Counted from the stretch's first letter, positions 1-64,000 are shown. The stretch is 64,000 nucleotides of DNA from Tubiluchus corallicola (GCA_030141605.1 JAQGDQ010000292.1:186001-250000); one strand, 5' to 3'. A program made the numbers and translations. Notes: generated from the sequence alone by a model not told the origin.

Positions 1-498
1 CAAACTTCATATCCAACAATTTAACTTCTAGTGAACAAAAATACGTGAAATGCTACAGTATTTTCTCAAACACAGGAACTGTTACACGAACTACTGTTAA
101 GGCTTTACTGGCTTGAAGAACAACTAAAACCTTTACAAGAATCAGACTGGAACGGAAAAAGAACTACAAAACAGATGGTAAAAAATGGAGTGAGCAAGAA
201 AGAATAATAGAAAAGTACCCACAACAAAAATGGAAATTAGTCGAAACATGAAATTTTAGGTTTTGGACAATTTATTGCAAAATAATGAACAAACGTAATA
301 ATTTTTCCTTTATCATTCAACTAGATTGGGTTTGGTAGATTTGAAAAACAATCCATTAGGGTCACCGATGTTTTGAAACAAACAAAGACACTCATTTGGG
401 ATAAACTAAAATTTTCAATTACAACGTATTCAATTACAAACGAACAATTAATAATAAATATTTTAATTACATTACACAGATAATGATAAATTATTCAC

Positions 499-648
499 CT
501 AGCTTGTCCTGATTCAGTCTCTTTTTGGTTGACCCATTGCTTGTACACTTCTACTGGATTAGTGTTAATGTTGAGATTTTTGTCACCAATAATCTTTGTG
601 ACAAGAGGGTTAAGCAACTCTCTGAGCGAATTCAGGCCACGACCATTT
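499..648 (-). CDS. IQGAP1: IQGAP exon 26 (RasGAP-related domain)
   Basis: NGRGLNSLRELLNPLV...LNINTNPVEVYKQWVNQKETESGQAS. Confidence 0.95.
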
Positions 649-3600
649 CTAGTAAAGACAATGATTCAAATTACACATTTCACGTGAAATGGTAAGTAAA
701 ATTATCTATTGAACATAAAGAGTAAACAGAAAATAGGCTCAAGGAAATATTAAAGATTACATGTATGTACCTGTTGAAACCAACAACCATTCTGATCACC
801 ATAGGATTACCTGTAACAATATCACTGGGCTTTTCAACCCTCATTCTGAAAAGAACAATTTGTCTAAATAAATAAAACTGGTTAGAAATTTCAGCAAAAG
901 AATGACCCAGAAACCAAATCCAGAAACACCTTTTAAATTTACAATTATTTAACAGTTCAAAACTTGATAACATAGTTAGCACATGTTACCTAATTTCTTC
1001 TTCAAGTGCCGCTTGGAATAATTTATTCAGTAAGTATTCTTCACGTTGATTGCCGGCATAATTATACAATGTCAAAATTACAGATTCCATGAACTTTGTC
1101 GTCCGACTTTGCGGCATGGCGAATATCAGCTTGGCCAAGTAATGAGGGTTTGTTTGCAGATAGTAAAACAGATGTTGGTAAGCTTCAAGAAGTTCTCTAC
1201 TTTCCTTACTCAGACTCTTGATGCCCCTGCTGGTACTGATTGTACCTTCTTTGTTTATATCCTTGTGATTTTTTAGTTTCCTTCCATGTGCAACAACATC
1301 CTACAACATTTAAAGGTAATGCAATACAAGATATGAACGCTTATGGTCTGTTTCTTAGATTCTGATAAAGTTATTACATACTGCTGTTTGTGTGGAAAGA
1401 AAGCAGAGGAAAATTTGTTTCTCAGCTAGAACAGCACATTGTGCCATACAGTGACAAATCAGAGATTCTGCTAATTGAGCCACCAAAGTTCCATTACAAA
1501 GCAAGTCAAGTCGTTATCATTTTATGACAAACATCATTAGTTTTCACTACAATCAAACAGCAAAAACTTCTGATTCTGAATGACGTCATTACAGTCACCG
1601 TCAGAATCACACCCTAAACGTTTTGCTACAGTCCCTGCCTCTATGTACAAATTTGTAAAGAATTTAAGTGATTTAAATTCCTTAGGCATCACAAGGCGAG
1701 ATAAAACACAATTACAAACTAAAGTGTACGTGTTGGTGCTACCTATTTCGAAATTGTGCAGAAACTTGTCAACGCAGACAATCAGGTTGTGATTATAGAA
1801 CGCACTCTCTAAGGTACAAATGATTCTAGCCTACGATCATTGTGACTGTAGATGTTAGTTCTAAGATCATTGTGACTGTAGATGTTACTTCTACGATCAT
1901 TGTGACAGTAGATGTTAGTTCTATTGCCACAATCATAAAAAAGCATTCTGTGATTGTAGCAGAAACTCTGTATATTATGACGAAAATCTTTCTCAATACA
2001 GTCAACCTCGGATATAAGGGAACCTCCGGAACGGACAAAATCATCCCTTATATCCGATAGCCGAAGTTGAGTCGTGGAAACCAAGCTGTTCAAAGGCCGA
2101 ATTTTCGAAAACTTGAGGTTAGATTGATCAATTTCGCTTGAGCAACTTTTTCTTTTTCTATATTATGATTTAGTTACCCATATCATTACAGCCACAAGAC
2201 CCGACTGTAGTCCAAGGGAATACAGTCGGGCCCACACTGGGTCTCGGCATAGGCTTTTTAGGATGTAAAAAATATTTGATCATACGGTCCCTTATATGCG
2301 AGATAATTTACCTGGGTTTCTATTATGTGGGACCTGAAGATATCGTCCCTTATAACCGAAAGTCCCTTATATCCGAGTACCTTATATACAAAGATTTTTA
2401 TAAGGAAAAACGTTACGAAAAATCGGGACCGGTGTTGGTGGTCCCTTATAAGCGACTGTCCCTTATAAGAAAGCACCTTATACCCGAGGTTGACTGTATT
2501 TTCAAGCGTAGCTAAGAATATTTAACACAAAGAGAGCAAGGTTTATACACACATAGGAATGAAAAATAGCTTTTAATGTAAGTGATTTAACAAGCAATTA
2601 ATGACACTTCTTCTACCCTGAAAAGAGAGTTTATGTATAATGTGGTGCAACTGTTGCAAGAAGCTAGAGTTTCTTCTTGGAATTGAAAATATTTATTCAC
2701 CAAGAAGTTTGATCTAATTTTAAAGTACATCAATTGTTAATGCCTAACATGTTTAGTTTTTTCACACTTCATATAAATAAATTTCCAATTACTCACTTGT
2801 AAGGTAATTCTATTTTTCACAAGCAACCCAATTTTAATGTCCATCGTGTTGAGATCTTGTTCTAGCTTCTGATTGGATCTAATCACAGCCACAACTTTTT
2901 CCTTCAACTTTGTGAGCTCTACAAGTATGAACGATTCATGTAAATAACTATTCAAATTGTCCTATAACCTCAATTTATTAATATGTTTAATACCACTTTA
3001 ACACTGTAGGTACCACCCTACAACTGACTAAATTTTGGTCCCTGGCCAAGTCAAAACTTTTAAAGTATTAATAATGACTGGTACAAAAATTTTGTTGATC
3101 GATCCCACATACATATAACTAGCCTGATACCAGTGATGTGTGCAACCATAACTTACCAAGCTCCTCTGAGTAATCAGCATCACTATACTCTAAAAGATGT
3201 ACAAACTTCCTCACTACATTCAGTGGTGGATTCGGACTATGAACTGAAAAAAAACTTACAGTTATTCCCATTTTTAAAATATAAACTTGCAAGTAAAATG
3301 ATAAACTTAATTTTTTGCTCATGTTACAGTCTATAAGATGAGCAAACTTACCAAAAAGCCAGTAGTCATTGCGGGCAAGGTTGGAACGCCACCAAGCCTG
3401 CAGCAAGATGGCAGCACCCTCCTGTATAAATAAACAAAAAGTAAATAATTATACTAAACAAAGTAAGTCACTTTTTTTTAATTTGGTGGTGTCACTTATA
3501 AATCAAATGCCAGAAAAAGTGATTAAATGACTAAATTTTTACATGCCATTCCAAAGCTTTTATGGTCTTTTAATGTTTATTTAAATAGCGTTTAGTTAAT

Positions 3601-6600
3601 TTATCCAAAAAACAATAGTTAACTAACATGGTCAAAATGTGAGAAGTGCAATAATTAAAACTTACATGATCTTTAAAATATGCCAGTTTGTCCTGATATC
3701 CTTTTTTAGCAAGCCACATGCGTACAATAGCTTGGATCTAAAAAAATAATGAATACTCATGTAGTTGTATAACACTGCAAGTCCATATCAGCTTGTCTCA
3801 TCATTTAATTTTACAAACTAAATGACATATTAATTATTTTGGCACACAGAGAATTTTACATACTGTATGATGTGCTTGAAACACAAATCTTATTCACCTT
3901 AACAACTTCATATGGGTGACTATGTAATTGTTCCAGTCTTTCTTGATACTTTTTTCTTTGTGTATAACTTTTCCACTGTGCCTGAATCCTGACTATCGCT
4001 GGTAACTGACGTTTCATAAAATCGTACCTCTCTCTGTACCGAGCACGGGCCTGATGGCCTCTAACCTATAAAAATTAATATATTAGGTAAAAGTACTTGC
4101 ATGATTTTAAGTCTGTTTTTAATCTCAGTCCTCAGTTTGTTTTACTGACTTGCAAATAGCACAAAGATTAAAATAAACTACATTTCCGTTATTTCTTATC
4201 AACAATTTCTTGATTTAGTTTTTGTGAAAGCAGTGAAAGATTAGTCTTGCTTGATTAGATGGATGTCTTTTTTTCCAAACATCTTACTAAAATACAACAA
4301 ACTCTTGTCTCAAATACATCTTATTTTACGAACTTTTCATCAAACAATAAAGTCAACGTTACATTAATACGTTTTTAGTAAAAATGCTTCTATTACTACA
4401 CTCTCAGCAGTTTGCAATTACACTCAGCAACTTAAAGGACAAGAAAAGGGGCACCTGAAGTAGGTTTCAGAAAAACCGCCTTAAAAAATTATACTACTTT
4501 ACAGCAATTTTATGCGCATATCGTATTCACGCTGAAAGGAATTTTCGTTTGTTTTCATTTTAAATCTCCTGCAATACTGTTCCGATGGTGCCATTACATG
4601 ACGTCACTACGCCACGTATATCAGCAGAGGAAAAAGAAATGTTAAATTATGACCCAAAAAACTTTCAGAGCAAATCTATATTACTTAGCATTTCACTTAC
4701 CTTCTGGAAAGACTTATGTAACTAGACTAATATTTTAAATGTTTGTACTAATTGGTAAAATGTTGCTGCCTCACCCTCCAGGGTGCGCCACTCACTAGCC
4801 AAAAACGTATTTTTAATCTTATTGACAAGATACAGTAACTTAAAATTTATTTTTTCAAACCTTACTTAGTGTTATCAAAACTTGTTTCAAACGACCTACC
4901 ATTAAAAGGCTGCGCCTAACAGTCATCACGGGAGTTTAAATTTACACGTTTTACACAGAGTTATGGCCGATGGAAGCCCTGTATACGAAAAGGTAGTTAG
5001 TGGTAAAATTTTGAGACGAATTTTTTAAGCTATGTTTGGCACAACAAAAGTAGTTCAATTAACCTGCGCTTGTATTTTAACAATGTAGGGCTCATTTGAC
5101 TTGTAGAACAGCTCTCTATCATGTGCTGCAGTAACATCAGATATGATATCTTGAATTTCATCTTTTGTCAAATGGTGGGTGCTTGCATCAAAATCATCTG
5201 GGACTTTCCATTGCCACAGCCCTGTTTCTACATCTAGATAAAATGGATGGCCTTCCTTTGTTTTCATCATCAGCCAGGAGTTTTCAGTACTTGCAGCATC
5301 ATTACCTGGTAAAAATAAGTTTTTATTAACAAACAAAAATGGTATATTTTTAACCATTAAATTAGAGAGATAAAATGGTACATCCTTAACCATTAAATTA
5401 GACAGATAAAATAGCACATTCTTAACCATTAAATTAGAAAGATAAAAATGATTACAAGTTCCTAACTGGAAAGATTATATTTACCGTCGCTTCCGTGTTT
5501 CTCCTGCTTAGCAGTCTTAAGTCTTTGCAGGTAAGTTGGCACACAGTCTGACACCACACTATGTAAGTTTGAGCCAGACTGCTGCATGGCTTCAAGCATC
5601 TCTTTTTCATCTTCTCTATCAACTGCTTTATTGATAACACTGATAGCTGAGCATACTAAAAATAAAAGTAAACTTATAATGGGACAAGTTTTCTAATGAA
5701 ACCTGTGCACAATGCAGCAGAGATTTGATTTTAAATTCATTTCATTTGTTAGTCTAAGATATCTGATATCTAAACTGTCCACTAATATTACAATGAGCAA
5801 CATTTCAGAAACTAAAATAATGGCTAATGGCCATTTACCAGGCTATGTCTGTTTAACTTTAAACAAAAAAGGTGCTAAAGCTTAGTAACTGGTATTATCA
5901 TACTTACATTTCTCAATGTCAGTAGCTTGTCTGTTAGCTGACAAAATTATTTCCTGTATTTCTTCCAGCCATAATTCATGTAATCCTTCATCATCAATTC
6001 CCTAACAAAACACATTTGTATTACAGCCTTTTTGCAACAGTCAGTCATAAATAAAGAAGTGACGAGATCAGTCGTCATCAAAATACTACGCCTATGATTT
6101 GTAACTCTTGTCAGGGAAGCAGTAGCGATTTTACCTATATTTTGGAAGCAATTTTGAGCGATCATACCATCACTGAAAACAGTGAAACCGATGAAGTATT
6201 GAACATTGTACTATGGTAAATTTTTCATTATCAGTTATCCTAACAAGCTTAATATGGCATATGAAATAATATTTCTATTGATTAATAGCAAAATTTCTAG
6301 TGATATATCTATACGACTAGAGCAGGTCTATGAGAAATTTGGTAAATTGAAGTGACTAAGTCAACGTAAGCCCTTGAAAATGATGTAATATGCACTTTAT
6401 TTGAGAAACTATCAAGATTCCTGATCCTGCTAAGGTCACTTATCCAACTGCTCCCAAAAGCTGCCAATGCTTAATTTTTGCTAATTGATCTCTCAATGGT
6501 GAAAAGTGTCACAAAATTAAATTTAAAAATCATTGATTACTTACTTCTGTTTTGGCATGTTTAGCAGCACGTAAAAGTCTGGTATAATGATTAGCATTGT

Positions 6601-9600
6601 CAGCATCAACTTCACGTAATGCAGCAGCAGGAAGCTGAAGTGCAGCTAACACAACATTTTGATCACCAGAATCTATGGCTTCATTTATGTGATGAATAGC
6701 TGCAACACCTAAATGAAGACAAAAATTGGTTTCAGAAACATGATAATTAAAATAAAGACAAAATAATAACTGTGCCCCAAAAATGATTAAACTGACATTG
6801 AATGACGCATTTAGTGAAAATGAAACATCATTTAGATTGGTCACAAAACTCTTGTCATCAGCATTAGAATGTGAGTGAAGCACATGCAGAAATAAGTACA
6901 GCATTGAAAACAACAAGAAAACCATAGAAAACAATAAGTGCAACACAGAAAGTGATAAAAACAGCATAGAAAGTACAGTAGTACCTCTGTTTTCGACCAT
7001 AATTCGTTCCTAAAGTGTTTGAAACCGAATCATTTATTCTCATAAAAAATAATGTAAAAGCAAATAATCCGTTCTCAAGCACCAAATGAACTGTAAAGTA
7101 TTACTAAAACGAAATATAATAATGCAAAAATGTTTATTCAAACAGTAGATATGATATAATTGATAAGAAAATCATAACAGAATTACTTTGAAAGAAAAAC
7201 ATAATTGTTCCCGCATGAAAAAGCGGAGAAAAATAAGCTTTGAAAGTGCTTAGCGATGTTATGCAATTCAAATATTGTGCATCGGGCACGGTCGATTATG
7301 CTCGGCTCTACTCGGCTCGCCACACATGTGCATCACGTGTTTGGCGGATGGTCGGGTAACGAAATTCTGGTCGAGAGCGGAGATAATTTCAGCTTGAATT
7401 TTCTGGTTGAAAACCGATTTGTACGAGTACGGAGACGTTCGACAATGGACGCATGACTGTAATATGAACAGCACAGAAGGCAAAAAGTACAGCACGGAAA
7501 GCAATAAGTATGGGACAAAAAGCGATAAATACAGCACTAAAAAGCAATAAGTACAGCATAGAAAGCATCACTTACGTGCAAGCTCTTCCTTAACTTGCTT
7601 GTTAACTTCTTGTATAAGATCCTGAATCTCAAAATGAGTTAGTAAATCACACTGAAATATATAAGGGTTTGTAATAGCAAAGGAAATCTTAAACCTAGTC
7701 ATCATGACAGAAATGCAATTTTTGCAGTCACAACAAAATCCTCATGTTTGCACTAAATAAAAAAGAACAAAGGCTACAGTAACACTGTCAATACATTTAC
7801 ATGTAACTTTAAAAGCAATACTGTCTTTTCATATAGTCAATAGCCCGAGAAATATTTCACCAACTAAGTGACAAAATGAAATCAAATTTTAGCTACTTTC
7901 CCAAACACCAAATAAATAAGTTAATTAAATAGCAATAACACAATATTAGATGGTGAGTGGGTGATTAGCATCTGGAAATTAAATAATAACATGTAAACCT
8001 AATGAGTAATTTGAAAAAAGGAGACAAAAGGGGGTAAATCAGCTTTATCCTATCTGTTAATCGTAACCTATGTGACAGTGACTGATTATGTTCTAAGAGA
8101 GACAGAATTCGCACCAAATCGCTCAGCTGAGCCGGAAAGCTAGACAAAGCAAGGTGCAGCTTATGCATTAAGCCCCTGGTTCAAATACCGACTTGGGTAA
8201 CAATTTTTTACCTCCTTTCTTTAAGAAATTAGCTGACACATTGTCTGTTTAATCTTAAACTTAGCTAGGTTTATTGTTAAAGCAGATAGTCGCCTACCGA
8301 ACTATTCTTCTTACGACCTTTGGCGTATAGCATTTTATCTAGGTATTTTGACATGTTTTCCTCCTCGAGTTCAACCATGTGAGCACTTTTATCTGACAAA
8401 GCTTCAAACAGTGTTTCTGCACTACAGTTATCGATAGCAATATTGATCTTCGCAACAACTGATAACACTATAAAACAGATAATCATGAATACAACCATAT
8501 AAAACATGTCAGCAAATAAATGTGTCTAATTGATTAGCTACATTACACGGTCAAAAATTCGGCAAAATAATTTAAGGCTTGCAATTAAATTTTACACTTC
8601 ATATTTCAATGAAATAAGTCCAAAGAGCACAGATCCAATTTTAACTACAAGTCACTCAATCTACAAGTCGTTTCTGTCACAATAATGTTTGTTAACTTGT
8701 TAATGTGACAGAAGTCAGTATCACATTTTTTTATTTTTATGTATTTATCTATAATGGCAAAGACCTGTTTAATAAAGGTCTGCAAGATTGTTAATTTTTT
8801 TAAGCTCGACAAGAGACAATAAGGGAAGTTGTACTTCAAAATATATATCAATATAACGAACAGTAACAAGATTAGTAATTAAACCTGTTAGCATGATGTT
8901 TTATATAAAATTCAGTCAAGTAAAAAAACTTTTGGAAACTAAGAACTTTTGCTGTGACCATTTCTTGTTCCTCGACCATTATCTTATCCATTGTGACGAG
9001 AACAGAACTGCGACTTCTTGCGAGGCAAGAGATGAGATTGAGTTCTTGCAAACATCTAATGCTTAACACTAAAATTTGCTCAACTGCCAAGAAACAGCAT
9101 TTCCTTTTATTTTTCCGTTTCACCATTTCAACTTGCACACTTACAACACATGTTCACATTGAAGATAACTAAGGAACCTTTCAACCAACAAAACTAAGTT
9201 AATTCCCTGCCAACAGTCTCTCAGCACCTTACAGAAACAAAATATGAAACATGTAACAAAAATTTTTATAATATTTACCTTTTACGCCACCAGCTATTTC
9301 ATCAAAATCTAGATCATCCTGCTTGTCGGCACGTATAGTTTTAAATTCACTGTGATACAACTTTTCTCCTTCATCAACAATAGGTGGAAGCAAAAGGGAA
9401 GCATCTTTCAAAGCCTGAAGTGTTATAGCAGAATCATCCCCTGCAAGGGCACTGTTGATAGCTTCAACAGCAGTAAGTCCTAAAACGGAAAAATAAATTG
9501 ACAGACAAGCAAGAATATGCAAAAAATTACACTCGAGTAATAAAATACATTTTATTTGGCCATTTTATCTGAAAAAGCGAATAGTTAAATCTCAATTCAT

Positions 9601-12600
9601 ACAGCAAGGGAGCTTAACTTTGCCAATTTTTGGTAACAATTTGTTTTAATAATGGTGAAATTTTGACAGAATTTCTGCATTTAACATTGAACTCCTTACT
9701 GTAATGAGAATGTCTGAATTCTCTTAAAGCTTTAGCAAGTCTTTAGTGTACGTGGGTGCCAGAAACATTATTTACAGAGTATGTATTGTTCTACTGATAT
9801 ATGCACACACACCAGCATCAACACAATACGTACACATAGTCAGACACTGATACACACACACATACATAGCAGCCCCAATTTATTGCTGCAACAATGAACA
9901 GTAAACCTGTAGAATGAAGATAAACACTGTGTGCTCTGAACATCCACATGTTGAACAAGGAGATGCAATCATCACTCAAAATTTCATTTGCCCTTACTCA
10001 ATTGAAAGAACCAGCATATGCAGCTAAGCAAAGACTGAGAAAAATCTACGTCTAACATTGGAAACTTACATTAAAAAAGTAAACATTACTACAAGAAACG
10101 TTTACAAAATATGTTTCAAATAATCTGTAAATCTATGCATACTCACTGCTTTACCATAGGTGGTTTTAATGTTTTGCATGTATAAATAAAAGTAACGAAA
10201 TTCATAAAATGTTTGTTTTAGACAAGCAAACTATTACTGATTTGTTAAAAAGATGATAATAGGCAACATCCGTAATCCCATACACTTACAGTTTTCCAAT
10301 GGAAGCATTTAATGACAATTCTTTTAAAAATCCATATTGTTGAATTGCACTAAAAAAACGAGGACTTTCTGTACATAAACTACATAAACACTTGACATAC
10401 TTTGTTTGAAAACAGAAGCTGCTGTATTTGCATCGGAAACTGCAGCTTGGATATCGTCTCTTTCTAAATTTTTGCTATCCTCATTGTTGTTATTCTAAAA
10501 AAACAATTTACTTATAATTAAAAAAGAAAGGTCAAACCAACTGACTCGCCATTTCAAATATTAGACCTACAATTAGTGATTAGCTACAAGACAACAAAGG
10601 TAATGTAATCAGCAACAGTACTATAACATAAATAAAAATGCCATAAACAACATGCCCACAATCAAAGAGATAATTCTTAAAACTTGAGGTTTCAACATAC
10701 ATTTTTGAAATCACGAATTTTTAGCAAACACTCCATGTACCAGCTAGCATTGTCTTGGCAAATACCCTGCATACCAAGATGGCGACTTTGCAATGCTAAG
10801 ACAAGAGCCTCTTCATCATGACTGTCCAATGCAGCATTAAGTTCAACGATTGCCTCTTCAACTAAAAAAGAAAATTATATGGTGGTAAAATGTGACAATA
10901 AGCCAAACCTCGGCAGAAATTTCTCATAAAAGATTGATTGAGAAGAGATAACATTTCTATCATTTCTATAAAACTAGAAAATTCACATTAGAGTTTTGTT
11001 AAATTGTACTTTTCATGATATATCAACAGACCATCTGATTTACGCAGCATAAACTCTATTCTACTACAGTGTATTTACAAATAGACTGGCTTCTGGATGA
11101 GATGCTAACAGAACATTATTCAAGTTTTCCAAATAGCAAAACTTAGTTTTTAAAAGTTTGAAGACTACTCATAAGAATGAGATATATAAAAATAACATAT
11201 GACAGCAGTTTATAGAGATGAAGGAAAAAGGTACCATAATACCTTCAAAATATAAGGATATTAGCTGTGCAAGTAGTAACCCAAAGAAATATGTACTGGA
11301 TGCGAATCTACTCTAGGGCAACTTTATCTTTTAAATGTTTTGAATTAATCACAAATCAGCATCCATACCTTAAGTTTGCTTTACTAACAAATCAAACTTG
11401 CAAGAACCTAGGTTCACAAAAATAATAAAATGTCTCAGTAACAATATTATGAGCACAGCCTGAAACTTCACATTTTCTTACCATTAGTTTTATTCAGGAA
11501 GCCTTGTATCTCAGCCTGCGTTAAAAGTTCGTCATACACATCAGGTTCGTAAGTTGTATCTGGATCCATTGACTAAAACAAACAAGCAACAAAAAACCCA
11601 TTTTTAACCTTAAGACATATGTATTATGTAGTCTAAGTCAATTACATTAATTAATTTTATATTAATTATACCATTAAAGTTAGATTTAATTCTTATCTGT
11701 TGCTTTACTGCTGCCTTTGGCTATTTTAAAAAGAGATCCAACTTCAGTGCATTTTGCTAAATATATTAATATCATCACACAATAAACTTACAAAAAAAGG
11801 TTTTGCTTAAATGTAAAAAGATTCAAGATATTACTATTAGACAGATTGTGAAGACTTGAGATGTGCACTATGTATGCAAATTTTTACTATTTTTTACATT
11901 CAAAAACTGCTAAAAGGAAAATAAATAATTACACACTATTTTTCATTGCAATTATCAGGCTAATTTTTCACATCTTAAGATAGCTAAGAATGAGCAGATT
12001 TGGGTATTAATACTCACTACTAGATATCACTGAAAAATGCATTATAATTGTGACTACTTGAGGTGCATTACCGAATTCAGCTATATTACAAAACACAGTC
12101 ACAGTTTCTAGTGTCCTGACAATTTCTACATACCCTATTAAGGGCATCCTGCACTTTTTTTTTCTTTGCCGCATACAAAATCTTTTGATAACTGTTGGCA
12201 TAATTTTCAACTAAATTGTTTAGATAAGCTGCAGGATTCTGCAGAGCTTCCAAAGTAACTTTCGCATCCTGTTTTTCTATTGCTTCGTTAATTGCAATTA
12301 CAGCAGCGTGCACTGCAAACAGAAAATAAACACTGCTTAATAAACGGTAATTATTAGTATGTTACACAAAAATACACATTATGCATATTACTTTTAAAGT
12401 TCCATAGCGATAATCTTCATAATAAAAAAGAACAGCCCATCATTGTAAATCGACTTATTTTTTCGGTCAATTTAAAAAGAACAAGTTAATATATACTATT
12501 TATTAGTAAATTATTGCTAATTATATATTTACTCATTTAAGCATACAGCTAGCTAGTCATGTGAGCAGACAAAGACATTTTTACAGATAAGTTTCGCACC

Positions 12601-15600
12601 AATGTATGAAATACGTGCAAAACAATTTCTACAAATCAAATGAGCTGTAGGAGTAGGTAGAACAAAATCAAGTGCAAAATCACTTATAAATTATAATGCT
12701 ATTTTTGTAGTTGCACTTATAAATAGACAAATTATTATTCTTTCAGGACATAGTTAAAGTGTTTGCCCTTTTGAAGCAAAATTCAAAAAGCACAGAACTA
12801 TAAAATTCTTAACACAATAAAAAATCTTACTTCCCATTTTGGTTAAAAAAAAGTTGATTCTACAGACTGGTGTGACTGTCAACAATACTTACGAGCAGCT
12901 TCGTCTACTGACATCTCATTAGCAAGAATGCCTCCAATTTTGCTAAAAACAGGCATTTGAATTCCATACTTCTCCAGGGCTTTTCTCATGTTGTTTATTT
13001 CCTCTTCTGAAATACCAAGTAAAATTAAAAAAAATTGGCCCCTGAATATATGACATATTATTTGGTCATGTTCAAAAGTGCACATAAGATATTGAACATA
13101 ATTTATTGACAGAAAAAAATTAAAATATTTGCTGACTTGTTGAGTACGACACAAGCTCTGAGGGCTAATAAAATTTCGTAGCACACACACGACTACAATA
13201 TGAATGTTTTTATTACATGACTATTTTCTTGTATCTCATTTATTAATTGACACGGGTGAAAAAATTAATCTGTTGAGAGACACGATATAACAACTTTCAG
13301 TGCCAATAACGTGTGACTTGAATGTAAAGAAATGCACATTATGTAGGTAATAATTTAACAAGAGTTAAATTTGCTAAGCTGCATGAAATTTAAAAACATT
13401 GGCAATTCAGCACAAGGGGTTAGAAATGTGAAAAACTTCGACATGTGATAAACTCTAATACCACAACAAAATACGTTACGTTATTCTAGCAACAGCAAAC
13501 AACAATATGCTTGAATATCAACTTAACCAGCCTAATACGTTAAAGTTATGAAAAGCAAGATTTGTTAGTACAGCCCACACTTTTAGCAGCCACACTACCA
13601 TCCACTGAAGCCAGTATATACAGTTTTGTTAAAAATGCTGTAATAAGCAATATACTCCACTGCACTCCATAACATACTTCAATGTGTTAACTGAAGAACC
13701 ATTGTCGGTGTAGACTTCAAATGATATATTTTCTGCTCTCAAAAGTATAAACTTCATTGCAAGCACGGCAGAACAAGCCAGACTGATATGACAGTCAATA
13801 TGTCACAAATTCTCAAAAAGCACAGTACAACATCCAGTCGTTAACCCATTTACCAAGTCTTTGTGTTTTGCTTGATCAATAAGCACATCTCGTTCTTCAC
13901 TGCCACACAGTGTCAGAAAGGTTCTTCTCTGCTTCTATTAATTGTCTAACATTCAAGATCAGCACACAGAGAGCAAGGTGTATGTCACAAGGCTCACGAG
14001 TAAGTAATTTTTATTATTAAATGATTCACTTCCAGGCCGGGGGTGATTACACTTAGCAAGGTACTTCTAGACTCTGGTCACACTGATCACTGGGTAATGG
14101 GGAAATTGTTTCACCTTCGGGATCAGCACACAGGAAGTTCACATGATCGTTGCGGTCACTGCTCCAGTATCAAATACTTCATATTTAGATACTTCTCATG
14201 GTACATCTGGTGATTGTGGTCACTGACCATGCTGAGGGAGCTCTTCTACTTAATTGCTTCGATTTCACGAACAGCATATAGTGCAAATTCTTCTGGCCGC
14301 TGATCTAGGTATTTTTTCTTAACCAGTTCATCTCAAATTGGTCAATACTTGAAAACCAGGCATATATTCTCCTGGTGTAAAGGTACTAGCACTAAATCTG
14401 CTAGGCAATTCATTACAAGCCACGTGAAAATCTGTTGGTCAAAGAGCTGTCATGCTTATCGGCATTAAATTGTGGAGAAGCATAAGACAAGCCTTCATGG
14501 GGGATCTTTGATCTAAAAGGCAACACTAATACATTCAGAATAATTTGGACTAGGGCTCCTGTTAAAGTACGTAAGCCAATTAAATCTTAACTAAACTTAA
14601 AATAGAAAGTTATGCTGAAGTAGGAGTGTGTATACGTATGAAACATAAAGAAAATTCCCGAATGACAAAGCGAAAAAAGTAAACTACATGTAAGCTATAC
14701 AAGACACAAAGACTGCTTAAACCATGAAAAACATGAAACTAACCAAACTAAAACTTGTTAGAATTGGACACCAAAACAGTTGCAAGTGTGTGATGAATTT
14801 AATGTAAACCTTTGCAGAAATGCTGTAGAAACACCCGAATCTAACATCTATTTGAAAAGCAACTGAATATGTAACTTTCATATTTTACCAGACAAGCTGC
14901 AAAGAGATTGGCAGATGGCAGAACTCAAAACGACAGTGAATATCCGGGTATCACAGTTTACTTGAAAAGCATGACACCATGAATGAAAATGCCATAAAAT
15001 TTTAAGTGCAAACATTTTAAACATTTGCAGTTGTATTGCTACATAAAATAGATTCCACTTCTACTTGTAATGCAATAGAACATATTGAAAAAGCAGCAGC
15101 ACAGACACTGGCCACAACAATTTTTTTTTACATTCTAACAACTAACAATTATCCGAGAAATCTCCAAAGAGAGTAGAGCAGAAATAAAACAATATAGAAC
15201 AACGAAACTATCCGTTTACCATCTTGTAGACACTAGACAAACTTAAAACAAATAGAAAGAAACTTACGCAAAGTAAAAATGCGAAAAAAGAGCCAAGTAT
15301 TATGCAGATGCTGCAGTAACAAAACAAAATTTCCTTTTCGTACTTAGCAACTTCATCAGAAATACTGCCTCTATGCTCACTGTTAAATGTTGACTGGGCT
15401 TGATTATAACCATCTGAATGCAAATTTCTTAATGGTGTGCTTGTTAATATCTCTGAGGATTGAAACACCTCATTTGAAATACCGGACAAGGTATCATGTC
15501 TGGTTGTTTCATTAGAAATTCCCAAAGTGTGCACTTCTGCTGCGGCTTTGTTTGACTTGGGCTCTTGCAGTTCTTTATGAACTTCGCTTTTATAACGACC

Positions 15601-18600
15601 TGACTCAGTACCATCATTTTCAGCCTCATCAAAACAACGGGTTAGAGTTATCTCAGAATCTGGATGCAAACAATCACAATACTGGCATACAGCAGTAGAG
15701 TACTTATTATCTAAATGCTGACTGAAGCTTTGAGACTTAGCGGATTTAGACTTAGCAATTTGCAAAGACGTGACACAGCTACAATGTGGGCACAACAACG
15801 TAAGCACACGAGTTGCTGGAGGTAAACAAATGCGACTTCCGTCAATACATTCCCAACTGGAAATAGATGAAACACCAGCAACACCTTGAGAATCAACTAA
15901 ACTGAACTTCCGGGTCACATTATTACTTGAATCAGCAAAATGGACATAAACATCACTCACAGCTCTGTCTTCTGTAGCAGATTCTGCTTTTGTTGCAACA
16001 TTTGAAGCAACATTTGTGACTTGTGATGAGTATTTTGCAGTTATGGGCAAATCTGCAGATCTAAATGGTGAATCTCTTACATGTTGTATTTCTTGTTTAA
16101 GTTTTGCTCTTGTGTAGTTTAATTCATGTAAGAGCATTTCCCTTGTGTGAGTTACTTCGTCACGTAAAGATGAAGTCATATGATTCACTTCCTCAAGTAG
16201 TTCATTATTACGGTAATTAAGTTCAGTGAGCATAACATTTTTTGTGCAGTTAATTTCTTCAAAAATTTTGGATAAATATTTCTCATGAGACCTCAAGTCA
16301 GAAGCTGCACTTGTAAAAGTTCCATGATGGGTAGCTTTGACTTCTTTTAGATTACTTAGCTTAGGCAAACAAATGTCTCTGCATGAGGGGCTTCTTTGTT
16401 TTGCAATACTAGTGCTTGGGAAAGAAAATGAATGTTTACATGTGGAAGAAAAAATTGGTTGCACATGCCCTGCTTCTGCCCAGCTTAGAAGCCTGTGTTT
16501 TACACCAAGTTTATCATACAGATGATAAGTCTGCTCAATGTTTTGATTGAGAGATACATTTAACTCGCTGCGATATAAGTGTCTGTCTGAAATAATATTG
16601 GTGTGTTCCAGAAATTTATTCTCTTTAATTGGTATATCAGTATCATTAAACTCCATAGCAGGCAAAGCAACGAAAAAACATTTTGCAATAAAGAGCTCAG
16701 ACTTATGTAACAGATACTTTGACTCCAGCTGTTTTCTCAAAGATAAACACTGCCTCGCTTCAGAATCAAGAAGTTCAAAACAGGAAGAATTTAGCAAAAC
16801 AAAGTGACAAGACAAATACAGATCAGATTCACTCTTGTCATCATCAAAATCTTCAGCTAAAGTGCAACTGAAAAGATCCGTATCTTCAGGAATATGTTTT
16901 ATCACCCACTCCATTGTTGCAAGAAAGGTGTCAGTGAGAGAGATGCTCTTGCTGAGATTTACAAACAAAGTGGAATCTGTACTAGAAGAATATACAGAAT
17001 CAGAACCCAGAAATGAGTTTGTCTCATCCAAATTAAGTTGCATCGGAAACTCATTTTCACTCTCTTCCACATCATATTTATTTACATGACTTACAACTTG
17101 GGAGGACAGATAATCCACATTTACCTTAGAGGGTATTTCAGGAGGATTGAAAAAAGATATCACTGGCTTAAGCTGAATGATGCTAGGAAAGAACTGAAGA
17201 GACACTTTGTCATCTAGTTCTGAAATTTCAATAGCCAAAGTATGCAGGAGCACTTCACTGGGTAATTTGGGAAAGTCACTATCATCAAAAACTAATTTAG
17301 GTTTGCAAGCTATTATTAAAGGTTCCCAAGTAAGTTCTTTAACGTGCTCCAAATCTACAATACCGGGTAATTGAACAACACTGACTGTCTGCAACTTGGG
17401 TTCTGTTTTACTAAGTAATACAGTTTCAAATAATTCTTGGGCCAAAACAATGTCTATAGGAGCTTGACTCGTTGGTTCAAGTAACTGTGATAAGTAATTA
17501 AATTTACTCATAAGCACATATTCGTCAACTGGAAATTGCGACGTAGATGTACAAGTCCAATTTACACTCAAAGGTAATTTACTACTTAATTCAATCTCAT
17601 ATGTGGACTTCACATGTCCATAAGCAGTTTTTTCTGCAGCAGCAGGTGCAAATAAAAGTAAGTTCTCAGTTTTTGTTTTGTCAAATAATATTTCAGCAAT
17701 ACTCTCACCCTTTCTTTCCACAATTAAATCAGACCCTTTCAAACTCACTTCTTCTAAAGGCTTAACAGCAGAGTCATGGGTATAATGTGCATGAAAGTAT
17801 GTGTCAGAATCATAATCAGATTCTTCCGATAACTCCAAGGCTGGTAGGCACTCCAATACCTCAACCTCAATAGGGATGCTTGCAGAAGAGCTAAGTGATT
17901 CTGCACTGGCATACAGAGAATCTTTGTCATCGAGAAATATTTGAAATGGCATTGATAATATGGCACTGCTCAGGAGTTCATTCTGTTCTGTTACTTGAAT
18001 AGCCAAAGTATGCAGGAGTACTCCATTGGGTAATTTGGGAAAGTCACTATCATCAAAAACTAATTTAGGTTTGCATGCTATTATTAGAGGTTCCCAAGCA
18101 AGTTCTTTAACGTGCTCCAAATCTACAATATCGGGTAATTGAACAACACTGACTGTCTGCAACTTGGGTTCTGTTTTACTAAGTAATACAGTTTCAAATA
18201 ATTCTTGAGCCAAAACAATGTCCTTAGGAGCTTGACTCGTTTGTTCAAATAACTGTGATAAGTAATTAGATTTACTCATAAGCACATATTCGTCAACTGG
18301 AAATTGCGACGTAGATGTACAAGTCCAATTTACACTCAAAGGTAATTTACTACTTAATTCAATCTCATATGTGGACTTCACATGTCCATAAGCAGTTTTT
18401 TCTGCAGCAGCAGGTGCAAATACAAGTAAATTCTCAGCTTTTGTTTTGTCAAATAATATTTCAGAAAAACTCTCACCCTTTCTTTCCACAATTAAATCAG
18501 ACCCTTTCAAACTCACTTCTTCTAAAGGCTTAACAGCAGAGTCATGGGTATAATGTGCATGAAAGTATGTGTCAGAATCATAATCAGATTCTTCCGATAA

Positions 18601-21600
18601 CTCCAAGGCTGGTTGGCACTCCAATACCTCAACCTCAATAGGGATGCTTGCAGAAGAGCTATGTGATTCTGCACTGGCATACAGAGAATCTTTGTCATCG
18701 AGAAATATTTGAAATGGCATTGATAATATGGCACTGCTCAGGAGTTCATTCTGTTCTGTTACTTGAATAGCCAAAGTATGCAGGAGTACTTCATTGGGTA
18801 ATTTGGGAAAGTCACTATCATCAAAAACTAATTTAGGTTTGCAAGCTATTATTAGAGGTTCCCAAGCAAGTTCTTTAACATGCTCCAAATCTACAATATC
18901 GGGTAATTGAACAACACTGACTGTCTGCAACTTGGGTTCTGTTTTACTAAGTAATACAGTTTCAAATAATTCTTGGGCCAAAACAATGTCCTTAGGAGCT
19001 TGACTCGTTGGTTCAAGTAACTGTGATAAGTAATTAAATTTACTCATAAGCACATATTCGTCAACTGGAAATTCTGACGTAGATATACAAGTCCAATTTA
19101 CACTCAAAGGTAATTTACTACTTAATTCAATCTCATATGTGGACTTCACATGTCCATAAGCAGTTTTTTCTGCAGTAGTAGGTGCAAATAAAAGTAAGTT
19201 CTCAGCTTTTGTTTTGTCAAATAATATTTCAGAAAAACTCTCACCCTTTTTTTCCATAATTAAATCAGACCCTTTCAAACTCACTTCTTCTAAAGGCTTA
19301 ACAGCAGAGTCATGGGTATAATGTGCATTAAAGTACGTGTCAGAATCATAATCAGATTCTTCCGATAACTCCAAGGCTGGTTGGCACTCCAATACCTCAA
19401 CCTCAATAGGGATGCTTGCAGAAGAGCTAAGTGATTCTGCACTGGCATACAGAGAATCTTTGTCATCGAGAAATATTTGAAATGGCATTGATAATATGGC
19501 ACTGCTCAGGAGTTCATTCTGTTCTGTTACTTGAATAGCCAAAGTATGCAGGAGTACTTCATTGGGTAATTTGGGAAAGTCACTATCATCAAAAACTAAT
19601 TTAGGTTTGCAAGCTATTATTAGAGGTTCCCAAGCAAGTTCTTTAATGTGCTCCAAATCTACAATATCGGGTAATTGAACAACACTGACTGTCTGCAACT
19701 TGGGTTCTGTTTTACTAAGTAATACAGTTTCAAATAATTCTTGGGCCAAAACAATGTCCTTAGGAGCTTGACTCGTTGGTTCAAGTAACTGTGATAAGTA
19801 ATTAAATTTACTCATAAGCACATATTCGTCAACTGGAAATTGCAACGTAGATGTACAAGTCCAATTTACACTCAAAGGTAATTTACTACTTAATTCAATC
19901 TCATATGTGGACTTCACATGTCCATAACCAGTTTTTTCTGCAGCAGTAGGTGCAAATAAAAGTAAGTTCTCAGCTTTTGTTTTGTCAAATAATATTTCAG
20001 AAATACTCTCACCCTTTCTTTCCACAATTAAATCAGACCCTTTCAAACTCACTTCTTCTAAAGGCTTAACAGCAGAGTCATGGGTATAATGTGCATGAAA
20101 GTACGTGTCAGAATCATAATCAGATTCTTCCGATAACTCCAAGGCTGGTTGGCACTCCAATACCTCAACCTCAATAGAGATGCTTGCAGAAGAGCTAAGT
20201 GATTCTGCACTGGCATACAGAGAATCTTTGTCATCGAGAAATATTTGAAATGGCATTGATAATATGGCACTGCTCAGGAGTTCATTCTGTTCTGTTACTT
20301 GAATAGCCAAAGTATGCAGGAGTACTTCATTGGGTAATTTGGGAAAGTCACTATCATCAAAAACTAATTTAGGTTTGCAAGCTATTATTAGAGGTTCCCA
20401 AGCAAGTTCTTTAACGTGCTCCAAATCTACAATATCGGGTAATTGAACAACACTGACTGTCTGTAACTTGGATTCTGTTTTACTAAGTAATACAGTTTCA
20501 AATAATTCTTGAGCCAAAACAATGTCCTTAGGAGCTTGACTCGTTGGTTCAAATAACTGTGATAAGTAATGAGATTTACTCATAAGCACATATTCGTCAA
20601 CTGGAAATTCTGACGTAGATGTACAAGTCCAATTTACACTCAAAGGTAATTTACTACTTAATTCAATCTCATATGTGGACTTCACATGTCCATAAGCAGT
20701 TTTTTCTGCAGTAGTAGGTGCAAATAAAAGTAAGTTCTCAGCTTTTGTTTTGTCAAATAATATTTCAGAAAAACTCTCACCCTTTTTTTCCATAATTAAA
20801 TCAGACCCTTTCAAACTCACTTCTTCTAAAGGCTTAACAGCAGAGTCATGGGTATAATGTGCATTAAAGTACGTGTCAGAATCATAATCAGATTCTTCCG
20901 ATAACTCCAAGGCTGGTTGGCACTCCAATACCTCAACCTCAATAGGGATGCTTGCAGAAGAGCTAAGTGATTCTGCACTGGCATACAGAGAATCTTTGTC
21001 ATCGAGAAATATTTGAAATGGCATTGATAATATGGCACTGCTCAGGAGTTCATTCTGTTCTGTTACTTGAATAGCCAAAGTATGCAGGAGTACTTCATTG
21101 GGTAATTTGGGAAAGTCACTATCATCAAAAACTAATTTAGGTTTGCAAGCTATTATTAGAGGTTCCCAAGCAAGTTCTTTAACATGCTCCAAATCTACAA
21201 TATCGGGTAATTGAACAACACTGACTGTCTGCAACTTGGGTTCTGTTTTACTAAGTAATACAGTTTCAAATAATTCTTGGGCCAAAACAATGTCCTTAGG
21301 AGCTTGACTCGTTGGTTCAAGTAACTGTGATAAGTAATTAAATTTACTCATAAGCACATATTCGTCAACTGGAAATTGCAACGTAGATGTACAAGTCCAA
21401 TTTACACTCAAAGGTAATTTACTACTTAATTCAATCTCATATGTGGACTTCACATGTCCATAAGTAGTTTTTTCTGCAGCAGCAGGTGCAAATACAAGTA
21501 AATTCTCAGCTTTTGTTTTGTCAAATAATATTTCAGAAATACTCTCACCCTTTCTTTCCACAATTAAATCAGACCCTTTCAAACTCACTTCTTCTAAAGG

Positions 21601-24600
21601 CTTAACAGCAGAGTCATGGGTATAATGTGCATGAAAGTACGTGTCAGAATCATAATCAGATTCTTCCGATAACTCCAAGGCTGGTTGGCACTCCAATACC
21701 TCAACCTCAATAGAGATGCTTGCAGAAGAGCTAAGTGATTCTGCACTGGCATACAGAGAATCTTTGTCATCGAGAAATATTTGAAATGGCATTGATAATA
21801 TGGCACTGCTCAGGAGTTCATTCTGTTCTGTTACTTGAATAGCCAAAGTATGCAGGAGTACTTCATTGGGTAATTTGGGAAAGTCACTATCATCAAAAAC
21901 TAATTTAGGTTTGCAAGCTATTATTAGAGGTTCCCAAGCAAGTTCTTTAACATGCTCCAAATCTACAATATCGGGTAATTGAACAACACTGACTGTCTGC
22001 AACTTGGGTTCTGTTTTACTAAGTAATACAGTTTCAAATAATTCTTGGGCCAAAAGAATGTCCTTAGGAGCTTGACTCGTTGGTTCAAGTAACTGTGATA
22101 AGTAATTAAATTTACTCATAAGCACATATTCGTCAACTGGAAATTCTGACGTAGATGTACAAGTCCAATTTACACTCAAAGGTAATTTACTACTTAATTC
22201 AATCTCATATGTGGACTTCACATGTCCATAAGCAGTTTTTTCTGCAGCAGTAGGTGCAAATAAAAGTAAGTTCTCAGCTTTTGTTTTGTCAAATAATATT
22301 TCAGAAATACTCTCACCCTTTCTTTCCACAATTAAATCAGACCCTTTCAAACTCACTTCTTCTAAAGGCTTAACAGCAGAGTCATGGGTATAATGTGCAT
22401 GAAAGTACGTGTCAGAATCATAATCAGATTCTTCCGATAACTCCAAGGCTGGTTGGCACTCCAATACCTCAACCTCAATAGAGATGCTTGCAGAAGAGCA
22501 AAGTGATTCTGCACTGGCATACAGAGAATCTTTGTTATCGAGAAATATTTGAAATGGCATTGATAATATGGCACTGCTCAGGAGTTCATTCTGTTCTGTT
22601 ACTTGAATAGCCAAAGTATGCAGGAGTACTTCATTGGGTAATTTGGGAAAGTCACTATCATCAAAAACTAATTTAGGTTTGCAAGCTATTATTAGAGGTT
22701 CCCAAGCAAGTTCTTTAACGTGCTCCAAATCTACAATATCGGGTAATTGAACGACACTGACTGTCTGCAACTTGGATTCTGTTTTACTAAGTAATACAGT
22801 TTCAAATAATTCTTCAGCCAAAACAATGTCCTTAGGAGCTTGACTCATTGGTTCAAGTAACTGTGATAAGTAATTAAATTTACTCATAAGCACATATTCG
22901 TCAACTGGAAATTCTGACGTAGATGTACAAGTCCAATTTACACTCAAAGGTAATTTACTACTTAATTCAATCTCATATGTGGACTTCACATGTCCATAAG
23001 CAGTTTTTTCTGCAGCAGTAGGTGCAAATAAAAGTAAGTTCTCAGCTTTTGTTTTGTCAAATAATATTTCAGAAATACTCTCACCCTTTCTTTCCACAAT
23101 TAAATCAGACCCTTTCAAACTCACTTCTTCTAAAGGCTTAACAGCAGAGTCATGAGTATAATGTGCATGAAAGTACGTGTCAGAATCATAATCAGATTCA
23201 TCCGATAACTCCAAGGCTGGTTGGCACTCCAATACCTCAACCTCAATAGAGATGCTTGCAGAAGAGCTAAGTGATTCTGCACTGGCATGCAGAGAATCTT
23301 TGTCATCGAGAAATATTTGAAATGGCATTGATAATATGGCACTGCTCAGGAGTTCATTCTGTTCTGTTACTTGAATAGCCAAAGTATGCAGGGGTACTTC
23401 ATTGGGTAATTTGGGAAAGTCACTATCACCAAAAACTAATTTAGGTTTGCAAGCTATTATTAGAGGTTCCCAAGCAAGTTCTTTAACGTGCTCCAAATCT
23501 ACAATATCGGGTAATTGAACGACACTGACTGTCTGTAACTTGGATTCTGTTTTACTAAGTAATACAGTTTCAAATAATTCTTGAGCCAAAACAATGTCCT
23601 TAGGAGCTTGACTCGTTGGTTCAAATAACTGTGATAAGTAATTAGATTTACTCATAAGCACATATTCGTCAACTGGAAATTCTGACGTAGATGTACAAGT
23701 CCAATTTACACTCAAAGGTAATTTACTACTTAATTCAATCTCATATGTGGACTTCACATGTCCATAAGCAGTTTTTTCTGCAGTAGTAGGTGCAAATAAA
23801 AGTAAGTTCTCAGCTTTTGTTTTGTCAAATAATATTTCAGAAAAACTCTCACCCTTTTTTTCCATAATTAAATCAGACCCTTTCAAACTCACTTCTTCTA
23901 AAGGCTTAACAGCAGAGTCATGGGTATAATGTGCATGAAAGTACGTGTCAGAATCATAATCAGATTCTTCCGATAACTCCAAGGCTGGTTGGCACTCCAA
24001 TACCTCAACCTCAATAGGGATGCTTGCAGAAGAGCTAAGTGATTCTGCACTGGCATACAGAGAATCTTTGTCATCGAGAAATATTTCAAACGGCATTGAT
24101 AATATCGGCACTGCTCAGGAGTTCATTCTGTTCTGATGTTTCAATAGCCAAAGTATGCAGAAGTACTTCATTGGCTAACTTGTCATGAAATAATAATTCA
24201 GGTTTGCAAGTTATTATTATTGGTTTCCAAGCAGGTTTCTCAATAACGGGTTCTAAAACTAAAGTATCAGGTAATTCACCAATATTAAGCACCTGTAATC
24301 TGCTTTCAGTTGCTGTGATTGATACTGTCTCAAAAGCTTCAGAAACTAAAGCAATTTCGTTTGGCTGTTCACATACATGCAAACTCAGTTGTAATAGTAA
24401 CCTTGATTTGTTAAAAATAATCTGTTCATTAATAGGAAATTGTGGATAAGCTTGAGTCAATATGTCAATTTCGTTTTCAATTGAATTATCACCAAAAAAC
24501 AATTTGAAAATATCATTATCATCTTTGCTCATATAAAATTCCTTTATGCTACCGCTTGCAACACCCAAGTTCATTTTAAAGAAGCCAGCCTTTATTCGAT

Positions 24601-27600
24601 ACAAGTAAAGTAATTTTCTTATAATATCTATCGAGGTCTCATCAGTTTTTGAATCAAAGTATATTTTTAGTAAGTAGTGCAGTTCTTCATCCTCAAAGGT
24701 CAAAGGAATTTCTTTAGGAAACACAGCATTTTCAATTAGTATATCTGGCAAGCTTTGGGATGTCAGTCTTGTAATCTCATAGTCCTGCCATGACAAATGA
24801 ACCTCCACTGGAAATGTTATGCACTGCACATTTTCTCCATAGGCTAATACTTTAACAAAAGATGCAAGCTTAACTATTTCAGCTTCTGTCCAACCAAAAA
24901 CCACTTCTAGAGGCAAAAAACTGGTATCTTCGATAGTATACCCCTCAAAAATTTCAACATTCAACCTTTTGATTTCTGAATCTGACCATGGTAACACTAC
25001 ATTGCACGGTAATAATACAAATGCATTAAAAATGGGCTTTAAAATCTCAAACATGCTCAGTTGTGTAATTTCAGTATCTTTCCACAGCAACGTCACAGTT
25101 TCTTGAAAATGACCGTCATTACTTACTAAACATTTTGATGCAGAATTAATAACTAATTTGCTTAACTCTGGTTCCGTCCATGAAATAAATACATCTTTTG
25201 GTACTGATTGCATAGTTGCTGTTTCAAATGTCCACATACTCTTGACAAACAACAATACTAATTCATAGTCTACCCACGAAATGTCGACGGTTTTAGGAAA
25301 TGAATCAACAGCATGAAATTCAAATTCTAAATAACACTTTAGAGTTAACTCTATTATCTCGCTATCCAGCCAATGGAAATATACATTATTAGGAAGCATA
25401 ACAGCATCCACATCAACATACTTTAAGGTTGCTTTAATATTAAGTTCAATCATGTCTGCTTCGGACCAGTGCAATATCACATCATCTGTTAATGATATAA
25501 AGTTATATTTCACAAATTCATAATGTGCTTTGGAGTAAAGCTCTGCCAACTCACTTAATGACCAACTACAGTCTATAACAGTGGGTAATTGTACATCACC
25601 TATTAGAGAGCATATGGGCTGTTCATTTAAGAAAGATATCATGGCTTCAGATTCTATAATCAATTCAACAGTATTGTTTACATTTTTCATTAACAAATTC
25701 ATTTCAGGTTTAGTCCAGAATAAGCAAACGTAATTTGGAAATCTACTTACTGCATGATTCAGCTGAACACAATCTAATTTACTTTGAAATGTAAGTGTGT
25801 CTGATAGAGACCAATATAAGTCGATTTTTGTATAGGCTACATCTGCTTGCATAAATAGTGAGCCAACTGTCACCTTGCTCTTCAGTTCAGTAATATCGCT
25901 TTCTGTCCAATTCAAGATCACAAGTTCTGGCATTCCAAAAACTATCGAGTTTAAGTGTAATAGTTTCTCAGAAATACAACAAAGGAATTGAGTGATTTCA
26001 ACTTCAGTATAATTAAAAAGTACCTCACAAGGAAAGGTTAAGGATCTATAAAAAATAAACCTGAAAACATCATTAGTTTGCAAATGAGTTAACTCATGTT
26101 CGTCCCAAAATAGCACCACATCTTTCAAATGTTTATCTGAATCGACTAGTGTTATGTTACTCAAATTACAAAGTAATTTGATTACTTCCATGTAATCCCA
26201 ATTCAGCTCAACTTCCACAGGTTTAGGAAAATCGTAAACCTCTTCCCATGTTCCTTCAAGTACAAACGACCTAGACAATTCACAAAGAAACTGCACTATT
26301 TCCATCTCTGACCAGTCTATAAGAACATCACTGGAAAACATTTTAATGACAGATTTGTCAAAACTGAAATCTGGAATAACTTTAGTCCACCATTCAGCTA
26401 TTTCAGGTTCACTCCACAGTAATAGTACTTCATTTCGATCCACGGCCAACATTTCAGCTAGCTTAACATCTTTTTTCCTTGTTGCACAGTACAGAAAACT
26501 AAGCTCTGCTACTGACCAATACATATCCACTTCTTCAGGTTGATCGTAAAAGTCTTCATATTGTTCGATGACTAGTTTGGATAAAAACAACGTACTCTGT
26601 AAGGCAATTACTTCTGGTTCAGTCCATTCCAAACTAACTTGCACTGGGAATTTGTCAGTTTCAAGTTTAATCCACTGCCGTAACACACTTGACTGAAGTT
26701 CAGTTATTACTGAGTCTAAACCTGCTTGGGTCCATTGTAAACAAATTGCTGCAAGAAACTCTGAAGCCATCGCTACTTCCCATTTTAAAATTACAAAATG
26801 TGGAGCATAAATAATGTTGGCATTTTGCAAATTTATCACGAGCTCATGTGGACTGAGACCAAAATGTGTTTCTTTAATGCCAAATTTAGTTGTTTCACAC
26901 TCATCCATTTCTAAATATATTTCACTGGTTGAACTGACATTTGCATTTAAATTCCAGTGCGAATAATTATCTGATTCTAACTCATGCAAATGAGCAAGCG
27001 GTAATTCAAGATAAATTTTACAGAAACGTAATGGATCACTTAATGACTGATAGAAAAGCTTATCTTTGAAAAGAGTAACCTCATTTTCAGTCCAGTTGAA
27101 ATTCACGGTATCGGGCATTAAATTATCACTGGGAACAACATCAATCAAGGGACATAGATCACAATGGAGCTTAACTAGTTCTTTGTCTGCCCATTTCAAA
27201 GAAGCATGTAAAGGAAAATCTCTGCACTCCCATGTAGTAAAGTGAGGAACAGCATTCACTGAAAGATAAGCCAATTCAAAATCATTCCATTCCATTTCCA
27301 CTTCAACAGGAAAATCAACAGTCTTAGGTTCAATGTGAAAAACATCTGAAGTGTCAACCATTTTGCAAATTAAGTGTGACAGTTCTTCTTCTGACCATGC
27401 TAAAACCACCTCACACTGCAAGAAATGAGTACTGCTTTGCTCTGCACATAGCAAATCATTCACCAACTTACTCTGCAGGATAACTATTTCAGCAGTTAAC
27501 CACTCTAACCCAATTTCATTTGGGAGACTTGAACATTCATACATGCAAAATTCTGGTAAACTAACGATGGAAAGACACACTTCGTCAGATAGTTCCCAAA

Positions 27601-30600
27601 ATAATTCCATTTCAAAGTAATTGCCACCAACTTCGATTGCTTCCAATTCTATACATGTTTTTGCAGAACACAGCAGTTGTGTCGTTTCTGATTCTGTCCA
27701 AGTAATATTCAACTGATTTGGTAAAATGTCAAGGCTTGCAGGAACAACAACTGTGTGCATCATGCACATCAAATGTATCACTTCTACTTCAGTCCACGCC
27801 AAATTGACATCAATTGGCAAAAGATCAACAGACTTATATTGTGCTACATTTAATTCAGATAAAATAAGCGACACAATCCACAGAGTGCTCATCTCAGAAT
27901 CTGGCCACCTTAATGTTACTGCATTTGGCATTTCTTCTGCTTTACTTACAACAAACTCATGGTCCAGCTTGCTCCATAGTTCTGTTATTTCACACTCATC
28001 CCAAGCTAATGTTACAGTGGGCAAATATTCAGTCCCTTGTCCCAAAGCTATTTCAAGTAAGCATGAGCAATAAAATTCAATTAAATTGGCAGATGTTAGC
28101 ACTGTTGACACTGTTGATGTCGTCTCTGCACAAATGGCATTCCATTTTAATACAGTTCTGTCAGACAACTGCCTAACAATAGCATCTTCAAAGTTCAATG
28201 AAATCTCCATCTCAGTGTTAGATATTTTACCTTCGTGAGGGCATGATTTTGTTCCGTCTTTCCACAACAAGTGAACTTCCGTAAGTTCCTCCGAATTTTC
28301 AATGCACAGTGGTAATGGCCATTTGACATATTCATTGTCTGCTAAGCTGTACATGTCAGGGTCTGACATTTCTAAAACAATACAAATAGGAAAACTAGTG
28401 ATTTGTTGAACAGAAGCAGTGTCTCTTGCACAAGCTGCTCTCAACCACGATAATAGATTTGTTATCAAGGTATTTGTCAAATGCAAAGCCATTCTTTCAG
28501 ATGCTAGTGTTATTTCAACGAAAAACCACGTTAAAACTACACTGCTTTCCGTTAAGTGGAAACTGGCTTCATGGCATTCTAAATTTACAATATTTTTAAA
28601 TGGTGCATTGAATCTTTCTTTATTGCTGTTAGCTTCATCATCTGACTGAACACTCTCACTTTTTATGCCAGCGGTATGGGCATCTGACCAATGCAAATGC
28701 AGCTTTCCTATTAGTGTTCTCGTATCAGGTAGCAACCACATATAAACAGCATTATCAACTATTTCTTGTAAGTTGGACTGTGGCAGGTCTATGACAACCT
28801 GGATAGGCCATTTAATGCTACTTTGAACTTTAATGATGCTATATTCAGTCCAAGGGATGATCAAATTAAAAGACAATTCGGATACGATTGGTACAGTCCA
28901 TTTTAAGATCAACTTACGTTCCTGTTCTACTGTAAGCACTTCTGCTTCTGTTACTTCCAAAATAACCTTATTTGGCCATATGTTTATTTGCTCTAATGCT
29001 TTAGATTGTTCCTCTAATGTATCAACTACACGAGCATCAGCTAACTTTAAATTACTCTCAATGGGCACATATTCAAATGACCACTGAGTTAGAGTATTAC
29101 ATCTCAAATGGCTCACTTCAACGTCAGACATCTCGAATGCGAAGCGAACAGATTGGAGAAAAACTTTTTGAAGTAGCTGATTTGTCTGCAAGCTGATGCA
29201 AGCAGGTAGTTGAGTGTACTCCAACTCTGTCCACTTTAACGTAATATCACTAGCAGTTTGAGTTACATGTGCTTTTGTGGCATTTAAAGGTACCACTGAC
29301 TGTGATTTGGTGTGTTCTGACCAGTTATTACTTGTCAAAGCATCACGAAATTTCAAGGCAACATTTCTCGGTAACTTGTTCAATTTTGGAAAAAGCCAAT
29401 ACAAATGAGCATTGGGCTTGAGTTGAATTAAGTCATTGGTAGTTAATTGTACAGTAACATGCTCAAAACTTAACATCAACTTACTTAAAAGTTCACTGAC
29501 ATCAACTACTGTGAAACAGAAACTAGTTTTGCAAGCTAAATCTGGAAAAGCAACAGCATCCCACTTTAATTCAGCATTCGACAGATACTTAACTACATCA
29601 GCTGTTGCAAAGTCTAAATATATCACAGCTCGTGGAATGCAAGACTGAACAGTAGTATTCAAAACAACAGAATCACAAACAACAGGTATTTCTGGTTGAA
29701 GGTTAAACTGCACAGCTTCAGAACTTTTCAAAAGAACATGACTAGTTACATCACTTACATTTTGACATTTCCACACCAATGCTGTGTTACTTTTTAACTC
29801 AAACAAATCAGTGTAAAGTAGTTCAAAAGTAACCAGCTTATCTCTTAACCATGTAGTACTCTCGCATAGGGATACAAATGGTTTTCCCCACTGAAGTACT
29901 ATCTTCGTGGGAAGGCAATAACAATTCACGTAGTCCCACATAAAGGTCATTCCAGTTTCTTTTTGATTCACTTCAGCTTGTGCACCATCTAGAGAAATCA
30001 CATCTGACATTAACTCATCACTTACATCTTTAAGCTCACTACTGTCACACTCAGAATACTTCAAGAAAACTTCATCAGCACTCAACTGCAACAGAGACCA
30101 TTGCAGAATAGAACCAGGCCGAAGGTGCACAAAATCAGACCACGACAAATGCAAGGTAAGAGAAAAAGATCCCAAAGAAAGTAGTTGCACAAGCTCATAT
30201 GCTTTAACTGCTGAAAGCATCATGGCTACATGACTGGAAAACTGACGAGATTTTGCACCAAGCCAGTTTAAGTGGATTTTCTGTTCTTTTACAATTACCT
30301 GGGCTTCTGAGCAGTGTAAGAGAAAATCACTACAATCTGAAATTTCTACCACTGAATCATTGTCATAACTACTTATCTCTGCATCTGAAGCTTTTAAGAA
30401 AAGAGATAAACTCTCAATTCCAACAAACCTCCACTGGAACAATGTATTACAGCAAAAAGACAATAGCTGGCTGACAGACAGTTCAACAGTAACATTTACG
30501 AACCAAGTATTAATTTTATTCAGAATGTGAGCCTTTCCCATTTCAGACCACTTCATTACAACATTTGTTGGTACATCATAATAGCTTATATCAAACCATC

Positions 30601-33600
30601 TCAATAAAATGAACTCTCCATTTTCAGTAAATTCAGCATCCGTTACATCTAACATAATTATATCTGCAGCTGCAGGAGTCTTGCTTTCACTAAATGGCAT
30701 ATTTTGTGCTTCGGTTATTTCTGAATCGCATAGCTTCAATGTCACATTACCTGGACCAAATAAGTTTAGCATTAAATCTGTCCACTGAAAAGAAGAGTTA
30801 TGCTGAATGTGCATTAACTCAGTTTGAGATAATTCTAAAGTAAAATTTGAGGTGCCTAAAGAACAAAATCTTAGCAATTTGTTATATACATTTTCTATCC
30901 AGTGGATCACAATATGACATGGCAAACTAGCGGTTTGTAAGCCTGTCCATTTTAATAAGATGGTATCTTGCTCGTTAATCATATCTGCTTTGAACACATC
31001 CAAATAGACAGAAGTTGCAACCTCCAAATTCTTACTTGTGTCACAAACCGTGTCAGTATCCTGAATTTTTGTTTGTTTTGAATCCAACAAGCGAAGGTGT
31101 ATATCTTCCAAATCAGTAACATAAGATACTTTCCAAGAAAGAATGGTGTCATGGAGATATGACCATAGGTCAACATGCTTTATGTTTAGAGTAATATTCA
31201 ATAACCAAGATGTGATCTTATTCCTAATTTCCACAATTTTAGATTCTTTCCAGTGTAATATTATAGATCTGGGCAGTTCATAACAATAAACAGAAGGCCA
31301 TTTTAAAATCAATTTAGAATGTATTTGGTCTACCTGTGCTACTGTACAATCTAAAACTATGATTTCTGAAACAGAGGCAGAGGCAGCCAAATTGCGCAAA
31401 TCTTCAGCTAATCCTTCTTGCATCAAGATCGTTTCTGCTTCAGATAGTTTTAGATGGAAAGTGTTCGGCAGTTCTGCAAAGACGGACAAGGTCCAGAATG
31501 AAGCAGAGTCATAACAAACATTTAACAACTCCGACTGTGACAATTCCACAGAAACATCAACAGACCCCAACAAAAGCCTCTTTAAGAGTTCACTGCGCTT
31601 AGCGTCAGTCAATTCAAGAACAATATTGCAGGGAAAACGGTTACAAAACTTGTCAAAACATCTCAAAGTCAAAGTCGGATGACTTTCAGATATTTCTATA
31701 TTCAACCAATCCAGAAAAACTACAGAATCAAATATACCCATCTCTGCACATTCGTCTTCAGATTCAGTCACACGAGCATCTTTTCCAGCTAAAAGCACAC
31801 AATCTGCTTTATATTCAGGTAGCTTCCACTGCAACAAGGAAGTGCAAGACAATAACAGCAACTGCTTGCAATCAAGTTCAACTGTAATGTCTAACAACCA
31901 AGATAACGTATTGCAAATTTCTGGCAAATTATTCCAATGTAACAAAACCTCAGATGAAACCATGAAACAATTCAATGCAGACCACTTCAAGAAAACCTTC
32001 CTCTGGTGTTGTTCGACTAGAGCTTCTGTACTGGATAAGCTAACGTTAGGCAATGCTGCAAACGTACTTAGCTTTGATAAATCAAGCCATTTGCTATATG
32101 TGTCAAATGTTCTCGCCTCTAACCACTTAAAATTTACTTGACTTGGCAACTCTGCATGAGGTGGCAACAGCCATTGAGACACCCAGTTGTCTTGAATTTT
32201 TACTAAATCAGAAAGAGACAATTCAAGAACAAAATCTGTAGAACCTAAAACAAACTTTTTCAAAAGATCAACTTGTACTGTCAATGTTATCGGAAAAATG
32301 ACCTTGCAGGGCAATCCTTTCAAAGAAATACCAAACCAACTCAGGCAAATCTTGTGTCTATGTAGTTTCAAAACTGTTTCAGCTTCAGTCAAGTCTAAAA
32401 CAATGACATTTGAAAAAAATTCTGAGCTATCAGTTGTTAAATGGTCTCCTGAAAAAATAGTTAGCTCAGCACTGACAATGTCAAGTTTGACATCGTCTGT
32501 TGCTTTGGCCATCGCTGGAATTATCCACTGCAAAGCAGTCTTAGGTGACTCACACTGTTGATGTAAAACATAGCTGTAAGTCATTTCTAAATGAAAGTTT
32601 ACCAAATGAGAAAAAACTTTCTCTTTGAGATGAAGCAATGCAGATTCTGACCAATATACACAAACTTGTATTGGTAATTCATAACAATAAACATTCGACC
32701 AGCTACACATGACAAGGTGATCAGCATGGCTGATCTCAGCTTGTTCACAGTCCAAAAGCACAACAGCATTAGTTTCACTGTCAGTAAGTTGACCACTATT
32801 TTCAGCCTCACTCCATTTGAGCTCCACCTCATCTGATAACTCATCTTTGTTAGACAATGTCCAAAGTGATGCACAATTGACCGGCAGATTGAACCACTCA
32901 CTCTCAGTTAAGGGAACAACAAAGGTTACATTACCCACAGGCATCTTCTTCAGCAGGCAAGTCAAGTCATTTGCTGTCAAGAACAGGGCTACTTTACATG
33001 GCACCCTGGGAATATTTACTTTAGAAAAGCTTAAAAGAACTTTTCTTGGCAATGTTTTTGTAACAGAATGTTCCCATTTTAAGAATACATATGTTGAGAT
33101 TATACTAGATTCAAAAGAACCGATAACATCTGAATGGTTGCAGTCTTGTGTATAACTTGTAATACTAGCTTGTGAACTGACAAAATTCAATTCACCTGAC
33201 AGTTGGGTACTTTTAGGAATAAGCCATTCTAACAACAGATCATTATTGAAAAACACCAGATCCATGTAAAACAGCTCTAAAGAAATGTCAACTGACGGCA
33301 AAGTGATCTTAATCTTCATATCCTCTAGATTACTTTTCGTGAGCTTTAATACTGCAGTAGATGGCAACTCATAGCAGTAAACATCTGCCCATTTCAATAT
33401 AACCTCATAAGTTTGTTCAACTAACTCAGCATTGGAAATATTCAAAGAAATCTCCGATGACTTTGTTTCACTTACGGCTACTTTGTGCAATGAAACTGTA
33501 CTAACTTCCCGTTTTACTGCTTCTGACCATTCCAACTCAACTGGAGAAAACAAGTCTGTAGAGTCAGACAGTACCCATTCTGCGATAATATCGTTGCAGC

Positions 33601-36600
33601 ATTGCAGCAGCATCACTTTGGTAATAATAACACTAATGGCTATTGGAAAAGCTTCGGTAACTGCCAATACCAATAAGTGTTCCATTAGATCACAAATTTC
33701 ATTATTACTCCACTTCAATGGGATCACAGATGGCAATGACAATGTTTCGAAAATTTTCAAGGGCTCAAAAAATTTACATTGAATTTCTACAATTTTTTCT
33801 CCTGTGCATTGCAGAGCAACTTTGTGAGGTAACCTAGAAAATGAAATTGTTGTCCACTGTAGTACTGCAGTTTTTTGACATCCCGTTAATCTTGCATTTG
33901 CTGGATCTAGAATTATTAGTGATTCTGGACTTTCCAACATGTTTTTTCTAAATAGTTTTGCCTGTACATCAACTAGCTCATTATCACACAAGAAAGCATC
34001 TGCAGTTTTTAGAATGACTTCAGACCGCCATTTGTAAATTCTGCTTACTGTCCAAATAAAGAAATGACTGACCTGAAGTTTCAAAATATCATTCTGCTCC
34101 AGTTTAACAAGTATTTTAACAGTATATTTAGACTGAGACACAATGGGCAAGTGAGCTATTTGTTCCTCAGCTGTAGCTTTACTAGGATGCTTATCAATCA
34201 CTCGCCGATCTGATTTCAGTTTGTTCTGTAATTCAGCCATCACATCAGCAGGAAAATTCATACTCTTTTCGCCCATATCAATTCCAGCATCATCTCTGTG
34301 TGCACTTTTATTTGTTTCATTAAAATCTGCTATCCGATGTGCTGATCTTCCACTCGAATACAGAACAGGCCTAGATTTAAGGTCACCTATCACCGCATCC
34401 ATAGCTGACTTATAGGATTTCTTGTCTGTGCTGTCTCTAGCTGACGTAGGTACAAGTGATGACACGATTTTAGGAAGTGCAATAGGTCCAGAAGTCCTAT
34501 GGCGCTTTGCTGTGTATCTTTTATCAAAGGTTTTGGTTTTGACAAAAGACAGTCTAAAAAGAGTTCTATCATATTTATATTGTTTTGATGAGGTTACTGT
34601 GCTTGCGCCAAAAGAAGCGGACCTGATTCTTGGCTTTGCTTGTTCTGGAAATGAGTCAGCCCTTGGTCTTTTCAGAGGTGTAATGCCTGTGCTTCTATCT
34701 GGACTGCATCCCAGAAATCGCTTACGCAGGTTGCCAAACAATGATCCGAAACTTTTCCTGAATGCATGTCCAGACATTTTCAGGGAAACAACTGCATATT
34801 GAAACTGTTCATCTGAAAGTAAGCATTTAAGGTTCTACTTATCAATTTAGGCTGAACACTCAAAGTCATTAGTGGAAAGAGTGCATTTTCCTGTCTAGTC
34901 GAAAAACTAAAACAACTTATAAAGTAATGATTCAATCTCTTTTAGTGAGACAGGCACTTGTTACAATAAAGGGTAATCAAATAGCTAACAGCTATCTGTG
35001 AACTGTGCGTTGCAAACAATGCCGTGCAACTGAACAGTTCGTTTGATAACAACAACAAATTCATCGCCAAACGTTGTGACCTCTTATTATCAGCTTAATT
35101 AACCTCAACAAGTTAATAAAGATAATTTCTTTACTTTTTTCATAGAATTCCACACATTAAAAGAACCGTCACTCAAGTACACAAATGTTATCCTTAAGCA
35201 AGATCCGTAAGGGACGTTATCTACTTGGAATTCATTTATGTCATCGGTTACTCCCAGCTTCACCGTTCTTTTGGAGGTCAAATATACTAAGATTGCCCCA
35301 ACAGTACTGATCCTGTGCCCTAATACTTTTAAAGCAAAACAAAAACAATAGTCTTACCGGTAAATTCAACTTTTCCCAGGAGGTTTTGGATTTGTGGCGC
35401 AAGGCCAAGTTTGAACAGGTAGAGGCTGAAACATATTAATATGTTAGTAATTGATGAAATGAATATTAATTGCATAAAATCAGCAAAGTGCAATACTTTC
35501 AAAGTAAGATTGGCTATGTAATCTATTTAAAGGAAAACTGGACGATTGTTTTTACTCAACCTCATTTTAATTTACTGTCCAAAATATACATTTTCTTGCC
35601 TATAAAGTTAGCAACTGTTTCTTATACTTGAATAATTAGCTTAGAAAGTTAATTAATGGCAACAGAACACAGCTATTGCTTATGTCAGAAACTAACCACA
35701 GTTTGTGCAATAGCAGGCATCTTCCCGTCAAGCATGTTTGTATAAGTGTTACTGCTTAAACCGGGGATGAGAATGACAAACTGCGAAAAACTCTGAAACA
35801 GGCCGGGGGTTTGGGGGCCGAGGGGCAAAGCACTATGGGGGTTGAAGGGGGCAAAGCCCCCTTGGAGCTAGCAACAAATTGCACTTTTGTGACCATAGAG
35901 GGCCTCTAAGTGGACTTAAAATATCAATTACTTTGTTTCATGCATAATTAAAAATACCCAACTATCAAGGATACATGATACATATGATCATAAAGCTTCA
36001 AAAAATTAACAAATTTTATTCTGTATATATTTTGTTGCCTATATCTCATAAATTATAAAATTAAACTTGGTTCTATTCAAATTACGCTTTGGTTTGTGTC
36101 TGGAGGCCTCAAAGCTTCACACTTGTCAGCAATGAAGATATGCCACATTGCCGTAAAAGGCATGTTACAAATCGTACAGATTATCAAATAAACGATATTT
36201 ATGCTTTATTTGAACTATTTTAGCCAAAATTTTTCAGCAATTTTTAACATCTAGGAGATAAAAAGGAAAGCTGGATAGATACCTTGAAAAAATGCTACTG
36301 AAAGTTTCGGTTACGATTTCGACGAAAACAAGGTTCAACCGCGAAAAATTTTCTCAACAAATTTACGCGATTTACAAAAATGGCACTACTGGTCTTCCAA
36401 AAACTCGGAATTCCGCATATCCGCGGAAAATTCTCATCCCTGTTAAACGTGTGCTGTCACGAAAATGAGCTCTACATCATATGACGTCAGAAACTAACAC
36501 TGCAGTTCATGATCATGGTTATCATGGTACCACCTTCCATTTGTCGGCCACGCAAATGTGACAAAAAAGCGCCACTGCCAATCTTAGTATAGATTCACTG

Positions 36601-39600
36601 AGACACGCATAGCTTTGAAAGTTTAACATAATTTGACTATCCGAGGTAATTATTATTTAATCTAAGCTTTGATTTAAAAAAGGCTATTGTAGTTTTCAAT
36701 ATTTTAGAGCATTCTTTATTCTGAACGAATGTTTACCCAATCGTCCGGTTTTCCTTTAAAGTGAAATAGTCAACATTTCAAACTTTAAATTCAATAATTA
36801 TACAATAAACCTCACTAGATAAAGAAAGAAACGACTAAATATTGATCACTGAACTGATACAGCCACAAAGAAGAGTCCATTGGAAATAACTTTGGTATAT
36901 GAAATCTTTCGCAGTGTGGCATCAGTGTTGGCTAAAATACGGCAAATCACGAAGTGACTGTAAACTTGAGCTAAAACGTGCAATCGTGTACTATTGCAAT
37001 ATGACAAAGATGCACAAATTGGACTACTCTCTTAAAAAATTTAAAAGCAAAACTGTCGAGGCCAAATTATTTCACTTGCAGCCAAAGATATAGTTTGTCT
37101 TGTATGAATTTCATCACAAAATAGAGAATTTAGAATAATTCCTCAATGGACAAAAGTGTTTGGCATATGAACCAAGCCCGGGCCACCACAAAAAAATTTT
37201 CTACAGCTTTAGGAACAAATTAATAGGATAATGTTAACTGTTACATAAAAATTCGTCATTCATAAATTGCAAAAAAATGGGTAACAAACCTGAGAGCATG
37301 TAAGCAATACACAGTCCGGGGCATGTTCTTCCTGTCATACACGTCTGTTGTCTCAGGGTAAAATATCTGAAAGTGAAATATGTACATTACTAAAATAAAT
37401 ATTAAAATGCTACAGCTATGGGCTAAAATTGATCTTGCTTAGAAGTTTAAATTCATTTATCCAAATTAATGCCAGAGCTCTCCTCTCCCCCTTTCTTAGA
37501 ATGCTGTCAACTTGCCAAGTAATGTGAAAATAAGACTAAGTAGTAGACTCTTGACATAAATGTGAACCTTGTACAAAAGAACTTTACAGAAACACTAATA
37601 ATATGTAATTACAATTATTAGAAGCTAAATTAACTGTTTTTAACTACATAGTAATAGTTAATCACAAGATGATTTAGAGCTTTAACAAAGCAAATTCTCC
37701 AAGGTGTGCAAAATGACTGTTATTCTGAAGAAGCAACATTCTAATTTATTAGAGACATTACAGTGATATTATGTTGTGAGGTATTTCCATTCACACTTCA
37801 GTGGCGAACAGTATTAGTCAGCACGTCTGACTGATTTGTAATTTTAAGTTAAGGTTGACTGTTTGGACAAATAATACTCAACTTTTATATATGTATACAG
37901 TCAGACCGAAATTGTAATTTTTTTTAAATTGAGAAAATCTGCCTAAATATAGTAAATACACAGAAAACAGAAAATTCTAATTAGTAAATTAGTCAAAATA
38001 AATAGTTATTTTTACTCCAGCACTGCATAATCAAACTATGCTACGTACAGTTTTCATTTAGTTTTACTTTAAATTTTCCATCACTTAATACTTAGCTAAG
38101 TACATATCTCCTCTTTACTAACATGACGAAACAGGAAGTCATTCAAGCTTTTTTTGAAGGGAAACACCCAAGACCTAATTTGTTTGAGAGGAAATGCAAT
38201 GACACATTTTTGAATACTAAAAACAAAAAATTATGTAACAGCATGAACATAGGCCAGCAAAACATCAACAAGACAAGCTAAAACAGAATGCTTATCCTCA
38301 AGAGTTGATTCATGTATGTCGTGCACGTTAACATCGAGTTGAGAGTTACTAACAGTACAAACTAAACTAGTGCTACATTTCACCACCAAAACGTAAAAAT
38401 CATCAAATCTCTTACTCAGAAATTGTTACCTAACCATTTTTAAAAATTGCTAAAAAACAAGCTGAAGTTAGTATACATTACCTTTGGAAACTCAATTTTT
38501 TCCATTGCACGCACCCAAAAATTTATGTTATCTGTATGTCTAAAATGAAGACCCTGCGCCTAATAAAAAAAAAGTTTACAGTTTTGAAAATCCTAAAATC
38601 CAAATGTTTCGATTTATTAATTCCTCAATGGATATACTCAAGGAACACGTGCATACAGCACATTAATAGTATGATATAGAAACGTCAGGCAAATGAGCAG
38701 TATTAACGCATCATTGAACTAATACATTTTTCAATTACATTAGAGAAATGTCTTTCAGTATCAGTTAGTAACCTTGCGAATCAGAGTAAGAGTTCCAGAC
38801 TTCCCATGCAGGAATGTTTTCATTGTGCCCAGAAAACTAATAAGCTAATAATTAATGTTGCATTTTAATGCATTTATACTTTGCCATATTGGCTAGTAAC
38901 TCTAGAAATGTACACCAGAAATAAGTTAAAGGTATGCAAAAATGAATTGAAAGTGACTAACCCAGATAAGCAAGATACCTTTGCAGAAAAGGCGACACAG
39001 TCAGTTTGGTGGAAGATTTTAAAAATATTGGTGTGCACATTGTGGTTTTGCCTTAAATTTATAGAAAACTACTGAGCACCAGCTAATTAATCCTGCTACA
39101 AAAACAGATGCAACAAATTCCCACATTAAGAAAGCAGAACAAGACAGCCTTTTGTGGTAAAGTGTACAGTTACCAGCCTATCAGTATCTCAAAAATTAAC
39201 TAACAGCTCTATACAACACATTTCGTGCTCAATACACAAACGGAAAATTACACTTGCAGCAGTTTTAAATCGTTGTAATTTTTTTGCATTTCACAACACT
39301 ACTTTGCCATGGTTGTAATGTTTTGTATTTCACAACACAACTTTGCCATGGTTATTCAAGCACATTAAACAAGGAATTACTACAGACAAAAGTTAAAACT
39401 TTATCGTGCAGTTTGGAACTCAGAAAGAGAATCCAAACTAGACTTTGGAGTTAATGTTCAAAAAAACTTCTCTAAATAATATATTTGCCTTGTATCTTGT
39501 CTGATCCCGGTCATATATTTTACGCAATGGTACCGCTTCTGGTGCAAACGAATGGCCCAGTTTAGCCAAATAAACGCCATTCATTAGACCTTCTTCAAGC

Positions 39601-42600
39601 AGTGTGGTAGGAGGGAGCTCCTCTGACAAAACAGCTTCCACCCATCTATTAGATAAATATAAATGATTTCAAATTAAAATTAAGTTTAGCCATTTTATAA
39701 TATCACTAGCTACTATACAAGTGTTGTAAAAGTAGAAATATATAGGTGCACAGAGATAAAATTTTGAGATTTAATCACTAATCTTCAGTCACAAAAATTT
39801 ACACACAAAGAAACAGATGTCCCTACTACTATAAACAAAGACAAAAACATATGTAATTTGACTGAAACAAAGCAAAGAAAAAATGCTCAAAAAGATTGAC
39901 TTAATTATAAAACCATCACATTGTAACAGGATTGCAGGCTTAACTGATTACTACATGGGTCTAAGATTGTTTGATGATTTGTAAATCTAAGTGTTCAACA
40001 TAACGATAAGGACCTCTTGCCATTGGTTCTTAAATGCATTTCTCACTTTTCTGCTGCTTCTTAACTCTTTCTCTTTTGCTAGATGCAAAACAGTTTCTAA
40101 TAAGGCCAGCTAGCTTTTCACCTCACTTTTCAACGTGTAGAACTCTTTTTAAGTTTCCCTGAAAATACAGCTTCACGCTCTTCAAGAAGAATTTATAAAT
40201 ATCTCCTACTACTAACAAATTTTCTTATAACCAGCATTTTCATTATTCCGAGTGACTGGGGCAATTTGTAAAAATGCTGTCTCTCCATTTTTACTTTCAC
40301 ATTCTCTGACTGGCGACTAATCCTAAGCTGATTATTGCCGCTAAACCATTCCTTTATTACCATTACCATATAGCTTCAGTTTATAATGGTTAGGCTGCTA
40401 CATTGCACATGGGCATACCTGGACTGTTACTGCGATAATAGTTGATACTGTGCACTATACACGCAAGAGACCTGTGTATACACTACTTTTGCTTAAACCA
40501 CTTTTCCAAAGTGCACAACTACTACAATGCATAAAAACATTTATTATGCAACGTTCATAAACTGCGCAGCCAGTTTTTACAACAACCAAAGCCCGAAAAA
40601 CAATTTCCGCCAAAACACTTGAGAAGATTCCAACAATGTGAGTCAACACACAAAACAAACACAACAAGCAGTCGTAAACAAAGGCAAGTAACAAAAATAT
40701 GAGCTAGACAAAAAATATCGTTACTAGTTCTATGCCAAGACACGTTTTGCGGTATTTAATAAGCAATGTCGATTAAACGACCCATTTACAGTAACAAATG
40801 AACAAACTTCAAAAGGTTTTTATACAAAAGCAATAATTTAAAAAAAATGGGGAAATTATCGGAGCAAATGGTTCTAACAATTAACACAACGTATGAACTT
40901 CCTCGCCGAGTCATTAAGCAGCCTTTACTGACCACAGTATCACTATTAGCTACAGTATCACTGATATTTTACCAACTGTGGGGTAGGGTACTACAACATT
41001 TTAATTCCGATAAGGAATGAAAGAAGCATTTATAACGTATTGGCAACGAATCAGGAGTAATATTTAAAATCTTTGTAAACGTTTTCTTGCAAATGTATTG
41101 GGTTTGTTTAAAGCAATTCGTATATATTATGTTATAACAATAACGCTCATATTGACATTAATACTTGTTTTCTTGGCACGAAAACTCATATCAATAGTTA
41201 ACTTTCCTGGTTAAAAACTGAAATGTAGTTTAAGGGTTTTTATTTATTTGTACATTACATAAGTCATGGCATAAAAAGATTGATATTAAATATATCTAGT
41301 CATGGCCATGAGCTACATAAAGTAGATGACGATAAATACTTATGACCATGGAAACCTCATTATAGATCCAGATGTAAATGTAAATGACCTAGCTAAGTAA
41401 TTATAATACATCGATAAACAGCAATTGGCCTCTATTTAAAAGTATATGCGTGCATAACAACAAACAGACATTTCCTACAGATACATCTAATAGCCTTTAA
41501 TGTGAAGCAAATTATGACGGGCGGACAAAACTGTTCCACCGTTTCCTGTTTGCTACTTCCATGAGACTTCCCCAGCAGGAAATAAGAGGGGATCGGGTAT
41601 TCGTCTTAAACTACTAACTACAGCTCAACAAAACACTTGTGCAAGTAGTTTATAGTTTATTAGATCCACATATTACGTACATGTTGAACAACAGTTTATA
41701 ACAATATTAAAGCCTTAAAAAACACGAGTGTAAATGGAGAGCCTACGACGGGGAGTAAACTTGTTTAAGCACTCCTAGTATGCAAGATGAAGTCAACATA
41801 TGAAAAAATCATTGAAAGTAGAAACAAGGAGATAGGTAAACGCAGGCAGACAGAAAGAGTTAAAAACAGTATCGTGACGGTGATTAGATTAAATTGCGCA
41901 TTAAAGTAAATAATCAGAGAAAAGTGAGTATGCAAATATTACAACAAATAACTAGAGAGTGTACTAATAAGCAACCACAACTAGATATTTTCAAAAAAAT
42001 ATTGTTTGAATTTTCTTTTGAAGATAAAAACTGAGTTTGAAAGTTAAATATCGCCCGTTATAGTGTTGCATAGTCTTGGTCCAGTATTGGCCATAAAATG
42101 CCTTGCAGTAACGCTAGAGAACTATAGCTGATGTAATACAATAAACTCTAAACAATATTAAAATGTATTCAAATGGAGTAGATGCTACCCAGATTGTAAT
42201 GGCCAGCACACACGCATTCATACGTGGACAACCATTATTAATTCCAAAAAATTATAAGCGATTCATTGTAATCTTACCGTTACTGTACAGTCAGAATGAA
42301 AGCAAAAAATACCAACTAACACCAACTTTGTGAACGAACAACAGCCTGCCTAACTATTAAGAGCAAAACTATTTCTTTCGCCTCAAATTGGTCAACCAGG
42401 TCTTGTGTGACTGTGGGCCATTAGAACACTAGACTGTACGGACGGTTAAAATCAACATGACGGTATTAATTTACCCGCGTCCGGTACCTGCTCATAACAA
42501 AACCCCTGAAAGGTAATTTAATGCGCAGCTATGCCATTATACTATATTTGTCAAAGCATTTGCCACATTATTTTGATAAGGTTGAGTACACACAACTAGG

Positions 42601-44587
42601 AACTGGCGTGTGGGAGGAATAACCTACTAGTAGCGGTAATAATAATAACAGATACAGGTTCAAAGTTGATCAGTTTGATTACTGTATTACGATACAGTTA
42701 CGCATATCAGGAAGAAGATACAGCAGCAGTTATAAAAACAGTGACTGACACTATGCAAACAATGAATTATAGCTTTGTACGGGTATAGTCAGATAATGAT
42801 CGATATTAAAAACGATACAGTAAGTTTCATCTTGAATTCTGTGTCGCACGGGGAGAGCAAATGATTTGCGGCGAATTTATAGCTTAAAACCGTGTCAAAA
42901 TAAGACGTTAAGCTAAAGCGCTCACACAACAAAATGAAATTCGCTAGTCTAGAAAAAATTATTAAGCAACTAAAGCAGACACACTTTTATATTAAATACG
43001 TGTACACATATTCTAGGCAAGCGGTGGTGTATATTGACAAAAGACAAAAGTATAAACTTTCGGAGGAAAAATCTATTGTTAAATAAAAATGTCAAATCAT
43101 ATATAGACACTAAATTACAACACCTCGGCTCGGGATTTGAAAGAAAAAGTAATATTAATCCACGGCTGGTAGCTATAAATGACTTTCACGCATGAAAAAT
43201 ACAGTGTGCGCCATAATAAATTGACACCTAAAAGCAAACATGTAATGTGAGATTCGAACGAGGAATCTTGCGACCACTAACATGCCTCAAAAACAGTCAA
43301 CTAAGCTAATATGGTAAAAGTATGTTAAAACTTACAGTTTCGCTTCTTCTAAGTGGCAGAGGTACTCATAGGCAACCTGTTGCTGTCTGCGTTCATCCAT
43401 CTCCTCTGCTGTGAGTCTCCCCACATGCTCATCATAAATAGCTTCAACAAATTAAAAAATGAATTTTAATGTTTAACTTACATAATTATTACAATTAACA
43501 TTTTAGAATATGTAAATTTTTAAGCCTATAAATTCTGTGTAAAAGTTTATTATTTGCACAGCTACATAGTATAACTAGCCTTACTTACGTTGAACAAGTC
43601 TAGCATGTTATACAAACAAGTGTTTTCAAACGTGTTTTTTATTTGCAATTTTTTTGCAAATGAAATGCATCATTTAAATGTTTTGTTTGACAAAAACGAA
43701 AATAAAACCAGGTAAAAAGAAGTTCGAATATAGTTTACTTCACAATCTTGCCTCACTGAAATCGTCAAATTCAATTTGACAAGTATAATCTAAACTTTCT
43801 GTTTGCAGTTTGAAAAGGCCAAACTGATGAAGCCAATTCTGCTATCATAAAAATCAATTTATATTGTTTTGTACACCTACTGTGTATGATTTGCCCCGCG
43901 AGTCAACCAAATAGCAACAGTATTAATCTGCCAATGCGTTTCTCTATAGCCAACAAGCTACCGCGTTTACCTGATACATTTTAGAGCAAAAAAACATTTA
44001 CTGGCCAGGGGCAACACACGCCGCGGCTTATTAGATAAATAAACATTTTTGTCGCCGCCATAAATGAAGGAATAAATCAGTCTAATTATATTTCTACAAT
44101 CTGCGTGCATAAAATAGTTTTTACGTCACAACAGCACATCTACAAACTGAAAGTTGTGATTATCACAGAAGTGCATGTGCATGTATAATATTGCATATAA
44201 ACGATTTTGTACTTAAATTAAACACGTTGCAAACACGCCTTATAAATTTTGACAAGTGACAAGATGTACCCTGGATTTTAATGCGCAATTTACAGTTCGT
44301 TGAATAATATCCAGATTTATAGTTATCTCGATGTTATGAAACTATGTTATGTTTAAAGCCGCGGCAGATCTGCATTGGTGGTACACTGGCCCAGACTGTA
44401 TTGCTCCTAGACTATAACAATGCATCTATAATAAGTATTTAACAAGCAAAACCAAGAAATTGTACTAACTTCCATAATGTGCATGATCCGATCCAAGTCC
44501 ACCGTGTTTGGAATCAGTAAAATCAAGTTCAACGCTGCTGACACTACTTAGAGAAAATCGACCAGGCTTGATCGTTGGTGAACTCAT
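499..44587 (-). CDS. IQGAP1: IQGAP (Ras GTPase-activating-like protein IQGAP1-like), 26 coding exons in window, 3' end beyond left edge
   Basis: The spliced translation matches hallmark IQGAP1 sequences: HYG...RLTAEEMDERRQQQVAYEYLCHLEEAK, LEEGLMNGVYLAKLG, GLHFRHTDN, FYPETTDVYDRKNMPR, YLFKLGLAPQIQ, KYGIQMPVFSKIGGILANE, a WW domain, 4 IQ motifs, MDIKIGLLVKNRITLQDVV and YQHLFYYLQTNPHYLAKLIF. All exon phases are compatible. Confidence 0.97.
771..845 (-). CDS. IQGAP1: IQGAP exon 25
   Basis: MRVEKPSDIVTGNPMVIRMVVGFNR. Confidence 0.95.
990..1300 (-). CDS. IQGAP1: IQGAP exon 24 (start of RasGAP-related region)
   Basis: DVVAHGRKL...LEAYQHLFYYLQTNPHYLAKLIFAMPQSRTTKFMESVILTLYNYAGNQREEYLL. Confidence 0.96.
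1832..1925. repeat. 30-bp minisatellite, ~3 copies
   Basis: CTACGATCATTGTGACTGTAGATGTTAGTT repeated. Confidence 0.9.
1999..2496. mobile_element. Tc1/mariner (pogo/Tigger-like) MITE
   Basis: 21-bp TIR CAGTCAACCTCGGRTATAAGG, TA on both flanks and internal TCCCTTATA repeats; a second, inverted copy starts at 50535. Confidence 0.9.
2797..2918 (-). CDS. IQGAP1: IQGAP exon 23
   Basis: LTKLKEKVVAVIRSNQKLEQDLNTMDIKIGLLVKNRITLQ. Confidence 0.96.
3157..3243 (-). CDS. IQGAP1: IQGAP exon 22
   Basis: HSPNPPLNVVRKFVHLLEYSDADYSEEL. Confidence 0.95.
3352..3421 (-). CDS. IQGAP1: IQGAP exon 21 (IQ4)
   Basis: EGAAILLQAWWRSNLARNDYWLF. Confidence 0.93.
3666..3737 (-). CDS. IQGAP1: IQGAP exon 20 (IQ3)
   Basis: IQAIVRMWLAKKGYQDKLAYFKDH. 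Confidence 0.94.
3898..4065 (-). CDS. IQGAP1: IQGAP exon 19 (IQ1-IQ2)
   Basis: VRGHQARARYRER...IVRIQAQWKSYTQRKKYQERL. Confidence 0.94.
5064..5305 (-). CDS. IQGAP1: IQGAP exon 18 (WW domain and start of IQ1)
   Basis: SWLMMKTKEGHPFYLDVETGLWQWKVP...LTKDEIQ...IVKIQAQ. Confidence 0.94.
5351..5450. repeat. 36-bp tandem repeat, ~3 copies, in a short IQGAP intron
   Basis: TAACCATTAAATTAGANAGATAAAA repeated every 36 bp. Confidence 0.85.
5485..5655 (-). CDS. IQGAP1: IQGAP exon 17 (IQGAP repeat)
   Basis: CSAISVINKAVDREDEKEMLEAMQQ...CVPTYLQRLKTAKQEK. Confidence 0.92.
5908..6001 (-). CDS. IQGAP1: IQGAP exon 16
   Basis: GIDDEGLHELWLEEIQEIILSANRQ. Confidence 0.92.
6545..6708 (-). CDS. IQGAP1: IQGAP exon 15 (IQGAP repeat)
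   Basis: VAAIHHINEAIDSGDQNVVLAALQLPAAAL...AKHAKTE. Confidence 0.93.
6885..7570. repeat. Degenerate 21-bp minisatellite (AAAGCAATAAGTACAGCATAG) split by a MITE
   Basis: Units at ~6885-6975 and ~7460-7570. Confidence 0.7.
6976..7459. mobile_element. Degenerate Tigger/pogo-like MITE
   Basis: TA|CAGT...ACTG|TA termini with imperfect TIRs (CAGTAGTACCTCTGTTTTCGACC vs CAGTCATGCGTCCATTGTCGAAC), interrupting one minisatellite unit. Confidence 0.6.
7576..7651 (-). CDS. IQGAP1: IQGAP exon 14
   Basis: CDLLTHFEIQDLIQEVNKQVKEELA. Confidence 0.9.
8115..8200 (+). mobile_element. Possible tRNA-derived SINE head
   Basis: A-box-like GCTCAGCTGAG and B-box-like GGTTCAAATACC; no full cloverleaf. Confidence 0.35.
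8298..8467 (-). CDS. IQGAP1: IQGAP exon 13 (IQGAP repeat)
   Basis: VLSVVAKINIAIDNCSAETLFEALSDK...AKGRKKNSS. Confidence 0.92.
9279..9479 (-). CDS. IQGAP1: IQGAP exon 12 (IQGAP repeat)
   Basis: LTAVEAINSALAGDDSAITLQALKD...LDFDEIAGGVK. Confidence 0.92.
10401..10494 (-). CDS. IQGAP1: IQGAP exon 11
   Basis: NLERDDIQAAVSDAN; phases fit the neighbouring exons. Confidence 0.9.
10701..10861 (-). CDS. IQGAP1: IQGAP exon 10 (IQGAP repeat)
   Basis: EEAIVELNAALDSHDEEALVLALQSRHLG...NASWYMECL. Confidence 0.92.
11482..11572 (-). CDS. IQGAP1: IQGAP exon 9
   Basis: SMDPDTTYEPDVYDELLTQAEIQGFLNKTN. Confidence 0.93.
12134..12312 (-). CDS. IQGAP1: IQGAP exon 8 (IQGAP repeat)
   Basis: LHAAVIAINEAIEKQDAKVTLEALQNP...ALNR. 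Confidence 0.95.
12893..13006 (-). CDS. IQGAP1: IQGAP exon 7
   Basis: EEEINNMRKALEKYGIQMPVFSKIGGILANEMSVDEAA; phase-1 acceptor TTTCAG|AA. Confidence 0.96.
15208..24111 (-). CDS. Giant intronic ORF part 2 (2967 aa): nine 256-aa tandem repeats, coiled coil, CxxC pair, C-terminal hydrophobic segment; continues part 1 across a 1-nt insertion at 24106
   Basis: 8.9 kb without a stop codon. The repeat phase runs continuously across the junction once the extra base at 24106 is removed (ELLSSA|ILSMPF, as in all other copies). Confidence 0.88.
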   Translation of the reverse strand: MPILSMPFEIFLDDKDSLYASAESLSSSASIPIEVEVLECQPALELSEESDYDSDTYFHAHYTHDSAVKPLEEVSLKGSDLIMEKKGESFSEILFDKTKAENLLLFAPTTAEKTAYGHVKSTYEIELSSKLPLSVNWTCTSTSEFPVDEYVLMSKSNYLSQLFEPTSQAPKDIVLAQELFETVLLSKTESKLQTVSVVQLPDIVDLEHVKELAWEPLIIACKPKLVFGDSDFPKLPNEVPLHTLAIQVTEQNELLSSAILSMPFQIFLDDKDSLHASAESLSSSASISIEVEVLECQPALELSDESDYDSDTYFHAHYTHDSAVKPLEEVSLKGSDLIVERKGESISEILFDKTKAENLLLFAPTAAEKTAYGHVKSTYEIELSSKLPLSVNWTCTSTSEFPVDEYVLMSKFNYLSQLLEPMSQAPKDIVLAEELFETVLLSKTESKLQTVSVVQLPDIVDLEHVKELAWEPLIIACKPKLVFDDSDFPKLPNEVLLHTLAIQVTEQNELLSSAILSMPFQIFLDNKDSLYASAESLCSSASISIEVEVLECQPALELSEESDYDSDTYFHAHYTHDSAVKPLEEVSLKGSDLIVERKGESISEILFDKTKAENLLLFAPTAAEKTAYGHVKSTYEIELSSKLPLSVNWTCTSTSEFPVDEYVLMSKFNYLSQLLEPTSQAPKDILLAQELFETVLLSKTEPKLQTVSVVQLPDIVDLEHVKELAWEPLIIACKPKLVFDDSDFPKLPNEVLLHTLAIQVTEQNELLSSAILSMPFQIFLDDKDSLYASAESLSSSASISIEVEVLECQPALELSEESDYDSDTYFHAHYTHDSAVKPLEEVSLKGSDLIVERKGESISEILFDKTKAENLLVFAPAAAEKTTYGHVKSTYEIELSSKLPLSVNWTCTSTLQFPVDEYVLMSKFNYLSQLLEPTSQAPKDIVLAQELFETVLLSKTEPKLQTVSVVQLPDIVDLEHVKELAWEPLIIACKPKLVFDDSDFPKLPNEVLLHTLAIQVTEQNELLSSAILSMPFQIFLDDKDSLYASAESLSSSASIPIEVEVLECQPALELSEESDYDSDTYFNAHYTHDSAVKPLEEVSLKGSDLIMEKKGESFSEILFDKTKAENLLLFAPTTAEKTAYGHVKSTYEIELSSKLPLSVNWTCTSTSEFPVDEYVLMSKSHYLSQLFEPTSQAPKDIVLAQELFETVLLSKTESKLQTVSVVQLPDIVDLEHVKELAWEPLIIACKPKLVFDDSDFPKLPNEVLLHTLAIQVTEQNELLSSAILSMPFQIFLDDKDSLYASAESLSSSASISIEVEVLECQPALELSEESDYDSDTYFHAHYTHDSAVKPLEEVSLKGSDLIVERKGESISEILFDKTKAENLLLFAPTAAEKTGYGHVKSTYEIELSSKLPLSVNWTCTSTLQFPVDEYVLMSKFNYLSQLLEPTSQAPKDIVLAQELFETVLLSKTEPKLQTVSVVQLPDIVDLEHIKELAWEPLIIACKPKLVFDDSDFPKLPNEVLLHTLAIQVTEQNELLSSAILSMPFQIFLDDKDSLYASAESLSSSASIPIEVEVLECQPALELSEESDYDSDTYFNAHYTHDSAVKPLEEVSLKGSDLIMEKKGESFSEILFDKTKAENLLLFAPTTAEKTAYGHVKSTYEIELSSKLPLSVNWTCISTSEFPVDEYVLMSKFNYLSQLLEPTSQAPKDIVLAQELFETVLLSKTEPKLQTVSVVQLPDIVDLEHVKELAWEPLIIACKPKLVFDDSDFPKLPNEVLLHTLAIQVTEQNELLSSAILSMPFQIFLDDKDSLYASAESHSSSASIPIEVEVLECQPALELSEESDYDSDTYFHAHYTHDSAVKPLEEVSLKGSDLIVERKGESFSEILFDKTKAENLLVFAPAAAEKTAYGHVKSTYEIELSSKLPLSVNWTCTSTSQFPVDEYVLMSKSNYLSQLFEQTSQAPKDIVLAQELFETVLLSKTEPKLQTVSVVQLPDIVDLEHVKELAWEPLIIACKPKLVFDDSDFPKLPNGVLLHTLAIQVTEQNELLSSAILSMPFQIFLDDKDSLYASAESLSSSASIPIEVEVLECLPALELSEESDYDSDTYFHAHYTHDSAVKPLEEVSLKGSDLIVERKGESIAEILFDKTKTENLLLFAPAAAEKTAYGHVKSTYEIELSSKLPLSVNWTCTSTSQFPVDEYVLMSKFNYLSQLLEPTSQAPIDIVLAQELFETVLLSKTEPKLQTVSVVQLPGIVDLEHVKELTWEPLIIACKPKLVFDDSDFPKLPSEVLLHTLAIEISELDDKVSLQFFPSIIQLKPVISFFNPPEIPSKVNVDYLSSQVVSHVNKYDVEESENEFPMQLNLDETNSFLGSDSVYSSSTDSTLFVNLSKSISLTDTFLATMEWVIKHIPEDTDLFSCTLAEDFDDDKSESDLYLSCHFVLLNSSCFELLDSEARQCLSLRKQLESKYLLHKSELFIAKCFFVALPAMEFNDTDIPIKENKFLEHTNIISDRHLYRSELNVSLNQNIEQTYHLYDKLGVKHRLLSWAEAGHVQPIFSSTCKHSFSFPSTSIAKQRSPSCRDICLPKLSNLKEVKATHHGTFTSAASDLRSHEKYLSKIFEEINCTKNVMLTELNYRNNELLEEVNHMTSSLRDEVTHTREMLLHELNYTRAKLKQEIQHVRDSPFRSADLPITAKYSSQVTNVASNVATKAESATEDRAVSDVYVHFADSSNNVTRKFSLVDSQGVAGVSSISSWECIDGSRICLPPATRVLTLLCPHCSCVTSLQIAKSKSAKSQSFSQHLDNKYSTAVCQYCDCLHPDSEITLTRCFDEAENDGTESGRYKSEVHKELQEPKSNKAAAEVHTLGISNETTRHDTLSGISNEVFQSSEILTSTPLRNLHSDGYNQAQSTFNSEHRGSISDEVAKYEKEILFCYCSICIILGSFFAFLLCVSFFLFVLSLSSVYKMVNG
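17225..24180 (-). repeat. Coding tandem array: 9 copies of a 768-bp (256-aa) unit, preceded by a diverged half copy at ~24180-24445
   Basis: Near-identical shadow ORFs recur every 768 bp (17754, 18522, ... 23898); the copies differ only by scattered substitutions. Confidence 0.98.
24086..34812 (-). CDS. Giant intronic ORF part 1 (3563 aa from ATG 34777; probable exon start at acceptor 34812): basic N-terminus, ~230-aa and ~30-aa degenerate repeats
   Basis: 10.7 kb without a stop codon in AT-rich DNA, with internal periodic W/P/L motifs. The acceptor TGCTTACTTTCAG|AT is in frame with IQGAP exon 6. Confidence 0.88.
35358..35425 (-). CDS. IQGAP1: IQGAP exon 6 (end of CH domain), phase-1 donor
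   Basis: LYLFKLGLAPQIQNLLGKVEFT; G|GTAAGA. Confidence 0.95.
35531..36755. mobile_element. Non-autonomous DNA transposon with TTAA target duplication (Kolobok-like termini)
   Basis: TTAA|AGGAAAACTGGACGATTG ... CAATCGTCCGGTTTTCCT|TTAA (18-bp TIR, 1 mismatch). Confidence 0.8.
35762..36442. mobile_element. MITE nested inside the TTAA element
   Basis: TIR CRGGGATGAGAAT / ATTCTCATCCCTG, flanked by a direct TTAAAC duplication (35756-35761 and 36443-36448). Confidence 0.75.
37290..37366 (-). CDS. IQGAP1: IQGAP exon 5 (CH domain)
   Basis: IFYPETTDVYDRKNMPRTVYCLHALS. Confidence 0.95.
38482..38559 (-). CDS. IQGAP1: IQGAP exon 4 (CH domain)
   Basis: AQGLHFRHTDNINFWVRAMEKIEFPK. Confidence 0.95.
39489..39645 (-). 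CDS. IQGAP1: IQGAP exon 3 (CH domain), followed by a GC donor
   Basis: WVEAVLSEELPPTTLLEEGLMNGVYLAKLG...DQTRYK; donor AAG|GCAAAT. Confidence 0.92.
43336..43441 (-). CDS. IQGAP1: IQGAP exon 2
   Basis: IYDEHVGRLTAEEMDERRQQQVAYEYLCHLEEAK; AG/GT boundaries. Confidence 0.95.
44470..44587 (-). CDS. IQGAP1: IQGAP exon 1 (ATG; MSSPTIKPG...SDHAHYG)
   Basis: ATG at 44587; HAHYG resembles IQGAP1 RPHYG; phase-1 GT donor fits exon 2. Confidence 0.8.
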
Positions 44588-45204
44588 TGTTATTTAATCA
44601 ATAACATTATTGATGATCTAAAAAATAACCACATCCATTTCACAAAGTTTGGTGGTCAGCGTACGCAACTTTCTGCTGGAAATTTTGCAACTACGTGTCC
44701 ACTCTCCACTGAGAACTTAACCCGCTGGGTCAGTGATAACGGGCGTACGTGTAGACAGCAGTGAACACAGTTCGCGCTACGCAGTTAAAACTTGTTCGAA
44801 TTTCATTTCCTGTGTTACTGATTCTACGCAATCTAGGGATATTACAGCAGGTCATGGGCGTTACACACATTCATCACTGCAGTAATAGATAGTATTGCGC
44901 AAGTTTTCTTACTTAAAAAAGCTGTGGTTTAAACAAAAACAATGAAACTTTCTAATCAATCAGAAAGGGCCGCAGTAACCAAGAATAAATATTGAAAATG
45001 CAAATTTCCATTGCACTATATGAATACATTATGTATGAATACAGTGTAATTATGTAATAATATAATTATGATATGTTGTAATTTGCTATATTACAAAATA
45101 ATATACAAGTTCAAACATTGCTTAATGTAAAATCTGTATTAAAGGACGTCTAAATGCAGTAAATTACGCGTCAGAACATTTCTTCAGAGCAGTTTCCTAT
45201 GCAG

Positions 45205-45430
45205 AAGGGTGTGCAGACATTTGGGTACAAGATGCTTTACCACAAAACTTTTGGACACACAAGTCATTTGGACATATAGCGTATTTGGATACATAGGTAA
45301 TTTGAACCACAGATTCCTTTGGACACAGGCTATTTGGACACATAGGGAATTTGGACACAATATGATTTGTACAAATAGGACGTTTTGCACAAGATGGGGC
45401 ATTTCTAATATGAGGGATTTAGACACGTGT
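45205..45430. repeat. Cluster of short TTTGGACAC repeats, probably a transposon subterminal array
   Basis: About 10 degenerate copies of TTGGACAC at 15-20 bp spacing. Confidence 0.55.
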
Positions 45431-46277
45431 AGCTTATCAATCACTATTCAACAATGACGACGCTTAATAATTTGATAAGAAAGCATTGAAGATTTATTCA
45501 CAGAAGCTATTTACTCTGTAACAAAGTCAAAATAACATAACTTCTAAAAGAGTGCAAACTCTACAAGAAATGCCGCTCAAATTCACAAAAAAGTAGCCAA
45601 GCATATTGCTTTCAGGGAATCTGTGATTGCAGATACAGCATGCGGTGTTGGTAACTATGGAGATAATGCTGTTCAAAATTAATTCGTATCTGTGGTTAGT
45701 CAAGTAAAATTATTCATCACATGCCAAACAATATCTGCTAAAATGTTTTTGTTGCCCATTTTAATGATCTGTAGTTATGGAGCCCCTAAAGAGACACAAG
45801 AAAAAAATTTAGTCATTCCCTCCGAGTTACTAAGTCGTTCCCCCAAGTTATTAAGACATTACCCCGAGTTAGTAACAGTATTGCATTGTAAATACATATA
45901 CATTCGTTCATTTGTTTATTGACCATTTCCTCTGCCCAAGAAATTAAGACCGTGACAGTTCACTTAAGTAGTAAAGCAACATATATATGTCCAAAGGACC
46001 GTTTTGAAAGGTTTGCATACCCTTTGTCTTCTACGGAGGTGATATTGGTTGATGGTATCGTCTTCAAATTTTCCACTAAAAGCATTTATATTTAAATGAC
46101 CATTTTTGACCAAGGTTACTGCCCTCTACTTATCATACACTTACATGTTTCGTCTATCGAACATCCCAATATTTCCTTTACTATATACACTAAATATTAT
46201 TTGGAGAACAGCAAGTTAATGTGTCAGTGTTAATATTAGGTGCTAAGATGTTTGAGTTATTTCTACACGTTGAATAT

Positions 46278-46400
46278 TTAAAATATTTCCAAAATTACAA
46301 CCTTTTCTATTACTACTAGGTCGAGTAGCAAAAGTAGTATAAAAATTTCCAAAATTACAACCTCTTACATCTACTACTACTAGGCGTAGTGGAAATAGTA
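46278..46400. repeat. 60-bp tandem duplication
   Basis: ATTTCCAAAATTACAACCT...TACTACTAGG occurs twice, 60 bp apart. Confidence 0.75.
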
Positions 46401-46469
46401 TAATAAAAAATTTGCAATTTTTACATGTAAGCTTGCTGAGAACTGCACACATTTGCTAGAGTATACAAT

Positions 46470-47600
46470 GCTAGGACATTCGGCAGGGAGTCCATGAACA
46501 GATTTTCATTTTTTCCACACATTTTTGCTTTGTCACCAATCCCTTGGCATGTGTGGCAATTAATGGATGTGCTATGGTAGTATAAAAATGGACACAAACT
46601 ACTTTGATATGACCAGGTTTGGGAGTACTCCAATTCCATAGCAGCTTACTCGTTTCCCTTATGATCTGTTGCTACCAAAGGCGGTTATGCCAGAGTGTTG
46701 GTTTCTGTTCTCATGTTCATACCTTGCTGGTTTTGATTATTGCATCACTAAAATCATGTTGCGCTGAGTGCTCCTCATTCCGGTAGTATCGTAATCTGTT
46801 TACCGTTAGTTCTGAATGTGCGGCTGCAATATTATTGATGAGCTTATCGGTCCCTTTTTTCAATGAGTGCATAATATCATACAACAAGGATGATGAAAAC
46901 TTTTGGCAAAATTTTTTATGCTTTTATAACTTCAAATACAAGTGTTCCAATATCAGCCATTTCCACTGTGTTTGAGTCCTTCAGCATTTCTTAAAGTGCA
47001 ACCATTTATTGATCAGATTGTTGAATCACCTAGAATCAGATGTTTCAGCTTATCAATCACTTGTTCTCCGCCTGAAGTGCCAGAACTGCATAGCATCTCG
47101 ATTTCACTTTTTATTGTGTCGTTTTCTCTCTCTTTCACTACAGCTGATTAAGGTATTTGTTACGTCATCTTTTAGGGCTGGTACCTGTTTCGAATTTATT
47201 TCCAGAGTAGTACCTTGGAAATTAAAACCTCTTTTAATAGCTGCAGCACTTGACAGAGGTAATTTAATTTCTCCAATATCGTTTGGCATCTGACGGCATG
47301 CTGCCAGGGCATACCCAGCAACTTCTTGTAGCAATGTTACCAGTAATGTCAACACACAAGCAATGGCACCATCGCCCACATTTACAGCACTCAATCATCT
47401 TAACTCTCTCTCCATTTCTACCTGATGAACAGGTTTCTAAACAACAATTTTCCCATGAACGAACTTGGCCTGGAAACGGCCTCTCGGGGTTGCAGTCTGT
47501 GTGAGACATACCGAGGGTTTTATAGCAAATGTTCAGGGCACAGTAGATTCTCTGTTTGAGCAATACTTTGATGCAATAAATAGTTCTGTTCTTAGTATTA
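46470..47600 (-). pseudogene. Decayed ORF containing a PHD-finger-like segment (probable transposon remnant)
   Basis: NCCLETC...MIECCKCGRWCHCLCV...CWVCPG fits the PHD pattern but lacks the last Cys; downstream frames are broken by stops and frameshifts. Confidence 0.5.
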
Positions 47601-48499
47601 CGCATTTGTCCATACCCCCCCCCCCGGAACCAAACCACAATATACACTATAATACAATATACCATTACCCAGAATGGTAGATCTGACTGATTAAGTAACT
47701 TAGCTACAAGTACGAGTAACGTGGTCGTCAACTCAAGTTCTTTTACTTAGACTTTGCAGTTAAGGGCGCAAGTTCTTAAAAACCGGGTGCTCATAGTTAT
47801 ACACAAAAAAGTTAAACAAATATAAAAAATAATTTTATCACACAAAGACTGATACCTTCTTGGAACAACCTTAAGAAAGCTTTATTCGCACATTTAAAAA
47901 AACGTTTGAAGCTGAGATATCAACGATGACGAGCAACACCATCAATAATTAGTGATATTTAAATGATACAGTGAATTTATAACCTACTCACGTAACAAGA
48001 TATGCCAACTGCCAGTTACCTGCACTTAAAAGATATGACTCCCACATTACACTTTCAACAAAAGATTAAAATAAAGCAATAAAATAACTTCAAAGACGAG
48101 CAACTTTACTAAATCTACCAAAAACTGTCAAACCGAAAACAGCGGTAAAATAGCATGGTATTGTGGGATATACGTTACAAAGGAGCAAAAGGACTATCAA
48201 CAATTATGTACAATGTCTACAATTCACTACCAGTTTATTTTCCGCATCCAATCTGGTTATAAACCATAGATTTAAATGCCACACACGCAATTTTCAGCTA
48301 ACGCCACCCAGGCACCTACACTAGCTACTGTCAGCTGAATTGAAAATAACTGATTAAATTGTGCTTCTCTATTTTGAAATGACAGCAGTGCTATAATTGT
48401 AGATTTATTTTTTCAAATTAGTGCCAATAGGCAATAAGCACGGCGGCATTAATTTCTCCTAAAATGTTAACATACAGCATTAATCGTAAACTATATCAA

Positions 48500-48790
48500 A
48501 GTTTACTCTTTAGATCCTGCCCATTGCTAAGATCTAGAAATGTTTTAGAAATACCATGCCAAAACTGCTGAAACCTACTCTATGTACACTTTTATTGGAG
48601 AGTGTACCAACTTTGCCATTTGCGTCTACTAGGCCTAACACACTCCCCTTTCCAAAAACTACATGCAAGTTATACACATAATACCTTCCTTTCAGTCCCT
48701 CCTTTTGCTTGTATCTGATTGCTTTCGTCATGCCATTTGCAATATTCCTCTGAATTTGATTATCCAAGTCCAGCAAGCCTTGGGGTAGAG
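48500..48790 (-). mobile_element. Heavily degraded non-LTR (CR1/L2-type) reverse transcriptase fragment
   Basis: ...RYKQKEGLKG...VVFGKGSVLG resembles the R-Q-V-NG...SGVPQGSVLGP block. Confidence 0.35.
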
Positions 48791-49992
48791 AATTTATTTA
48801 ATTAAGTGGTACATAATGATTAATATAATTTCAGCTATGGTATGCAGAGTACAAAAAAATAAATACAATAATAGATCAATTGAACAGAACAATTTATTAT
48901 GTCAAAAAAATCCTGGATCAGTAGAGCAACTATCATGAATTAGTGTGAAAGCCTCCACGGATTGCACAGAAGCAATCTTGAAGGGTATGATCAGAGCAAA
49001 TTGAACGGAACGGCCTAGAAATTGACCGGCCGCAACACTGCAGAATACAACCGACCTATTCTGAAAAACAGAGCAAATGCTAGCCGCTCAGCTTAGCATA
49101 CTCAAGGTGCTTTCTAGTCTTTTGAAGGGTCCTTATGCTTACTGTGAGAAATTACAGAAACTGTAACTTCAGACACTAACAAGTAGCAACATGCAGAGTT
49201 AGCTATAACCTGTAACTGGAGTTTTTAAATGACATTGACATCACCACAAATAATGAAAGCACAGGTAAAATATAACACAAACGGGCAAGGCTAGAGATAT
49301 GTAGGAACTTCTGTTCCTAATGAGTACTAAACCACTGTAACAAACTATATCACACGCCACAATTGATGCTGCAAACATAAATAAATATAATAACAAAACA
49401 GGGTCACAAACATTGAAGAAGTGGAGGGAGAAAAATCTGGGATCCTTCTGTAATGGCTTCAGTCTTGTCAAACATAATACTTCTAAGCCTTTTATAGCTC
49501 TTTATACTAGGTCTTTCAAGATATTTGTTTTGTTTCTAACTGTATCAACGCTTTAGTCAGGGGTCTCAAACAGATTTTCCAGATAGAAAATTTTTAATCC
49601 AAGTGCCTTAGTTCATATTTCATGCCACATTTAATTCTTATCATGACATTCCAATTCCCTATACCAAAACCTTACTGCATCATATTTGTTTAATAACACA
49701 CTTTTACCGTTGTATCATCACCTGTATGAATTAGATGATGACAGACACCTTTTTAATTTCAGTTTTGCTTCTAGCTCCACCGGCAACTCATACCCAATAT
49801 CGTGTCAGTTTCTGCCAACTCAAAATTTTTGCTAATACATTATCGTTTTAAATATTTTTTAGTACATTTAGTTCCCTTTATGTTAGGCTGGTACTTGTTA
49901 ATGGAATGCCAATGCAGTTGGGTTATGGGCCCGTAGTCAAATATAAAAATGCAAATTGAATAAAGCATTAAAAATCTAAGTTGATTAGACAT

Positions 49993-51138
49993 CAGTGGCG
50001 GCTCTTAGCTAGAATTAGTGGAGGTGCTGCTTCAGAAAACTTTTAGCCATTGTTTTAATACTGTGTAAAATGTTAGAAACATATGTAATTTTAATGCTCT
50101 AGTTATATTTGAAGATCAGGTGTTGAACAACCTATTTCCTTAACTGCAACTTTCTCATGGAGAGACAATTGTGAAAAATTAAACTGTTGTAGTTCACTTA
50201 CAGTCACAAAACTTATTTCTTGGGGATGCAAGGCGTTCATTATTAAACAATTTATGTTTTAAACACACACTGCTAAGTTTAGACTTTATCACAGCCAAGA
50301 ATACGACGGCACACGGTAAGAATGTCGCAAATGAAACTGTGTTCGGAGACAGTACTTTTCTACCTTGCAGCAGATGGTAGCATACAGCATGTTATCTCAG
50401 ATATGTGCGCATGGCCGCAGGTGCACAACAGTCAAACACCAAGTTGCTTGGGCTGCGAAACAAACTGTACTTCCCTCACATGCTCTGGTTCCACAGAAGT
50501 ATAAAAAAAAGAACTAAAGAAAAGAGACTTATTACAGTCAACCTTGGGTATAATGCATTCGCTTATAAAGGACCACCAACATCGGTCCCGATTTTTCGTA
50601 ATGTTTTTCCTTATAAAAATCTTTGTATACAAGGTAGTTGGATATAAGGGATGATATCTTCAGGTCCTGCATAATAGAAACCCAGGTAAATTACCTTGCA
50701 TATAAAGGACCCTATGATCAAATATTTTCTACATTCTAAAAAGCCTATGCCGAGACTCTGCGCGGGCCCGACTGTATTCCCTTGGACTAGTAGTAGTCTT
50801 CCCTTGGACCTGGTAGTTCCAGGAGCCAATCACAATGTCCCATATAAATTAAGCAGCAGATGGTGATTGGCCGATGAGCTGATCAACCAGCTTGGCGAAA
50901 ACTTTCCGGGTAATTTTTTTCCTCTGTGATCGTAGTACAGTGCCATTGTTCAGTTCAAGACGATTGGATGTGTTTGCATTAAATCAGTATATTACACACG
51001 TTGCGACAAATGGTTGATTGGGCGATATTCTACCGCAGGTGTGATATCCCCTCGGTCTGACTCAGCTTCGACTATAAGGGACATCGGATATTAGGGACGA
51101 TTTTTTTCGTTCTGGAGGTGTCCGAGGAGCCGACACTA
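49993..51138. mobile_element. hAT-type MITE carrying a nested mariner-type MITE
   Basis: Termini CAGTGGCGGCTC...GAGCCGACACTA, 8-bp TSD TTAGACAT/GTAGACAT; ~540 bp homologous (inverted) to 63286-63892. Confidence 0.8.
50535..51122. mobile_element. Tc1/mariner-type MITE, same family as 1999-2496, inverted, right end deleted
   Basis: TA|CAGTCAACCTTGGGTATAA start; the body is the reverse complement of the 1999-2496 element. Confidence 0.85.
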
Positions 51139-51956
51139 GTAGACATACTATAATTCGAATCAATATGTGAACTTGCACTATATTATACTATTGTGTCATA
51201 TACAATTCACTGTTCACTCTATATGTGCACAATAGTGTACTAAATTTTACACCACCTTATACTTATACTATGTCTCTTTCCGTACATTAGTTCTTGCTTT
51301 GCATCTTTGTACTACAAATATATTTTCACCAGTACTCTACCAACAGTTTTATAGTAAATCAAACTTTTATCAAAAAGTTTGGCATAGCAGTACACGTAAA
51401 TTAAAAGGTCATTTATGTGAAGAATATTACTAATGAGAAAGTAGATTAAAAGATAAAAAATGCAAAAGAAATCAATCTAATGAAGTCTAATAAAAGAGCT
51501 CTAAATTTTAATCACAATTCACAACAGTTTTTATTTTACATCTGTTAAATTATTCCATGATCAATGAAAGTCATGAGTTCTGTATCATGCATGAAAGCTA
51601 TACCAGTATAATTGCTGTCCAAAGCAAATATAGACTGTCTGGCATTTATGACTAAATTGTAACTTAAATAATAAATTTTGCAGTTGTACAAATTTAGCAT
51701 GGTTCTATGTGAATGCACAAGTTGCTGCAAAATAAGCCTATAATTCTGTCTTGCAACATAACTAGAAAGCAGCTAATTATTACAATAAAACTATCAGCAC
51801 AAGCTAACACACCATTGATTTTATATGCTCAACAGAAGTAATTATAAAGTCTATAAAACAATATTTAAAAAAACAGAAACAAAAACAGCTTTACTGATAC
51901 ACAGACACTGTATAAATTATGCAACAGTTTGCATATTATATTCGATAGGTCAGCAG

Positions 51957-52766
51957 TCAAGAAGAGGATTTCCAAAACTTGCCACTTCCTCGCAAACCCT
52001 TTGCCTTTGAAACCTTTTTGGTTGGCTTCTCTTGTTGGCTCACTGAAGGTTGAGCACTGTCAACCACCATGGTTTCTTCATACTCTTGTGCCTGCGCTTT
52101 TAGCGTCTTCTTTATATTAGCCACTTCTGTTTCTATTTTTACGCGCGTGTTGCTGTAATGTTCTTTCTGCATGTTAGCTTTCTTCACCTGAGCTTCAATA
52201 TTTGCAAGTGTTATTTCAGATGCATCACACCACTCTTGAAGAATGTTGATGATAGAAGGCAAAACTTCAGGACGCACATCTCTGCCAATTGTGTAGTCGA
52301 CTTCCAAATGTTGATTTTTTAAATCAAGTTTGCCATGAATAATATCTGCATATATAGCTTCTATAATTAGGTCTTCCAGTTCTCTAACGTTACCAATATC
52401 CAGTTCTTCCAAGAGTGCAGTATATGGGATGTACTTAGACTTGTTAGCTAAGGACACTACAGTAAGATGCTTCAACTTTTTAATCTGTACAGGTGTTAGT
52501 TCAGGAAGGTTTCCCTTTTGTTCTTTATATTCACCATAAGTACCAAATGAGAATAAACAGAGTAGCTGAAGGTAACCTTTATGAAGATGTACATCACTTT
52601 CACCTAATTCCTGAATATTTGGCATATCAAGAAGTTCTCCAAAAACATACACACCAGGAGCATCCAGCACTTGTTTTATCAATTCCACAGCTGCAGCTCC
52701 TTTAGCAGACTTCGCAAGCAGCACAAATTGCTCAAGCACGTGAGTCATTGATTTTTCCATGACCAT
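51957..52766 (-). CDS. COPS7: COP9 signalosome subunit 7 (PCI domain), intronless CDS
   Basis: LEQFVLLAKSAKGAAAVELIKQVLDAPGVYVFGELLDMPN...VRELEDLIIEAIYADIIHGKLD...GRD and the C-terminal KGLRGSGKFW are CSN7 hallmarks. Confidence 0.96.
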   Translation of the reverse strand: MVMEKSMTHVLEQFVLLAKSAKGAAAVELIKQVLDAPGVYVFGELLDMPNIQELGESDVHLHKGYLQLLCLFSFGTYGEYKEQKGNLPELTPVQIKKLKHLTVVSLANKSKYIPYTALLEELDIGNVRELEDLIIEAIYADIIHGKLDLKNQHLEVDYTIGRDVRPEVLPSIINILQEWCDASEITLANIEAQVKKANMQKEHYSNTRVKIETEVANIKKTLKAQAQEYEETMVVDSAQPSVSQQEKPTKKVSKAKGLRGSGKFWKSSS

Positions 52767-55431
52767 CAGAAAACGTCAATTTTCAGTGTGCGAAAATATC
52801 GTAGGAACTAGCTTAATGACGAAAAATGCTACAAAAATAAAAAAAATGTCAGTTGCTCACAACTCTATATTATATTTCATAAAGCCTGTTCAAAGGTACA
52901 ATAGTGTACAATTAGCGATAACAAAACGAACAAGTTAAATGCTACGTCATTATTAAAAAAAATTGTAAATAAATATTGGAATCTTGATCAGAACCTAAAT
53001 GAGGTGGTCACTTTCTTTTGGCTAATTTGGCTTCAAATTGCTAATCAATTACTGACCTGTTCCTCCATACCAAAATGCTGAAAGTTTGATTATAACAGTT
53101 AAGATATTTATCAATTACTATCAGAGCTTACAAGTTGCGATCAGCCAAAAAGTGAAATTCCAGCAATATTGTCAGTTGGTCACAGCTCCATGTTATGTTC
53201 CACAAGAATTATTCAAAGCTACATTAGTGTACAGTTAATGATAACAGAATAAGCAAGTAATTAAATTTTTAAAAACAAAAGTACTAGAAAATAAAAAAAT
53301 ACTTAAATATTAAAGCTGGAACAAAACTTGAGGTCACTTTATTCTGAGTAAGTTTGTCTTCAAAAAGTTAATCGATTACTGGTCTGTTCTGCCATTTCAC
53401 AATGTTTATTTTTTATTCTGTTAATGCTAATCAATATCTTACCCTTTAGACTGACTCAAAGAACTATAGAATTGAATAATTACATGTGCACACTTTAATA
53501 CTGTGGCACAAAGACAGAAGGATATAGTTCATCTATTCATAATTAGAGCACATTATATAGAGTAAGGCTAGGAAATCCATAATTCATTTTAACAGTATTT
53601 ACAGATACAAAAAGCTGAAAATATGTGAGATTGGAAGATTTTTGAATGACTATATGACTTAAGTGTCAAATGCAAGTCTTATACACAATGTGAGACTTGA
53701 TAGACCTAGTAATATCTTTAAATGATGTATCTAGATGAGCAGTTTAAGTAAACCAACATAAATAAACTAACCATTTAATTTTTTGAGTTTAAACTTTTAA
53801 CTTTAAGATGACCCCAATTTGTTGCACAATCGTTGCTAGTCTTCAGACTAGTCTTCATGCTCTACATATGGGCAGCATTTAGTTCGTATATAGCTGCTTA
53901 GAATTTCAGGGATATCGTGGCAGAATCGTACAAGCTTAATTTCATTGTTTAAACATTGGGCCTGCAGTTCAAATTTTTCGCGATATGATTAATCCCTTCT
54001 TATTAAATAGAGATTAGTATTAATTGAATAACTGCCCAATACTAGACCTAATTTGGCTCCTGCTCAATGGGCAAAAAATACTGTAACAAAGTAATTTACG
54101 GTAAATGGTTATTAATTACATTAGTTTCTATTTTTATTTAGCTACAACACACGTGCTAACTTTTTCTTATTTTTTATAAGGTTAAATTAAGTCCATGGTG
54201 TTGCCAATTCCACTGAATCGTAAAATTTGTAATGAAGACTCAGAAATTAATTGCTTCAATTCAATCTCACTATAAAATTTCATTGTTCATTTTTCTTAAA
54301 CAGCATGTGTCCCTTGCCTAGACCATAATACACATTATCATTTTTTGTGAAAGATGATAGAGAAATTTGGGATCAACACTTTAAATTATATATGGCCATC
54401 ATATCTTTAAATAGAAGTTTCCTAAAGTAAAAAGACTTCTATGAAATGTGCCGATCTGTTTTTCTTGAGTAATCGTTAAACCCCAAGTTTCGCTGTTGTA
54501 CATAAATATGCGGGAAACATTAGCATTAAATAATCGACGTCTTACGTTAAGACTTAATTTCTTGTTAGTTAATACATTCTTGTGCTTAATCCAAACAGAA
54601 GAGTAAGGTCATTTTTAATAGGCGACATCTTCAGCCAAGCCCATTGAAATTTCTGTGTGCGATTTTCGCGATCTTTCACGACTCACTTACTATTTTGTCA
54701 CACGGTAAAGCTAGTGGTGAATCTGGCACAAATCAGAAAAGGGTAACTCTTGTAAAAATAAACAACACGAAACAATAATAGCTATAAAGCATTAGAGGAG
54801 ACGTTATATGTTTTTCTGAATCCATTAGCCAATCCTATAAACAATTCTGTTTTCCCAAAAAATTCAATAGAATCAATGTGTGTATTTTTTAACAGTAACG
54901 TATTACTATTTAAATCAAATGGGTTTAACTACAAGAGCATGAGTATTCAAAAGCTAGGGAAGAACATAATGCAAGCAACTAGTTAAATATTGGTAAAGTC
55001 AGCTATTAATGTTATTAAATTTAACTAAAATTTAAGGGCTCTATGCACCTTACAGCATAAAAACTATGTTGACGAAGTCAGGCATTGCGTGTACTTGAAA
55101 CACAACCTAGAGTACAAATTTGCACATGCTAGAAAGCCACCAAATTTACAGATGAAACTCGTTATAGATAATGTTAAATTTAAATAAATTAAAAGGTTCA
55201 CATAACGCAGAGACTATCAATGATTAATGGCACGTCGAGCTGCGAGCACAATTCACGTGGTAACAAGCGAACAGATTTACGAATATAGTTAACCATGGGT
55301 ATTGTTAAAATTATGCCAACTTATACGGTTAAACGATTAAGTCCACTTAATAGTATATGACTGTGCTGGCAAAATCAGGCATTACTAGTACATGTCAAGC
55401 ATAAGCTGCACAACAGATAGATAGTTAGTTA

Positions 55432-55459
55432 GATGGATGGATGGATGGATGGATGGATG

Positions 55460-55496
<37 letters not shown>
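55432..55496. repeat. Compound microsatellite (TGGA)n(GA)n
   Basis: Seen directly. Confidence 0.95.
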
Positions 55497-55497
<1 letters not shown>

Positions 55498-55869
55498 TTT
55501 ATGTTTTTGCACTGTACGCATTGCATTGTGTATTGCAATGTATATTTTGAACGAACTATTTCGCATTTTCTACTAATATAATAATTTTTAATTCACAACT
55601 CATGTTGTTTCTTTCGCAGTTCTCTAACTTGAGTGAATTTGAGGAAGTATGTTTCCAGAATATGAGGGCTAAGTACAGAAGCAACTAAGCTGAAGCACAC
55701 GTGCAGAAAAGCACTCAATGTTTTTTTAAACAAGGCACAAGAAAGTGTAGTAATTGTAATTGTAAAATAAGACACTATAATTATAAATATTTAAGTGAAG
55801 AAGATTAGAAAGAAAACTGGCAAAAGAATCACACAAAATGAATCAGATGTACTCTTTAAACTATTTTTA

Positions 55870-56075
55870 CGGGGCCACATATTTTGCTATTAAATGAAAA
55901 ATATTTTTTGGATGTGGTTTGAAGGGACTGATTAAGTGGTATATGACTAGGGAGGTTGTTCCACAACTTGACCCCATTATATTGCAAACTGTTGAGGCCA
56001 TGTTGGGTATTAAAGCTTGGCTGAAAGAACTGTCCTTCTTTTGAGGACCTCCTGTAATAAGAATGAATATTATAT
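55870..56075 (-). mobile_element. 3' fragment of a CR1/L2-clade LINE ORF2
   Basis: IHSYYRRSS...NTQHGLNSLQYNGVKLWNNLPSHI matches the typical H-Y-TR...G-KLWN-LP C-terminal block. Confidence 0.7.
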
Positions 56076-57647
56076 ATTTTAATGGATAGTTTTAATAGCA
56101 GCAATCTTATTTTATTTTATTTTATTTTATTTTAAGGAATTTCAGGCGTCAGATGTAACCTGTGTCGCTTCTTGGGGCTCGAGCAGCCTTAGGATGTCGA
56201 GGAGCCTTAGGATCCCTTTTTAGGAATTCGAGCACTGTGTAATGCTGTTGTAATAAATTGTTTGTAATAAACTATATTTCATTCAAGTTGTTTTCAGTTT
56301 TACACGATCGCACTCACGAAAATAAAAATTATTTTCCTACAGATACTTTAGATGTTTTAAAAGTTACATGGTAATGAGGTAGTGGACGGGGATTCCACAA
56401 TAATTTAATCCTATTAGGTAGTGTGATTTGTAGTGCAAAACAGGAATTTTGCATTTTTTGCGTGATCGAGTCACGTTCGACGTAAATGTCTCCCGGTCAA
56501 GTGTCTGACGCCCAAACGGCCGTGCTCAATTTTCCCGCACCCAAGACCTAGCTGACCCCAAGCCCCCCACCAGTTACGAGTGTTCACCTGTTAATATCAA
56601 TTTTAGTGACTTCTGAATGCGAACATGTCAACAAAATTGATCGTGTTAGACATGTTCACAAAGCTCATGAAATTCTCTCTGTCTATGTCATAAAATTTTC
56701 ATCAGCTATATCCACCGAGAAGAAAAAATAACGAACGAAAATTCAAATCGAAATTGTTGCAGTTTTAGCAGAAGTCAAAACAACTACAAGTCATTAGGTT
56801 TTCACGTCACGTTGATTAACAGAAGAGTGAAGCTATTGCAGCCTGCTAAACGCTCTGGAGCTCCTCGTGACTTATTGTTATTTACTGAGAACTTGTGATA
56901 ACGTATGAGGACACGCATTAGACCGAACGCGCAGTAACGCCGGAGTAGTGGAGACACTTCCGATTTTCTGCTCTATTTTGCAATAGGGCGCAGCCAAACA
57001 AGCAATTTATAATAGCTCACCTTTTCTAGGACAAAAGACCACGAGTAATGCAAAGGCCAACAATACAAACACCTGCACACGCACGCCCTCACGTGGATTG
57101 ATTTTTGGGATATTCCATTTTTATGTAAATAAAAGACTGCGTTGAGACTGGAGCAGAACCCGTTGACGACGACTTCATGACAGTTATACAGAGCTGGATT
57201 TCCTAATAATATTGGATGATTAAGTAATAAGGCATTTTTGGTAGTTAGTCAACCATTTGTCTGTCACAATATTGTCAGTAACTATTTCTCAAACCAGACC
57301 CTTCAGTTATGAAAAGCTAGATCATATTACACGGGTAAGAATTCCATTAACCTATAATAAGTAAGGACAATTCACGCCTATTGATTTAGTTTGGCTGAAC
57401 TTGTATTGCTTCAAGTTATACCATCTAGTGATTGATCTTGCTATCTGCGACTATAACTGCAGGCCGCAGTTATGGAATTACCGCACGCATACGTACATAA
57501 ATAGAAAGAAGGGTAATCAAAATTTTGATTGTAGTCCAACTATGTTTGTCTGTCTGTACAAATTAAGTACTAGCAAAAATTTCAAACAAGCAGTTGAGCT
57601 GAGTTTTCAAGCTCCGTGTGGTACCGATCAATGACATCAATGGCGAA

Positions 57648-57956
57648 GTGCATCAGCTACCCGGAGCAAGCATAAAGATTTACGACAAGAAAGCTGAAAA
57701 GACTGTTGCATAGAGACTAGTTAAGGCGCTTGAAATCATTGGCATTGGCGACTGAGAGGGAATATGATAAACTTTTATGAAATTCTCACGAACGCTCGTT
57801 ATCATGTTCGTTAGGATTTTATAAATATTTATCATATTCCCTCTCAGTCGTCTATGCCAATGATTTCAAGCGCCTTAACTAGACTCGTGCAACAGTCTTT
57901 TCAGATCTTTTCAGCTTTTTGTCATCAACCTTTATGCTTCCTGGTAATTGATGCAC
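57648..57956. repeat. ~310-bp fold-back inverted repeat (~145-bp arms, ~12-nt spacer)
   Basis: CTAGTTAAGGCGCTTGAAATCATTGGCAT and CGACTGAGAGGGAATATGATAAA both have exact reverse complements in the right arm. Confidence 0.92.
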
Positions 57957-58144
57957 GCGCGCGTGTGTATTAAAAACTGGGGATGATATATCACCAGTGT
58001 CCTATTATTCAGGGTGGTATTCAGGGTAAAAGTGGGATAAAAGTGGTCTCAGTTATGTAGTTGTAGACTGTTATTTACAGCCGGCCCAAAAGCTCTTTGG
58101 AGCTTATGTTAATTGTTCATCCTAAAAACTGACTTTAAATAAAG

Positions 58145-58240
<96 letters not shown>

Positions 58241-58257
58241 TATTATTGTTATTATTA
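58145..58257. repeat. (TTA)n microsatellite
   Basis: Seen directly. Confidence 0.97.
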
Positions 58258-59176
58258 TGCTACTATGAAGTTACTTTATTGTGCCAGCAGTTTAAATAGT
58301 GAATCATGCGACCTGAAATCGCAAAATTTCTAGGTTCACGTCCTTGTTGGTACACAATTTTTCAATGCGCCTTCTATTAAATAGTCTCAGGTCAGAGTAT
58401 GATATGTCTTTCTGTGGTTTGTACAGTAACATAAATACCTTTATGGGGGCCTAAAAAGCAATGCACCAACATTAATGTCAATCAAAAGGCGAGTAATGAT
58501 AACTGTACTGACGTTACACGACATGTTAATTTATTAATATTACTGAAACTAACAAATTCATTATGTAAAAATATTTGCTACATTTACTACATTTGCTAAA
58601 TTAGCAACATTTGCTAATTTTACATTACATTAGCATGATGAACAGGTTTCTTTTCGCGCAGTAAATTTTGCAAATACAATTTTTACAATGATCATGCAGC
58701 AGAAAAATATTAGTATAGAACTTTATTGTGAACGGCTTTTCATCTACAACAGAATTATTAACAAAAAATATTTTTCAATATTTCTGTCATCGAATACACT
58801 CACAGATTTATAAAACACTAAGAATATATACGCACATAAAAATAATATAGCATCGACCTTAGGCAATAAATGTTACCAGTCAGCTCACACTGTACTACTA
58901 AATTTCGTCGAAAAGTACTGAGTACATCTAGTCTAATTTTTGGTAGTATAAGTTGCCCATGTGAAGCAAGCGTTGGTGATCCTATCAGTCATATGTCTAC
59001 TGAAGCATGCCAAGCAACTCTACTACCCAATTAAAGGCCCATTAACACCCAAAATATTCAATAATACCCAAATCAGGAAACAGATCAAAGTATGGGCTCG
59101 ATGGAAGCAGTCTAGATTTGACAGTGTGAATCAGATGCATATGTTGTTAACATTGTTGCAACGGTCAAATTATCAA

Positions 59177-60546
59177 TTACCTTCTATAACCTCTATTTGG
59201 AGCTGTCATACTTTTTGATGGGGGAGGTGGTGAATTTGCTTGAGCTTTTTCCATTTCATAATGAATTTTGTCCAGTTCTTCTTGGGTTAGGGTAAACTCA
59301 TCACGATTAGCTGATCCTCTCCTCAAATATTCTGTATTTCCTGATTTCGGAAACTGCTGAGCTGGCTGACTGGGAGACAGGGATGCACCATTATAAAGAG
59401 GTGCACCTATCAAAGATGCACGCTCACTCTTTGGAAGCCATTTCTTTGGTTGAGCCGGTATCTTCCATTCTGGTTGCGGATCTCGCTGTTGATGAGTCAT
59501 CGGCGGCGAGGATTGCTGTTTTGGCAAAGCGAGAGGCACAGTGCCTCTTTTTGCAGCTTTTTGCTGCTGTGGTGCATTATTTGCATTCTCAAGAGAATTT
59601 ACTTTTGGTGATTCCTGCCTTTGGAATCTTCGTGATGGGGGAATCCACTCAGGTTCGGGATCTCTTTTTTGCACGGGAACTGCATGTTCTGGTTCACCAG
59701 TATCATTATCTGTCTCTTCATATTCATTCTCTTCCTGTTCATCTATGTTCTGCAATGGAGCCTCTGGTTCTGGCTCAAGCAAAGAATCATTATTGTAAGT
59801 TGGCTTCACATCAAAACGTGCAGCATTAATTGATTCAATTTCGTTTCGTAGAGACTCCCTCCTATCCATTTCTCTCCAAAGCTCCATGGTCTTTCTCACG
59901 TCTGTAGGATTATCATCAATTTCGTTAGGGACTTCTTCACCTTTGTTTACGGGTTCAACCATTGGTTTGTCTGATTCGAGTCGCTGTTGTGGATTATGAT
60001 AAGCTGCAATTCGGGTTTGTTGAGCTTCAGTAACTGGAGGACGACTGGATTCTCTTTGAGAAGATGGAGGTGAATGTAATTTCTGTGTTTTACGCGAATA
60101 TTGGCTTGTTGTGGGTTGAATATTGGAAACGTCATAGTAGTCTGGTTCAGTTTTTCTTGCTCTCTGCCTTTCCTGTTGAGCCTTTTTGATGCTTGCCATA
60201 AGTGCAGCATTTTGAGGTGTCTGTTGTTTCCATAGTGGTTGAGGCTGTCTTGCTTTTGGAGAAAGTTCTGATTCGTCAACCTACGAGAAATTCCAAAATA
60301 TAAATTATTTTTCTAAGGAAATGTTATACTGTTGCTATTTATGTTCACGTTAGGAAATTTTTGAATTATTTTGTTTTTTTTTCCAGAAAATATTATTTTA
60401 TTCGTTCACCTGTATGAACATCTCCTTAGCAGCCGAATTATTATCATTAGCAGTTTCTATCGCAGAATACATCTTAGTCCTCCAATCCTGCTGTTGTCTA
60501 ATATACTCATCTTGGATGTCTTCGTCGGTAACCTAGGCAGAATTGT

Positions 60547-60586
<40 letters not shown>

Positions 60587-63044
60587 TAGGTTGCAACCGA
60601 ATAAAATATTTGGTATCTTTCCAACGTGCACACACAACGTGCTTTCTACAATACATTAAAATATCATTTTCATGTGAAATAAAGAAACAGTAATATTGTT
60701 AGACGAATACTGTGCATTAGCAATGTGTAAGAAGTAGAAATTATGTAAACTGATCAGCTAATTAAGGCTGAGTTGTTTCTTGCTCATCGTACCTGCAAAC
60801 CAACACTCAGATTCTCCACTGATTGATTCTCATATGGAGTAACTGATCCCTCTGGTTCCGTGTTTACTTGACTAATTTTGCTAAAATAATAATATTGATG
60901 GTGATAATAATTAACAATGTCACTGGCCCAGCGGTAACAGCAACAGCAACAATAACAATAATTCAAAATTATCTCTGTGACCAGAAAATCGTTAAGAGCC
61001 GTCCTATTTGCGCCATCCTATTTTTTTAAAGTTCCACTTTAGAAGAAACTAGAACATTTGAAGTTGTACATTTACCTTGTTCTGTCGACGGTAGCATAAG
61101 GTGAATAGTCTTTTAAAATAGCATCTTCAGTTACTGTATTTTGGTACATCTGATCTTCGAATTTGCTGTTTTCGTACATCTCGTCTACAGATTCGTAGTA
61201 GTTAGCATTTGAATATCGCTGCTCCTGTTGCACCACTTCTGGCGTAGGCTCTTCAAACGACGGTTTACGTTGCTCTGACTCTTGTAAATCTAATGCAGCA
61301 TTTTGGTATTCATCTGATTGGTCGCTAGTCCACTGTGTCTCCGGTGGTTCCATCCAAATTCGGAGATCTACTCCCGCTAAATGTGTCTGAACTTCAATTG
61401 ATCTAGACTCAGTTGACGCAGTGGAGATACTTCTAGCCATAGGAAGTGGAACAATACCAGCATCTGTGTAGTAGAATGCCATTCACGGTGATATGGTATA
61501 ATAATACTCTAGTGCAATTATAAAGCATTCATAATTTTAATTTCAAAAGTAATGTTGGCGTAAAACCCGTATTCATTATTTTGTTTAGATGAAACTCGGC
61601 AAAAAGGGAGAAATGTGAAAAATTAAAAAAATAAACCTGTATTTGAACCAGTAACTTTTAGATTACAAATTCAAGGTCATGATTATTAGACCACACAATT
61701 TCTTGTGATAGCTTAGCAATCAATCCACAAGTTATTTTTTGTAATTAACCTAGAGCTGGAATAATTTGTGGATAATGAGTTAATTAATAATTATTATTAT
61801 GATTTATTTATTATTAATGGTTAATAAAAGCAATTTGTTAGGATTGGATTAAGGCTTGGCTTTATTAGAAATGGTTATGTGGCTTGTGGTATTGCGGTCA
61901 TGGCAGGCAGTGGACCTGCAAAATTGCAGGGCTCCACTCACTTTGATAGTCTTCAATAGGTTCTTCGTTATGTCGGCTGTGGAACTCATCTACCTCACTT
62001 TCGTCACTGACTGGAGTGCGAGCATCATGCACTTCAAGATCATCTTCTTCTTCTGTGTCAACTGCCCTGTCTAGTTCTTCGTCGTGGTCTTCAATTTGTC
62101 GCCGGAGTGATGGACTCACTTTTTCTTCTTGTGGATGTAACCTCCAGTTGTCAGGCTCAGCTTCAGATGAAGATTGGGGCTCAACGATCTCTGCGATTTG
62201 TCTGTTAGTTGAAAAGTGAACGATCAATAAATTTTTAAAGACATTTGTCAGAAATCATCGTTGTTGCTTCCTTGTAACAACAACTAATCACAGGCTAAAG
62301 GACGTTAGTTTTTCATGAATTATTTGGGCATAAAAAAGCAAATGATTCTTATAAAAATCATCGTCATCATTATTGTTTGTACCTGTTCACGACTATAGCA
62401 CTTCTTTGGCGCAATGACTGTTGGGCCTCTGACCCTGTTGGTTCTGCGTGCATATATCCACCTATAAAGAAGATATAAATTTTAAAATCGCTTTCTTGTA
62501 GAATTGAAAATGTCCAAAGAACAAAGAACTATCGCAGAATAAACTCAAATTTGCTCATGCCTAAGTGTGAAGCGCAACATAATAATATAATGAAACTTGA
62601 ACACTTACTGTTTGGATCTTCATTGACTACTTCAGTTTTTATGGAGCCTGTGCAATTACAAAAAAAAATACAAAAGCACACATGCTTAACACATGTATAT
62701 AAAGCGTATATTATGTACGTAAAAAGTTTCACGTGCGTTTTTGCTCATAGGTTAATTTTGGTTGTTTAAAATAAAAATTTAAATTTATTGTTAATGCCTA
62801 AACTAGTTTTCCAATTTTCTGATCCATTTTGGATGTAATTTTAATCATTGTGCTTGAGATAGTTTAGTTTTTACACTGTGCTATAAAAATTTAAAAAATT
62901 GTTTATTTACATAGTAAAGAACTAGCATAGATCTAAAATAAGTAATCTCTCACTCTTTTTCCTGGATTTGGAATTGTCCAAACTCGTCAAAAATGGACCA
63001 ATTTTCGGCTTCTTAAGTCCAATTTGCTTAGGTGTTCTTCCTTC
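59177..63044 (-). CDS. 3' exons of an unidentified gene with a long acidic, Gln/Pro-rich disordered tail (exons 63044-62954, 62461-62383, 62201-61942, 61463-61076, 60880-60793, 60532-60410, 60280-59177)
   Basis: Seven open segments with canonical AG/GT boundaries and mutually compatible phases (1,2,1,2,0,0); the 5' part lies beyond the right edge. Confidence 0.8.
60549..60582. repeat. (TA)n microsatellite
   Basis: Seen directly. Confidence 0.95.
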
Positions 63045-63285
63045 CTAAAAACAACTGCCAATTGATGGTGATGCATATACAAATGTAAAGTTTTATTTAC
63101 TATCATGTTAATATATTTGCGACATAAAATATTTGCGATGCAGTGGTAAATTTATGCTAAGTACAGAAAAAAATACAAACTTCGCACAAATTTAAATAAA
63201 TTCATAATTATGAAAAGTGATGTTAACTAGAATAATAATCTTAAGATGATTAATGTCATGGGATTTTCTATTTATCATTCCAGTT

Positions 63286-63892
63286 CAGTAGCAGCTCATG
63301 CATAGGTAATGTGGTACTGCAGCACCACCTGTTTTCACTCATTATTATCGATAATATCCAATGTAATAAATCTTTTTTCTTTAGTTCTTTTTTTATACAT
63401 GTGCGGAACTTGGAGCACGTGAGGGAAGTACAATTTGCTTCATAGCCCAAGCAACGTGGGGTTTGGCTGTTGTGCGCATGCGGCCATGCGCACATGTCTA
63501 AAATAATACGCTGTAGGCTAGGGTCTGCTGCTAGGTAGAGAAAGTACTATCTCTAACACAGTAACACTTGCCACGTGCTTACCGTGTACCGTCATATTAT
63601 TGGATGTGATAATGTGTAGACTTAGGGTGTGTGCTTAAAATATAAGTTATTTAGTAATGGACGCCTTGCATCACCAAGAAATAAGTTCTGTCACTGTAAG
63701 TTTAATTTTTCACAGTTGTCTCTTCATGAGAAAGTTATAGTTAAGAAAATATGCCGTTCAACATCTGGTCTTCAAATATAACCTCAGCATTAAAAACTAC
63801 ATATGTTTGTTACGTTTTACACAGTATTAAAACAATGGCTGAAAATTTTCTGAAACAGCACCCCCATTAATTTTAGCTACGAGCCGTCACTG
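63286..63892. mobile_element. hAT-type MITE, intact copy
   Basis: TIR CAGTAGCAGCTC / GAGCCGTCACTG; 8-bp TSD TTCCAGTT/TTCGAGTT; homologous to 49993-50534. Confidence 0.85.
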
Positions 63893-64000
63893 TTCGAGTT
63901 CATGTCACTGGAAGTTTTCCTGCGTTTCATCTGAAAAACAATGTAATACTGCAATCTGACCTTGTTTCTCTTGGTTAAGCTTGCACCATTTAGCACAAGA

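Follow-up and report, generated by a model that had tools for sequence, protein, structure and literature searches.

A 19.6-kb open frame in intron 6 of the Tubiluchus corallicola IQGAP gene as a putative alternative last exon

Giant-exon isoforms have been described for ankyrins, among them vertebrate AnkG and AnkB, Drosophila Ank2 L/XL and C. elegans UNC-44 AO13; in the available portion of that paper the long exons average 8,103 ± 4,850 bp, and an intronic open reading frame of Ciona reaches 13.4 kb (PMC5135030). The KASH proteins nesprin-1/2 giant, MSP-300 and ANC-1 are built, according to the accessible text of a second paper, from an actin-binding N-terminal CH module, a very long repeat rod and one C-terminal transmembrane segment (PMC4019843). 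IQGAP proteins bind F-actin through their CH domain; the available part of a review of the family mentions that IQGAP2 has a splice variant in testis, and the word 'transmembrane' does not occur there (PMC3296274). No giant-exon or giant-isoform IQGAP was found in searches of open papers, with the papers listed judged by title and opening of the abstract.

Here we describe a giant open frame in intron 6 of the IQGAP gene of Tubiluchus corallicola, in a stretch of 64,000 nucleotides (GCA_030141605.1 JAQGDQ010000292.1:186001-250000; hereafter the window). It is probable, at about 0.7, that this frame is an alternative last exon of IQGAP, likely derived from a duplicate of exon 7 and making an actin-membrane tether of ~6,700 residues. 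As in the ankyrins, an intron in the gene for a cytoskeletal scaffold conceals a very long single-ORF exon, which comes to light as an unbroken intronic ORF, with repeat arrays that are recognisable in close relatives only (PMC5135030, portion available). The two differ in that the host here is IQGAP, without ankyrin repeats, ZU5-ZU5-UPA or death domain, and in that the IQGAP exon directly follows the first domain, would drop most of the canonical protein, starts like exon 7 and exceeds the ankyrin mean given there by more than 2 standard deviations. For gene structure the giant-exon ankyrins are a closer precedent than the nesprins, as a likeness of layout only (PMC5135030, same portion).

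The host gene and the giant open frame

The minus-strand host gene is IQGAP, with a tblastn match to the N-terminus of Priapulus IQGAP. When exons 2-26 were spliced in silico, one stop-free frame was obtained that aligns to the proteins P0023 and P0008 and contains an N-terminal CH domain, internal repeats, a WW-like segment, IQ motifs and a GAP-related region, within which the gene leaves the window. The best of the fetched relatives was Priapulus caudatus IQGAP (P0023; 63.5% identity over 1,097 aa). Intron 6 measures 22,351 nt. The proposed giant isoform shares this host gene with canonical IQGAP and would retain exons 1-6 only.

44470..44587, minus strand: IQGAP exon 1, coding part with inferred start (tblastn to Priapulus IQGAP N-terminus; in frame with exon 2)
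43336..43441, minus strand: IQGAP exon 2 (CH core)
39489..39645, minus strand: IQGAP exon 3 (CH core), donor GC instead of GT
38482..38559, minus strand: IQGAP exon 4 (CH core)
37290..37366, minus strand: IQGAP exon 5 (CH core)
35358..35425, minus strand: IQGAP exon 6, phase 1 donor at 35358, common to both proposed isoforms
34813..35357, minus strand: intron of the proposed giant isoform, 545 nt
15208..34812, minus strand: coding part of the putative giant exon, 19,605 nt as assembled and 6,534 codons when base 24104 is omitted
24104..24104, no strand: extra frame-shifting base in the window, not present in the X1 and X2 unique-copy contigs
12893..13006, minus strand: IQGAP exon 7, canonical partner of exon 6, starting at 13006 in phase 1
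499..12312, minus strand: IQGAP exons 8-26, encoding the internal repeats, the WW-like and IQ parts and the first part of the GAP-related region; not in the proposed giant isoform

The giant open frame is real. As assembled, the window holds two frames, 34834-24086 (3,582 codons) and 24114-15208 (2,968 codons), whose registers differ by one base. Base 24104 is absent from both unique-copy read contigs that span the break, in X1 (depth 189.3) and X2 (depth 14.9), and the shift is therefore probably an assembly error; X1 and X2 are one sample, possibly the assembly's own source, and the read-contig comparison covers the part of the frame above 23700. Without this base the exon has 6,534 codons and zero stops, and the product of exons 1-6 and the giant exon is 6,735 aa, while the window as assembled gives a spliced product that ends at 3,776 aa, without the anchor. 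The lengths proposed by the first-pass annotation (~6,530 codons and ~6,700 aa), which overlooked the shift, are thus valid for the read contigs and not for the window. A chance open frame is excluded by ~4,250 non-repeated open codons, given that off-frame codons are stops at a rate of 0.099 (log10 P near -190). Codon usage did not tell the frames apart, with correlations of 0.79 in frame, 0.71-0.76 off frame and 0.75 in introns.

A once-functional exon that is now decaying or weakly constrained, its giant product absent or made from some alleles only, is a very unlikely reading. It could draw on the one-base shift of the window and on indels seen in single contigs: a +1 at 31790 in the X2 contig, a possible frame break that is present in neither X1 nor X3 (depth 3.1), and in X5 an unpaired -1 at 33272 and, among the rows listed, a +5 near 25674-25677, each again a possible frame break. 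Nor was a significant excess of silent changes found in the giant frame (of 38 changes listed, 14 are silent, where neutrality would give about 28%; P 0.15); pN/pS among the copies of a 256-aa repeat described below is about 1.1. Against decay, all 6,534 codons are free of stops, the window's shift is missing from the read contigs, and the single-base indels of X2 and X5 adjoin A-runs. The X5 sample, diverged by ~10-13%, covers 17 of 30 bins (the other 13 include the giant-exon start and exon 6) and is gap-free in seven of eight pieces among the matches listed; the 377 differences listed for it come with just four clusters of indels, and two of these clusters preserve the frame.

The locus is single-copy: X1 depth is 189 over the giant frame and 166-188 in the flanking introns. 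The first-pass annotation had allowed for a multicopy mobile or viral insertion with terminal inverted repeats or a target-site duplication, an origin to which a large, intronless, orphan frame within an intron would lend itself. That reading is now highly implausible. The depth is that of a single copy, the flanks are without a direct repeat of at least 11 nt and show one 12-nt A-rich inverted match only, and the 25 longest inverted pairs, out of 196, are all short and imperfect and lie away from the ends. The GC content of the frame matches that of the host, and its start weakly resembles host exon 7 (below). The Pfam scan of the giant frame found no likeness to transposase, reverse transcriptase or viral proteins, and a viral fold search with one ~113-aa repeat unit gave no match at E <= 0.001 among at least 500 rows.

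In a further set, X6 (13 Mb, 70,053 contigs), which may be RNA, two short contigs lie on the giant frame, at 25692-25857 and 30790-30928, with depths of 34-38 and collinear loose ends; none of its contigs lies on exon 6 or forms a joint. No inference is drawn from X6, since two deep islands are as compatible with reduced-representation DNA as with RNA.

The acceptor at 34812 and the exon-7-like start

The junction proposed by the first-pass annotation was recovered in each of its parts: the acceptor at 34812 is phase 1 and in frame with the phase 1 donor of exon 6 at 35358, the first in-frame ATG (34777) lies 35 nt inside the exon, and the frame is closed by a stop eight codons before the acceptor. 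Among the 36 AGs between the exon-6 donor and 34812, only 34812 links exon 6 to the long frame, and it is the first to do so. It scores 4.9, within the range of the gene's 25 own acceptors (1.5-13.6), and ranks second of 60 AGs above 34500 and 51st of 1,502 across intron 6. A splice from exon 6 to 34812 is likely.

34703..34812, minus strand: exon-7-like start with predicted packing on the CH core (anchored similarity and complex model; missed by unanchored searches)

The solved IQGAP1 CH structure 2RR8 is of a construct that continues through 31 residues which exon 7 encodes here. The CH core does lie in exons 2-6, but the earlier statement that these exons encode the complete domain is too broad in view of this extension. 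When anchored at the acceptor, the first 32 codons of the giant frame weakly resemble exon 7, a likeness matched by 12 of 4,219 other windows and 11 of 2,000 shuffles in a test that was run after the resemblance had been spotted by eye. Unanchored searches gave no PDB match, and an hhalign probability of 0.14%, at another site.

A predicted complex of the first 36 aa with a CH core scored 0.61, compared with 0.14 for the best of three controls; the CH core was a stand-in from Priapulus, the partner is a peptide, a class outside the tool's benchmark, and the controls came from outside this frame. Runs agreed in at least 95% of contacts, with a partner pLDDT of at least 76, and of the 25 best contacts 15 involve residues 2-10, which precede the first Met (residue 12). 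In benchmarks on microbial pairs, 51 of 78 solved and 2 of 108 mismatched ones attain the complex mark; for eukaryotic pairs the figures are 71 of 105 solved and 2 of 126 unrelated. Because a similar structure has already been solved (2RR8), the docking result shows likeness to exon 7 rather than binding. The giant exon thus seems to bring its own substitute for the portion of the CH domain that exon 7 encodes. The model and the anchored similarity favour a likely birth of the exon from a duplicate of exon 7, of which the unanchored searches show no sign.

The same region bears on whether the frame is instead a nested gene in its own right, read from the same strand under a promoter inside intron 6, with a start at ATG 34777 and no CH domain attached. 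This ATG has A at -3, 19 open codons ahead of a genuine start are not uncommon (P about 0.24), the higher-scoring AG at 34906 (9.0), out of frame with exon 6, could close the intron of a non-coding first exon, and the unanchored searches found no IQGAP likeness at the start. However, the best docking on the CH core in the model is by residues that precede the Met of ATG 34777, the exon-7 likeness begins at the acceptor itself, the acceptor has the phase of exon 6, and the 110 nt preceding the ATG contain five out-of-frame ATGs. We regard a nested gene as unlikely. An alternative terminal exon is the best fit and is partly supported, with splice and transcript putative; it is strengthened because 34812 is the first in-frame AG, because the start is exon-7-like and because docking on the CH core is predicted for residues before the Met.

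Repeats, predicted C-terminal anchor and candidate 3' end

34121..34702, minus strand: basic, Ser-rich head with two RxRxxS motifs
27878..33931, minus strand: about 17 tandem, highly diverged ~113-aa repeats, predicted folded alpha/beta domain
24731..28039, minus strand: 28 Trp-anchored repeats of about 32-35 aa (model pLDDT 35.7, unusable)
17227..24090, minus strand: nine tandem 768-nt (256-aa) near-identical repeats, stop-free, preceded by a degenerate half copy
16069..16302, minus strand: amphipathic stretch, weakly supported as coiled-coil-like (a Pfam CCDC90-like match at E 0.045 falls short of the cut-off)
15676..15792, minus strand: CxxC motif pair seen in the translation, possible zinc site
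15229..15330, minus strand: single C-terminal hydrophobic segment, then a 6-residue tail without PPPX
13107..15207, minus strand: putative 3' UTR, in which poly(A) hexamers lie at 14803, 14015, 13244, 13214 and 13107

Behind the exon-7-like start lies the Ser-rich head, whose RxRxxS motifs we take to be putative kinase sites. The ~113-aa repeats, with an 18th at about 26594-26863, were invisible to self-BLAST and were revealed by a profile: in a leave-one-out test all 18 units scored 25-86 bits, against at most 12 for shuffles. They retain a shared pattern at 13-27% identity to the first row. The repeats are ancient, as judged from this divergence, and folded in prediction; the model of the unit is mostly beta with two helices (pLDDT 76.3, pTM 0.62). 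The 256-aa copies differ pairwise at 6-39 positions per 741 nt.

At E <= 0.001, neither the first frame (7,486 candidates of 1,965-6,255 aa) nor the last 678 aa (7,328 candidates of 1,188-3,390 aa) had a relative; an atlas search gave one match at 0.79 and none that was usable, and Rfam gave no match. The search with the CH domain took the best 120 of 440 matches, in proteins of at most 2,000 aa, and is thus blind to giant isoforms elsewhere. For the ~113-aa unit, Foldseek against PDB and viral sets found nothing at E <= 0.001, and a fold search of 48,161 chains reached a best Z of 3.1 (rmsd 3.3, 65 aligned), which does not imply that the fold is new. Ten of 13 weak PDB rows were LRR proteins (E 0.0096-0.76), a likeness that did not recur in the fold searches. 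A repeat profile run against 1.84 billion proteins returned seven matches, all of them short-period or bacterial repeat proteins judged unrelated. For the second frame, the Pfam families DUF3234, CUB, BTB and Fel d I came up as sums over repeats, with no passing stretch, and were rejected.

Tail-anchored membrane proteins carry one hydrophobic helix at their extreme C-terminus. The giant frame encodes a lone terminal hydrophobic segment of this kind: the best 21-residue hydropathy value is 2.8, at residues 2936-2956 of the 2,968 in the second frame, the next best in that frame is 1.17, and a weaker internal stretch (2.06) lies inside a repeat unit. The poly(A) sites proposed by the first-pass annotation are present at 14015 and 13214, with further sites at 13244 and 13107 and an ATTAAA at 14803.

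The 3' end also bears on a giant cassette exon spliced on to exon 7 or later, which would yield a giant full-length IQGAP without the anchor. Giant ankyrin exons of chordates are gene-internal, fair donors lie near the frame end at 15483 (score 5.6, phase 1, fitting exon 7) and 15268 (5.9, phase 0, fitting exon 9), and T-rich DNA, here 58 of 123 nt in the tail, can imitate a hydrophobic segment. The frame nonetheless stays open for 92 codons beyond the final fair donor of phase 1, at 15483, which intronic sequence would do with P about 0.001, a join to exon 7 would duplicate the exon-7-like segment, and a splice at 15268 would retain most of the hydrophobic segment and place the remaining IQGAP across the membrane. 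A cassette exon is accordingly improbable.

The parallel with nesprins drawn by the first-pass annotation holds for the layout and fails in the parts. Nesprins have two CH domains, whereas here there is one, of IQGAP type, with no Pfam CH in the giant frame; their rod consists of spectrin repeats, whereas Pfam scans found no spectrin family here; and the KASH tail is of 9-35 aa ending in PPPX, whereas here it is six residues without proline. KASH proteins are further marked by residence in the outer nuclear membrane and by binding to SUN proteins.

The proposed isoform and its meaning

We propose an alternative last exon: exon 6 would be spliced to 34812, an event competing with the 22-kb splice to exon 7, and the transcript would stop short of that exon. 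The ~35 residues at the start of the new exon are predicted to substitute for the exon-7 segment packed on the CH core, so that the head would stay folded and could bind F-actin. The folded ~113-aa domains and the other repeats would form a long cytoplasmic spacer, its length set by repeat number, and the single C-terminal helix would be inserted in a membrane. Lacking the IQ, WW and GAP-related parts, such an isoform would lose calmodulin and Rac/Cdc42 control and may therefore have a structural role.

With somewhat less confidence, we favour a fuller account in which a duplicate of exon 7 grew into a 19.6-kb last exon, so that one gene would encode both a signalling scaffold and an actin-membrane tether of ~760 kDa, with a nesprin-like layout reached independently and a rod of ~113-aa domains of a maybe undescribed fold. 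Giant-exon isoforms have been described for ankyrins; one of IQGAP would be new. The orphan ~113-aa repeat domain, folded in prediction, is singly expressible. Such exons in IQGAP intron 6 of other invertebrates would escape annotation. If the proposal is true, this gene holds a giant actin-membrane linker of independent origin that arose through exon duplication, and the trace of that origin is still visible, the new exon still rebuilding the end of the CH domain.

IQGAP and the giant frame in its sixth intron

IQGAP lies intact on the minus strand of the window. Its exon map was drawn from tblastn with two relatives as queries; when joined, exons 2-26 form a single stop-free frame, and exon 3 aligns with the solved IQGAP1 CH domain (E 2e-23). 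The closest of the 120 relatives listed, nearly all of them vertebrate, was Priapulus caudatus IQGAP (63.5%), with the next rows at 52% or below, so the DNA probably comes from an invertebrate. Intron 6 spans 22,351 nt, compared with 108-3,690 nt for the other 23 mapped introns, and houses a giant frame on the same strand. Intron 3 (39489/39488, -) starts with GC rather than GT and joins in the correct frame only with the GC donor. Interspersed repeats of very high copy number lie in intron 5 (~35520-36900), where the summed depth in sequencing run X1 is as high as 820,000 versus 189 for unique DNA.

Features of the window and of the giant frame
59177-62254 (-): three large frames of 367, 136 and 118 codons, polar and proline- or acid-rich, with no Pfam match; likely exons of one upstream gene
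51957-52775 (-): intronless 272-codon frame upstream of IQGAP, encoding a whole COP9 signalosome subunit 7 (CSN7 helical bundle, PCI and helix I by Pfam); without introns in an intron-rich genome, it is possibly a retrocopy
47264-47746 (-): 160-codon frame with no Pfam match, ending in a cysteine pattern that we take to be PHD-finger-like; perhaps a transposon remnant
44587-44470 (-): IQGAP exon 1
34812-15208 (-): coding part of the giant exon
17227-24090: array of tandem 768-nt (256-aa) repeats within the giant exon
Start of the giant frame (-), ~230 aa, ahead of the ~113-aa units: basic head

The first-pass annotation described ~6,530 codons of open reading frame and did not report that the assembled window splits it in two (34834-24086 and 24114-15208, -). 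One frame gives way to the other at the border of the 768-nt array; there the diverged first copy of the motif is one base longer than the eight that follow. When read contigs were placed on the window at a 1% share, neither the unique-copy contig of X1 (11.5 kb long at depth 189.3) nor that of X2 (5.1 kb at depth 14.9) contained base 24104. Both runs derive from one sample, possibly the assembly's own source, so their agreement mends the base without amounting to independent evidence. Dropping base 24104 leaves 6,534 codons of the giant exon uninterrupted, a length in line with the first-pass figure for the read contigs but not for the window as assembled. The isoform of exons 1-6 plus the giant exon would then comprise 6,735 aa (~763 kDa, pI 4.7); with the base retained, the spliced product would stop at 3,776 aa.

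The junction with exon 6

Only one of the 36 AGs between the exon-6 donor and 34812, namely 34812 itself, brings exon 6 into the long frame, and its acceptor score falls inside the range of IQGAP's own acceptors. The AG at 34906 (-) scores higher but does not keep the reading frame of exon 6; splicing to it would halt translation 12 codons on, giving a CH-only product or a target for decay.

The solved IQGAP1 CH construct (2RR8) contains 31 residues that are encoded here by exon 7, and an isoform leaving at exon 6 therefore requires a substitute. In an anchored test, the likeness of the first 32 residues of the giant exon to exon 7 was equalled by 12 of 4,219 windows and 11 of 2,000 shuffles; unanchored searches did not recover it. 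A predicted complex of the first 36 residues with the Priapulus CH core, a stand-in for the window's own, scored 0.61 against 0.14 for the best of three controls, with at least 95% of contacts shared between runs and a partner pLDDT of at least 76. The complex mark was reached by 51/78 solved versus 2/108 mismatched microbial pairs and by 71/105 solved versus 2/126 unrelated eukaryotic pairs. Because a similar structure is already solved and the partner is a peptide, a class outside the benchmark, the prediction shows the exon-7 likeness of this start and no more. Of the best 25 predicted contacts, 15 come from residues 2-10, which precede the first methionine and would be missing from the product of a nested gene. 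Five out-of-frame ATGs lie within 110 nt ahead of the first in-frame methionine.

Taken together, the in-frame AG, the exon-7-like start, the predicted CH docking and the out-of-frame ATGs indirectly suggest that the giant frame is joined to exon 6. The first-pass reading of it as an alternative terminal exon of IQGAP is likely right (probability about 0.7).

Such an exon could alternatively be an internal cassette splicing onward to exon 7, for which a phase 1 donor at 15483 would be suitable, but past this site another 92 codons, reaching into a hydrophobic segment, are free of stops (P ~0.001 if intronic). Poly(A) hexamers are present between the stop of the giant frame and exon 7. A last exon fits best.

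The encoded protein and its constraint

The basic head is followed by ~17 tandem units of ~113 aa. Against a leave-one-out profile these scored 25-86 bits in 18 of 18 tested (shuffles at most 12), while their identity to the first row is only 13-27%. AlphaFold2, given the 18 repeat rows alone as alignment, predicted one unit as mostly beta with two helices (pLDDT 76.3, pTM 0.62). Since the repeats are old and their pattern is preserved, we infer that they have long been selected as protein. Next come 28 units of ~32 aa, for which the structure model was unusable, then nine 256-aa units, a coiled-coil-like stretch, two CxxC motifs and, six residues from the C-terminal end, a single strong hydrophobic segment. 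Sequence and repeat-profile searches found no relatives: at E <= 0.001 the first frame matched none of 7,486 candidates of 1,965-6,255 aa and the last 678 aa none of 7,328 of 1,188-3,390 aa, and the 7 hits of the repeat profile in 1.84 billion proteins were judged unrelated. Array depth was roughly 9-14 times unique depth (X1, X2, X4) versus 8-9 copies in the window, a hint of a rod that exceeds its assembled length, through array collapse, or varies in length.

Depth over the giant frame in X1 (189) resembles that of the flanking introns (166-188), indicating a single copy, whereas the true high-copy repeat at ~35.5-36.9 kb exceeds 100,000; no terminal repeats were found in the flanks. A further sample with X1's species label, X5 (~10-13% divergence), reaches 17 of the region's 30 bins, and 7 of its 8 listed pieces are gap-free. 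Indels in X5 comprise a +3 (near 32441), a +1/-1 pair near 32910 that cancels out, a -1 at 33272 that has no partner and, among the rows listed there, a +5 near 25674; X2 carries +1 at 31790, absent from X1 and X3. Each seen in a single contig, such breaks for now speak against the frame being intact. Silent changes made up 14 of 38 listed differences versus ~28% expected (P 0.15), and pN/pS was ~1.1 among the 256-aa copies; short-range amino-acid constraint looks weak. Over 23990-35500, X5 and X6 differ from the window by ~6-13% despite sharing X1's species label, which suggests a cryptic species or a loose label.

A putative giant IQGAP

Giant-exon ankyrins (PMC5135030) provide a precedent for the gene structure, orphan repeat arrays included, and nesprins (PMC4019843) for the layout. 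The latter source gives two CH domains, a spectrin-repeat rod and a PPPX tail as defining nesprins, and all three are lacking here, the spectrin repeats as judged by Pfam. The proposed giant IQGAP belongs to neither group, and we found no report of an IQGAP form of this kind in the openly accessible literature.

Alternative choice at the exon-6 donor would yield canonical IQGAP or the giant form, whose exon-7-like segment is predicted to complete the CH head. The IQGAP CH domain binds F-actin (PMC3296274), and the completed head may do likewise. The folded domains and acidic repeats would then form a chain spacing the CH head from a C-terminal membrane anchor.
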